Assembly: GCA_010015805.1 (NCBI GenBank)
Contig: ML978126.1
Coordinates: 62,001 to 126,000, forward strand
Direction of reading: 5' to 3'
Origin: Rhizodiscina lignyota
Taxonomy: Eukaryota
DNA: 64,000 nucleotides
Shown here: piece after piece, positions 1 to 64,000 of the stretch
Position numbering within the stretch: position 1 is the first letter of the stretch
Layout: every line of letters begins with the position of its first letter
Made by a program: the position numbers and the translations under genes
Notes under the pieces: model-generated
What the model saw: the letters and a program-made list of their open reading frames with translations, nothing else
Database searches by the model: none
Told to the model about the DNA's origin: nothing

Positions 1-928
1 GAAAGACTTACACCAAGAAAGCGACGAGTAACATAATCGCCGTGGCTCGGCTGATCTTCAAAACTTCATTACCGAGATGTGTGGTGTCAAAATCTGCATC
101 ATTTCGAAGAGCAGCGGAGAAGGCCGACGGGATAACGAGACCCACTACAAAGCATAATTAGAACGCGACTTGAAGATATTGGTTTGGATGCCCTACTTCC
201 TGCGACTAGCATTAAACCGCTCCCGACCTCACTAACCGCCTCGTGGAATTTTTGCTCATCCCGTTTTATCCCTCCCACCAAGAAGCACAGCCCCAAGCAG
301 AGAAGGAGGTTGGCCAATATAGAACCAAGAATAGCAGCCTTAATAATCCGGACCGCATCATCATGGTTCTTGATAGTCGCGATCAGGATGACGAACAGTA
401 TGATTTCCACGACGGAGCCGAGAGTAGTCTCTAGAATGACGCCGAACACTTTAGGGAGTTTTCGGGCGAGTTCTTGACCAGCGAAACCAATGAGATTCGC
501 AGCGGGGACCATGGCGATGTAACTGAGTATGAAGATGGCGAGATGCCAGTCTGGACGGGCCCAGTGCTGAGTCCTTGTTTAGCATCGATCCTCTTCCAAG
601 GAGTGATATATAAACGTACAAGTGCCAGAGCAGCAGGAACAGCAGGCCAGAAAACGTTCACGGCCGCTGATACTTTGTTACTGCTCCTCCCACATATCGC
701 CAGAAACTTCAATGGGTGTATGCCACTCCTATAGCTCTCGCCATCCGGCTTGATCCATGGTGTGTGTTGGCCCGCAGTTCTGTGAAATGGCAGTCGATGA
801 TCGCGATGAGGAGGTACAGTTTCATCGGCCTTGGGCTCGGGCTCCGGGGCCTCCTCTGCAGAATGACGAGCCATGGAGAAGGGTCGATTCGAGCGTTGGG
901 AGGAAGGGGGTTTAGGCCGTGTAGTCAT
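1..928 (-). CDS. Ca2+/H+ exchanger (CAX/Vcx1 family), multi-exon, 3' part runs off the left edge
   Basis: Spliced reading of ORFs 431..928 and 99..512 gives MVPAANLIGFAGQELARKLPKVFGVILETTLGSVVEII...AAILGSILANLLLCLGLCF, the alpha-1 repeat of CAX exchangers; introns near 570-620 and 150-195. Confidence 0.88.
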
Positions 929-2425
929 GGACTACTCTCTGTTGAGGGCTGGCGGTAAGAGCTCAAGGAATTGCTTCTGCGGCATCAATTCGCGGGATAC
1001 GAAGGTAGGAGCCGAGGAGCTGACTGCTTCGTTAGTGACGCCGGAGAGATGCTCCAAGCTCAAGGAGTGATGAGAAGGATTAGAGGAGCTCGAAAGGAGT
1101 GACGAGCAGTTGGAAGTCAAGAGTCTGGGCAGTTACAGAATCCGGTTGAGCGTGTTGTACAGCTGAGGTGGACCGACCAGTGGATTGGCATCGCCAAGAG
1201 ACACTCTAACGTGCGCGTGAAATTTGCCAGCCAAGCAATCTTCCACTGTGTTTGCTGATAATTTTTCAATCAAATTGGCCTGTTTCTCTCGACCTCGAGA
1301 GATCTGGACTGCTTTTATTTGCCCAATATGCTCTCCATTTTGCAATAATGCTTCGGTTTCTTCGTCTTTCTTGAGTGTGGAGCCGCCGTGCTTCGCCCCT
1401 TGTCAGCCAAGCAGTGGCATATGCACCTTGCCTCGAATCGGCAATGGCTGCGGTACAAGCCTATTTCTGAGCTGAAGTTCATGCTGTGTACTTTTGTTCA
1501 TTTTCGTTGTTGAGAGGGCATCCATATCTTATATACACTTCTCTACATTCCAACGACGTGGAGGGTTGAGGTTCGATACACATATCACGTGTTGCGTTAT
1601 CCTTCCCGCCCGCTGGCGCCAGGCGATGTCGAAGGTGACCAAAAAGTTGCGCCTACTACGACCGCGTAGGATTGGTATCCTCTTCTATCAATACGAGTTA
1701 TATTTATCATATTTCTACATTTTGAGCAATTACTAGATACCTAATTCATATTTAGTAAAGCTCTCTCAGACACGCTTTCCGTTGCGTAAAACACGAAACT
1801 TTTTCCTGTTACAGTTACACCATCTCCGCGTTCTCGGACCGATGCGCATCTATTTTGTGACCTCGGGGGCGGCTCGATGCGCAAGCCACTCGGCGCGAAC
1901 TGCGGATAAACTGCGATGTGTGGTGGAGATTGCAGCTTCATTCGGCTGATCCATGCCCTATGTCGATGAGCTGGCCTTGTGCCTGGGGTTGATGCTTATA
2001 AGGGTCCAGCCTCCCCAAAACGATGCTCTTGGGAACACAGTCCTAGGTCTGCGCGATTTGGCAACGAAATACTGCCTATATTCTTCTCTGAGGGCATTCG
2101 AGTCTCTCATCGAAGTTCTGTTGTCAACTTGCCATGCTCAGCCACTCGCGGACGATGCCGTCATACACCCTTCCATCTCCACGCCTGAGGCCGCCTCGAC
2201 TCATACATCATTTCGACACAACTTGACAACCATCCCATCTTGTGTATCGTTTCACCCAAAACATTTACGCCAGTTCCAGGCTTCCTTCCTCATCCTGTCA
2301 AAAGCATTGCTTTGCAGGCGCAGCGGAATCACCATTTTGCCGCTCAGGGTACCGAGTCATCGCTCGGTGCTGGTGGTTCGCTGAGGTTGGTGCCTGATGA
2401 GCTCCAAAGCGTTCAGACTGCACCC

Positions 2426-3994
2426 ATGAACGAGTCAACTTGTGATTGCGTATACTCATATGGAAGTCATCTTCCTCTCTGTCCAAACGGACAGGTAAGC
2501 CGTGCTATTATCTCTACGTGTTTTGTGGCGCTAATGTCTTTCCGAATAGTCCTCGTTCCACCAGGATGGTAACAATTTCGATGCGGATGAGTTCGATGCT
2601 GGAGTCGGCCCTTCTCTAGACGGGACCACATGCGTCGATGGCTATGACGATGTGCTATTGGACCCTGCACTGCGAAATAGCTGGACGTTTAATGATCCTG
2701 GCGTTGACGAGGACCTCCCATACAGCGCCCTCCAGCTTAACAGCACGATCGAAGCGCACATCGCTTCCGTCGGTCACCTCTTCACACGGCACTTGAATGA
2801 TTCTCTTGAACCACCCTCCCAAAAATCGCACACAACCATACTCCATGACGAAAGCGAGACCGAAGGATTGAGGTGTGACAATTTTATAGACGACCGAGCA
2901 TTCTTCGACACGATATTTCTCTCTGGCCGCTCAGAGGTCTGTCGTGACCTGCAACTGCTTGTTGAGAAGGGCTTCAGACAGCAAGAGACATCTGCGGATC
3001 AGCCATTGTGCGACCTACACGCTCTGCAGACCAGCCTGAAATCCCGATTAGCCGAGTACAACATCAAGGCAGCAACAGTTTCACAGCTAAACAATATACG
3101 TCAGAGTCAGCGATTCAGATCTCTTTGTGACGACCGGCCAAATTCAAGTGCTGACGCTCATCCCTACGGCGATGTCGTCGGCGACCTCCAATCGCTCAAT
3201 GGTTTGTCGGCTACCCAATTGGCCATCATTCTGCTCATATACAGTGAGAAGATACACGAGAAGATTCATCGACCGCTCCAGCTGGGTATCTGTACAGTGA
3301 ACAGGCTGGCCACCGACTCGGATGTGCCTTTTTGCACACTCGAAATTGTCAACGCTCATCCTGATGGCAATGCGCTCACAATTTGGCTGATAAACGACAA
3401 TGTTGAAGGCGTTCCTCAGGATGAATATGGGGACATGACATTGAACCACTGGTCTGGGATAGCCCCTGACCGCATCCCACGTCGTGGCCAAAAAGAAGCA
3501 AAGACAACCGCACCGACGAAGCCAGCGAGTGCGCAGAAGCCGTCCAAGGCGCGGATTGAGAAGGCTGGAAGAGCTGTGTCTGATGCCAACACACCTGATT
3601 TGACAGAATCAGCCAGACAGCCACCGAGCTTGAAATGCACTGTCCCCGGGTGCAAGCGTCGTGAGCCGTTTAAGACGCCTCGCGATCTTAGGTGAGTCCA
3701 ACCTTTCATTCCAGAGCCTGACAAGCCGCTGACATGGTTATTAGACGTCACAGGGACACTGTGCATATCAACGAATCAGATCGTCCCGTCGCCTGCACCG
3801 TCGCCCATTGTAAACGACGCTTCCATTGGAACAAAGACATGAATAGACACGTTCAGGATGTGCATGTCAGATCACATCCTCTTCGCTGTCTGGTTAAAGG
3901 CTGCCCAAAGTATGGGCAAGAGATGAGGAACTGCAAGAGGCACTACGCAAATATGCATCCTGGTGTGGCGCCTCCGACACCTCTCGAGGCTTAG
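2426..3994 (+). CDS. C2H2 zinc-finger protein (three C-terminal fingers), 3 exons
   Basis: ATG 2426, intron from GTAAGC 2495 to AG 2549 or 2564 (both in frame), intron 3692-3744; fingers CTVPGC...RRHRDTVH, CTVAHC...RHVQDVH, CLVKGC...RHYANMH. Confidence 0.75.
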
Positions 3995-4399
3995 GTGTTG
4001 CTACATCAGTTCTGTTGATGATATACGTTTCTATTGGGCGATTTTGGCGTGCAGCGTTCTGATTGGGAGATACCACTTCATTGTACATATTGTTGGATTT
4101 TTGCTTTACGATACCCCACTGACAGTGCGGCAGCGAGCCGTGGCATACGCAAGCATGACAGGACATGGTAATGCGGATATGGTTTACGGGTTACGGGCTA
4201 TGGGTTACAGGTTACTGGTCATTGTAGATGAGACGTGTTATCCACGGATACACTGCCTTCTACTCAAATTGATACGCATTGGACTAAATGATTCTTGAAA
4301 TAATCCGCCTGAGCGGCCCGCCGCCCATGGGCATGGAAAGTTGAGTCCAACCCCAAACATGAATACATTGCATCGAAACAACTTGCGTACATAAGCCCT

Positions 4400-5370
4400 T
4401 CATTTCTCGTGCTTTCTCGGGACCCTGATCCCATGCTGGTCATCCATATGGCGCATGAAGTTGTCCCTTCGGCTAAACCCATGTGTTGCTGAAGCATAAA
4501 TGCAACCTTCCTCCTTACAGCGAAAAAAGCGCACGTTTCCATGCTTCTGGCTACTCTGGTGCCTAAACAAATCCTTCAGGTCATTGAACGCTCTCCCGCA
4601 GTTGTCCAGTCCGCATATATGTTGCGGCCCTTCGGTTTTCTGCTTAATATGCCGTGTCAATTCCGAGTTTCGTTTATACTGCTTTCCACATGTGCAAACA
4701 GAGACCCCGTTAGGCCCAGTAGGTACCGCAGAGTGCGTGGAAGGAGAAGGAGTAACAGCGTGAGAAGGGCTATCCGCCAACCCTATCCCATCGCCCGGTC
4801 TAATGAGCTGATCGGTTTCGTCCTGGGCAACGTCTACCCTTCCAGAGTAGTTAGCTGCAGGAGGGAAACGGTTTGAATAGGCTGGATTGTATGGCTCTCC
4901 GTGTTGATGCTGATTCAAATTCCCATGGAACTCGATTTGAGCATTTGTAGCAGCCGGGAGCTGTGGATCTACACACTGCTCTGCAGGCAGCCCCAGATCT
5001 ATGGTTGTTTCGATCGTAGGCTGTGCTTGATTGATAGTGTAGTTATCGAGTCCTGGGCTTTCACTGTATGCTGTTTGGTTTAGGTCTAGTAGTGTAGGGT
5101 CGATGTGTTGCGGTTTGATTCTGGGGCTATTATATGCGGACGGCGGATGTGCATTTGAAGGTGCAGAAGTTGCAGGTGTGTACTACATTTGATGTCAGAG
5201 GGTAACTGGAGGAGGAAAGGATTTAGAGGTATTCGTACTGGCCAGTGCCCCGAGCCATAGACTCCATTTCCGTGTCCATAGTACGGTTCCCAAGCGTACG
5301 ACTGAGAATGGCTGTAGGACGAGATCGTTTCGCAGTCTCCAGCATACGATGAACTGGTCTCAGACTCCAT
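4400..5370 (-). CDS. C2H2 zinc-finger protein, 2 exons
   Basis: Exon 1 MESETSSS...GHWP joined across a GTACGA...CTGAC...TAG intron (~5183-5238) to an open frame ending in CGLDNC...RHQSSQKH and CKEEGC...FSRRDNFMRHMDDQH. Confidence 0.75.
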
Positions 5371-6860
5371 GATTTGTGATATAATGATGTGTCTTCCGCC
5401 TTGTGAATCCTCGTCGTCTCATTCTTGCAGGCGAAAGACGCTGGCTATCTCAACTCCGACTCCGAACTTCGTCTTCTTCGTCTTTGTCTTCGTCTTAGGC
5501 GTTAGTAGTTTGAGGCAGCAGTCGAGGAAGGTAGTACAACGCCTCTAAAGGGCGGTCTGCGAGCGAAGGGCTTGTGAGAGGGCGGCGAAGAGATTTTCTG
5601 GATGCTTGCGCCCTCATAAGGGCCAAGGTAAATCCATGTGTACACGCCGTGCGGCCTGACTTGGCCCAAAAGGGCTTTGGGTCCCAAATGCTCGCTAGTC
5701 GTATCCATTGTGCAGAGAATCGATATTTGGGGTATGAATTGGTGTCTTTGGACGTGGAAAGCCTTTGGATGTTGAACGGAGATGGGACAATTGACGTAGA
5801 CGATCTTCCTGCCCCTTATGATGTCGGCCGGACAAGCCGCAAGCCACGACGCAATAACCAATTATACCAGAGCCTGCCCTTGCACGGAGATGCAAGCATA
5901 CACTGGGAATCAAATATCAATCATAGCACCGTCCGAACAATGCACTTGCCGAATAATATCTTCCTCACTGGAAGAATACCACAAGTGTCTCACAGCTACA
6001 CAGTTTCGCTGAGGATGACGAAAGAGAGCGGCGATCATAATTAGCCAATCCACACGCAGAGTTCAGAAAGGAAGAGCTCTGCGAACTAAACGAAGGAATG
6101 AAACGCCGAAACGAACACACTTCTGTTCCAAAAGCATTATCCCCAGACACCGAATGACAGTAGCCGCCCACGAAGAGTATACGCTGTTAACGTCTGAAAG
6201 AACTCTTACTGTTCTGTGCTCGCATCTAGCCTTCCCACCTCTCCAGAATTCCTATCCGGTAGCGATAAGGCAACACAACGAAGTAGAAATGACAAGAAAT
6301 GGAACAGAGAGGATTCAGAATTCGAAGATATTAAACGATAAAGAGCTGGTCACGCTAGTTTTATGGACAGGAGCACGTTACACAAAGGAGGGGGGTGCGC
6401 GAATAATAGTTAACACATGCGGTCACACCATCTCCTTGAACGAAATTCTAGCGGTGTGACAGTGTTGCAAGTACGGAGTAGTTGAGGAGCTATGTCTTAT
6501 AACAAGCTCTGGAGTCTAATCGACGCTTGGCCTTGTCCGCAAATGACATGGAAGCCTAGACAAAAAGTGCTGCCCGAAAGCTTAACACACCTTCCTCCTC
6601 GGAGCCCGCCATTCCATGAGTCCATCAAGCAACACGCGTTAGTAGTTCGCATACGTATTCTCGACAGTGGTTCAATGCTGCCCAATCACAGTGACGATGC
6701 ACACACAACAGTGGCAACACAAACATGAGGCGATCCATGTTTCTCGGTTTCAAAAACATACTGAGGGTCCTGCGACAAGTTCATTTATTATAGCAGTAAC
6801 TAATATTAAGGGAGTCGAGAAGTGGTATCCTCCACCATGAAACTCTGACAGCGCTCATAT

Positions 6861-7210
6861 CTAGTTCGAAACCTTGTCCGAGACATGCTTCCTGTCTTTC
6901 TGTCAATAGCTGTCCAATCAACAATGGTTCAACGCCGACATACCCGGTTTGCTTCTCATAGAACTCGCGAGCTTTATCGGTAAGATTCTCATTCGTCTGG
7001 CGGCTTTGGGCGTGGCCAGTCTTCTTCTCCACGAAGTCGAGCGCTGCAAGAGTCCAAAGAGTCAGCAGGACACTTCGCAGTTTGCAATCGATACTGAGAC
7101 GACGTACCCTTGTCGACGTAATCCTCTCTGTTAGGATCCACGTTTCCAGACGAATGGCTGCTGCTGCTGCCGCCTGACAACTTTGAGGCCATTCCCTTCA
7201 GGGCGTCCAT
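6861..7210 (-). CDS. small hydrophilic fungal protein (~77 aa), 3 exons
   Basis: Spliced product MDALKGMASKLSGG...EDYVDK(G/A)LDFVEKKTGHAQSRQTNENLTDKAREFYEKQTGKHVSDKVSN*; resembles the widespread small fungal EDYxDKG...NEKxTDxAR...FEKxTGKxV proteins of unknown function. Confidence 0.75.
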
Positions 7211-7611
7211 TGCGAGCGATTGGATTGATTTGATTTACTAGAGATCGAAGAAGTTACAGTAGAGGTGAATTTTAACTCAAAGCTAATGGGATGAACAACC
7301 ACAGCAGATCTTCAGGGTCTTTATATGCAAAAGAATCAGTCCATTTTCTCGGTCTTTGTCACAGCTCCCATTGAAAGCTGAAACCATGCAAACTACGTCA
7401 TGGCGGGGATTCTGGCCAACTTCAGGTGCGCTTGGTGGGGCCATTTTCAGCACGCCACAAGCCAGCAAATCATCTCGCATCCCTCGACTGGCATAGGCCT
7501 GCAAGATCTGAACCACGCAATGCAAGAAGACCCTTATTACCATGCCTTATCGGCAATGATAGCTTGCAGCAACCAAATCGTTCCCGTGATCTTGCGTACA
7601 AGGCTACAGAG

Positions 7612-8920
7612 TTACAGCTTTCCAGCTACATTTCCAAGACCAGCGGACAAGTCTCCAAGGAACATCCACTTGGAGTCTTCCGCCCAACCTCTCTGTTTCC
7701 AGTCATTTGCACTCTTTGGATAAAAATCTATCACGTCCAATAGGTGCTACTCATTGCATCTCGTCAGCAGTGGCATCTTGTGGGAGATGGACCTGCTCAC
7801 CTCGTCATGCGCCATGCATACAAATACGTTTGGATTCACGTCAAACTCTTGGATTTTCTCGATTGTCTTTTCCGTCGTTTCTTTGTCATGATGCACGCCG
7901 TTCGGCGAAAGCTCGTAGAAGGGCTGCGTCGGCGACTTCTTGAAATGAATGTCGAGGAACAGCGACCCCGGACAGACCGAGCCCGAGTGCGTTGCGCGAG
8001 GCCATGCACCAGTTCTACGAGGGTTGATCGGATTGGGGACAATATGTTTCGGCAGTGGTAGGTATTGGGAAGGCCTGAATTCTCCACCATGATGGCAGCT
8101 ATCGGCCCCCATCAAGATAAATGTTGGTGGGGAGAGCGACGTGCGAGCAAGACCGCAGATGTGTCCCACAGCGTGCTTTGGATTCTATTAACACCTCTTC
8201 TCTCAGAGCATGATGGCATACCTACTCCAGGAGCGTCTAGGAGATAGAACGATCCATCGCCGAAATAGTCAAAGGCAGCAAATCGACCGAGCGTCAGACC
8301 ACCTCCCTCTTTCTCGAAGTCTATCTCTCGAAGGCTGCGTCCACTGCATGATGGTTATTCATGACTCCAAACAGAGAACTAGAACCGACAACGCACCTGT
8401 AGTCAGACTCCAAGAAGGGCGCGTTTTCATTTGCAGGGTACCCGGGCAATAAGGCTTCTTTAAACCCAGGTCCAACAATCAAGTCAGTGCTCTTCGGAAA
8501 TGTACTGGGATCTCCGATATGATCGAAATGCCAATGGGACCAGATCACAGCTTCAATGCTCTTGGTGTCGATGCCGGTTTCTGTTAGGATGTCGGCAACA
8601 TTTTTCTCTGTGTAGAGATCCCATGTACCGTCCGTGACCATCTTGACCATTACTGGCGCCATATTCTCCCAGTCTTTTCGTACACCAAGGTCAAATACCA
8701 ACCGTCTCGTTTCTCCATGCGACTCATGCTCGATGAGGAACGAATACGCCGGCGCAGTCAATTTGTCGTGCCCTTTCATCTGTGGATGCATGAATCTGCT
8801 AATATTCGTTGTCTGGATGAAGCATGTCGTATTAATCACTTTTACAGTGACAGTTTTGTCCCCAGGAGGGAGATGAAGCTCAGGAGCCGGCGCTGCTGGT
8901 GCCAGAAGTTCAGAAGACAT
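7612..8920 (-). CDS. metallo-beta-lactamase-fold hydrolase (AHL-lactonase-like / fungal lactamase-lactonase type), multi-exon
   Basis: HWHFDH (HxHxDH), [16 protein letters not shown] and AHD metal-ligand motifs in the spliced frame; ends ...[18 protein letters not shown] at 7612. Confidence 0.9.
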
Positions 8921-9076
8921 GATGTAATGAGATGACAACAGATTTGGGGGATTTCTCAGTGGCCTTGGGCTTTGAATTCGAGCTCTACGTGTTCTTCGTG
9001 GGTCTTATACGATCTCACGTCGTTTAACAGTCTGGCGCCTTTTCATGCCAAATTGAGGATTGCTAATGCTCCTCTT

Positions 9077-9239
9077 CGCCGCGGACGCTCGCTTGCCCGA
9101 GAGCTTGCCAGGCTCTCGTGGCGGGGTACGCCAACTCCGATTAGGCTCGTATCCTGCCTCGGAGCTCGTACATTAGCCCAGTACAGCATCTATCAACATC
9201 CCTAAATTCAGGCCCCCCCTTAGGCGCCGCGGACCGAGG
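9077..9239. promoter_or_regulatory. candidate Zn2Cys6 binding sites in the divergent lactonase/BVMO promoter
   Basis: CCTCGG 9157-9162 and CCGAGG 9234-9239 (FarA/FarB/Ctf1 core motif); exact 10-bp direct repeat CGCCGCGGAC at 9077-9086 and 9225-9234; CreA-type GCGGGG at 9121-9126. Confidence 0.45.
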
Positions 9240-9526
9240 ACGGTCTAATAATGACCCTTGGGATATACATCGAACCGATTCAGATCTTCCCTGGGCTTGG
9301 CTCAACCTCCACCATTTCGGTATCAAATTCAGAGACGTAAATTGACTTCAAAATGGCACAAGTTATATTTAATATTACTCCAGATGCTCTTCGTTTATGT
9401 CTTAGAAGTGCATTTATTATTCATTTATTCAAGTTCGCTATTATACCATTACTTCAAGACCAGACCGCTATCAATCATCTATGCTCGTACTCTAATTAAT
9501 TCAACTTCACCTTAACAACTCTCACC

Positions 9527-11423
9527 ATGACTTTAGACGGTAAATACGTTGTCGTGGGTTCGATGCTAACTCCAGACAAGAACGCCATTCCATTACCTGG
9601 GGAGAATCATGAGAACAACTGGTACAATCAAGATTTCGATAGCTTCCGCATCTCCGAGCACGTCCTCTTCGAGAAGCGCCCAATCCGCATGAGGGTCGTT
9701 GGTGCCGGGGCTGTTGGTATTCAACTTCTGTACAAGGCGCAGCAAGAACTTGAAAATGTCGAGTACTTTGTTTACGAGAAGAACCAAGAACTTGGAGGAA
9801 CGTGGCTTGTGAACCGATATCCTGGCTGTACATGCGATATCCCAGCTCATAGCTAGTAGGTGACTTTCTTAACTCCTCTCGATGGCAATGTTCCGATGCT
9901 GATGGTACTCAGCCAGTTCACCTGGGCAAGAAATCCCAACTGGAGTTCATTCTACGCAAAATCGGAGGAAATTTGGGAGTACCTTAAAGACACGGCCCGG
10001 AGACACGACTTAGAAAGGCACATTAAGTATTCTCATCGGGTAGAATCTGCTCGATGGAGTGAGCAAGAAGGCTTATGGAAGCTCCGTGTACATGGTCCAG
10101 AGGGAGACTTTGAGGACGAGTGCGAGATTCTGGTCAACGGATCTGGTATCCTGGATGTGCCAAAGCTGCCCGATATCCCTGGTATCAACAAATTCGAAGG
10201 CGAGATAATGCACAGTGCCTCTTGGGATGACAGGTACGATTTGGAGGGCAAGACTGTCGCTGTTATTGGAGGTGGCTCATCGGCTGTGCAAATTGTTCCG
10301 AATATTCAGCCAAAAGTCAAGAAGCTAATCCCCTTCCTCCGAAGTCCAGTCTGGGTCACTACTGGTTTCGGTGCTCAGTATTCTGGACCGGGAGGCACAA
10401 ATTTCCAATATTCTGCAGAGCAGAAAAAGCGGTTCGCCGAGGACCCCAAACACTTTGACGAATACTGCCGTGGCTTGGAAGGAGAACTTAACAAGAGGTT
10501 TACACTTATGCACGGGAAAAGCCAGGATCAGAAACAGTCGCGGAAATTTGTAGCAGAGAAAATGGAGAAGGAGATTGATGGAAACGAGGAGCTGTCAGAG
10601 CATCTCATACCTCAGTTCCCCCTTGGATGTCGGCGGATGACCCCTGGAGAGGGCTACCTCAAGGCACTCAATGCGCCAAATGTACATGTTGTACGAGAAA
10701 GCGTCATTAAGTTCACGAAGAACGCCGTTGCGGACCAGTCCGGGAACGAATATGAGGTCGATGCTGTCATTTGCGCAACGGGCTTCGAGCGACTCTTTTC
10801 GCCTCATTTCGAATGCATCGGCCGCAATGGTGTCGTCCTTGACGAGCAATTTGGGGATCATCCGAAAGCTTACCTCGCAATCATGACTCAAAACTTTCCG
10901 AACCTGTTTCTGGTCCTTGGCCCGAACGGGCCTGTTAGCCATGGCTCGTTGCTTCCGATATTCGAGTGGTATACGCGATATATGTTCAAGATGATCAACA
11001 AGCTACAGCGTGAGAATATCAAGAGCTACGAACCGAAGCCTGAGGCCATGCACGACATCTATAACTATACACACGAGCTTTTCAAGAGGCTTGTGTGGTC
11101 CTCCGTGTGCAGATCTTGGTTCAAGAACGGCAAGATACATGGTCCGGTCACCGCAGTGTATGCTGGAAGTCGTTTACATTACTTCGAAGTGAGAGATGAC
11201 TTCGCTTCCGCCAGTATTTACTAATCTCTTGCAGTTGATGAAAGAAGTGCGATATGAAGATTACATTATACAGTACAGGAGCAACAATAGATTCCAGTTT
11301 CTCGGCAACGGTTACACCACCACGGAGACGAGCATCGACGGCAATCCGGTTTGGTACATGGACATGCTACGAGACGAGGACAAACTCCAACAAGCAGAAC
11401 GGGCGGAGCATGAGAAATCGTAA
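9527..11423 (+). CDS. type I Baeyer-Villiger / flavin-binding monooxygenase (StcW/MoxY-like family), 3 exons
   Basis: GAGAVG, GGTWLVNRYPGCTCD, FEGEIMHSASWD (FxGxxxHxxxWD fingerprint), GGGSSA and ATG motifs; introns ~9856-9912 and ~11189-11234. Confidence 0.93.
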
Positions 11424-12655
11424 AGACGAGATCAAGAGAAAGCGATTTCGAATGGCACTATAAGATGCTGACGCCGGTCTCGAAATTAATGTGCTCCACG
11501 AGCTACATCATAAGAGATAGAGCAAAGCCAAGACACAAGCAAGGCCACAATTTTATCACCATCCCGGTCATTCCAGATCGCACATGCGTGACAGATGTCT
11601 CCACAACTACATATCATCACGCATTATCTTTTATCGATGTACGACCAAATCTGCTTGTGCTGAAGCTTTGCTGTACTCCATTCTGAACCTTGTCTCCGCA
11701 AATCCCCCTTTTTCTTCGTCGCTACACTCACCCTAATGCCAATAGTGCTTCTCGCGTGAGTAGTGAAGTCTCTGAGGTGCTGCCAGGATTAGCTATGCAA
11801 TGTTCACCAGCAGCTCGAGAATCTCAATATATGCCGGGGTGCGAAATGCCAGTTCTTCCAAAATTGACAATCGTTCATAGGAAAAAAGTCGCCGATAATG
11901 ATTATAAAACTGTGCCCTTCCTCGGATACTTTCGTAAAACACTCACGGCAAAGAGGAGACAGTGGAAAGGTTGAAGAAATCAAGGCAATTTTCTATGGCT
12001 TTTGGCGCATTTTCCAAATTGGGCCTAGCTCGTTCGTCTTTGCTACGTTTACGTTTTTCTTTCGTTGCGTCACTAAAACACGTAGTAATTCCAGCCAACC
12101 GAAATTCATTGTGTAAACCGCGGATCCGCGGTAACCGGTAGAGGAGAGGGTTTTTTCTAAACTTAGATGATCTCAGGCTCTTGAGTCTTCTTTCTCTTAC
12201 CCCGAAGGACCATCTCGGCTAAGCAGATCACGCGAATTATGTCCCTTTCACAAAAGCATTTCATCAAGTGCTGAGTTGAATTAATTATTTTGAGTGGATA
12301 CTGAATTCAGGATAGTGAGTTATCGTGATAAAAGAGATGCTAGCTCTTTATGATTGTTGATGTCCGCGAACGTGATATGAGAGCCTTAGCGATTGTGCAC
12401 GGAATCGGAGAATAAAGATATCCTTAAACGTACCCAAGGGCCAAGGTAATAATTGGTCTTTCTAGTAGGATCGACGTTAGCGTGGATTCGAATATCAGTA
12501 TTTGAGGAAACGTCGGTCCAAGCCACGTCTGAGGGTGGATCTCACGAATAGCGAGGAAAAGTGGTCAATGCGATGACAAAGCCTGAATTGGGTTTAATTG
12601 TTTTGAACTATGAGTAGTGATTTGTTTAAATGTACAAAGTGCACTGTAACGACGA

Positions 12656-15188
12656 CTAAACTTTGATTATGCCTTGCGCTAAAGAAACCTCCTGAAATCG
12701 GATAACAATAGAGTGGATATTTACTGGCGGCAAGAGCATTTCTGTCTTTTGCTCGAAACGGGATTCGAAGGTTCGAGAGACGGGCTGATATTCTTCCAGA
12801 GGACCTTCCGAAGCCATGCGTTTGTGTGCAACGGATAGGCTTGCATCAATAAGATCCATTACGAAATCTCCGACCTCGTAGCGTTCGGTGAGGATTTGGA
12901 ATGATTTCGCGCAAAGCAAGAGATCTGAGAGCGATTGTGGATTGCACGTCATCGAATTTTTGACGAAGAGATGGTGGAGTGTGAATGGTACGAGTAAAAA
13001 GATAATTCTGTAATGGGGTATCAGCATGCTATATCAGTAATGTAACGTAAAAGAGCGAGATAATCCCTCCGTTCTGAAGAGCATGACATACGCTGTCACA
13101 GGTAGAAATCCGACCAGTTTATTGGCCTCCAACGAACGGAAGATGTCCATTGTAGAGCAAACACTATCCCATAATGCACTTCTTGAAGGCTCTCGCATCA
13201 TGGCGGCCCATGGACTGAGAACTGCTCGTTCGGAGTTGAGACTCAGACTAGTCTGATGCAAGGTCGAAATCGTAAATCTACGCAGAGCGTTAGACCGTCT
13301 CGTGAAACAAATTACGGTGTAGTGACTGACTCATATGTAAGTTTCAGCAGACTTTGGTGGAGGAGGAAGGCGCTTCGATCTGGTTCGGTGGTATCTTCAG
13401 GCGGTACACTTGAAAGCAGCCCAGCGTGCTTGGCACGAAAGAGAGAGAGGCTGGCATCTGAGTCTTCAATCTCACCTAATGCTGACTTCGCCAATCCGCC
13501 CGAGGCATATTCGGGAACAGTGCTACTTGGATTTCCCCGTTCCAAGAGCAGCCGGCATATAGAAACCATATGACGCGTCAATTCCACTCTGGCAATGAAG
13601 TACTGAGCAAGATCCCTTTTCGTATCCGCCTCGAGGAACCAGGAGAAACTCAAGTCACTCTCTAGCTCAGGGAGAGTGATCGAATCGATCGGAACAGAGA
13701 TTATTTCGGGTTCGCTCGTTGCTTTGAGTCCAAGAACCATGCCAATTGCGCGCATCAACCAGCAGGAATAGACCCTTTTCCAGTGTGTCGAATCAGGAAC
13801 ACTGGGGTCCGATGCTTTGACTTTCAACATTCCATTGGCAGCCTTGAAACGACGGAAGCCTTCTAGAATCCAACGCTCGTTGTCGTAGAACGAATTCAAG
13901 TACGAACGTTGAAAGCTGAGTAGGACACAAATCTGTAATCGGCTGAAATCATCCGTTTCGCAATCTGATTCATACAGAATTTTGGCTCTGGTGAAAAAGG
14001 CATCGCGCATTTTGCGAATAGATTTGAATCCTTCAGCTTGGGCGTCTTCTTGAGTAATATACTTGAACCCAAGTCAGCAAATATTCACCAATGTCTGAAA
14101 TAAACGTACGGTACTTGCGATGAACAGAACAGCATTCAGCAATGCCAGACTGATTGGTTTGATATTCCCTTGCTCATTGGATAGTCCATCTGCATGCAAT
14201 ATAGAGCGGAAGTCGCGCTCAGTTAGAATCGGCCAGCTTGGATGAAAGTATATGAAGTATAATCGGACAAGTTTATTTACTATTTGTAGTCGCGGGATAG
14301 AAGTCGCCCTGGATGAGGCGATCTTGGTGCGTTGTTCGCTTGTGAGATCTTGTGGCGACCAGGCCTTAATCCAAGGATACAGTGACGAAAATGCTTGAGA
14401 TCCGGCTATACTCGAGTTAGATTCTGTTCGAAAGCTCGCCGAACTACAAGGGCTCCATTGGCCCGTAGAAGCTGTATCCTGTAATTCTGCTTGCTGACTC
14501 TGGTCCCCGTTGAATTGAATATAGTTGGTCAACCAATCCCCGTCTCCGGGAGTTGGAGAGTAATGAATGCCTCGAAGAGATATGTCAATGTGCTCAAAAA
14601 GATCCGGATAACGTCCTTCTAGTCCGGCTACGCGGTCCTGCCTTACATTTCCTCCAGCTAGCCGGGCACTCTGCAATTCTCTTTGCTCGATACCTTCAGA
14701 ACTGTCTAGATTCAACCCAAAGAACATCTCAGCATTATCAAATACGGCAGTCGGATCACTGGTCGGTAATCCTTCTTGAGGGCCTACTCCGCTGGTGTTT
14801 TTCGAATGGGGTTGAACCGACTGTACCGTTGTTTGACCATTCGGATGCGCCTTAGTAGATGAGATGTGTGAGGCTGCTTTGCTTCGACGCTGGCGACTGA
14901 CCATTGTCAGCGTGCAGGCCTTGCTCTCAAAGCATGTGTAGGGTCACTGTTCATGATCTCGACGTACTGGTTGGTTGGCACGATACATTGGACACTGTCA
15001 AACTCGCAATTGGTACACAAGCGCGGATAGCGAAGTAACACGTCGCATCTCACTTTACGAGACCTGCATGCAGCACATGCCTTCGCCGCTCTTCGATGCT
15101 GCAGTCGGCGCTCTGGCAGCTGTGGAATACCATCAGACAGGATTTGGGCTGTTCCTGGAGGCGTGTCGGGCTGTCGCAGTTGGGCCAT
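12656..15188 (-). CDS. Zn(II)2Cys6 transcription factor, Ctf1beta/FarB-like, with fungal-specific TF domain, 5 exons
   Basis: RRAAKACAACRSRKVRCDVLLRYPRLCTNCEFDSVQC; downstream exons with LYFIYFHPSWPIL, SLALLNAVLF, RDAFFTRAKILYESDCETD, WKRVYSCWLMR. Confidence 0.87.
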
Positions 15189-16198
15189 TGTTTAGGGAGA
15201 CTGATGGTAGAACAATATCGAGCTGGTGGAGTAGAGTACTCTATCCGAGCTCGGCGTATCGTAAGATCTCCAGATCATTGCAATTAAACATTTTGACGGG
15301 AAGAAGTATTCTTTTAGAAGAAACAGTTGAACGCTTGTTGCGAGTCAACACCGTTGTGTCCGACGATATGTCAGCGATCCGTTGCGGGGAAATAAGGAGG
15401 TTTTGCTGTGTCGCGTGTATCCTTGCGTCCTTTAGTGTAACTACAAACTACTCCTGGTAAACTTCAAAGCCTACAATGGCGTTCATCAGAGTTTTCTACG
15501 CGCTTTTGCTGCTTTCGATCCGCCTGCCCACATCAGTGCTTCCAAAAATCCGTCCATGAGGTCTTCTCTCCTCCGTAAGCGGTCATAGCTTGGCTTTTTC
15601 CAGGTTCAGCTTATCATGCTGAGAAACGGACGAACAGCAACGCTCTTAAACTCGTCGATGCGGCACTTTAAAAGAAACGATACAGCAGGCTCAGCTGTCA
15701 TGGATACTCAGCCTTTCAACTGGGAACTTAAGGCGACAAATGCAAGGGGCTACCATCGTGTCTCCGATGAAATCATGGAAATGGACGGTTTTCCGGATCC
15801 TGCGGAGTCAGCCGCTGAAGTCGCCTAGGGCAACAGATCTCAAAAGAGCTTGCAACTCGGCAGGATACTCATGAATAGGACGGAGCTGACGGATATCCAC
15901 AGGTATGGCCGTATTTGTAGTTAGTCCTTTTTAGGATTATCACTCTGCTGCCTGGTACCAACTGCTTATCGTTAAGGGACGGGATATTATATGATGACTC
16001 GCAAAATGCTTACCTTGTCTGCATGGGTAAATCATTCGACACGAGAGAAGCTGGTAACGTGAGACAGCTCCAGCTGGTACATATGTCGTTTTCGTTTGCT
16101 TCGAAGCTCTCCTCCTCTTCAGAAGTTCGGGCTGCCACTCACAACTGCTTTGCTTCCTTCAACTCTTTCGTGGATTAGTCGATCATCTTCTTATCAAT

Positions 16199-17506
16199 AT
16201 GGCATCGCAAACCGCCCAGGGCCCGTATAGTGTCCATATCCTCGAGAAGAAGGATTATACGAAGCAGCATATTGTGGAATTCAATGAGCCTCTTCCACCT
16301 CTGGCACCCTCTTCCGTCCGCGTTCAAACTTCGCTCATTTCTCTAACGACAAACAACATCACCTACGCGCGATTGGGCCATGTTCCAATGTTTAACTGGT
16401 GGGACGCCAGTCCACTGCCGTTCAAAGAAGGAGAGTACTCGAATTCCGAAAAGTATGGCCGCGTGAATGCCTGGGGCATTGGTACGGTGATAGAGAGCAC
16501 CGCCGAATTTGTTCCTGTTGGAACAAAGTTGTTCGGTTATCATCCGATTGGCACTCTTCCCGCGGACAAGGTTGTCAAAATCTCCGAGCTGCCTGGTATG
16601 ATTGACGACATATCAGAGCACAGGAAATCCCTCTTTCCCGGATACAATCAGTATTACATTCTTGGAGAGCGCGACGCAAATAGCGACAAAGCCCAGGCTT
16701 ATTTTTCTCTCTTCTGTGTGTTCTTTGAGACTTCATATCATATCAATAGGCTCTCCTTCTCTTGGGAGCCTTCTGTCGGCGCCGTGAATCCACTCGGACT
16801 GGAGGTACCGCCACCTCTGGACACCTGGACGAAGGAGCGCGCCGATCTGAAGAGAGCCGTTGTTGTCATTCTGTCCGCTTCTGGCAAGACAGCACTATCA
16901 CTCGCGTATGCACTACGATTCCTTCGTCCGGAGAGTGAACGACCAAGAGCCGTATTCGCCGTGGGATCCGAGGCATCGCGTAGCTTCACCGAAAGCACTA
17001 AGCTGTATGATGGTGTTTTGAATTACGACTTGGCCAAGTCTGATTCTTCACAAGTTGCGGAAAAACTTGGGCTTTCTGCACAGGATAAGATTGTACTTGT
17101 CGACTTCGGTGGACGTGGGGACTCATTCGAACTTTGGCGAGAGTCATTACGATCCATTAGCAACAACGTCCCGGCTATTAGAATGGCTGAATCGGTCCCT
17201 GAACACGTCCAAGACATCGACGAAGTGAATGCTTCATTCGGCAGTATGCTTGACGCTGCCAAAGACACGTACGTTGGAAACGCTTTTGGCATGCGAAACG
17301 CTGGCATGGCACTTCTCGGTACAAAGACGTATATGACAGACTTTCGCAATGCATTCGAAGGCTTTATGGAAAGTCACTGCGTCCAGTGCGTGAAGCCCAT
17401 GTGGGGAGAGGGGACGTCTGGAGCAACTGGCGTTGAAGGTGGATGGACAAAGCTCACTTCCGGACACGTCGACCCCGCCTCCGGGCTTGTTTTTCGACTT
17501 ACCTGA
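16199..17506 (+). CDS. DUF2855 family protein, single exon, 435 aa
   Basis: SLTTNNITYARLG...WWD, YGRVNAWGIGTVIES, VGTKLFGYHPIG, LSASGKTALSLAYAL motifs typical of DUF2855. Confidence 0.8.
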   Translation: MASQTAQGPYSVHILEKKDYTKQHIVEFNEPLPPLAPSSVRVQTSLISLTTNNITYARLGHVPMFNWWDASPLPFKEGEYSNSEKYGRVNAWGIGTVIESTAEFVPVGTKLFGYHPIGTLPADKVVKISELPGMIDDISEHRKSLFPGYNQYYILGERDANSDKAQAYFSLFCVFFETSYHINRLSFSWEPSVGAVNPLGLEVPPPLDTWTKERADLKRAVVVILSASGKTALSLAYALRFLRPESERPRAVFAVGSEASRSFTESTKLYDGVLNYDLAKSDSSQVAEKLGLSAQDKIVLVDFGGRGDSFELWRESLRSISNNVPAIRMAESVPEHVQDIDEVNASFGSMLDAAKDTYVGNAFGMRNAGMALLGTKTYMTDFRNAFEGFMESHCVQCVKPMWGEGTSGATGVEGGWTKLTSGHVDPASGLVFRLT

Positions 17507-18038
17507 AGACATTCTTACTTTTAAGTTCTCAGAAGGATCAATTCTCGTCTTGTGGCTTCTGCACAGTTGTCATACATAAACCCACAGTATCACAGAATTC
17601 CATATTCCGCGCTTTATCATGGTTGCCTATTTCAGTTACAAATTGATTTTTGGCTGATTATATAAGTGAATATGCTTCGGTTGCTTAACCAAATCAATTA
17701 AATACTTAGTTGGTTTGAAAGAGCAGGTAATGAAGAGCTCACGCTCGGAGTGTTGACTCCCTTTGTATTTCCGCGTCTCCATGTCGGGCTTATGTCTGGC
17801 AGATCATATCGATCCTTCGCACCCAAGCATTATCTCGAAACGACAAACGCACGACAAACGTCTGAAGCAGAGTCCTGACCAGCACATTTCGATGCTCCGG
17901 TATATATACTAGTGTACCTGGTCGCGGAGACTTTTCTCATTGTCAGCAGCACGGTAACCAGTTCTTTTGATAAGATCGATTCCGCTCATAGCGTTTGCTC
18001 CTTCACTATCCATTAGGTTATCCTTTCATCAATTCAGA

Positions 18039-20328
<2,290 letters not shown>

Positions 20329-20404
20329 AAGTTTCTCATACGGATGGCGACCAATCGACAGAAGAGCTTCCGAGGAATCTTCATTCAACGTAACCTACGA
20401 GCGT

Positions 20405-21039
20405 TCAGATGCCGTACAATGTATTCAACTCCTTCAAGAGCTGTGCGAAGTCACTTTGTCCTGCTTGTGCTCGTCGCTCAAATTCTGCCTTGCTGGCCTT
20501 CAACCAAGCGAAATCATCACCGCCCTAATCAAATTCTTCAGAACTATCTTCTATGTTCTCGCATATGAATCATGCTTACCTTTGGAAGTTCTAGACCGTT
20601 CTCAATTCCCGCCGTGAATCCGGGTACGGCAAGTAAAATTGTGAGCTCTTTGTCTCCGGCAGTGCTGGATGTCACGTTGAGGACCTTGTTCCAGGCATCG
20701 GATATGTCTTGAAGAAGCCCCAATAACTCCTCACGACTATGAGCCTCCGGCCGGACCTCAGCGGTTATCCGATTCGGTGATGTCTGCTCGGCGCGTGAGA
20801 TGGTGTGCCGCCTTCACCGAAGCAGAAGATGCTAAACAGAAAGGTGTGAGCTTAACACTACGTACCCTTCTTTTCCCTCCAGCATACGCAGCCTGACTCG
20901 ACACGTCGTGGAAGTATATCGATACAAATAGTGAGGGCACACCAAAGCTTGTCGAATGAATCTGAGTGATAGCCAGGGCCAATTGACCGGTCTCTTCAGC
21001 AGTAAGGCTGCAAGAGTGGAATACATCATACGTAGGCAT
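20405..21039 (-). CDS. tautomerase superfamily protein (cis-CaaD-like / Tautomerase_3), 3 exons
   Basis: Starts M-P (catalytic Pro1): MPTYDVFHSCSLT...LALAITQIHSTSFGVPSLFVSIYF; later exons AGIENGLELPK and GGDDFAWLKASKAEFERRAQAGQSDFAQLL*. Confidence 0.85.
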
Positions 21040-21695
21040 CTTGATACAATTCCGAGCAACACGGATATGTCTGACGGAGAAAGATATGCATGTCAAGTAA
21101 GGAATTGATGGTAACGAGCTTAAATAGATCTCCGAAATAATATCGGCCGAGAAATGCAGGAATCGGACCCCTATTATAAAGTGTACTCCCAGAGAATTAG
21201 CAATTATCATAACCTGAATCTGTTCTTGGTTGCCGCGATAATGTGTACACCTGAGTTTGTCATCAAAAATACTGCCCGATCCATAAATTCCCGTGACCTT
21301 GCGAGGTACTAACATTTTTATTCCACAAATGAGATCGTCCTGCGTGTTTCGCTGGAAAGAGGCTTGCGAAGTGTGCAGAGATAACGCTTAAAAGACAGAA
21401 TAAGGGTCAAAGCGACGCAGCACGAATTAAGAGTCCATTCTGAGGGGAATGAAGTCTCATAGGGCCGGACGTAATTGTTGGTGTTCGAAAGGACTTGGAA
21501 CCATTACATCTACTTGAACGAGTGTACACCAATCCCAGACTTGTTCTTTGGGATTCGCAAAGTTGAATATGCAGTAAGAGATAGCGCATCAATGCTTCTG
21601 AATTCGCCACTATCTCCGGAAGCGCTTGAATAAACGTGAGATTGACAAGATGATGAACCGAGCGTTAAGCTACCTCCTGTACGTTTGTCTTCCGC

Positions 21696-22328
21696 TTAAC
21701 CACGAAGTGGAAGGCCGCCAGTCAAGCCACCGATGATGCCGCCGAGGCCACCTCCGCCGCCGGCGCTGTTGAGGATACTGGTGAGAAGGCCATCGAGACC
21801 GGTAGTAAGGTTCAGATCGCTCAAAAGGTCGCCGATATCAATGTTGATTGGATCGCAAGTGAGGACATTTATACCCTAAGCCACCCACGTGTCAGTTTTC
21901 CATGCATTTCCAAAGATGTTTTAACTTACCGAGCCAGAACTACAGCAGTATACGGAATCACCTTCCTGGCAGTCCTCCCCCGAGCCCACAGCAATCTTGT
22001 GGGCGCTGTCATTATCACAAGCCTGACCCGCTTCACAGCAATAATAGTTTTGGTTGCTGCAAACAGGAGCATTGCCGCCTGTTATAATATCAGACAAGTC
22101 GACATTCTTCCTATTGTTGATCGACAGTTACGAACCAGAGCCTCCGCTGGAGCCGCTGCCAGAGCCACTACCAGAGCCACCGCCCGAGCCAGAGCCTCCA
22201 CTAGAGCCAGAGCCACCTCCACCAGAGCCATGATCTCCTCCACCACTGCCACCACTTCCTCCGGGAGTTGCAGCTGCTGAAACGGCAGCTGCTAGGGCAA
22301 AGAGAAAGAGAATGGAAGGAACCTTCAT
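21696..22328 (-). CDS. hydrophobin-like secreted protein with Gly/Ser-rich N-terminus, 3 exons
   Basis: Signal peptide MKVPSILFLFALAAAVSA; after two introns the frame gives eight cysteines in C-CC-C-C-CC-C order (C-X6-CC-X5-C-X15-C-X7-CC-X10-C), stop TAA 21696-21698. Confidence 0.82.
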
Positions 22329-23723
22329 GATTCTTGATGAAACGACAGAAGCTTGAGATATGAGCGGAGAAGCTTATGTTGGAAGTGTGAGAGCGAGAGT
22401 ACTGAAAGGACAAGAATGAAAGAGAATCTTCGCTCTTGATATACACAAGTCGGCGTCCTACCACATCCAGATCACGGGTAAGTGAAGTTCGAAGAAGGCG
22501 ATGCAGCTTTTGGCATTCGCATCCTGGCGATGGAGCTAAACCTCCATGCGTTGGGATTGTAAGTGGTACCAATATTGATAGATTTTCAACACGAGGGACT
22601 TGGACAGTGGGCACTTTCTTCGCAAGCCTCTCAAGGTGACAAGCTCTGCAGGTAGCAGCTGACCTTTGGAATGGGGTGATGTTCAAGAGGCTTCCGTTGT
22701 TCCTTCCAAGATGCGTTCCGTGGCGCGGAAAACAATGGCGGCCGGATCGTCGAGGTAAGGCACCATTGTCCGTCTCAGAAGAATTCGTACCCTGTTCCAA
22801 AGTGTGAGTGCGATATCGCCAAGAGGGTTTTGTCCTGGCAATCATACCATTGGACGCCAAAGACACAGAAGTCTCAGAATACGATCGCGGTGAAGCAGAA
22901 TTCGGTGGAGGCAGCAAGCTTTCGCTAATCTACAGCGAAGACCTGTGTAATTCATTAAGCGCATTGTGTTCATCTGACGGTCGTTCCAGAGTCCAGACAA
23001 TGTGATGGCTTGGACATATTGTGACCATGGTGACTAAATCGTTAACGTCAAACGTATATGATATAGCTTAGATCGGAAGGTGAACAATAATACACTACTT
23101 AGAAGGTCGTTACCTCGCCCATTCGTTACTAAGTTCCAGATCAGTTCAGGGTGTGGCTTCATGCTAAGCCGGCTTGCACGACATTTGCGCTACACAACAT
23201 CTCCGCAAAGTGCCGCATCTCAGATCTCCACGTGTATCCGTCGATCGATGGGACGTAGATGTGAGATCGGCAGGAGACTTATTACAAGGTACCTCTGGAG
23301 ATATAACTTATAAGTCAAAGTCTTGGTCAAACATGGCGTAGATGGTGGGATAGTGGCGTCGAATATGAATGGTGAGACGGTTCAAGTCAGTATGACTGAT
23401 TTGCTAATCTGCACTAGCAAGTTTAGTAGTATCTCAGAAGATGACAGTAATGACATAAGAGATGCGCTATGTGAGAGTTACAACATGACCTACAGACACA
23501 GATCATGAGTGGGCCATGCCATATCAGGAAATTTTAGCCATCCACAAAGCCAGTGGTATAGAGCGCCAGCAATGCAAAGCTCCCCATCCTTGAGTCCCGT
23601 ACAGTAGTAGTTCATGTGTCTATGAATTCGTCAAGCACTCATGCAATGAGCAAGCCATTTCTCCCATTGGGACCATTCTGCAGTGGCGCACCATTCTGTG
23701 CGCTGATGTTCGCTAGGACCTCA

Positions 23724-25220
23724 TCATTTCTTCTTCTTCTGTGGAGTACCGTGCAGTACCTCCGCACCACTTTGTTTCATGTTCGTGAGCGCGTGATCGA
23801 GCTTTCGCTTCTTGCGTTCGACTTGCTCGTGTCGTCCATGGACCTGTTGCTCGATCTCCTCTGCAACTGCCCGTTTGTGTTTCCGCGCAGCGCGAAATTT
23901 CTTCAGCAGGTCACCAAACTGTTCTAGAAACCAGTCGCCGGCCTCTTCCCATTCAGTCAACGTCAGAGAAGCGAAGAATTCAGCCATGTTGGTGGCATCC
24001 ATCGAGGCAACAAACGCCATCCTGGCAGAGAGGGCTTCGTCTCTGACCTGATCAGGAAGACGAAAAGGAGTGGCTGGATGATTAAGATCGAATGACTCTT
24101 GTTGCAGTTCTGAGTAATCCATTCGTTTGATGTAATCAGGTTCGTAATCTAGTGTGATTTTTTCCGCAGTGTTTTCCGTATTCGGAATTATAAAGTGGTC
24201 CCCATTCACGTTGTTTTGCTGATTAGAGGCCGGATTTACTGTGTCCGCATGCACAGTGGAGCTCTGTTGCTCTGGCTTGTGGATCGAATCAGGCTTTAGT
24301 TGACGAGTTGCAGGCGTCACGGTCTGCGCCAATGATGTTTCCTGAAGGGCGCGGCCACGGACGGCGACATTGCTATTGGCATGACCTGGTCTTGGAGGCG
24401 GCTGCTGTTGTAATTGACGAGGTCCCTGCGTAGGGTGCATAGTTGCTCCCTTGGAACCAACATTTCTCAGATCATGGGGGGTTTGTTGCATGCGCGTGAT
24501 GTTAAACCGGTGTTGTGGGACGTGGGTATCCTGCTCTCTTTCCATGGTTCCATGACCATGAACTTCATCAGTTGGGGAGGGATCATTTTCAGGGTCGCCA
24601 GCGGTAGTGGTTGGATACGAATTTCCTTCCTCGAAGATGGAAGTAGTCTGGCCACTTCTGAGCTGGAAGTGCTTGAACAATGCCACTGCCTCATCCCCAC
24701 GCGTCAAGGTCTGTTCCTCATACACCTCTCCTTCCTCGTAAAGCCCTCTTTCCTCATCGGAAAGGTCTGAGGATGCGTTATCGGAGTCCGAATAGTGAGG
24801 TCCCATCTCACCATCCTGGATTGTCTGTCGCTGAACAGGGTAGCCTTGAGGATAGATGTGTGCGTGAACATGGCTTGCAGAAGTTGCAGTGGTATCATCA
24901 GCATGTTCACTGTCGGTGTCGAACGGATTGGCAGCTCCTCGAGCGGGTTGTGCCGGTTGTGCAGGTCGTGGCGGTGGGGCCATACTACCTTGCCCGGCGT
25001 GATTGAGCTGCCCTTGTTGCGCCGCTAGATTGCTCCTTGTCACTCTCGGCTGGGAAATCCTTGAGCGTTGCGCTTCAATTGATCGCTTCTGGTTTGCCTT
25101 CATGAGATTCAAATCATCGTTCGCTCCATCCAAGGGAACGCGTTGCTGCTGAGGACGCGCGTCTGCCGGACTGTTCGAGCGCGCCTGACGATGCACGAAC
25201 TCCATCATGCGACTCGCCAT
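23724..25220 (-). CDS. ECM11: ECM11 (extracellular mutant protein 11) C-terminal domain protein
   Basis: Low-complexity N-terminus followed by LDYEPDYIKRMDYSELQQESFD...FFASLTLTEWEEAGDWFLEQF and a coiled coil, matching the fungal ECM11 domain. Confidence 0.75.
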   Translation of the reverse strand: MASRMMEFVHRQARSNSPADARPQQQRVPLDGANDDLNLMKANQKRSIEAQRSRISQPRVTRSNLAAQQGQLNHAGQGSMAPPPRPAQPAQPARGAANPFDTDSEHADDTTATSASHVHAHIYPQGYPVQRQTIQDGEMGPHYSDSDNASSDLSDEERGLYEEGEVYEEQTLTRGDEAVALFKHFQLRSGQTTSIFEEGNSYPTTTAGDPENDPSPTDEVHGHGTMEREQDTHVPQHRFNITRMQQTPHDLRNVGSKGATMHPTQGPRQLQQQPPPRPGHANSNVAVRGRALQETSLAQTVTPATRQLKPDSIHKPEQQSSTVHADTVNPASNQQNNVNGDHFIIPNTENTAEKITLDYEPDYIKRMDYSELQQESFDLNHPATPFRLPDQVRDEALSARMAFVASMDATNMAEFFASLTLTEWEEAGDWFLEQFGDLLKKFRAARKHKRAVAEEIEQQVHGRHEQVERKKRKLDHALTNMKQSGAEVLHGTPQKKKK

Positions 25221-25715
25221 CTTCTCAGTAGATCTCAAATAGCATTGAGATGATCTTGAGTGTGAAGAAGAAGAAGTAGAATACTGAGGCCTCGCCAGAG
25301 CTTGTCACGCGTGGGGCACACGTAGTCACGTGCAGCTTATCGCATCGGATAAGTGACGTGATCCCGATCGCGGTAAAGAGCGCGGTGGAGTTCCGAGTGA
25401 GACGTAGGTAAGCTCTTACCCAAAGTAGGTTAGTTCTCAGAGCTTGGCAGCCTGCAATACCCTTTCTAAGCTGTTGCCGGTTAGGCCACGTTATGAATAC
25501 TAACCAAATCAAGTAAGTGCCTATATAGTGTGCACCACGGCGCTCTCTAGCGCAGTTCCTGTGCTGCTTGACGATATGACGGAACCTCGGGCTCCAGGAT
25601 AAAGGAGCTGCTAAATTCATGTATTTCTCATCTATCTTAAACAGCTCTCGTCCTGTTATCTTTGATATCCTTAGAAACTCAGCTCGTGTACAACAATTAT
25701 AATTGAATCGTCGAA

Positions 25716-26763
25716 ATGGCTATTGGTCTGTTTTCGCTCCCGAATGAAATCCTCCTCCATATCCTCAACCCCATCCCCACTCACGAGCTCCTTCAACTGA
25801 CGCCAACCTCCCATCGGCTCTACGCCATCATTATTCGGATCCTGCATCAGCGTCTGCTCCTTGCCGCCGAACTTCCCGAGCGCACTCTTCTACTAGAATG
25901 TTATCATCCAAGTGTTCGACTTACCGAGCCACCATTGTACTGTACCTATCTGGGAACGGAGGGGTTGGATAGAGGTATAATTATATCGGAACAAGGCATA
26001 CCAGGCCACGACGTCCCAATTGGAAGACTTGGAGATTACAATCGTCTATACTCTACCTTTAAACCGCTGAGGCGTGCACCAGATCCGGCCGCACGGCGTA
26101 TGAGACATCCGGCTGGAGATATACCTGGGTCACGGACTTATCCGTCATCCTCGTCATGGATGGAAAAGGCCACGAGTTCGGGAGAGGTGGTGAAGCAGAC
26201 TCTGTCTCTGGACTGCCACGAGCTCTTTACACAGCTCATTGCTTCCGTAAATCTTGTCCGGTCAGGACCCCGGAGAGGACTCTTTTTCAATTTCACCGAG
26301 ATTGTTGATAAAGGCGTCGTAAGAGTTTGGAGGGAATGGCTAAAGCGGAGGGCTGATGGGACAACTGATTCGAGTGCGAAGGATGGCGGAAGATCCGTCG
26401 CCATTGGAACAGAAGGCATGCCGCTTGTTGCTACCGCTGAGGATGAAAAAATCCTGTGGACGGACTCTTTGAAGCGAGTTGGGTTGAAGTTCAATGTGCG
26501 TGAAAGAAGATGGAGACGCGATGGCCCTGTTCTTATGGTCGCCGAGGAAGAAGTCCCTGTTAGCTATGATGTCGAATTTGAAGGTATTTCATGTCCTTGC
26601 CAAAGTTAGCTGGAGTCATGATACTAATTCTTCTCACTTCGCAGAACTTCTCATTCGCACGTCTCACCTGGCTTTTAAAGTGGAGGAGTCTTTGATAGAG
26701 CAGAGCAGCCCTTCTGGGAAGGCTGTGGTCTTTGGATCATTTGCTAGAGAAAGCGCGTCCTGA
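25716..26763 (+). CDS. F-box domain protein, 2 exons
   Basis: N-terminal LFSLPNEILLHIL F-box; conserved LLLECYHPS and ELLIRTSHL blocks; intron ~26585-26644. Confidence 0.8.
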
Positions 26764-27126
26764 ATCACTTCCCCGAAATATATCCCTCGGCTGGAAGCAC
26801 TTTTTGGTTCACGGAATAGCCGGGATCAATGCGAGAAAGCACTCTTCCTTAGCGAGGACAAGCAACGCGGTTTCTGCCAACTTCAAAACGGCGTGACGTT
26901 TTCATTTCCCTTCGACACTGCGGATGGGTTCTTGACAGGAAGTAACTTCCCGAAGCGACACACGACTAACTTTACTTCTACAACGCATCGGGATCTTTCC
27001 TCAGCACCGATACAGCCTTCTCCCGAGAGTCTTTATTACTTTTATGCCCGAATACGCCCTTATGACCCTACAGTCTCTTACGTACACTTGCTCTTCTATA
27101 TTCTCTCGTTTACTCTTTGGCGATCA

Positions 27127-28911
27127 ATGGTCAAACCGCTAGTAAAGCTACCGAGGAGAGTTTCATGGACTCCACGTAGCCTTCTATCTCCCTCAGAGAA
27201 ACCGCCGCCAATCCCCGACATTGACCATTCCCTTCCCGCGAGTATCTTCTCCAACTCTGCAGACCACGAGCAGAAACGCCAAAGACCGATAGCAAAGAGG
27301 CACCAATCCGATTCGCGGACTCCCAATAATGTCGCTGTTGATCACCCATCAACATCTTCGAGGCAGCGACCAGCTGGTACGACAATGGGTATGGAGAGTA
27401 TGGATGACCACGCCGGAACGAGCGCTCTTGACCTGCCGAACAGCGTCGGTTTACCAGGGAATGTAGAGGTTGAGCGCTGTTCCGACAAGGACTCCTTCAC
27501 TTCAAACAGAACCAACGTTTCGAGGAAAATTCTGCATGGACTCCCGGATATGCGAATGTTCGACTTTGCCCGGTCTGTTTCGAAGGTCAACAAAGACCCG
27601 AAGGAACTCCATGACGATTTGAACGAATTACCAGCGACAGGAACACAATCTTATCCGGTGCTGACTTCGGCAATACATCCGTCAATCGCACTAGCCGAAT
27701 CGCAAAATAACGGAGGGATTGATATATCCGGCGCATCCGTTCCTTCCTCTAAACCGCGGCCGGGACACAGTTCTCCAGGAATCCGGTTTCAAGAGCCGGA
27801 AGACTCCACAGATTGGAGGCCGTCGAAATTGTCCGGAGCAGAACGTCGAAGGTCTAGTACAGCCGAAGTTCCCCTTCCATCTGGATCTTCTTCAGACTCT
27901 GGGCCGTCGTCGAGGCGATGTTCAGGAGATGATGGGGAGAGACACTCTCACTTTCTGCACATTCACAGGCATCCGAGACCTGGAGCCGCGAGATCTACGA
28001 GCAGTCTAGCTACAAGCGCATCCTCTTCTAGCCGTCGAATGATAGATAAGAATCTCCAGACCATGCCACCAAGCCCAGCACTCGTGGCACATAGTCCAGT
28101 TCTACTCGCCAGAACTGCAACTCCGCCTCCAGATCCTGCTTCCCCCATGACGAACCCGACACAGGACGTGGTTTCGCCCAAATCAAAGCGGCCGAAACGG
28201 TTTTTCAAAGCGCTAGCTGGTATGCTAAGTCCTAATCCGAGGCCAGAGCTCGAAAGATCTCATTCCTCTCTGCGAGAGAAACCTTCTGCTCGAAAGGTCT
28301 CTGAGGACTATTTCAACCAGATGGCTACGAAGGGACAAGGCAATATCACACCCGAGATCGAGACCTACCATGCTGGAGAAGCTACGCGCTTCACTACCCC
28401 TCTGCATCTCAAACGACAGTATTCCCCGACCAAGCATGACGACCAAGTTTTTGATTATCTCCCAGCTGAGCAGCGGCACTCATCCGAGTTTGACACGTCG
28501 TGGCACCTCCAACGGTCCGTCCTTGAGGACACGGGCAAAGGTGAATCTTGGCAAGGCCTTCTGCGAAGTGGAGGACCGCTATCCGACTCCGCTCTCATCC
28601 CACATCGTCAATCTACCAGACCCGCCAATGAAGATAGCTTGTTCCGCCAGCGTATCGACGACATAATGGGCGACGATGATGAAGACGAGTCTTTTGACTG
28701 GGACATTCCTGTGCACCTACCTCAGTCCCCTCTTTGTCCCCTGAATCCGAAACACAAGAGTGGTGGAAAGGGCGTCTGTGTCTACCATGGACGGAGGAAG
28801 ACTCAGCCAACAGTGGGAGCTGGTGTAGAATCGGGTATCAAGGGGAATGATAATCGTAAGGTTCCTGGAGTCTTGTTCGGACAGTCGAAGCAGTATGCAA
28901 TGTTCTTATGA
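27127..28911 (+). CDS. hypothetical Ser/Pro-rich protein with C-terminal Cys/His motif
   Basis: Long uninterrupted ORF (track 26893..28911; first ATG 27127) ending in WDIPVHLPQSPLCPLNPKHKSGGKGVCVYHGRRK. Confidence 0.7.
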   Translation: MVKPLVKLPRRVSWTPRSLLSPSEKPPPIPDIDHSLPASIFSNSADHEQKRQRPIAKRHQSDSRTPNNVAVDHPSTSSRQRPAGTTMGMESMDDHAGTSALDLPNSVGLPGNVEVERCSDKDSFTSNRTNVSRKILHGLPDMRMFDFARSVSKVNKDPKELHDDLNELPATGTQSYPVLTSAIHPSIALAESQNNGGIDISGASVPSSKPRPGHSSPGIRFQEPEDSTDWRPSKLSGAERRRSSTAEVPLPSGSSSDSGPSSRRCSGDDGERHSHFLHIHRHPRPGAARSTSSLATSASSSSRRMIDKNLQTMPPSPALVAHSPVLLARTATPPPDPASPMTNPTQDVVSPKSKRPKRFFKALAGMLSPNPRPELERSHSSLREKPSARKVSEDYFNQMATKGQGNITPEIETYHAGEATRFTTPLHLKRQYSPTKHDDQVFDYLPAEQRHSSEFDTSWHLQRSVLEDTGKGESWQGLLRSGGPLSDSALIPHRQSTRPANEDSLFRQRIDDIMGDDDEDESFDWDIPVHLPQSPLCPLNPKHKSGGKGVCVYHGRRKTQPTVGAGVESGIKGNDNRKVPGVLFGQSKQYAMFL

Positions 28912-29343
28912 CTAAAGGCCTGGGATGTCTGTCAATAGTGACATGGGAGTACAGAACCGGTAGCTGGGAGCTCCATGATATATCTCTTGTACTCTTAGAT
29001 GGCCTCCTAGAACGAATAATCACGGCCTTTTTGCAATGGTAGCTGTTCCAAGTTCGCGTGTTATGCAGCGCTTGAGCGGGACCCGGAGTGTTTCCCAGCA
29101 TTACTATGAACACTTCTTCTATTATCACAATCTTACTAAAACACGTTTTACAAATATTTTGAAATTTTATGCAGCCAAGTTATTCTTTTCGCATAGAACT
29201 GAAGTTCGAAAAATAAGTGCATTGGTTTTCTCACGTGCCACGCGAGATCTTGGTGTCTGGACGCTAGGTCCGCGCTTCCCAGAGAGGTTCTTTCACGTCG
29301 CGGCACCTCACTCAACTTTTCAACATCAATCGCTCCCACCACA

Positions 29344-30713
29344 ATGGCCGCCGCCGATGCGCCGCAGTCGGACCCTCTACTCTGTCTCAGGCGAGCAATC
29401 TCCTCTAACAAAGTTCCTGTCCTCAGCACCTCTACCGACCGCGCAGACGCCGAAACGAATCTCGCGCTCGCAACAAACCTCATTTTCACTTTCCCGAACG
29501 ACGAGCACCACGCCTTTCCTCTTACAACAGCCACGCGGTTCACATCGAGCGACAATGCCGTGGACCTTCGAAGCATCTTGTGGGCATGGCAGAAGAAAGA
29601 CGCGCAAATCGCAGAGTACATCTCGACGACGGCCACGTTGAATGAAGACCTCGCGGCCTCGTCGAAGAATGCAAACGCCAAAGTCATACAACTTAGCTTC
29701 GTTGAAAGGCTTGCGCTGATATCATGGCTCGAGGGTACCACGGATGAGTGTGAATATATTAAGCCATTGGCAAGCGAAGCGGCGGGGCAGCAGGCGGGAG
29801 CTGCAGCAGACGTCGCGGCTGGTACAGCAGGCGGTATCGCCGTAGTACCAAGTGCGACTAGAGCAAAAGCAACGGGCATGAAGACGTTGGATCCTCGATT
29901 AGCGGAGATTTACAGGGGTGAGAGGAAGATGGGCGACAGGAACTCGATTCTGCGGGGCATCAAACCTACTGTAAGTTGAGACGATTGCGCGTATATATTC
30001 GTAGGAACGTATCCTCCCTCTGACGATGCATTTACATACAGGATTTCTCACACATCCGCAAAAACGCTGAAACATTCCTCGGACGAACACGAACGCGACC
30101 AGGCGGCCCTACTCCTGCAACGTCTCTCCCTACCAACTCCGCCCTTGTATCGAATCGCCAGAAGCCTTCAAGCAACCGCCGTGTCGAGCCAATCATCCTC
30201 CTCTCACCTTCCGCTTCATCCCTTCTCCGTACCTCCAACATCCGACACTTCCTCGAGAAAGGCGTGTACGTACCAGCCGACTCTCCTCTAGCCTCTGGAA
30301 CAGACAGTGGTATCATACACATCTCCCGCATGCTACCTTCCATCGATCCGTCTCGTCCAATGCGCTTTATCCTCGTGGATCAGCTGGACCACTTCAAACC
30401 AGACTACTGGTCACGCGTCGTAGCCGTCTTTACCACTGGCCAGACATGGCAGTTCAAGAGCTATAAGTGGACGAATGCTCCAGAGCTGTTCAGCCATGCG
30501 CTTGGAATCTACGTCGGATTCACAGGAGAACTGATACCAGACACAGTGAAAGGGTGGGGAAGAGGCGTGAAAGTTGCCGCGGTGGACAAGTGGAACTCGA
30601 CGCAAGGCGAGAAAGGTAGATGGAGGGATAGAGAAGTCGTGGAAACTCTCTGGACCGCAATCGAGGAGAGCATGCGTGCTAGAGGGTGGAATAGGGACGG
30701 GGCGGTGCGATAA
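29344..30713 (+). CDS. CDC73: Paf1 complex subunit Cdc73, 2 exons
   Basis: DRNSILRGIKPT/DFSHIRK, PIILLSPSASSLL, KPDYWSRVVAVFTTGQTWQFKSYKW, RWRDREVVE; intron 29971-30041. Confidence 0.95.
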
Positions 30714-31328
30714 GGAGCAGCGGCTACAGCACGGCATTCGATACCCTGGGAATGGTTCTGATCTGGCGCTGAAGGTTATACAGAGTACACGGGAGTCCTC
30801 TATTGAGCATTTTGGAGTATAAAAAGTAGGCCGGTGCTTCATGGTGACTAGGCGAGCAAAGGAGCATCACGATGAAGAATATTTCAGGGGAGTTCCAATC
30901 GGTCACAGGGAGCTTGACATCAACAATTCTGTTTCAAACCTTCATTCTCACAACTGCGACTTCTGATATCTCCCTGTGTGCTCATCTTTCTCACTCTTTT
31001 CTGGAACGCTCGCCGCGACACTACAAAGATAACATTCCTCGGCAAGTCTTCCAAAGACTGAATACAATAGACGCCAGTCTGCTACTTTATCTTTTCAAAA
31101 GTCAGGGGCAAGGATGGCCAGCCTCAACTTTCGTCTGCAGAAGATTACGCATCACTCCTTTAAACCAATGAAAGCAGCAGGCGCCAATAAGTGGATGTCA
31201 AATACGGCAATAGATACCAGAAAATAACGCTTCGATAAGACCCAAAGAGGCAAACAAAGAAACTAAAAAGGTATAAAATAATCTTACCGCGACCCACCAA
31301 TCCAACTCGGCTTGCCGGACCCCCATCA

Positions 31329-31718
31329 TCATGGCGACCCCGGGAAGCTAACTTTACAGTTGAAACAGCTCGCCGCGTCCAGACATTTCATACTGCTCAT
31401 AACGTTATCAAAATCAATGTCCGCCAAACACTTGCCGCTGTCCTGCAGCACACCCCTCGCTGCGCCCGTGCAGCCATGTTGATTATACAGCCAGCAGAAC
31501 GTGCCAGGATCGGTCTGCATACTGCTGATCTGGTTGTCGTAGTTGTTGAAGTCCAAGCACTGGTTTGCCTGCGCAACCGCAGTGGAACATTCTCCGCCGA
31601 GTTTGTCGTCCGTGCAGACCGTTACCTTTCCGATCGTGCGTTTCGAGATGGGTCCAGGCGACGAGGGGAACGCGGAAGCGGCACCGAGAGCGATGAGGGA
31701 GAACGAAACGAGAAGCAT
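31329..31718 (-). CDS. small secreted Cys-rich protein, beta/gamma-crystallin-like
   Basis: Signal peptide MLLVSFSLIALGAASA, KR processing site, two repeats ending YDNQISS and FDNVMSS, single exon of 129 aa. Confidence 0.75.
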   Translation of the reverse strand: MLLVSFSLIALGAASAFPSSPGPISKRTIGKVTVCTDDKLGGECSTAVAQANQCLDFNNYDNQISSMQTDPGTFCWLYNQHGCTGAARGVLQDSGKCLADIDFDNVMSSMKCLDAASCFNCKVSFPGSP

Positions 31719-32043
31719 GATGCGTTCAAAATTTGTATGGAATATGAGGTTGATCTGAGATCTCAAGTTGTCATTGTCGTGGGTTACAAGAGGTGGAAGA
31801 ATGATGCATTATATTCGTCGACATTCAATGCATTTAACAAAGAAATGTGGAAGAAAAGGCGCAGCTGTGGATATTAAACTTGAAAGACCAGCCACCTCTC
31901 TGTTCGAATGATCCGAAATCTCTTTGTTCTTCTACCGCCTGACAATAGTCGGCGCAACACCTCAATCGGCGTCGGAGTCGACAGGCTCCGGATGTATGGC
32001 TGCTCTCGCAGTAGCTCTATCGGGTATTCTGAGTGGTGTGATC

Positions 32044-33802
32044 CTACAATTTCGACTTCGCGGCTGAAATTTTGGTGCCGTATTTATCCTTGAGGAGCCT
32101 GCGTAATATCTTTCCAGTCGGGCTCTTCGGTACTTCTTCTACAAACTGAACACCCCCTCGGAGCTTCTTGGGATACGACACCTGGGCATCCAACCACGCA
32201 ACAATCTCCTTCGCCAATTGATCCGAGGGTTTGTTGCCTTCTGTGGGGACAATGAATGCTCTCGGGACTTCCGAAGCCATCTCTTCGACGTACATCCCGA
32301 GCACTGCCACATCCTTGACCTTTGGATTCTTCAGTAGCATTGCTTCTAGCTCTGCCGGCGCGACTTGATACCCCTTATACTTGATCAACTCTTTCACGCG
32401 ATCCGTTATATAGTAGTTTCCATGCTCATCCTCATATCCAACATCGCCCGTTTTGTACCAGCCATCATCGCTAAATGAATTTTCCGTGGCCTGCGGGTTC
32501 TCGTGGTAATGAGCAAACACATTTGGGCCTTTAATCCACAGCTCTCCCTCTTGACCCTTTGCAACCTCGTTACCATCCAGATCGACCCACTTCGCGCTCA
32601 TATTCGGCAGTAATGTGCCCACACTACCCTTGTATATCATCGCCTTTTCCCAGTCCATCTGGTGAGTAACTGCAGGAGATGCCTCGCTCATGCCATATGC
32701 CTGTTTGACCGGAATTTTGAATTTCGTGTAGACGTCCTCAATGAGTTGTGTGGCAAGGGGTGCGGCGGCGCTCATGATACCGCCGATGCTCGAGATGTCG
32801 TACTGATCCACGAGCGGACTGCGTGCTAGAGCGAGCAGGATCGGCGGCGCCACATAAATATATGTGATGCGGAATTTCTGGATGGCGGCGAGGGCGCGTT
32901 GGAAGTCGAATTTCGGCATGACGATGACTTGGGTGCCAGTCGCGAGGATGCGGATTACGCCTTCCATTATCGCTACGGTGTTCGTCAGCGTACTATTTCT
33001 ATCGCATAGATAAATCATGACATGATTTACAGTAGATGTGGGCGAATGGCAAGAAAGCGAGCAACTTCGTCTCGTAGCCCGCCGTGGCAGCTTCGACTTC
33101 CGTTAGAGTTAGCTGGATACATTGTGCTACCAGATTCCAATGGCTCAAGGATACGCCCTTGGGGAGGCCGGTGGTTCCTGAACTATACACAAGGAGTGCG
33201 GTGTCTTTCTTCGGTTCGAATGTGTACCTCCTCGGCACCGGACCAATAGACTCCAACTCAGAGTAATACTTGCAGTTCAACTTGGAGCCGAGATCCTTTG
33301 GCCCGAACAGCAGAATCCTGCTTTGCGGGAGGCCTACGAGACGTGCTGCTTCCTGAGCAGTTTTGAGGCCTGCTGGATGGGTCACTATGGCCTTTGTTGA
33401 AGAGTTCTTGAGCTGAAATGCCAGCTCTTGCGCCGTGAATGTGAAACTGATAGGCGAGAGGCATCCGCCTGCCCATAATGTGCCAAATAGTATTGTAGGC
33501 CAATCGATATCGTTCGGGCCGAAGATTGCGAGCACGTCGCCTTTCTGCCAATTCCAAGTGGTGCGTAGCGCGTTGCCAAAAGCCTTGCTCTTTTGTCTCA
33601 CCGTCCTACGGGAAAGAAATCGCGACTCATCATCCACATCAACAAAAAGATCTTTAGAAGAGTGTGTTAGCATTCAATTACTAGACACAATTGAGAGGCC
33701 CTTACGCTTGTTTTCATCTTTTGTGTTCTCAGAGCCGAGCAAATGCGTCCAGAGGTCGACGCTGTCAACATGAACGTCCGGAATAGCAGAGTAGCTGGGC
33801 AT
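32044..33802 (-). CDS. peroxisomal 4-coumarate/phenylacetate-CoA ligase-like AMP-binding enzyme, 3 exons
   Basis: YSSGTTGLPKG, QAYGMSE, GELWIKGP, WYKTGD, DRVKELIKYKG, PKSPTGKILRR; C-terminal SKL (PTS1). Confidence 0.93.
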
Positions 33803-35249
33803 TTTGAGTGGGTCTGAGACGGGAGGAACGTGAAAGTCTAGAGCAGAATGCAAAGAACTAACGGTCTACTTTAACCTACCTCTAGTGGCGCACCTCATGG
33901 ACACGGCGGCCGACGCGCCAGATCGCTCTGTGGCCATCTCTCATAAGATGTCAGCGGGAACAGCGGGCCATTCTTTATCAATGCGGTGGATGACGGCTAT
34001 TATCGCTAAATAGCGGTCGATATCCACCTATGTAAGTACCGTGTTAGCAAGCCGTGAGCATTACGTGCCTCCGGCCGTGAAATTCGGAGACGTGCGAATA
34101 AGCACTTACCTTACAGGTAATGCCAGAGTTCGGACCGACGATGCTTTATGATGTTCGGGGGAAAGTTAAAACGCGTTAAGCTTATTCGGTGGCGAATCTT
34201 AACCTGATAGGGAAAGCGCTCGTAGGCGAACGGATCCAATCGGCTTGTTGGTAGGGAGGTGATACGAACATCACTCTTTCGAGCCACCACAGCAAGACCT
34301 TCCCCGGAGACGACACCGAATAGAGGCATCAATAGGTGCACCCGATCTTGCTTTCGTACGAGAACTCTACTAATGCTACGGATCCGACAAAGCAATACGG
34401 AGCACTACGGACTATTGCCAACCAATATAAGTCAGGATCCTCAATCCTACGTAGTTGCTGCAATGATCTCTCTGAGGTTCAAGGGGATAGATACCACCAT
34501 CTTTGAACTTTCATCCAGCAGTGAATTAGGCGGAACAGAAGACGTGTTAATCATATCTCGAGCATCTCTCCCTGAACTGTGTTCGGGCCGTATCGAATCG
34601 AAACAATATTAGGCTGATTTCGCACGCACTTCCACAAACGCGGCTCAGTAAAGTAGAAGCTGCATGCGTTAGCAGTGGAGTAGACCTCCATCGGAGCCGT
34701 GGTAATTCTGAAGCCGTGGTAACTTGCCTCCAGAAATGCGTTTGGTCAAGACGGAAGCCTCACCCCAAAAGGAATTGGCAGCCAGCTCGAAGCGGTGGCA
34801 ATTTACGCACTCTCAAATCGATCTCATCCGCGATATTCCGCCGAGCACGCCGTATCGAGCTTTCTACCGTCTTCGTATTGGGTGCCGATACATGCCTTCT
34901 GTTCTGATATCGCGAAATCCGATGAAGGGGGTTTTCTCCTCGAACGCTCATGTAACGACCTGTTCAACTGGAGATGATCACTCATCAACCATTGCGATAG
35001 CCTCACTGGAGGCCAAGTGTTCTACAGCGGTATAAGTCAGCCTCCGCATTAATACTATCTATTCAGTACATGTCCACCCGCAAAGTTCACCGTATTCGAT
35101 TGCAACTACACAACTAATCAAGCATTACTTTGATTGTTCATGGAGTCCTTTCAAACGCGGTGGCAGTACGCTTTGAACTTTCCACATTTATCTACTCGGT
35201 ATCACACGAGCTGCCTACCCTTATGCTGGGGCAATAGACGCAGCTCGTA

Positions 35250-35790
35250 CTACGTCGACGATGCTTTGAACGCAATCACGTCTCTCCACTGAGCGTTCGA
35301 CAGCCGAGGGCGAGGCTGGGCCAATGGTATGCCCAGGAGACTGGCCAAACACCGTTGGATCGCGTTGTTCCACTCCTCCCGGCTGGGCGCCTTGACAATG
35401 TCTGCGGTGGGACTTCGCGACTGAGGTATCGAATGTGCGGTGTTGGTAATATATGTCATGCGGCGCTCTAGCTTCTTGTATAGCGCCTCAAAAGGATTGC
35501 TGGATTGTGTGAACTCCGGGATCTCAACCTCAGGTCCTGCGTCCTCGGTCTACCATGCTCTTCATTTTCATTTTCAGCAGGCTACGAGGCGGTGTCATCA
35601 TCTCCCTGCTCACTTGCCACATACCCCGAGTCCGAGCCACTGTCATCGGAACGCTACTCGACTGTTCCGTCCTTGTTGCCATCGCTATACAGAGATTTCA
35701 AGTCGGATTCATGTAAAGCTTCTTCAAGTAGTAGCTTGCTGGAGTCAAAGTGTAATGCTTCGACTTATAGATGCGCTATATAGTGAGAAT
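35250..35790 (-). pseudogene. possible decayed ORF (acidic low-complexity protein relic)
   Basis: One minus frame reads EALHFDSSKLLLEEALHESDLK...SDDSGSDSGYVASEQGDDD with stops only as TAA/TAG (35765, 35654, 35582), then shifts frame into NPFEALYKKLERRMTYIT. Confidence 0.3.
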
Positions 35791-36228
35791 GAAAGCATGG
35801 ACTCTCTTAAAGTTCGCTATATTGATGAAACTTTTCCGAGCCAAAGTCGAAGTTTGAACAGACAAAGCATGCTGATTGATTGATAGATATGAGACGATTC
35901 AACATCGGATAGAGTCTGCTCACTGCGGCCTTACCTGTGATTTGCTACATCCTTTGGTTGGAGTGCCGATCTATTTATACCTTCGTCTCATATGTGATTA
36001 CCTGGCTGTACTCACCGAGTTCACTCTCGTCACTCAAAGCTACACCATCAACAGAGCATCACTTATATCACCGACGGAATCAACGCAAAGCAACCAATCA
36101 CAACATCGAAAATTTGAATTCCTATTGAGCGGGCAGTGCCGCTGCCCGCTCATCCGCGCGACGCCGCGCGCGGTATCCAATCCCGTGGGGTCCCAAGTCT
36201 ATACCGAAACGAACGCCAAAACACCGAT

Positions 36229-38260
36229 TCAATTGCCCTCGACGTCCACCTGCGCCGCCTCCAACCACGCGCCGCCCACACTCCTCTTCCACGCCCGGAT
36301 GCTGCCGTCGTCGCCGGTCGTCACCAGCAGGTCTCCGCTGAAGCTCCATGCGAGCCTCCACACGCCGCCGTGCTCCTTCCCCACCTCGCCGACGAGCTTC
36401 ACGACGTGCTTGACGATGCCGGCCTGTGGGTTGGCCGCAGGCACCGTGCCACCGTTGCTGGGAGCTTCTCCTGCGGCCTGAGAGGATGATGAGGCTGCCG
36501 CGCCGGCACGCGCGAGACCGGTGCTGATGGCTGATGCCGCGCCGCGGCCTCCTCTGTGTCCAGTACGCGCGGGGGACTGCGGTGCAAAGGTCGAGCTATT
36601 CTCGTTGCCGGGCTCGAGAATCGTCGGGACGCCCGCTGCATCGAGGGATACACTGGCGGTGCCACGGGCTTGCTGGCCTGGAGTCGCTGTCGTGGCAGAC
36701 GAGGCTGCCGCAGAGCCACTGCCTGGCTTCGGGGTGCTGACTTCGTAGATGCGGACGACGCCATCCTTGCTGGCGGCGGCGATAAGGTCGTAGCCGCGCA
36801 TTGCGCCGTTCGCCCATCCGAGGTCGCGGATGATGTTGCGCGCACCGGTGAGCTCGGCGGCGAGGTAGAACTTCTTGTCCTTGTCTGTGCGGTAGATCTT
36901 GACGACGTCCATGGCTGCGACCGCGAGGCTTAGTGCGTGACGGTCAAGGCCTGCATCGACAGCCGTCCAGCACGGCATGTTCTCCCCATGCCAAGAAACA
37001 CGGAATCCGGTCTCTTCAGCGCGGCTCGGCGTCACGCAGACGTGCATGGCCTCCATGCGGCCCCATTCGGTGCTTAGCTCGTCAAAGTCGACGGGATGGT
37101 ACACGGCTAGGTAGCCATCACGAGTGATAGTGGCAAGGTAGGTTTCGGTCATGAGAGATTTGAAGTCAAGGCTGCAGAATGGGACACCAGTTTCGCTGCG
37201 GAAGGTGTAGATGCATCGGAAACGGTGAGAGGAATTCGGAACTTGGAGGACATCTTCAGTCCAGACCTTGAGGCGTGAATCTTCAGCGATAGAGGCGAAA
37301 GTTGGAGTTGTGAAAGGTCCGTTGAACTTGACCTGTTCGCTTGGGTTAGCAGGGTTGACTACATAGAAAAGGCGCTTGCAAACGAATGGATAAATCGGAA
37401 CCAGTAATACGACAGTCACGTGGGTTAGATATGAACCATGAAAAGCTGAGCAGGAGAGTAACTCAACAGGCCGCCAATGGAAATGTGAAGTTTCGAGAGG
37501 ATTTAGGCAGTAGACAAGAAACGATTATACCCAAAACGCGCAGAGAAACATTCAGCCGGGCGAAGTGGACAGCGAAGGATGTGCTTACGTCAACGATCTC
37601 AGCGTCGTGAGCCCTCCAAGCATCAGTGATGACCCATTCTTGCTCTTTCCTATCCCACACTCTGAGCCTCTGATCACTAGAGGCAGTGACCATGCGAGTT
37701 CCGTAGAAGTCGAAGTCAACGGCGAGCACGAGATCGGAGTGGCCATGGTCGAAAGTTTGAAAGCTGCCGGGTCCCGCGACGGTCGTCGAGGCCACTGCGG
37801 AGCCTGCCATCATTTTTCCGGGATTGACGTTCTGATTGGGATTGCGCTTGAGGTTTGCTTCGTTCATGAGGACGTGGTTGGAGACGAAGAATTGACTGGC
37901 CTTGTAGAAGACAGAGTCGGACGCAGGCTTGGCAGGAATTGCCTTCTCTCTATCAACAACACCACCTAGCCCCAGTTGCTCGACGGCATGCTCGAGAGAG
38001 TGCTGTAATGCAGCAGCGGGAGCGTTGTAGGCAGAATCGTTTCTCGCGGGATCAGGTGGGTCTTCGATCTCGACCTCAGGTCCTCGGTGGTGCCTGACTC
38101 GCGGCGGCGGCTCTGGGCACGGGGATGATGAGTCGGTAGCAGCCTGCGAGGGCAGGCGACTGGCGGAGATGTCGTGCAGGAAGCTCGGATGCTGGATTCT
38201 GTGCGTTGCACCGTCCAGCAGGTCCTGGATGGGATCTCGGGGGTTGTTGTTGTTCTGCAT
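36229..38260 (-). CDS. SEH1: WD40 nucleoporin / SEA complex subunit Seh1; start uncertain (38260 or 37813), 2 exons
   Basis: HSDLVLAVDFDFYGTRMVTASSDQRLRVW, WRAHDAEIVD/VKFNGP, IRDLGWANGAMRGYDLIAAASKDG, VWRLAWSFSGDLLVTTGDDGSIRAWK; intron ~37335-37588. Confidence 0.85.
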
Positions 38261-38668
38261 GGTGGATTGTAAGGCAGCTTCGCGCTCTTTAGCGCGGCTC
38301 GGCGCAGCTTCTCCTTTGGGCTCAGGACTTCTTACCGAGTGTGGCTAGCGGCTCTCCCAATGGGCAAGAGCACATGCAGGCGGTAGGGCTGACAGGATTG
38401 CACAGGAAAGGGAAAGGTGCGCGCAGACCCTGCAGCGGCGGAGGCTTGCCAGTGGGTGGAGTGGAGGAAGAGAAGATGTGTTCAATTCAATGTTTTTATC
38501 TTGTATGAGCGCGCACCTCTACGCACGTCATCGCGGCCAGCACAGCAAACACCGCAATGTTTGTCACAAGCTCCATCTCCCGCTGACTAGCTCATGGTCG
38601 TGCCTCTCCCCCGCGGCTGCCTGAACTGAGCTCTCTTCACTCTCCCGAGCATTCACTCGATCCCCACC

Positions 38669-40204
38669 ATGGCGCAAGTCAACGCCCACCTCAGCAGGTC
38701 TGAGACGCTGTCTCTGCTGTCGCTCTTCCTCGCCTGCTTCGCCATCATAGCAAACACCTTCCAGGGAGATGGCAATCCACTCATTGCTTCGCTGGCCTTT
38801 AGCGGAATCGCATACTGCGCGTCGTATGCCATGATACGATGGTTGGGAAACACCTTCATGAAAGCGGGGCTGAAGGGCAAGGATATGGGCAGGAAGAGCT
38901 TGCCTGAGATGTACGTAGTATCGTACAACAGTACTTCGGTCTTATCTGCTCAATTGGATGCTAATTGGTATTCTATCACAGCCCAGAAACGATGGGCGCC
39001 ATCTGCGCAGTCGTCTATCTCCTCGTCATCATAGTCTTCATCCCATTTCCCTTCTACAAAGACATTGTGGCCGCGACATCGGGAGGTGGAAACAGAGATG
39101 TTATCAGGAAAACCCAGCAAATTGAAACGGGCCGCTTCTTGCAGCGTTTCCCACACAGCAAGCTGGCGTCTTACCTCTCTGCCATCCTCTCCCTCCAGTC
39201 CATCACCATTCTCGGTGTAGGCGATGATCTATTTGATATCCGTTGGCGGCACAAGCTGTTCATACCTGCATTTGCCGCGATACCACTGCTCATTGTATAT
39301 TTCGTGGACTTTGGCGTTACGAGCATCGTCATACCCACCCCAATGCGACCATATCTGGGAGAGCTATTTGATCTGGGTATGCCATGTCTGCCATTGCCAA
39401 AGCAGTTCACTGACAAGCTGTCCAGGCCTAATATATTACCTCTATATGGCTGCCTTCGCCATCTTCACGCCCAACAGCATCAACATCTTTGCCGGTATCA
39501 ACGGCATTGAAGTTTCGCAATCCCTCACCATCGCCCTGCTCATTATGCTCAACGATCTTCTGTACATCCTACCACCATACATATATCCCTCCTCATTTCC
39601 CCAACCACATCCCGCGACCGACTCGCACCTGTTCTCGCTCTACCTTCTCCTCCCTTTCACTGCCGTGTCCATAGCGCTGCTCCAGCACAATTGGTATCCA
39701 GCACGAGTGTTCGTCGGAGACACATACTGCTACTTCGCCGGCATGGTATTCGTAGTCGTCGGGATACTTGGCCACTTTTCGAAGACGCTGTGGCTGCTGC
39801 TCATACCGCAAGTCTTCAACTTTCTGTACTCCGCGCCTCAGCTCTTCCACTTTCTGCCCTGTCCGCGCCACCGCCTTCCAAAGTTTAACGCCCGCACGGG
39901 GCTGAGAGAGCCGTCGACGGTTGAGTTCAAGGTCCCGCTGCATCCGTTAAAAGAGCAGGTGGTAAAGATTGCGGGCAAGGTGGGGCTGGTGAGGGTTACG
40001 GAGGCGAAGGATGAGGAGGGCAGGAGGAGAGTTGTAGAGTGCTCGAATCTGACAATTATTAATTTGTGGCTCGTGTGGTTTGGGCCGATGAGGGAGGATA
40101 CGCTGGCCTGGGGGCTGACGCTTCTGCAGGCCGGCTGTGGGCTGGTTGGGCTGTTCGTGAGACATAGACTTGCGGGTTTGATATTTACGGCTGATAATCT
40201 CTGA
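38669..40204 (+). CDS. ALG7: UDP-GlcNAc:dolichyl-phosphate GlcNAc-1-phosphotransferase, 3 exons
   Basis: PETMGAICA, LGVGDDLFDIRWRHK, NSINIFAGINGIEVSQ, NWYPARVFVGDTYCYFAGM, CPRHRLP. Confidence 0.96.
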
Positions 40205-40291
40205 GTTGGTAACTGTTGCCCTCGACGATCATCCAAATAACATCCATCAAATCCGGGTGGGTGCCTTATTGCTCTTACAGCTGCTGATCTC

Positions 40292-41619
40292 TCAAGGCCT
40301 CCTTTCCAATTCTGGCTCATTTGGTTTGCCAAATCCTGTCCATTGTGTGAAATTCCTTACGAACCTTGAAGCCGCTCGAAGAAAGAAGTCGCCAATCTCT
40401 GGATATACAGCCGAAAATTCCTTCAGTGCTCTTACCGCTCGTGCAGAATGAGGATCGAGCGGGACCGCACCACCGTCATTCGACGGAGCAAGCTTTCTCA
40501 GACCGTTCAAAACATCATCCCATTCCTCGTCCGCTGGCTTCTCGATCACAATATCGTCGATTAGTGCGCAATCAAGGTATGGTCGCTTCTGGCTAAGATA
40601 TGCAAGGAGCATCAACATCCATTGTGACCGCTGAAGCCTGCTCCGCCACTCGCCTTCGAAATAAGGCGTCAGCGATCTTACAGATGCAGCGAATGAAAGT
40701 TGGTGCGCAAGATAGAAATCGAAAGCTGGTGGTCCTGGAGCCCTGGTGCCGGAGAGCAGCAGAGTTGCCAACTCAACAAGTTCCTTTTCCACAGTCGCGG
40801 ACGGTTCGGAGGGGAAGAGCTGGAAGTACTCCAGGAATGCCTGCCTCAAAGAGGCATTGCCGAACAGTTGGAGCCCATTCTGTATTCCTGGAGCAGCAAA
40901 TATGTCGTCAAAACGACTATCCTGTCCGATTTTATCGACTACCTCGAAAACGGAAAATTCCCGTGTGCCATCGTGCGTTGATGGCAGGCTTAGGACATTG
41001 TGCTGCGGGCCCCAGTTCACGGCGGCAATGGCAAGAGCTTCCGAGGCAACAAGTGGATTGTCGAGCTCGAATGCGTCGGCGAGCCAAAGGAAGCCGTGGC
41101 CGTATCCACCGGCCAGGCCATCAATTAGAGGCACCTCCCCGCTGGTCAAACGGGAGAGCACGATTGCTTTCCAATTGCCATTCGAACCTTGGAGCTCCCG
41201 TTCAAAGTACTTCGCAATGGCGTGTTGCTGCCTAAGAGCAGGCAGTTAGCTGGCACTGTGAGGAATTTGTACTGCAGCACCCGAGAGGCGCACTTCTTGT
41301 CTCCCAGGCTTGCGCTTAGTTCGCTTGCACTGACAATGTTATACTTGGGTGTAGGCCAGACTTCTAAGTGTTTAGATTCCTCCTCATGTGTCGTAGAAAG
41401 TTGCACGAGATCGCTGTTAAGCTTCAAAGCATTGAGGAGCGCCTGCATCTTCGTTAGCATACGGCTCTGGTGCTAAACTGTCCAGCTGGAAAGTCTGACA
41501 TGCACAACATGATTATGGACAGACTTCGAAGAGACCAGAGCATAGTCCTGGTGGTTTTCCGCGATGAATTTCTGCACCAGCAACTCCGGGGAAGACAAGA
41601 TCTCTGCTGTGGCATTCAT
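40292..41619 (-). CDS. questin oxidase-like (HypA/AflY, DUF4243) protein, 3 exons
   Basis: HNHVVH in exon 1, GYGH...AFELDNPLVASEALA, FDFYLAHQLS, AYLSQKRP, H..RAVRAL motifs; spliced frame is intact. Confidence 0.8.
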
Positions 41620-42350
41620 CTTGCGTGGAACAGGTCAAAGAGTTAGGTGGTCTCAAAGCAACGGCGGAGAAATTCCTGGAATACTGCTAAAAGATGCCAT
41701 TTTGTACAGTTCCGAATTATCAGTTCATGATCGAGGGCTAGATCTAGTCTACCGTGTTTCACCCTGTCAAATGTAGAAGCGAATGGGACTAAAACGAGCC
41801 CGACCATGGTGTTAATGCATGAACCCCCATTTATCAAGAGCTGAATAAGGCGAATTACTCGGCCGATACGATATGTGAGCCGATGGAGTGCGACAATTCG
41901 CCAGAAACGCCTAAATGATAACAAGCATATGTTCCAACGCCGGAAGACGGTCGCTTTCTCTAACTCGAATAAGTTAGGCTGAGGATCGGGGAGGATATGA
42001 AAAGATTTAGTTTCCTTTTGAGTTTGTTACACAAAGCACCACAACAGCTTCTATAGCTATTCATGGACTACCTCTGTCGCCGACGACAGAGGCGTATGCC
42101 CCTGCATATTCTTCATTAGCGAATGCAAATGATTGATGTGTAAAGCCGCGATCTCCATGCCGACGGCGTCACTCTCACACGTCTCGCAGTGGCTCCGACC
42201 TCGAAATGCTCTAAGACAACACGGCAAAGCAAGAATACTGCACTATTTCCGTACAGATATCTAACTATTTAAGGCGAAGGCAACACCGGTTTGTTATAAT
42301 TGAAGGTAGCTAATTAGTACGCGCTATAGCATGCTAGCAGTTGCGGTGCA

Positions 42351-43596
42351 TCATTCTGAACTCCACACCACTGCCACCGGCCCCTTCTTGGTTGTCTTAT
42401 CGAAGTCACCGAGACTAATCTCGCCTACCAGATCGCCAATCAATCCCGTATCAGTGTCTCGTCTCATGATCATGATTGTGTTTGAGACCTGATTGGCAAC
42501 AGCAAGGTAACGATTGCCCGGGTCAGGAGAGAGCGAAAAGTGCCTCGGAATCTTGCCATGTGTCTCACTCTGGCCCAAATACTCGAGGTGTTGCGACTCG
42601 CTCTCAGGGTGAACGGAGTAAATGGCAATAGTATCACTTGCAGCGCTTTTCGTGTCGCGATTCGACGCGTAGAAATGCCTCCCATCGTTCGATATCGCAA
42701 CTTCTGCCGCTAGGTGCACACGAGCTGGCGGCGTGCGGTTACTGCCTGGGCCGAGGGTCGATGCTGTTTGCAGAAGCTTGACTTCAATTTTGTCCGATGG
42801 CGGATTGCTGGAGCATTCAGGCGCATTTTCAACGCCATCCAAGGCAAACACGCGCACGGTATTGTCGTTTTCGCTCACGAGATACGCGAACGTCCTGGTG
42901 GGACTGAATGCTCTGAACGTTACGTGACGGCAACCGGTTCCATGTGGGAGTTTTACAACGTGAACTTGGGTCACATTGTTTGGTCCTGCTACTCGGTAGA
43001 CGCGGAGCAGGTCTGCGCTTCGGTCTGGGACAAGCATCCATTTGCCCGACGGGTCGAAGGCGGCTTGATGAGGATTGTGTTGGACTTCAGAGTCGTGGTT
43101 GTAGTTGAAGACGTAAGTTGCTTCTCCAATCTGTCCCTTTTCTGAAAGAGGGTGAATGGAGACAGTGCCACCGTTGCTGTGGAAAAGGGAGCTCGTCAGC
43201 TGAACCTGAAAGCAATTCTAGAATTTCCCACTCGTACATATTTGCGGCACTTATGGTCTGGCCGTTGTTGCCTATTCCACAGTATACCCCTCCTAGCCCG
43301 TTGGAGCTGGTGTTGCTAACGAAGATTAAGTTGCCATCATGGATCGGAGGACCAGTCTCCTTGCTCAGTTCAGCCTTCTCGAATGCAAATATGCCAGCGG
43401 AAGTGGAGCTCTCATCCGGGAATTGAGTTCTTGACATGGAATAGACATAATCGCCGTGAAGGGTGAGCCATTGTGGCAGGTAGCCTGCTTGAACGGTGTT
43501 TTCGATCTGTATGCTGCTGGAGGGTGGCTTGCATGGGTCAAAGGTGAGTGTAATAATGCCCCGACTTTGGTGTGCAACGTAAAGAGTGTGCATCAT
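42351..43596 (-). CDS. 7-bladed beta-propeller lactonase (6-phosphogluconolactonase / carboxymuconate cyclase family), 2 exons
   Basis: AAN.NGGTVS, NPHQAAFDPSGKWMLVPD, GTGCRH, YLVSE, FYASNR, GKIPRHFSL, YLAVANQ. Confidence 0.88.
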
Positions 43597-44229
43597 CCTC
43601 AATAAATTCCCTGCACCGAGCATAGCTCGTAACTGTGCAACTGTTTTGATAGGAAGACATTTGTGCTGTGCGGAAGGAGCCTTTTATTTCTAAGAGATGG
43701 GTAGGATATGGTACTTAGACTCTGCACGCCATCCGACAGCATTAAGGCCATTTTTGTCTCAACTAGTGTAGCCAGTGGCCCATGTACGATGAGGCTGTGA
43801 TGGAATGGCGCGTCCAGCTCATTGCGTTTACGCTATGGAGTTTGACAAGACTCCGTTTTCGCAATGCACGTCGGTGGCGGCGTCCAATCATCGGGAAGCC
43901 GAGCCCTCGACTGACCCCTTTTCCCGTTCCCTTTCCTCACTCTACGTATGCTCAATACGCTCCATCCAGTTGAAACAAAGGCCGATCAGACCGAGCCAAG
44001 CTGGAATCGCCCCGGATTATGCACCCCGCACTCTCTCGCAAGCCTTGCCAATGAAGGGGAGCTTACCGTCGCCACGGCGACCAACGAAGTCGACGCCTTC
44101 TGCCTTGTGGCACACCTGAATTGGAGTTCCGAGGCTCTTATCAGGTATTTGATGGCGATGGCGAACCTCATGCCGTTCATCGCAATCCACAAGATGACCA
44201 TATGATCGCGTTTTCTGCTCACCGCAAAT

Positions 44230-45834
44230 ATGCGTCCGAAAGCTTGTACTCAATGCCGACAGCGCAAGGTTGGATGCGACGCCGATACGGCGCCTCTCAA
44301 CCGCTGCTCCACTTGCCGGAGCCTTGAGATGGAATGCGTTTTCGATGGCGGCTTCCGGCGTGTCTCCAACAAGAGAAAGATGACCGAGCTGCAAAAAGAA
44401 GTGGAGGAGCTCAGAGCTACGATGCATCTCGGCCAAGCAGCGCCTTCTCGCGATGCTCCACCTCAGTCCCGCGCAGCACAGCATCCACCAGGGGCCAAAA
44501 AGCCGGCAGAGTCTCCCGACATTGGTACCTGTCTGATCGACAGGACCATTGGCGAAGTATGCTTGACAGCTGCACAGACTATGGAGCTGTTTCGCGTTTA
44601 CTTCGCAAGATGCCACCCTTACCTGCCTCTGGTCTTGCACTCGTCTATTGAACTACTATACGCTCGGAGCACGCTGCTTTTCTGGACAATCTGCTTCATA
44701 GCGGCCCCGAACAATCTTCGCAATCAACTCGAGGCGCCTCTCAAGGCCATGGTCACCTCTGCGCTTGATCCGACCATGAGCACTGTAGAACTCGTACAAG
44801 CTTTACTTATCCTTTCAATGTGGCCTCTCCCCTTCACCTCTCAACGAGATGACGCGTCGTTTCTCTACAGCGGTCTTGCCACGCAAATCGGATTACAGAT
44901 TGGCTTACACCGGCCAAGCATGAGCGACGATTTCTCTCCTAGTGCGAGCAGCGGGTCTGAAGATCAAGAGATGAGAACAGTCACCTGGCTTGCCTGCTAC
45001 GTGGTTGGTCAGATGCAGGCCAGTCGACGGGGCGTGCCTGCATCAATATTGGTCGACTACACTTTACTCACGTCTTGTGAGAAGGACGCTGTGCCTCCAG
45101 TGCTATCTCAACTCTGCTACATTTCCAGATTAACAGTGCAAGCTGCGAATACCATTGGTGCCAGCGCACACAATCTGACTGGCCTGATGGAGCCGAACAC
45201 GCGTATCGGAATGGTCAAGCTCTTTTCCTCTCAATTTGAATCATTGCGCCGAGAGCGGTTTTCGCGGCCTACGGATGTTGTCGAAATGGCTTTTCTCAGT
45301 TCAAGACTTCAGATACTAGCATTCGCTTTGGATGACGACATTCCTCGCTCAATCGAGCTCATTGATACTGTTGAGCAAGCCAAACAAGACGCTATCCGAT
45401 TCATTCAGATAGCATGCGAGAAGAATCTGGGTCTTGTACCCTTCTACATCTGTCGGTCTGTTTGCTATAGTGTCCTGGTACTGCTCAGGATCTTGAAGAC
45501 GCCATTTGCGAATCAACGGGAACTCATCAAAGACTCCATTGAGCGTGCACGCACAGCTCTTGGCAGCTCAGTACAGACAGAGAAGGACATAAATCACCGC
45601 ATCTGCCTCATGCTGCAAGCGGTGATATCTCTTGAAGAAAAGAGTGGTCCGAGGATGACTACGTCAATCCGTTCTCGCATGACTGCATCATTAACATGCA
45701 ACTCGGTCCGCACATACGCGGAGATGATCTATCAGCCGGATCTGGACTTGGATTTAGCGAGCTTTGCAGACCTTGATGCATTCAATTGGGACGGTCTGCT
45801 ACCAAATTTCACCTCTGAAACGTTTGTGGGCTAG
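44230..45834 (+). CDS. Zn(II)2Cys6 transcription factor, single exon, 534 aa
   Basis: ACTQCRQRKVGCD...CSTCRSLEMEC then coiled coil; YFARCHPYLP, LLFWTI, VQALLILSMWP, GLQIGLHRP. Confidence 0.9.
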   Translation: MRPKACTQCRQRKVGCDADTAPLNRCSTCRSLEMECVFDGGFRRVSNKRKMTELQKEVEELRATMHLGQAAPSRDAPPQSRAAQHPPGAKKPAESPDIGTCLIDRTIGEVCLTAAQTMELFRVYFARCHPYLPLVLHSSIELLYARSTLLFWTICFIAAPNNLRNQLEAPLKAMVTSALDPTMSTVELVQALLILSMWPLPFTSQRDDASFLYSGLATQIGLQIGLHRPSMSDDFSPSASSGSEDQEMRTVTWLACYVVGQMQASRRGVPASILVDYTLLTSCEKDAVPPVLSQLCYISRLTVQAANTIGASAHNLTGLMEPNTRIGMVKLFSSQFESLRRERFSRPTDVVEMAFLSSRLQILAFALDDDIPRSIELIDTVEQAKQDAIRFIQIACEKNLGLVPFYICRSVCYSVLVLLRILKTPFANQRELIKDSIERARTALGSSVQTEKDINHRICLMLQAVISLEEKSGPRMTTSIRSRMTASLTCNSVRTYAEMIYQPDLDLDLASFADLDAFNWDGLLPNFTSETFVG

Positions 45835-46267
45835 AAATTGCCTCTTGAACCGTATTCAATTGGAGATATGAGCTCTTCACGCTTACCTGCTTATTTTACG
45901 GCATTGTCTCAAAATATCGGCTCTGCAGCAGTTGGCATCCTGATTCGCTCAAGCTCTCAAACCTCCAGCTGAAGCTCCGCCATTTCTGCTCTCGAATGCA
46001 CTCTCGGCACACTGCGCGCTTTGAAGCTCCGATCGTATTTCAGCATTGGCATTGCGGTCTTGGCATTGCGAAAACGGAGTGTTGAGAAGGCTCATGGATC
46101 AACAAAAAGTCTGTGGAGCCTTCTGTGTCTGGTGCACATATGCTCCCCGGAGCCAGCTTGATTAGAAGAGTTCCATGACTCGCTCCTATTCTTCATCTCA
46201 TTCTGTTGGTAAACTCTTTGGAATTTCCGGTAAACAGAATCAACTCCTCATGAATCGTTCAGAAAAT

Positions 46268-47794
46268 ATGGCCAAAGTCGCAGTCGAAGCCAATGCAATC
46301 GAGCCGGTGCATATTGAGGATGTCGCTCATTCAGAGTCCCTCAAAGCGACCCTGGACGTGGATCCACTGGCCTTGAAGCGGCCAATTCCCTTTGAGGAGC
46401 TCTCTCCCCAAGACAAGAAAATTATGCGTCGAGTGAGATGGAAAGTGGATTTTTTTATTCTTCCCATGCTCTCTATCATATTCTTCCTCGCGGCCATGGA
46501 TCGTACGGACATCGGCAATGTTCAGGTAGCCGGAATGGAGAAACACATCCATGCAACACCCAAGCAATGGGCAGACGTCGTCTCCCTATTCTACATCGGC
46601 TACGTTCTATGTCAGCCGATCGGTGTGCTCCTTCTGCGGCCACTCACACCCCCGGTCACCATTGGCTTTGGGATCTTATTTTGGGGCGCTCTCACGATGG
46701 TGCTCGTAACGGCGGAAAACTGGTCCCAGGCAGTAGCTATTCGTGTGTTCATTGGTGCTGGCGAATCATTCATACATGCGGCTTCGCTCTATATATCACT
46801 ATGGTACGGTCCGACAGAGTTGGCCTCGAGGGCAGCTATCTATTTCAGCACCTCCACCCTGGCCGGCGCTTTCAATGGTCTGATTGCATATGGCGTAGTC
46901 AAAAATATCGGCAATAAGCATCCATTCCAAGGCTGGCAGTGGGTACTATTCATCGAAGGCTTAGTCTCGGTTGGCTTCAGCTTGATCGTGTTCGTCTTGC
47001 TTCCTCCTGTGCCGGAGAAGGCAGGCCGTCTCCATTTCACAGACGACGAGAGGAGATTATGCGTCGTCCGCACGTGGCAAGCCAACAACACTCCAAATGC
47101 CAAGTTCAAGTGGAGTGAAATCCCCTTTTCTATCAAGGATCCCTCACTCTATACATACACCATCATGTTCTCCTGCAACCAGATCGCTCTCTCATCGCTC
47201 TCCAGCTTCCTCCCGGCAACAATCAAAAGTCTGGGATACAGCAGCGTCGACGCCCAGCTCATGAGCGTCCCGGTGTACGCGTGTGCGTTCGTGACAACCA
47301 TTGGATTTGGCTTCGCATCCGACCGCTGGCGGCGCCGCGGCTACTGGGTTGCTTTTTCCTCCTCGATCTCCTTGCTTGGCTATGTGCTCGTCATTGCCAA
47401 TACGCACAGAACCCGCTTGCGCTACGCCGGACTGTGCATCGCCGCTGCGGGCCAGTTCCCTTGCACGGCGCTGATTCTAAGCTGGAACGCTTTCAACACG
47501 CGCGCGTACACACATCGTGTCACAGCTGGAACCATCATCCCCACCGTGGCACAGGCGGCAGCCCTGGGTGGTCTTCAAGCATTCGACACGCCGCCATATT
47601 ATATCAAGGGCGACATTGTCGTTTTAGCAATGGTTGCGCTCATGATACCCGTGGCTTTGGTCACGTCGTGGCACTTTGCGAGGCAGAATAGGAAGAAGGA
47701 GGAAATGGCGGACAGCGTGCGCAGTCAGGAAGAGCGGCAGAAGAGTCTGGAGGAGCTGGGAAGCAAGCACCCCGACTTTAGGTATACCGCCTGA
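46268..47794 (+). CDS. MFS transporter, anion:cation symporter family (Tna1/Dal5-like), single exon
   Basis: RWKVDFFILP, MDRTDIGN, WY...ELASR, LAGAFNGLIAYG, GWQWVLFIEG, SDRWRRRG, HPDFRY; alternative starts 46175/46250. Confidence 0.92.
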   Translation: MAKVAVEANAIEPVHIEDVAHSESLKATLDVDPLALKRPIPFEELSPQDKKIMRRVRWKVDFFILPMLSIIFFLAAMDRTDIGNVQVAGMEKHIHATPKQWADVVSLFYIGYVLCQPIGVLLLRPLTPPVTIGFGILFWGALTMVLVTAENWSQAVAIRVFIGAGESFIHAASLYISLWYGPTELASRAAIYFSTSTLAGAFNGLIAYGVVKNIGNKHPFQGWQWVLFIEGLVSVGFSLIVFVLLPPVPEKAGRLHFTDDERRLCVVRTWQANNTPNAKFKWSEIPFSIKDPSLYTYTIMFSCNQIALSSLSSFLPATIKSLGYSSVDAQLMSVPVYACAFVTTIGFGFASDRWRRRGYWVAFSSSISLLGYVLVIANTHRTRLRYAGLCIAAAGQFPCTALILSWNAFNTRAYTHRVTAGTIIPTVAQAAALGGLQAFDTPPYYIKGDIVVLAMVALMIPVALVTSWHFARQNRKKEEMADSVRSQEERQKSLEELGSKHPDFRYTA

Positions 47795-48198
47795 TGCATG
47801 ATAAATGCTGGAATATTGGAAACTGGTGATGTCGTAAACTACGCATCGTGGTCTTGCAAGTTGCAGGAATCAGGCCTTACGGTGACACACTTTTTTTGAA
47901 CCCACTCACAGTGGAAGTTTGCTGTCGCCAATGGCTTCGGGTCATTCTACAGGTACTGGGACTAAATCGAAAATCTAATATAGTAGGATTAAAAGCGCAT
48001 ACTTGAATTTTTGAGTCAAGATTGTTTCATCCGTCCAACTCACTTTCCCACATAACTAGGACTAAAAGTAATTCGTAGAAGGTGATTTATGCCTCACAAT
48101 ATTCGCAGCGTACGGAGTATAGCACACACAGCAATATCGAGAACTGGTTCAATTTGGCAATTTAACTAAGGGGCCAGCTGCTTCTGCAACACTTTGCA

Positions 48199-50055
48199 CT
48201 AGACACGAATATTAAAGAGGGGCGCATACTGCTGACTAGCATGCAAATCGCGATCCGCAAAGCTGCCCGCAATTCCATCCCTCGGAATCGTGCACTTGTA
48301 CGCCTTTGCCTGCTTGAAGAACTGGCACGCAACGATGCGCTCGGGCTGCACCTTGTAAAGCGCGGCCATCTTCTCCCTGCTCAGTTCGCCGGACGCTTTC
48401 GCACGCTCGAAGCACGCCAGGTTGTAGAAGATGATATCGAAACAGATCTCGTACGGCCCGGCGTTCTTGGAGCGGAGAACCTCGGCGAGGGCCGGAAGAG
48501 CGACTTTGCCATCGTCGAGAACGCCGTCGCCCTGCGAGAGGAGTGATTCGAGCTCTTTGGAGCGGACCGACTGCTGCTCTGCAGCTGCCCCATTAACAGC
48601 ACCATTGGGCTTGGCGAGGAAGTGGTATCCCGTACCCGGGGGGTCAAAGCCAAATGTCGGATCGCGGTCGACTAGTGTGGTGACACTTTTACCAATATCG
48701 ACAACGAAGAAAGGGAAGTTTGCTGTAGGATCGCTAACTTCCATGAGATGGTAGACGCAGAATTGACACACGTTGCCAAGGCTGATTTCTAGCGGCGTTA
48801 ACGGCATTGCGAAATTGCCTCCTGTTCCCTTTTGGCCAGGATACGGAACGTGTACACAGGCGACTCGGCCCATCGAGGCTACATTGTCGGCCAGCTCCTT
48901 CGTCTTGGCCATGACTTCGCCAATAAGGAAGATCTCTTTGGCGATGCTGCTGTCAGGCTCATACGACCCCATGGTTCCGTCTCTGCCATAGACGCGGAAG
49001 TTTAGTTGGTAATCATCGTTTGCGAAGAGCATCCTCAGTCTGCCTCGAACACGTTGCTCGAGGAACGAGTCAATCTGTCCGATAAGGATAGGGTCGCGAA
49101 AGCTGCCCAGCCAGATGGACCGGTAGCCCGTCACCTTTGCACCTTCGAGCTTGATCGTGTACGGATTTGCAATATCGAACTTGGCTCCGCCGGCGGTGCA
49201 GGAGCGATCAGGGTGCCCTTCGTACCATGAGCTGCAGAGGTCGAGAGTGCCTCCAGGCCCTGGATGCCTATCGGCATGCGAGTTCTCGTAAAGACTATGC
49301 GCAGCCAGAGACTCCGGTGTGCACACAGACCTCGGATCCAGAGGCAAGACATTGAACTTGTCGTCCCAGACTGTGGTGAATGCCGATTTGGACTTTGGGT
49401 TCGAGCAAAACGCACCGCATTCAAGTACCTTGCCCATGTTGAAAGCGTTCCCCAAATTTTCCACTCCGTTATCGAGACAGTACGCGACGAAAGGCGAGGG
49501 GTCATAAGACCTGCCAGCAATGATGACGTCGTAGTCCGGATGCTCTTTCATCGCTTTGAGAAACGGTTCAGCACCCATTTGCGCGACAATGCGAGACGCA
49601 TCATCGACGTCCTGGTGAGTGAGCTCGGGTACTGCTCCGCATGGTGAAATATTTCCTGTGTCCAAGGACTTGTGCACCTGTTGTTTGTCGATCGAGCCGT
49701 AAATTTTGACGAGCTTGAGCTTGTACCCTTTTTTGGAGCAATGCTCCTCGATGATGTCGACAAAGTCGTCGACATGGTGGTCAGCGCCATCTCCTCCCGC
49801 GGAGCTGATTAGGAGTTTGACCTTATGATGGTAGACCGCATCCACCATGGGCTCAATATCTTTGACATAGGACATGCGCGGCACCGTAGATGACCCAAGT
49901 GCTAGCTTTTGTGGCCCGCTGTCGGTGGATCCCGCGTCGCAGATGATGGCTGTGGCTCCCATTTCGATGGCCTGAGCGAGCGCCTTTGGTTCATAGCCAT
50001 AGCCAACACTGCCAATTGGCGTGACGATCTTGAGAGGATTTGAGCCAACCGCCAT
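48199..50055 (-). CDS. AtuA (DUF1446)-like domain fused to C-terminal DUF4387, single exon, 618 aa
   Basis: GSVGYG, DAGSTDSGPQKLALG, SSAGGDG, VAQMGAEPF, IIAGRSYDPSPF, MGKVLECG, AHSLYE; C-terminal LAEVLRSKNAGPYEICFDIIF...DRDLHASQQYAPL. Confidence 0.85.
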   Translation of the reverse strand: MAVGSNPLKIVTPIGSVGYGYEPKALAQAIEMGATAIICDAGSTDSGPQKLALGSSTVPRMSYVKDIEPMVDAVYHHKVKLLISSAGGDGADHHVDDFVDIIEEHCSKKGYKLKLVKIYGSIDKQQVHKSLDTGNISPCGAVPELTHQDVDDASRIVAQMGAEPFLKAMKEHPDYDVIIAGRSYDPSPFVAYCLDNGVENLGNAFNMGKVLECGAFCSNPKSKSAFTTVWDDKFNVLPLDPRSVCTPESLAAHSLYENSHADRHPGPGGTLDLCSSWYEGHPDRSCTAGGAKFDIANPYTIKLEGAKVTGYRSIWLGSFRDPILIGQIDSFLEQRVRGRLRMLFANDDYQLNFRVYGRDGTMGSYEPDSSIAKEIFLIGEVMAKTKELADNVASMGRVACVHVPYPGQKGTGGNFAMPLTPLEISLGNVCQFCVYHLMEVSDPTANFPFFVVDIGKSVTTLVDRDPTFGFDPPGTGYHFLAKPNGAVNGAAAEQQSVRSKELESLLSQGDGVLDDGKVALPALAEVLRSKNAGPYEICFDIIFYNLACFERAKASGELSREKMAALYKVQPERIVACQFFKQAKAYKCTIPRDGIAGSFADRDLHASQQYAPLFNIRV

Positions 50056-50608
50056 CGTGTAGAACGAAACTGGTGTCGACAGTTGCTGGTCTGAGCCTTA
50101 AGCTACTGCTGAATTCGATATCAACTCGCTTTCTCTGTTGAATGCAATCCCGCCTATTTATTAAGGTATAGATATGTGATTTGTGGCCGCAATGGCAGAC
50201 CATAATGCTGCCGGCATCCTCTTCCAGCCGATACCGGCAATGAAGCCGCAATATTGAGACATTGCGCAGCCGCGATCATAGGTTTACGCTATGGAAAACG
50301 CGATATTCGTAGTTAATGTAGAGCACGATTGCGGGATCGGCATGCTGAGCGAATTCGCAGTAACCTGTGCGAGTAAACAGCCTTGAGCCTCGGAGTTCAG
50401 ATGAAAACATGGGGTAAATGCGAGCATCATGTGCGACAGAGAAGAAGCTGAGTCCAAGCCGAAATCGATCTGGGAGAAACTTTGCGTGCAGAGACATGAT
50501 ATACCTATAATGGCGCTGTTCTAGTTCATCTACTTGAGAAGCGCGGTATCAGCTGGTGAAGAGAAGACATACGCCTCCTTTAGCCGCCTCTGATTCGGCT
50601 CTCGGGCA

Positions 50609-51218
50609 CGCCGGCCTTCGGGCTACCCTATCCCGAAGCCGGACGACGATAAGGCGAAGCCCAAAACCTTTTCTTGACAACTGGAGCTTCATTCAATGAT
50701 GGCACCGGTATCGAATCTCTTGTAGACACAACGAGAGAGAGAACAAATACTGTTTTGCGTCTTCATGAATGTCCCAGTATCCAAACAAAACTGCGCCCAG
50801 CGTCGAGCACTTATCGTATGCTGGAGTAAAATTCTCTCTCTCATCGTCGGCGGTCTGAGAGTCCCCTGAGCCCAGATAAGAGGCCACGTGAAAAGGAGCA
50901 GTTGCTTGATTCAGTAAGAGTAAATGTTCGAAGATACACATCGACCAATCGGAGTATCACCAGACACTGATGCATTGAGAAATGACTGACTCAGTCGTGA
51001 GTAGAAAGGACTTGTAGGCACAGCTTTAATGAACATTTTCATATTTCCATCAGCCCATTTCCTCAAAGCTTTTCATTGATGGAACATTATATATGTTGAA
51101 AGACATCCTTAACTTCCTCATACAGACGTAGTCTTCAGAATCGTGAAGCACGCCATATGGTACGTATTGCAAACCCCGCAAGCAAGTCTCCGAGATCAGC
51201 ATCAAGCATGCTCTTATC
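50609..51218. promoter_or_regulatory. divergent promoter elements: CGG-N11-CCG inverted repeat plus four GATAAG sites
   Basis: CTTCGGG-ctaccctat-CCCGAAG within imperfect inverted repeat 50609-50645; GATAAG/CTTATC at 50648, 50810, 50875, 51213. Confidence 0.5.
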
Positions 51219-51308
51219 AGTACATGCCGGCAAAAATACTCAAATAATTAGAATATAACTGGATCATGATGGCTTTGAATTTTCAATCAGTTCTGGCAGG
51301 CTTCAAAT

Positions 51309-53014
51309 ATGGCGTCCGACAAGAAGGACGACGTGCCCACCGTCGCCGACGCACGCTCGCCGTCTATTGACGATGTTATTGGTGAGAAAGCTCCAGTCGT
51401 CGCAGCGGACGCCCGCGAGCTTTACGAGCTATATCACAGATCCGACGAAAGAGATGTCGATACTGCGGAGGCGAAGAGAGTGCTGAGGAAGGTTGACTGG
51501 CGGATCTTGCCCATGCTGTTCATGACGTACTTTCTGCAATTCCTTGACAAGAGCGGGATCAACTATGCAAGTGTGTATGGGCTGCAGAAGGGAACTCACC
51601 TACACGGCCAAGACTACTCATGGCTGGGTAAGTACTTGCTCTATCTCATGTTCCACGGCTTCACTGATTGACGGTAGGGTCGATCTTCTATTTCGGATAT
51701 CTGGCGGCGCAGTTTCCAGCAGGCTACCTCATGCAAAGGCTGCCAATGGCAAAGGTCACGGGCGTGTCGATTCTAGGTGAGCGCTCTCTGAGAGAGCATA
51801 AGGAATCCTACTGAAGAACGTTAGGCTGGGGCATCATCATGATCACAACGCCTGCTTGCGTCAGCTTCGCCGGCATTGCAGTCAATCGGTTTCTCCTCGG
51901 TGCTCTTGAAGGCGTCGTGAATCCTGCATTCATACTAATCCTGAGCATGTGGTATTCCACGGCTGAGCAGCCCATCCGCCTCGAATCGTATTACTGCACG
52001 AACGGGATCGCGACGATGTTTGGCGGCCTCATCGGTTATGCCATTGGCCATATAACGTCTGGACTACCGCAGTGGATGTACGTTTTCTTGATCTTCGGCT
52101 CTTTGAGTATCTTTTGGGGTATCGTATTCCTGCTTGTCACCCCGGATCTCCCGTCAACAGCGAATTTCCTCAGCCCAGCGGAGCGCATTGTCGCAGTCAA
52201 GAGAGTTGCGGGCAACCGTCAAGGTATCAAGAATGCCAAGTTCAGCAAGCGCCAGGCGTATCAGACGGTCGTGGATCCGAAGACGTGGATGCTTGTCATC
52301 ATGGCTGTCGCTGCCCAGATTCCCAATGCAGCTTTAACGAGCTTCACAAGTCTCGTCATTCAAGGTTTCGGCTTTGATACGCTTGGATCTCAGTATCTCC
52401 AAATTCCCGGCGGCGCTGTACACCTGGTTAGCACGCTGACAGGAGGATACATCTGTTCGCGCTTCCGCAACGTCCGATTCATCACCATGATTGTTGCTAG
52501 CACCATCTGCATTCTCGGGTCTGGGTTACTTGTGGGGCTGCCGAACAGCAACAAATGGGGACGAATGGTCGCACTCTGGCTGTGTAATCTACAGAGTTTA
52601 GGGTTCTCGATGAGCTTGACCATCGTGAGCAGTAATATTGGCGGATACACGAAGAAACAGCTGACTGGTGCTGCGCTGTTCGTGGCCTACTGTGTTGGTA
52701 ATATTATTGGCCCGCAAACATTTAGGGCTAACGAGGCTCCTGGTTATCATTCAGCCTATGTTGCGTAAGTATTGAAATGAGATCGAAATTGAGTATTGAA
52801 AGCTGACGAAGCGCAAAGCATGCTTATTGGATATTGCATCAAGCTGCTTATGATGGTATGCTTGTATGTCTACATGTGGCGGGTCAACAAGAGCCGAGAT
52901 CGTGACGTTCTGGAGGGGAGAGTTTTGACGGAGGAGGAGGAGAAGGATGCTATTGAGAGAGGCATGCAAGATATGACGGAGATTGACAACAGGGGCTTCC
53001 GATACGCGCTGTAG
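51309..53014 (+). CDS. MFS transporter, allantoate permease (Dal5)-like, 4 exons
   Basis: LRKVDWRILP, QFLDKSGINYA, YSWLGSIFYFGYL, MWYSTAEQPIR, NIGGYTKK, YCVGNIIGPQTF, DMTEIDNRGFRY. Confidence 0.92.
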
Positions 53015-53135
53015 AGGCTCGAATGTGACAGAACAAAGTTGACTCTTAGCAACAATACATTGAATGTCAAGGACGTATATACTCTTCAGTGAATACAAGT
53101 TGTCCGCGTTTACGCTGTGCGCTGTGTACTGAGTA

Positions 53136-53408
53136 GTGTTATGAAGTGTTTACAAAGTGTGTTATGAAGTATGTTATGAAGTGTGTTATAGAGTATGTCA
53201 TGAAGTGTGTTGTAGAGTATGTTGTGGAGTATATTATAAAGTATGTTATAAAGTGTGTTGTAGAGTATGTTATAGAGTATATTATAAAGTGTATTATTAA
53301 GTATATTATAGAGCTGTTATGAAGTGTGTTATGAAATGTGATGGAGTGTGTTATGGAGTATGTTATGGAGTGTGTTATAGAGAGTGTTTAAGAGAGTATC
53401 TGAGAGAG
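53136..53408. repeat. degenerate 12-bp tandem minisatellite (~22 copies, consensus RTRTTRTRRAGT)
   Basis: Consecutive units GTGTTATGAAGT, ATGTTATGAAGT, GTGTTATAGAGT, ATGTTGTGGAGT, ATATTATAAAGT etc.; differences are almost all G/A transitions. Confidence 0.92.
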
Positions 53409-56400
53409 TCGAATACTGTCTGGAACATATCTAATCGAGCATTTAGACATGTTCTCGCGAATTTCGAAGAGGGAAACTGGATTCCGCTGCACCCCGTTCA
53501 ATGTTCGGAAGTGTCAGCTATTTGTAACCCTCGCCAGAGGCCTGAGACAACTCTTTGAATGAATGCAAAGATTTGTTCTTGCTCTCTTGTTGGGAAAGAG
53601 TGCTGCCTCCGAGGGCTCGAATATCGCTTGTCTCCACGTCTGAGATGCTTCGGGAGGGAGTCTGCATGCCCAGTTCTCATCGGTTATTCCGTTGTTTGCT
53701 ACGCTGTTGCCTGATACTGCGTGACTTTGATCTCAACAGAATCATCGTTGGGATGTCATAGGGTGTGCTTTGGGAGAGCTTCGACGGCGCGCTTCCTTTG
53801 GGATTCTCAAAGCAGGAGACGGCTGTGCTGTTAAAAGTCCGGCGTATGAATAATATTCGCGATTGGTAAGAGGAAGAACACGTGCCTAAATCGTGCTTTA
53901 CATGCTCTAGCCGACATCGTTTGATTTGTTGAGTGTCGCCTGCAGCATCAAAATATCCATACCGCAGTTGAGCCTCCACATCCTGTTACTGAATAGGGGG
54001 GGAGAGATATCTGGGCAGTCAGCTCATACTCTTGAATGAGGCTATGATCGCCACGGAGCGTGCACCTGGGGGCCTTTTGGAGGCGAAAAGGGTATCGTTG
54101 CCGAGGACTTTCATGTGGAACGGACAAAACTTTAAACAGTAAGCTACCTGTCGGCTTAGGTTTATCCTTAATTGAACTGTCGTATTGTCTTTTTGGGTGT
54201 CTTCCGGTTCGGTGGGAGTAGTTTGCAGTCGCCACACCTGAGAACCTGTCATGGTCAGTTAGATATGGGGCTGTTCTTCAGGCTTCAACCGGAGATTTCC
54301 GGCTTAGATCAACGTCTTTTGGTTAGCAGAGCTGCGGTGTAAGTGACTTTCAGCTGCGAAGGGTTCATGATCCTGGCACTCCCTCTGTAACCGGTAGCAC
54401 AGAACATGCGGGAGGATTTGTGATAGCTGCAAGACGTGCTACGATGAAGTCAGCATTTCACTCCGCATCGTGGTGGTCTATGCAAACCAACCACGCCCTT
54501 CGCCAGCCCTAGCGGGAATAAACTCCAGCGTCATGGGGGTGTGCACGATTTAGCTTGAGGTGCACTGCGACACGGAACGCGTAGGCTCTCACCAGCCACT
54601 GGTCGTGCGACATTGGGGGCTAGCGTGGCGCAATTTCAGTTTCAACCCACGGGAATCCCGTTCACAAGCCACACCGCTCATGCATATTCCTGGTGCAATT
54701 CTCGAGTCAGGCGATGTCAAGACTGAAAGTCACGAGATCATAGACTGAAAATAAGCACTCGGTTCGCAGAACGCTGAATAATTGCGGCTTACCAGGCACC
54801 ATGTGGCGATCGAGTTGTGGCTCAGGCAATGGTTTGGGGGCCAAAAGAAAGGGATGGAGAGAGTTTCTGCCCGTCAGTCAGGGCCTCAATCGAGTAACAG
54901 TTCGGTAGCAGGCAGAGAACAGATCAAGATCATGAGGGGGCCAGAAATAGCACCCAATAACAACTTCTCGGTGATGCCGAGTTTCAAGTTGAGAACGGTA
55001 GAATTGAAAATTGGGTGAGAGGGGATACGAAAGAGAAGACAAAAGGCAACAGCAAAAGTCACCTTTCTCGTCAATAGACAAAGAATTGCGTAATATCTCG
55101 AAGCTTTAGTGCCTGAGTTTGGAAAGGAAGTAGTCGTCCTACGTGAGGCCAGCGAACAAACGTTTTAGACGGCGGGTCTACGAGATGCACTGCACGCAAC
55201 ACCAGAACGCGTCGCAGTAGTGGCCGCTAGCGCCCGCCTACAGCGAGGGCAAACGACAGCCAGTAGACTCGAAAATTTGGACAACGTCTTGGTCGTTTCA
55301 GAAACCTCCGCCATACACCGGTGCAGCATGGAGGGTGGGCAGAAATGTGTGGGCAAAAGTTTGGTTGGCAGTGCAGAATGGCAGGCATGCTCCTCCCAAA
55401 ACGATCGCGGCGGCTAGAGCGAAAGGGGTTTAGCCGAATCTAAGCCTCCACAGAAATCCCTACCTCATCCCCCCAGCATCCCTCCTCCTTGTCTCCCACC
55501 GTCTTCAGGTCCTCCCGGCTGCGAACACTCGCTCTCCTGCTCTCTCCGAACGTCTCTCCGGAACGTCCTAGGATATGCGACTTCCCATGATGGGAGTTTG
55601 CATGGTGTGATGATGCTCGTTGCGCGAGGCAGCGAGGCATCGTCTGTCCCTAAATCCCTCAGCTGACAGTCCGGCTGGGCACGCGGCGTAGTTCCATCGA
55701 AGCCCGACACGACGAAGAGAGAGAGACACCCGTGTTAGAGCTGAAAGAATTAATTCATTCCGGAAATGAAAGCTCGCATCGACGAGGCTGTTGGACACAC
55801 ACGCGCGCAGGCGTCATCTATCTGGAGTGAATGGGGATGTGACCTAGAGGCGAAGCTGAGTGGATGCCACACAAGTAAGGCTGTGCAGGTCGTAGTTCTG
55901 GCAGGCTGCCACCATGCAAACCATCCTTATTCTTGGCTTGTCCGAGCTTAATTTCTTTCCAGCGGAAGTCGAAGTGTCAAGCCGGCTTGCCCCCGACTTC
56001 TTTCCGTCTCGATGCTGGCGCAGTATTCTCCGATTTACATGCGCCAATTCTCAGCTTGCTTGCCAATGTATTTCAAAGTCCACCACTCCCACCCCATCTG
56101 CACCTCTTCCCTGCTTGCATAAGACATTTTACAAACATCTCACAATAACGTCTTTGTCGTCGCGAACAGCGCCTTTGAATATTTGTTTTATCTCTATTGA
56201 ACCTTCGTTTGTTGTTTTCTGAGCGCGGCTGTCTCAGTTCATTCGTCATCTGGCCCGCTCACTAGCCACACCATTGCGGCACGGGCTGCACCACGAGAAA
56301 GGCATCCATGACCTCAACTGGCTTCGCATGATCCTTTGTACTACTCTTTCTTTAGACGTCCGATTGTCAAACGTGCCAGCTACCAGCAAATTCCGCCTTT

Positions 56401-56560
56401 GCTTTGCTTTGGGATCAGTTCAAACAACATCGTCGATATAACACCGCTTTCAGCCAGACCAGCACGATACTAGAGGATCGCACTGCTATCAGTATCACCA
56501 AATCAAAGACTTTTGTTTCAAAGGAAACCGCAAGGCCGTCGCGGGATAGAAACGGGCACG

Positions 56561-58321
56561 ATGTGCAGAGTCGAGGAAACAACGTACATCTACCCGGATG
56601 GAGAGAGACGCATCGGGAGGAGACCTCGTTTCTGCAGGCGCAGCAATGGTAGTAGCCTCTGTCACGACCACGAGCGCGAAAATATGGGGACTATAATGGT
56701 CCAAACAGAACCAGGCCTGGACGATGATAGGAATCTGCCATCGCCTGCTTCCAGCAACTTTCCCCCAACTCCAGAGTCGGGCACCAATGTCGAGGTACGC
56801 GCGCCGGCCACGGTCGGTCGGCAGCCCTCAACGAGAGACCATCACGGAAAGCGTCGCATCGATACCAGTACCATCAGAGTAAGGATCCGGAAAGACAGCC
56901 CCAAATGGGAGAGCCGCCCTGGCCACCATCATTCGGCGAGCTCTAGCTCATCTGCAGCGGCGTCAAGTTCCGGTATTCCTGCCTACGTATCGCCAACAAC
57001 GATGCAACCGGAGACATTGTCTTTCGATGTCCCACCAGAGTTATCTAGAGCTGGACCAGACTCGCCGACGGAGAGACTCCGACGGAGGTTGAGACCAGTT
57101 ATTACGAGTGCTCCACAGCCGAACCCATCGCATGATTCTACCAGCGCGTCATCATCTTCGCGTTCTAGGCAACTCCACTCTAATGGCCGGGAGGGACAGG
57201 AGCCGCGCTCGAGCGACCCGGAAGGTCGTCGCGCAAGGGAAGAAGCTAATCGCCAAGAGCGTCAACGCCGACGCGAAGTGCGGAGGGGCAAGGAGCCAGA
57301 ACAATCAGGCCCAACTCGAACCGCTCTCTCAGCAGAACAAGAAGCAGAAGAGAGAGCGAGGGACGAATTCGCTATGCGAGAATACGAGAGAGTTCAAGCG
57401 CGTGAAGAGCTGCGGCGACAGCACAGAGAGCGAGAAAGAGAAAGGGAAGAGAGGGAGCGCAGAGAGAGGGAGCTCCGGGACGCGCAGACTCAACAAGCGC
57501 AATCTGCCCCGTCTCGTGCTCGACGACATAGCGTGCACTACGCAGATATTGCGGACGACTTCCAGTCTATGCGTGTTTCAGATGGATCTTCAACGACTGA
57601 AGGAATACGGCGACGTGAAGAGCTGCTTCGTCAAATAAACGATAGGCGTGCCGCTGAAGAAGCTTCCCAGAGAGATCGGACATTCGAAACCAGACAGCGT
57701 ATACATCAACTAGAGGCTGAACAGCGAGCTGAGGAGGAGAGGCAGCGACGGCTCGTGGAGCTTAGAGCTCGGGAAGCACAGCAGCAGCAACGCCAATCCT
57801 ATCCGCAACAGCCTTATCCTAACTATCAGACCGAGTTCAGATTTCCAGCAGGATCGCAAGCTCGTCCATCATCTGCCGGCACTCGTCGCTACTCTGGCAA
57901 CTGGACAGCCGCCTCGTACCACTCAGACCCGGCTCCTGAGAGCGGCCGCGGGTGGCACAACGAGGACGTGTCGCCGCGGGCTCCACGGCGCACGAACAGT
58001 ACAAGACAAGCTCCTGTCCTGGCACGTCAGCCTTCAAATCACCATCTCCGGCAATCTGTAAGCTACACAAGTGCCAACATCCCCGCAAACGTCGAAGTAC
58101 GACGCCCAGGAAGCTCCTCGTCAAATACCGTGCCATGGATTCACGACATCGAAGCGCGGAGGGTGAGAGGCGAGCAAGTCCTTGAGAATGCAAGAGCTAG
58201 AGCGGATGCTGCGGAGAGGGAGGCAAGGGCTAGAGTAGCATCGCAGAGGTTGGGATATGCAGTAGAGCAGTATCCAGAGGGCTCGCCCGAGTGGTGGCGC
58301 TATCACTACCCAGGACGGTAA
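56561..58321 (+). CDS. hypothetical protein with Cys-containing N-terminus and Arg/Glu-rich coiled coil
   Basis: Single ~586-aa ORF from ATG 56561 (MCRVEETTYIYPDG...FC...LC), charged helical middle (REREREERERRERE). Confidence 0.7.
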   Translation: MCRVEETTYIYPDGERRIGRRPRFCRRSNGSSLCHDHERENMGTIMVQTEPGLDDDRNLPSPASSNFPPTPESGTNVEVRAPATVGRQPSTRDHHGKRRIDTSTIRVRIRKDSPKWESRPGHHHSASSSSSAAASSSGIPAYVSPTTMQPETLSFDVPPELSRAGPDSPTERLRRRLRPVITSAPQPNPSHDSTSASSSSRSRQLHSNGREGQEPRSSDPEGRRAREEANRQERQRRREVRRGKEPEQSGPTRTALSAEQEAEERARDEFAMREYERVQAREELRRQHREREREREERERRERELRDAQTQQAQSAPSRARRHSVHYADIADDFQSMRVSDGSSTTEGIRRREELLRQINDRRAAEEASQRDRTFETRQRIHQLEAEQRAEEERQRRLVELRAREAQQQQRQSYPQQPYPNYQTEFRFPAGSQARPSSAGTRRYSGNWTAASYHSDPAPESGRGWHNEDVSPRAPRRTNSTRQAPVLARQPSNHHLRQSVSYTSANIPANVEVRRPGSSSSNTVPWIHDIEARRVRGEQVLENARARADAAEREARARVASQRLGYAVEQYPEGSPEWWRYHYPGR

Positions 58322-58826
58322 CCTCCAGGGTAGAGATATTGATATGGTTTTATTTTGGGTGGTTTCGAATGGCGCACATAAATTTTCTGGCTGATTTCAG
58401 GATACCCATATTTTGGGCCAAATACATAGATATCCGTTTTGCAAATACGTTGTGCAGAGACTGTCTGGGGTGCGAGCCTCGACATGCTAAATACGAAATA
58501 TCATCTTCTCCTGTCAGTTCTGGCAACAGCACCTTTAAAGTTAATTTAAGGTGAATGATTCAGCCTTGAAGCTCAACAGTCATTCACAGCTGTCGGAATT
58601 CCAACATATCGCAGGCAACAACGTGGATGTGGCGGTGCAAGTGTTAGCAGATCGGAATAATCTCGGCAGATATCGCCGCGGCTTCTCCCTTCAGCTCCAT
58701 AAATCCCCGCGTTCCACTGCTGCTGCCTTTCATCAACAACAACCTACTCCATCTCCTTCAAGGTTCTCCATTAATTTCCGTCACGAGCTCATTCCACCAG
58801 GAACAAAGTGGGTCGCATCCTCCAAA

Positions 58827-59936
58827 ATGGCGGATTTCACAATCAAGCCACCCGCAAGCGGAGTCTTAGATCCCGACTCGCCAACAAGCAACAAGCGGGA
58901 TGCTCCGTCGTATGAGCTTCTTTGGAATGTCGTCGGAAGATTGAGAGGCGATGTCTGGGGCCTTCAGAAGCAGCTTGAGGAAATGTCGGGAAGGATGGAC
59001 ACTTTCGAACAGAGGCTATCTTCAGTGGAAGAATCGACCTTCACCCCGCCGGAAACGCCAACTTCTACCTCTGCCCGTGATGAGCCGAAATCAATGTTGG
59101 AACAATTCCTCGAGACGTATAAAACGCAGCCACCACGAGATTCCGCTATTGGTGGGAAAGAACCTGAATCTGCTTTCACTGTGTCCCCTTCCACAACCAA
59201 GGCACCGGATGCAGGCCAAACAGCAAAGGTCGAGAACCTTCTCGGCCCAGCCGCCTTGTTGCACGAACGGCTAGAGGGAGTAGTTGGCCGTCTTGAACGC
59301 TTTGAAGCTCGTCAACAGAAGACAGCGGAAGCCTCGACGCCGCTAGTTCATCGTATGGGATCTGGACAATCGAAACAATCATCATCACTCTGGCCCGAGC
59401 TGAAGTATCCCTTTGTGGACCTCAACTTCACGAAAGCCCGCAGCCAGAACACAGGGGCAAAGCATTTCACATCGACACCTGTCAACGCAGACATTGATGC
59501 ACGCATCAGGAAGATCCAGCAAGACTGCGTATCCATACTTGAAGAGCGAACCGAGCTCGGCAAGACAGCATCATTCTCGTCATCAAAGCTGCCACAGCGA
59601 CGGCTTGTACGCGAGAATAACGAAGCTGTTACAACCAAGACGCCGACCCGCTCTTCTGCAAACGCAATAAACTCGCAACCTCCGCCATATGCCTCGTCGC
59701 GCCCTCGTGTTGTCTTTGGACGTCCGTCAGTGCCAGCTCCGTCAAAGCCGGTGTCTCCTCCATCGCTTACTTCGTCGCCATGGGCAAAGTACTCCGGCCC
59801 GAAATCGTCGCCAAGTCCATTTGTCACGTCGGCAAAGGCTGTGGCGAGCGATATGCACACGTATTCCTTCAAAGGCTCGCGCAACATGTATGAGTTCTTC
59901 AAGGAGAAGGCTGCTGAATCTTCCGCCGAATCGTGA
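58827..59936 (+). CDS. hypothetical Ser/Pro/Thr-rich protein with short coiled coils
   Basis: Long ORF 58551..59936; first ATG in good context (AAAATGG) at 58827; coiled-coil segment LQKQLEEMSGRMDTFEQRLSSVE. Confidence 0.62.
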   Translation: MADFTIKPPASGVLDPDSPTSNKRDAPSYELLWNVVGRLRGDVWGLQKQLEEMSGRMDTFEQRLSSVEESTFTPPETPTSTSARDEPKSMLEQFLETYKTQPPRDSAIGGKEPESAFTVSPSTTKAPDAGQTAKVENLLGPAALLHERLEGVVGRLERFEARQQKTAEASTPLVHRMGSGQSKQSSSLWPELKYPFVDLNFTKARSQNTGAKHFTSTPVNADIDARIRKIQQDCVSILEERTELGKTASFSSSKLPQRRLVRENNEAVTTKTPTRSSANAINSQPPPYASSRPRVVFGRPSVPAPSKPVSPPSLTSSPWAKYSGPKSSPSPFVTSAKAVASDMHTYSFKGSRNMYEFFKEKAAESSAES

Positions 59937-60405
59937 TCAGTTACGGAGCTGGTTGCTCACGTTCTTCTGGTAGTTGCTAATCGGGCCGATTGCTCTGACG
60001 ATTACCACATCGGGATGATGATCTCGGGGGATATTCATGTTACTTTTGCATCATGACAAGATGGGACATTGCAATAATGGCACTTAGCTAGGCGTTTATT
60101 TTGCTTGTGATGCCTCGGCAAGTCGTGGCGAAATATTGCTCATTTTAAGGTTTTCCATGCTACACAAAGCGCTCCTTGTATTTCCGTTTTCGGACAGGGG
60201 GCAAGGGGCCGAAGCGAGTTATTCATGGGCACTGATCGTACCTTACACCTGCGATACCTTCCTTTGTTACATTGTAGCCTTAGCAGCAGCACAACTCTAC
60301 GGCGTCGGAGCTCATATATATCGACATTTTCTTCGAATTCTTCGCTTCTGCACCTTATACCTTCGCTTCTCCTGTGCCACCTAGTAACTTCCGTCATCAC
60401 TCATA

Positions 60406-62221
60406 ATGGGTACCTTTTCGGTACCACCGCCTGTTCAGGTGCTCCTCGCTATGTCTCTTGTGCTCATTGCTTGTTGCATCGAGAAGCTAATGCGACAGCG
60501 ACGCAGTATGCGTGGATTGGTAAGTTTCTTCTTTTTCTGTCGTAACTCGCTGTTGGATTCACGCCATATCGAGAATCAGGGGCTTTGTTAGATACTGACA
60601 AGCCACAGCCGGGCCCGCCTCACCACTGGTTATTCGGCCACATTCTTGTTGCTGGCAAAATGGCGAGAGACCTCCCCCCTGATGTGCACCCGCATCACTA
60701 CTGGCAGTATCTGCGAAAGACGTACGAGCTGGGTGACATCTTCTACTTCGACGCTTGGCCGCTTGCTCCGCCGACAGTAATCATCTGTGAGGCAGACATG
60801 GCAGAGCAGATCACTGTCAAACATTCACTCGACAAGCACCCCATTGTGAAATCGTACCTGAAACAACATCTCGGCCCGGAGAACATGGCTGCCGCGAATG
60901 GTGCGGCTTGGAAGAAGGCGCGGACCGTCTACAATCCCGGATTCGCTCCGACGCATTTGATGAACGTCATTTCCAAAATTGTGCAAGACGTCGAGGTGTT
61001 TCACGAGGTTCTGAGTGAGCTTTCTGAGACTGGAGAGGTGTTTTCGATGGAGTCTACTGCGATGAAGATTTCGTTCGATGTCATCGGGAGACTTGTACTG
61101 TAAGTCTCGTGCTAAATGCAGCAGTTACCAACAGCGAGCTAATAGTGACAATAGCGACATGAATCTCAACTCGCAGAGAGGAAGTGATGAGCTCGTCGAC
61201 GCTTTTCGGAAGCAATTGCACTTTCTTGACAGCAGCACCGCATGGTCTTCACCGTTCACCGGGTATAACCCTTTCACGCAATTTGCTATCTGGAGAAATA
61301 GTCGAGTTATTGACAAGTATGTCGGCCGCATCCTCGACCAGCGATTCTCTTCGTCTGCCACAGCAAATGGAAAGTCCAAATCTGAGCTATCCATTATGGA
61401 TGTCGCGTTGGACACTTACAACGCCGAACAAGGCGTAAATACAGCTCCAGGGTCACATCGTAGAATGGATGCAACGTTTAGGCAATCTGCAATTGATCAG
61501 TAAGATATCCACCATGCTTAACATCAACGTCAATCGCTAAACCTCTACCCGCAGAATCCGCACATTCGTCTTCGCGGGCCACGACACGATTTCCACCACG
61601 ATTTCCATGATCTTCTACTTTCTCTCAAAGAACCCTGATGCGAGATCCAAAGCTGGCGCCGAACTTGACAGCATCTTTGGCCCGGGCATGCCAGCTGCCG
61701 CTGCGCAAATCCGCAAAGACCCACACGTACTCAACCGCCTCCCCTACTGTCACGCTGTCATCAAGGAGACCCTGCGCCTCTTCCCGCCAGCAAACACTGT
61801 GCGTTGCGGCGACGGCTACCACATCACGGATCCCACCACTGGCGCGCGCTACCCGACGCACGACTGGATCGTGTGGCCCGACGCGTTCGTCATCGCGCGC
61901 AACGAGAAGTACTATCCGCAGGCCAACAGGTTCATTCCCGAGCGCTTCCTGCCCGAATCGCCGTTTCCGCCCATCCCAGTGGGCGCTTGGAGGCCGTTTG
62001 AGAGGGGCCCGCGAAACTGCATCGGTGGAGAGTTCGGGACGCTGGAGCTCAAGGTCGTGATGGCATTGACGTTGAGGGACTTCGACTTCGTTCCGGCATA
62101 TGCCAAGGATGCGCCAACGGTGGATGGAGAGGTGTGCTATCAGATGTTGTTTGGCAGTGCGAAGCCGAAGAGTGGAGTTCCGGGTAGGGTCGTGTGCAGG
62201 TTGAAGACTGAGGAGCCGTAA
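60406..62221 (+). CDS. cytochrome P450 monooxygenase (StcS/VerA-like group), 4 exons
   Basis: N-terminal anchor, PGPPHHWLFGH, AGHDT, ETLR, PERF and heme motif FERGPRNCIG; introns ~60520-60608, 61100-61154, 61500-61555. Confidence 0.93.
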
Positions 62222-62672
62222 ATTGGCTTTCTATTCTCGTTTTGGGTTTATGAGCGAAAGCAAATCGGAGTTTGCTCACTTCTTCAGAGATGGTTTCGGG
62301 GGGACGCGCTTTTTGTGCCACGCGGAGTTCAGTTATGTGGCTTTTCGTCCGAGATTAACAAATGAGCAAATTAGTTGGCTCATCGAACCTTTTTAAACAA
62401 TGAGTCTAGAGGATATGTTAACGGTAGTTCTAAATCTCGTAACTTTTAGATGATTCTTTGCCGACATATTCAAAACAATACGTGATATATCCAAGTCACC
62501 AGAACAGTAGGTAGAATTTATATACATTGAAATCCAACACTAAATACTCTTGTAACTTTTGAGATCGCTCGAACCTTATCTACTGACTCTCGCAGCCATC
62601 TCGACGCTCGTCTAACGGCGCAAACGGATCCACGTCATCCTGATCCCATGAAATTCTCTGCCGCGGTACTTC

Positions 62673-63077
62673 TCATACACTCACATCAACTTCTTCATCA
62701 ACGCTTGCTTCCGTTGGCGACTTCTCCTCCGGTGGTTCCATGGCCCCAATGAGTTCATCAATATACTTGAGAATCCAATCAAACTTCTTCACCCATTGCG
62801 CACGCCACGTCTCTCTCTAGTACGATTTGAACGATTCAAAGTGCTTGTCAAAGTGCATGTCGAATACGTAAATTGTTTCGTAAAGCATCAGCGTCCACAT
62901 GACTATCGAGTCCTTGTCCATCTGACGTCTTTTGTTTTCAAGTATAGGGCTAGAATCTAGATCGTCTCTTGTGAGCTTGAAATGGTCCCAGTATTGCTCA
63001 ATCGTGATCACGTGATCGATAACCGCTCCGTAAGTTCTCGGGTCCGATGAAGTTGGTGCCAATCCGTCAGTGGACAT
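62673..63077 (-). pseudogene. short ORF interrupted by one in-frame TAG
   Basis: MSTDGLAP...HFESFKSY*RETWRAQWVKKFDWILKYIDELIGAMEPPEEKSPTEASVDEEVDV; TAG at 62817-62819 with protein-like sequence continuing in frame. Confidence 0.4.
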
Positions 63078-63613
63078 GGAACGGGTGTGAAAATGTTGCC
63101 GTCGTCGCGGAGCCACCAGTATCCACTCTTTCTACAGCCAGTCCACTGTGGGCTTGAACTTCTCCGCATTCGCCGGCGGATGGCTCAGAAGAGTCTACCT
63201 TTCTGTAGACATAACCATCGCTTCCGTCGTAGATGAGAAAGGGGGGTTCGGCTCAGTAGGATTGACGCGCTGGTCTTGGAACGATTCCATGGTATGCTAT
63301 GCCGACAGGAAAGTACAGTCTGGTGGACGTTGATGTGGTGGGTAACCAGCGTCGACTGCATATTTGGAATGTTTGTATACCAAGGCCAAGTTGTTTTCAT
63401 TAGCAAAAATGCCCTCAACGTGAAGGCGTATGCATTTGCGAATACAGCACAAGCGAGGGCCGGACAGGGACATCAAAGCCGGATAGCGCGAAGAGGGAAT
63501 GTGTCGATTGGCCGTTAAAAGTATTCGCGCAACTGCTATATGCGTGCCTCGTATCAGTCGATGAAACCATATGCATTCCCATGCGTGAGCCGTGGGTTAT
63601 GCATTCCAACAAT

Positions 63614-64000
63614 TCATTGAAAATTGAAAAAGTCAAGAGACCCAGTCAAATTTTGAGAACGTCGCTGCGTTTCCTCAATAGCCTGAATCAGCAATTCCGA
63701 CGCCATTAGAGCCATATCAGACTTTCGTCCGAGGTACCACAGCGCTTTGACGCAAGATCTGCATCGCTGAAGAGCCTTTGCTGCATCTTCCGTGGCATCT
63801 TCTCCAGCTTTGCTCTGAGAAGCCGTAGCTCGCTTAATCAGCAAAGAGCCGGCTTTGGTGAAGACGCGGATCAAGCAAGCCGTCCAAGGTTCTGTCAGCA
63901 GAGCTCTCTGGCTAAGAGCATCATGCCATTCACCTCCGACCGAGAACGAGGATGGAGCATTGTCGTCATCGGGGCAAGCTGCCTTTGCCAGCGCCGCCAC
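63614..64000 (-). CDS. C-terminal end of a probable AlcR-like fungal transcription factor (5' part outside window)
   Basis: Open frame to the window edge with ALLTEPWTACLIRVFTKAG and CVKALWYLGRKSDMA, which I recall as the AlcR-family C-terminus; DNA-binding domain not in window. Confidence 0.6.
   Translation of the reverse strand: MAALAKAACPDDDNAPSSFSVGGEWHDALSQRALLTEPWTACLIRVFTKAGSLLIKRATASQSKAGEDATEDAAKALQRCRSCVKALWYLGRKSDMALMASELLIQAIEETQRRSQNLTGSLDFFNFQ

Follow-up and report, generated by a model that had tools for sequence, protein, structure and literature searches.

The window analysed here, a 64,000-nucleotide stretch of a Rhizodiscina lignyota contig, carries six neighbouring genes between positions 40292 and 53014, which raises the question of whether they work as one catabolic unit and what reaction the AtuA-DUF4387 fusion protein among them would perform. 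A sequence-only reading had described six contiguous genes with named families, two divergent pairs, and borders set by ALG7 and a minisatellite, and this description held throughout. The six genes are genuine and intact, Pfam backs every identity, and the spliced models run without internal stops, giving proteins of 402, 403, 534, 508, 618 and 517 amino acids in gene order; the questin-oxidase-like and lactonase models are identical at every residue to P0196 and P0121, which the database names as Rhizodiscina lignyota proteins. Positions 40292 and 53014 coincide exactly with the stop codons of the two outermost genes. The divergent pairs are formed by the lactonase and the transcription factor (43623 and 44230) and by the lyase and the Dal5-like permease (50055 and 51309). 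An ALG7-like gene (Glycos_transf_4) ends at 40204 on the left flank, and the right border is a minisatellite of about 21 copies of a 12-bp unit (53132 to 53378). Contiguity alone is nevertheless weak evidence for a unit, because the same window has a second run of accessory genes at about 8–21 kb.

The central gene (48199 to 50055, minus strand) encodes the fusion in a single 618-residue open reading frame with AtuA (PF07287) and DUF4387 (PF14330) domains. These two families had been described as lacking a firmly assigned chemistry, a statement now outdated, as together they are the solved citramalate lyase CmlAB, with CmlA corresponding to about residues 5–455 and CmlB to about 518–618. In phmmer comparisons the fusion matched CmlA with an E-value of 1.8e-84 (34% identity) and CmlB with 9e-21 (44% identity). 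The AlphaFold model reached a pLDDT of 94.4 with 117 sequences (66.6 with 10) and superimposed on chain A of 9ERQ, the AMPPNP-citramalate complex of CmlAB, with a Z-score of 46.6 and an rmsd of 2.2 over 449 residues, and on chains A and B of 9EVF, the ADP-pyruvate complex, with TM-scores of 0.92 and 0.90. Of the 67 CmlA columns showing 90% or more conservation across 275 CmlA-like sequences, the protein keeps 64, and 22 of 24 CmlB columns are kept among fungal fusions. The fusion thus has the fold of both CmlAB subunits and their family-wide core residues. A second fusion, 44% identical, is found under the same species name (P0069).

CmlAB converts (S)-citramalate to pyruvate and acetate, as stated in the available part of a preprint on Raoultella planticola Cml (bioRxiv 10.64898/2026.01.16.699985). 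The fungal protein differs from it in being one polypeptide, fused forms being found in 0 of the 157 bacterial loci examined, and in lacking a neighbouring glutamate mutase or methylaspartate lyase. In a quick IQ-TREE phylogeny of 45 of 276 rows, the fungal fusions clustered with bacterial CmlAB linked to DszA and split from methylaspartate-pathway CmlA with an SH-aLRT of 100; E. coli O157 ECs_0760, a close sequence match to 9ERQ_A, falls in the other clade. Judged by clade and gene context, the fusion is not an orthologue of the CmlAB of the methylaspartate (glutamate-fermentation) pathway. Two conserved histidines are changed, one to Asn206 and the other to Tyr610, and both changes are common to the five nearest relatives. 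Because of the DszA-linked grouping and these two histidine changes, the substrate may be an analogue of citramalate.

The nearest bacterial clade, at 40–48% identity, consists of dszA-like–cmlA–cmlB–prpD operons, for example in Advenella, Variovorax, Bradyrhizobium and Pseudonocardia (loci L082–L157), for which we know of no substrate. By tblastn neighbour counts, 37 of the 40 loci in this sister clade, against 0 of 118 others, have a monooxygenase most similar to DszA (E 6e-139) beside the lyase. Like the fungal block, these operons package a regulator and carboxylate transporters with the lyase, whereas the fungal block has neither a DszA-like nor a PrpD gene.

The transcription factor (44230 to 45834, plus strand; 534 residues) combines Zn2Cys6 (Zn_clus) and Fungal_trans domains, with a Leu3/Sef1-like DNA-binding domain. 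Its best PDB match is Leu3, a weak one (E 5e-5) confined to residues 2–65, the DNA-binding domain, and two orthologues are annotated as Sef1. According to the part of PMC6221358 available, Leu3 binds CCG-N4-CGG, with isopropylmalate as its activator; the promoter word shared within our block contains the similar GCG-N4-CG(G/C). Unlike Leu3/LeuB and Sef1, the factor forms a family of its own that is tied to the lyase. In 5 of the 19 transcription factor clusters looked up, a member apparently lies on one contig with a listed Cml. The two genes are A1O9_02313 and A1O9_02308 in Exophiala aquamarina, and their accessions are 4 apart in Orbilia ellipsospora, 15 apart in Arthrobotrys entomopaga and 8 apart in Umbelopsis vinacea, where they also share contigs of 25.7 kb and 12.3 kb. 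Further apparent linkages occur on a 52-kb JGI contig and a 1.47-Mb ENA contig, and in one genome (L001–L003) the pair is adjacent. For Backusella and E. spinifera, by contrast, separate contigs carry the listed transcription factor and Cml. Candidate shared contigs of 2,464 and 8,833 bp were dismissed as coincidence, being too short for both genes or of different sources. By these sequence comparisons, the conserved core of the locus is the lyase together with its Leu3/Sef1-like Zn2Cys6 regulator, linked in distant fungi.

Promoter sequences may extend this association to other genes of the block. The divergent lactonase/transcription factor promoter holds candidate sites at 43820 to 43867, comprising a 14-mer (43826–43839) and an 18-mer (43850–43867). 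An identical second copy of the 18-mer occurs on the minus strand at 46063 to 46080, some 190 bp ahead of the first permease gene; such a match arose in 1 of 500 shuffles and in none of 300 control sets. The 14-mer recurs in the lyase promoter at 50282–50295; taken alone, it has an equal in 12 of 300 control sets. The word CATTGCG, with two copies in each of three spacers, was picked post hoc and fails correction for 8129 words. The divergent lyase/Dal5-like promoter (50056 to 51308) contains the 14-mer, two CATTGCG, four GATAAG (50648, 50810, 50875 and 51213) and two CCG-N4-CGG; this last motif is not enriched (2 of 27 in spacers). The occurrence of one and the same 18-mer in two promoters suggests co-regulation at the locus. 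Together with the linkage of regulator and lyase in distant fungi, this long shared word supports the earlier proposal of a regulated unit for organic-acid uptake and breakdown.

The lactonase gene (42351 to 43623, minus strand; 403 residues, intron 43177–43237) encodes a 7-bladed beta-propeller of the 6-phosphogluconolactonase/PpgL type (Lactonase PF10282, E 8e-56). His165, Arg212, Glu231 and Arg302, which we take to be the catalytic residues, are conserved within the PF10282 propeller family. Scored on the main exon only, the protein stays below the curated 6-phosphogluconolactonase cut-off (NF008258; 73 versus 370 bits). Its N-terminus is not signal-peptide-like, unlike those of 28 of 33 full-length relatives. 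Linkage with Cml was seen in 1 of 75 matches: relative P0161, also without a signal-like N-terminus, and Cml P0002 apparently share a 79,178-bp contig. Separate contigs carry the listed lactonase and Cml in Phialocephala, Thozetella and two species of Lipomyces. Itatartarate is the opened form of the lactone 2-hydroxyparaconate and a hydroxylated citramalate. The Pseudomonas itaconate/2-hydroxyparaconate cluster resembles our block in joining a lactonase to the breakdown of a branched C5 acid, but, as far as the accessible parts of PMC9875883 and PMC12290011 describe it, uses a CoA transferase and a citramalyl-CoA lyase, and its lactonase is a 127-residue glyoxalase-type protein without a propeller.

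Two MFS permeases complete the candidate unit. Permease 1 (46268 to 47794, plus strand; 508 residues, intronless, MFS_1) is of the anion:cation symporter type; its best model is a D-galactonate transporter, below the cut-off, and a PDB search gave no match. Permease 2, an anion:cation symporter (51309 to 53014, plus strand; 517 residues, three introns, MFS_1) and the one that the sequence-only reading had labelled Dal5-like, is 26% identical to permease 1.

At the left end, the questin-oxidase-like gene (40292 to 41619, minus strand; 402 residues, introns 41443–41499 and 41232–41293) encodes a Questin_oxidase (PF14027, E 2e-40) with the DUF4243/BTG13-type fold. It shares with BTG13, GedK, AflY and PaD the family, the fold (TM-score 0.87 to the family cluster) and, read against 8yxs, the four histidine iron ligands and catalytic histidine (His35, His37, His135, His266 and His351). 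It differs from them in Arg354, which takes the place of the carboxylated lysine three residues past the last histidine (a motif aligned by eye, the printed alignment being out of register), and in that no PKS was found among the neighbours examined. Its promoter has no shared word above background. A word-index search with the protein retrieved nothing but the query itself from 3931 candidates, which reflects the low sensitivity of that search, as the protein belongs to a 5270-member family in the Atlas. The gene is probably a bystander, peripheral to the unit.

Relatives of the transcription factor, lyase, lactonase and questin-oxidase-like protein were looked up, and the six-gene set was not seen in other genomes. 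Among 161 fetched loci there were no relatives of the lactonase or the questin-oxidase-like protein, and permease matches were weak only. The idea of a conserved six-gene pathway is thus not supported by these comparisons: only the regulator–lyase pair recurs, the lactonase is linked once, and the questin-oxidase-like gene lacks both the shared motif and the carboxylated lysine.

Our best explanation, which we consider about an even bet, is a small inducible catabolic unit of the permeases, lactonase, CmlAB-type lyase and Leu3-like factor. The permeases would take up a branched beta-hydroxy (di)carboxylic acid or its lactone, the acid being citramalate or, more likely, an analogue, and the cytosolic propeller would open the lactone. 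The fused enzyme would activate the acid via an acyl phosphate and split it, in an ATP-driven and CoA-free reaction, yielding acetate plus either a 2-oxo acid or a ketone. On sensing the acid, the Leu3-like factor would induce the genes of both permeases, the lyase and the lactonase, as well as its own, via the shared promoter element.

An alternative account, which we regard as rather unlikely, restricts function to the regulator–lyase pair, perhaps with one permease, leaving the rest as chance neighbours in an accessory island. The pair alone recurs widely and in L001–L003 stands by itself in AT-rich DNA, and the unlinked lactonase relatives of the four fungi named above and the second accessory run in the window fit this account as well. 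It is countered by the identical 18-mer, which connects the first permease with the lactonase/transcription factor promoter, and by the one independent lactonase–lyase linkage, with the signal-like N-terminus lost.

Nitrogen or sulfur scavenging from a heteroatom-bearing hydroxy acid appears less probable still. The four GATAAG exceed chance in the lyase/Dal5-like spacer (reached in 4 of 1000 shuffles), and the bacterial sister clade adjoins the DszA-like monooxygenase. However, HGATAR is not enriched (9 seen against a shuffle mean of 10.0, a count reached by 691 of 1000 shuffles), the six genes include no amidase, deaminase, aminotransferase or DszA-like family, and anion:cation symporters carry plain carboxylates too. 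The earlier suggestion of nitrogen regulation and a possibly N-containing substrate, of which this reading is a version widened to sulfur, is not supported, given the lack of any nitrogen-releasing family and of HGATAR enrichment, the one GATAAG-rich spacer notwithstanding. To a full six-gene route, in which the questin-oxidase-like protein opens a small methyl-hydroquinone ring, the propeller processes the muconate or lactone and the citramalate-type acid that results is cleaved by the lyase, we give little credence. PaD, a DUF4243-family enzyme, cleaves small monocyclic hydroquinones including methylhydroquinone (PMC11371914, seen in part), the histidine ligands and catalytic histidine are kept, and an oxygenase precedes the lyase in the bacterial sister clade too. 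Against this, Arg354 replaces a lysine described as irreplaceable in the accessible part of PMC12173810, the gene's promoter shares no word with the others above background, the six genes include no hydratase or reductase, and the Neurospora carboxymuconate cycloisomerase is absent among the lactonase's 7 PDB matches.

Returning to the inducible unit, we tentatively propose that fungi from Mucoromycota to Dothideomycetes may possess an undescribed pathway, ATP-dependent and independent of CoA, for a branched hydroxy acid that forms a lactone and is distinct from citramalate (2-hydroxyparaconate/itatartarate, for instance, or some comparable acid of plants or fungi), using a single-chain CmlAB of new specificity and an old, dedicated, co-travelling Leu3-like sensor. 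The fungal fusion is common, and databases label it as hypothetical, "CaiB/BaiF" or "methylaspartate ammonia-lyase". Our literature search, whose scope excluded subscription papers, the supplements of preprints and the primary paper on CmlAB, all of which may treat fungal homologues, turned up no publication dealing with AtuA-DUF4387 proteins or clusters of fungi. It yielded a single paper on a fungal AtuA protein, PMC13399572; that protein has a different C-terminal domain, and citramalate goes unmentioned in the part of the paper available. Tying the fusion to CmlAB opens it to direct assay, and the conserved regulator offers a way to the inducer. The two-subunit Cml is already in use in synthetic C1 pathways, according to the available part of the Raoultella preprint (bioRxiv 10.64898/2026.01.16.699985); if our proposal is true, a single-chain, CoA-free citramalate-type lyase would fit such pathways.

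The 618-aa AtuA-DUF4387 fusion (48199..50055, minus strand) matches both subunits of citramalate lyase, CmlAB (PDB 9ERQ/9EVF), with E values of 1.8e-84 for CmlA (AtuA family) and 9e-21 for CmlB (DUF4387), and keeps 64 of the 67 near-invariant CmlA columns. Its predicted structure (pLDDT 94.4, pTM 0.92) superimposes on 9erq_A with Z 46.6 and rmsd 2.2 over 449 residues, the runner-up structure scoring Z 8.8, and on 9evf A and B with TM 0.92 and 0.90. The sequence-only reading had held that neither domain has firmly assigned chemistry, a statement that these matches overturn; the enzyme class is already known, since 2025. Because the PDB titles describe AMPPNP-citramalate and ADP-pyruvate complexes, we infer that ATP would activate the substrate carboxylate as an acyl phosphate. 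The fusion is widely distributed: its relatives numbered 4064 among 8000 candidates scored, and every named organism among the 120 listed is a fungus. E. coli O157 cmlA and cmlB (L081:21934-23618) are still labelled methylaspartate ammonia-lyase and acyl-CoA synthetase, labels passed on to fungal fusions.

While conserved columns and fold are common to CmlAB and the fusion, the latter is a single polypeptide, lies in another clade and has two histidines changed: the 9ERQ residues are replaced by Asn206 and Tyr610 in the window lyase and its five nearest relatives. No fused CmlA-CmlB was found among 157 bacterial loci. Fungal fusions group with one bacterial clade (SH-aLRT 100) and stand apart from the E. 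coli O157 ECs_0760 clade in both trees (FastTree, 276 rows; IQ-TREE quick, 45 rows). ECs_0760 is surrounded by glutamate mutase and methylaspartate lyase genes; in the sister clade, a DszA-like monooxygenase accompanies 37 of 40 loci (0/118 outside it), PrpD 31 of 40 and methylaspartate lyase none of the 40. Judged by sequence and model, the fusion resembles CmlAB in mode of action, yet is not its orthologue: the reaction type appears well applicable, the exact substrate does not appear transferable, and that of the fused clade may differ from citramalate lyase's.

Within the 40 sister-clade loci (among L082-L157), the order DszA-like monooxygenase, cmlA, cmlB, PrpD is conserved, often with flavin reductase and TctC (for example L149:5631-10162 and L091:5412-10141), across Proteobacteria and Actinomycetota. 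Another CmlAB subfamily adjoins ADP-ribosylglycohydrolase-fold genes and an ABC importer (L015, L032, L034, L038-L040, L056, L057, L067). Mucoromycota and Scheffersomyces lyases (P0030, P0023, P0039) share a well-supported clade with the window lyase, outside most ascomycete and basidiomycete copies, with ancient duplication or transfer between phyla as candidate origins.

The Zn2Cys6 factor (44230..45834, plus strand) is a conserved partner of the lyase. Among 19 of the 149 listed relatives of the factor that were looked up against 120 listed lyases, five clusters have a member that shares a contig with one of those lyases. In E. aquamarina the locus tags differ by 5; accessions lie 4 apart in O. 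ellipsospora and 15 in A. entomopaga; U. vinacea shows a gap of 8 and, in addition, shared contigs of 25.7 kb and 12.3 kb; the rest are a JGI contig of 52 kb and an ENA contig of 1.47 Mb. The listed factor and lyase are unlinked in Backusella and E. spinifera, but missing links are weak evidence, since the comparison took in 120 listed lyases. Both genes also stand side by side, degenerate, in L001-L003 (one genome), whose lyase is close kin of that on the 1.47-Mb contig, so the two linkages are not independent. There the pair (L002:1358-5865) is isolated amid almost pure AT DNA, with frameshifts or a stop in both genes, which marks it as a module copy that is decaying or has been hit by RIP. 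The 1698-aa Umbelopsis vinacea protein P0354, a P-type ATPase joined to the factor, is probably a merged gene model. Leu3 is the nearest match to the factor's DNA-binding domain, and two relatives carry the annotation Sef1. Since Leu3 answers to isopropylmalate, itself an alkylmalate (PMC6221358, in the excerpt consulted), a citramalate-like inducer would by analogy fit.

All six genes (40292..53014) lie where the sequence-only reading placed them (Pfam Questin_oxidase, Lactonase, Zn_clus with Fungal_trans, MFS_1, AtuA with DUF4387, MFS_1). The two divergent pairs are present as well, along with the ALG7-like gene on the left and the minisatellite. The spliced models read open from start to stop, two being identical to database proteins named Rhizodiscina lignyota, and a public sequencing run, possibly the window's own source, covers the stretch with zero differences. 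Contiguity alone is little evidence for a cluster because a second accessory run occupies 8-21 kb (8321-21387: metallo-beta-lactamase-fold hydrolase, flavin monooxygenase, probable fungal transcription factor, DUF2855 protein, GMC oxidoreductase, tautomerase). Outside the block, at a distance of 7-8 kb, are a cytochrome P450 (60546-62221) and an AMP-binding (4CL-like) ligase (32044-33673).

An identical 18-mer occurs once in the lactonase/factor spacer and once upstream of the first permease, a length matched by 1/500 shuffles and 0/300 control sets; a 14-mer is common to that spacer and the lyase promoter (length 14 reached in 12/300 control sets). CATTGCG, of which three spacers hold two copies apiece and the fourth none (6 versus a mean of 0.62), was chosen after the fact and loses significance under multiple testing. 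The shared words hold GCG-N4-CG(G/C), near the Leu3 site. An additional GCG-N4-CGC word (53106-53115), in the gap separating the last permease from the minisatellite, has 10 bases in common with the site at 43824.

The likeliest reading, to which we give about even chances, is a five-gene inducible unit, with the factor-lyase pair as its old core, whose permeases would import a hydroxy acid resembling citramalate, or the corresponding lactone, and whose lyase would split the acid. That the pair by itself is the functional unit seems unlikely. Membership of the other genes is less secure. One of 75 lactonase matches lies on a 79,178-bp contig, the same size as a lyase-bearing contig, and in four named fungi the listed lactonase and lyase are apart. 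By a simple hydropathy rule, 28 of 33 full-length lactonase relatives have a signal-like N-terminus; the window lactonase (42351..43623, minus strand) and the lyase-linked relative have none, so a cytosolic role would fit the former. A complete ring-cleavage route is the most improbable reading: the questin-oxidase-like protein retains its histidines and carries Arg354 where the family has a carboxylated lysine, termed irreplaceable in the excerpted part of a review (PMC12173810), and its promoter has no word longer than 11 bases in common with the other block promoters. Nitrogen or sulfur scavenging is quite improbable. The nitrogen regulation proposed earlier keeps four GATAAG copies in the lyase/Dal5-like spacer (50056..51308; 4/1000 shuffles), but HGATAR stays at background level, without enrichment, and none of the six genes belongs to a nitrogen-releasing family.

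What is new is a fused fungal lyase clade, the signs that the substrate of this clade may differ and, across distant fungi, the clade's dedicated Leu3-like partner.
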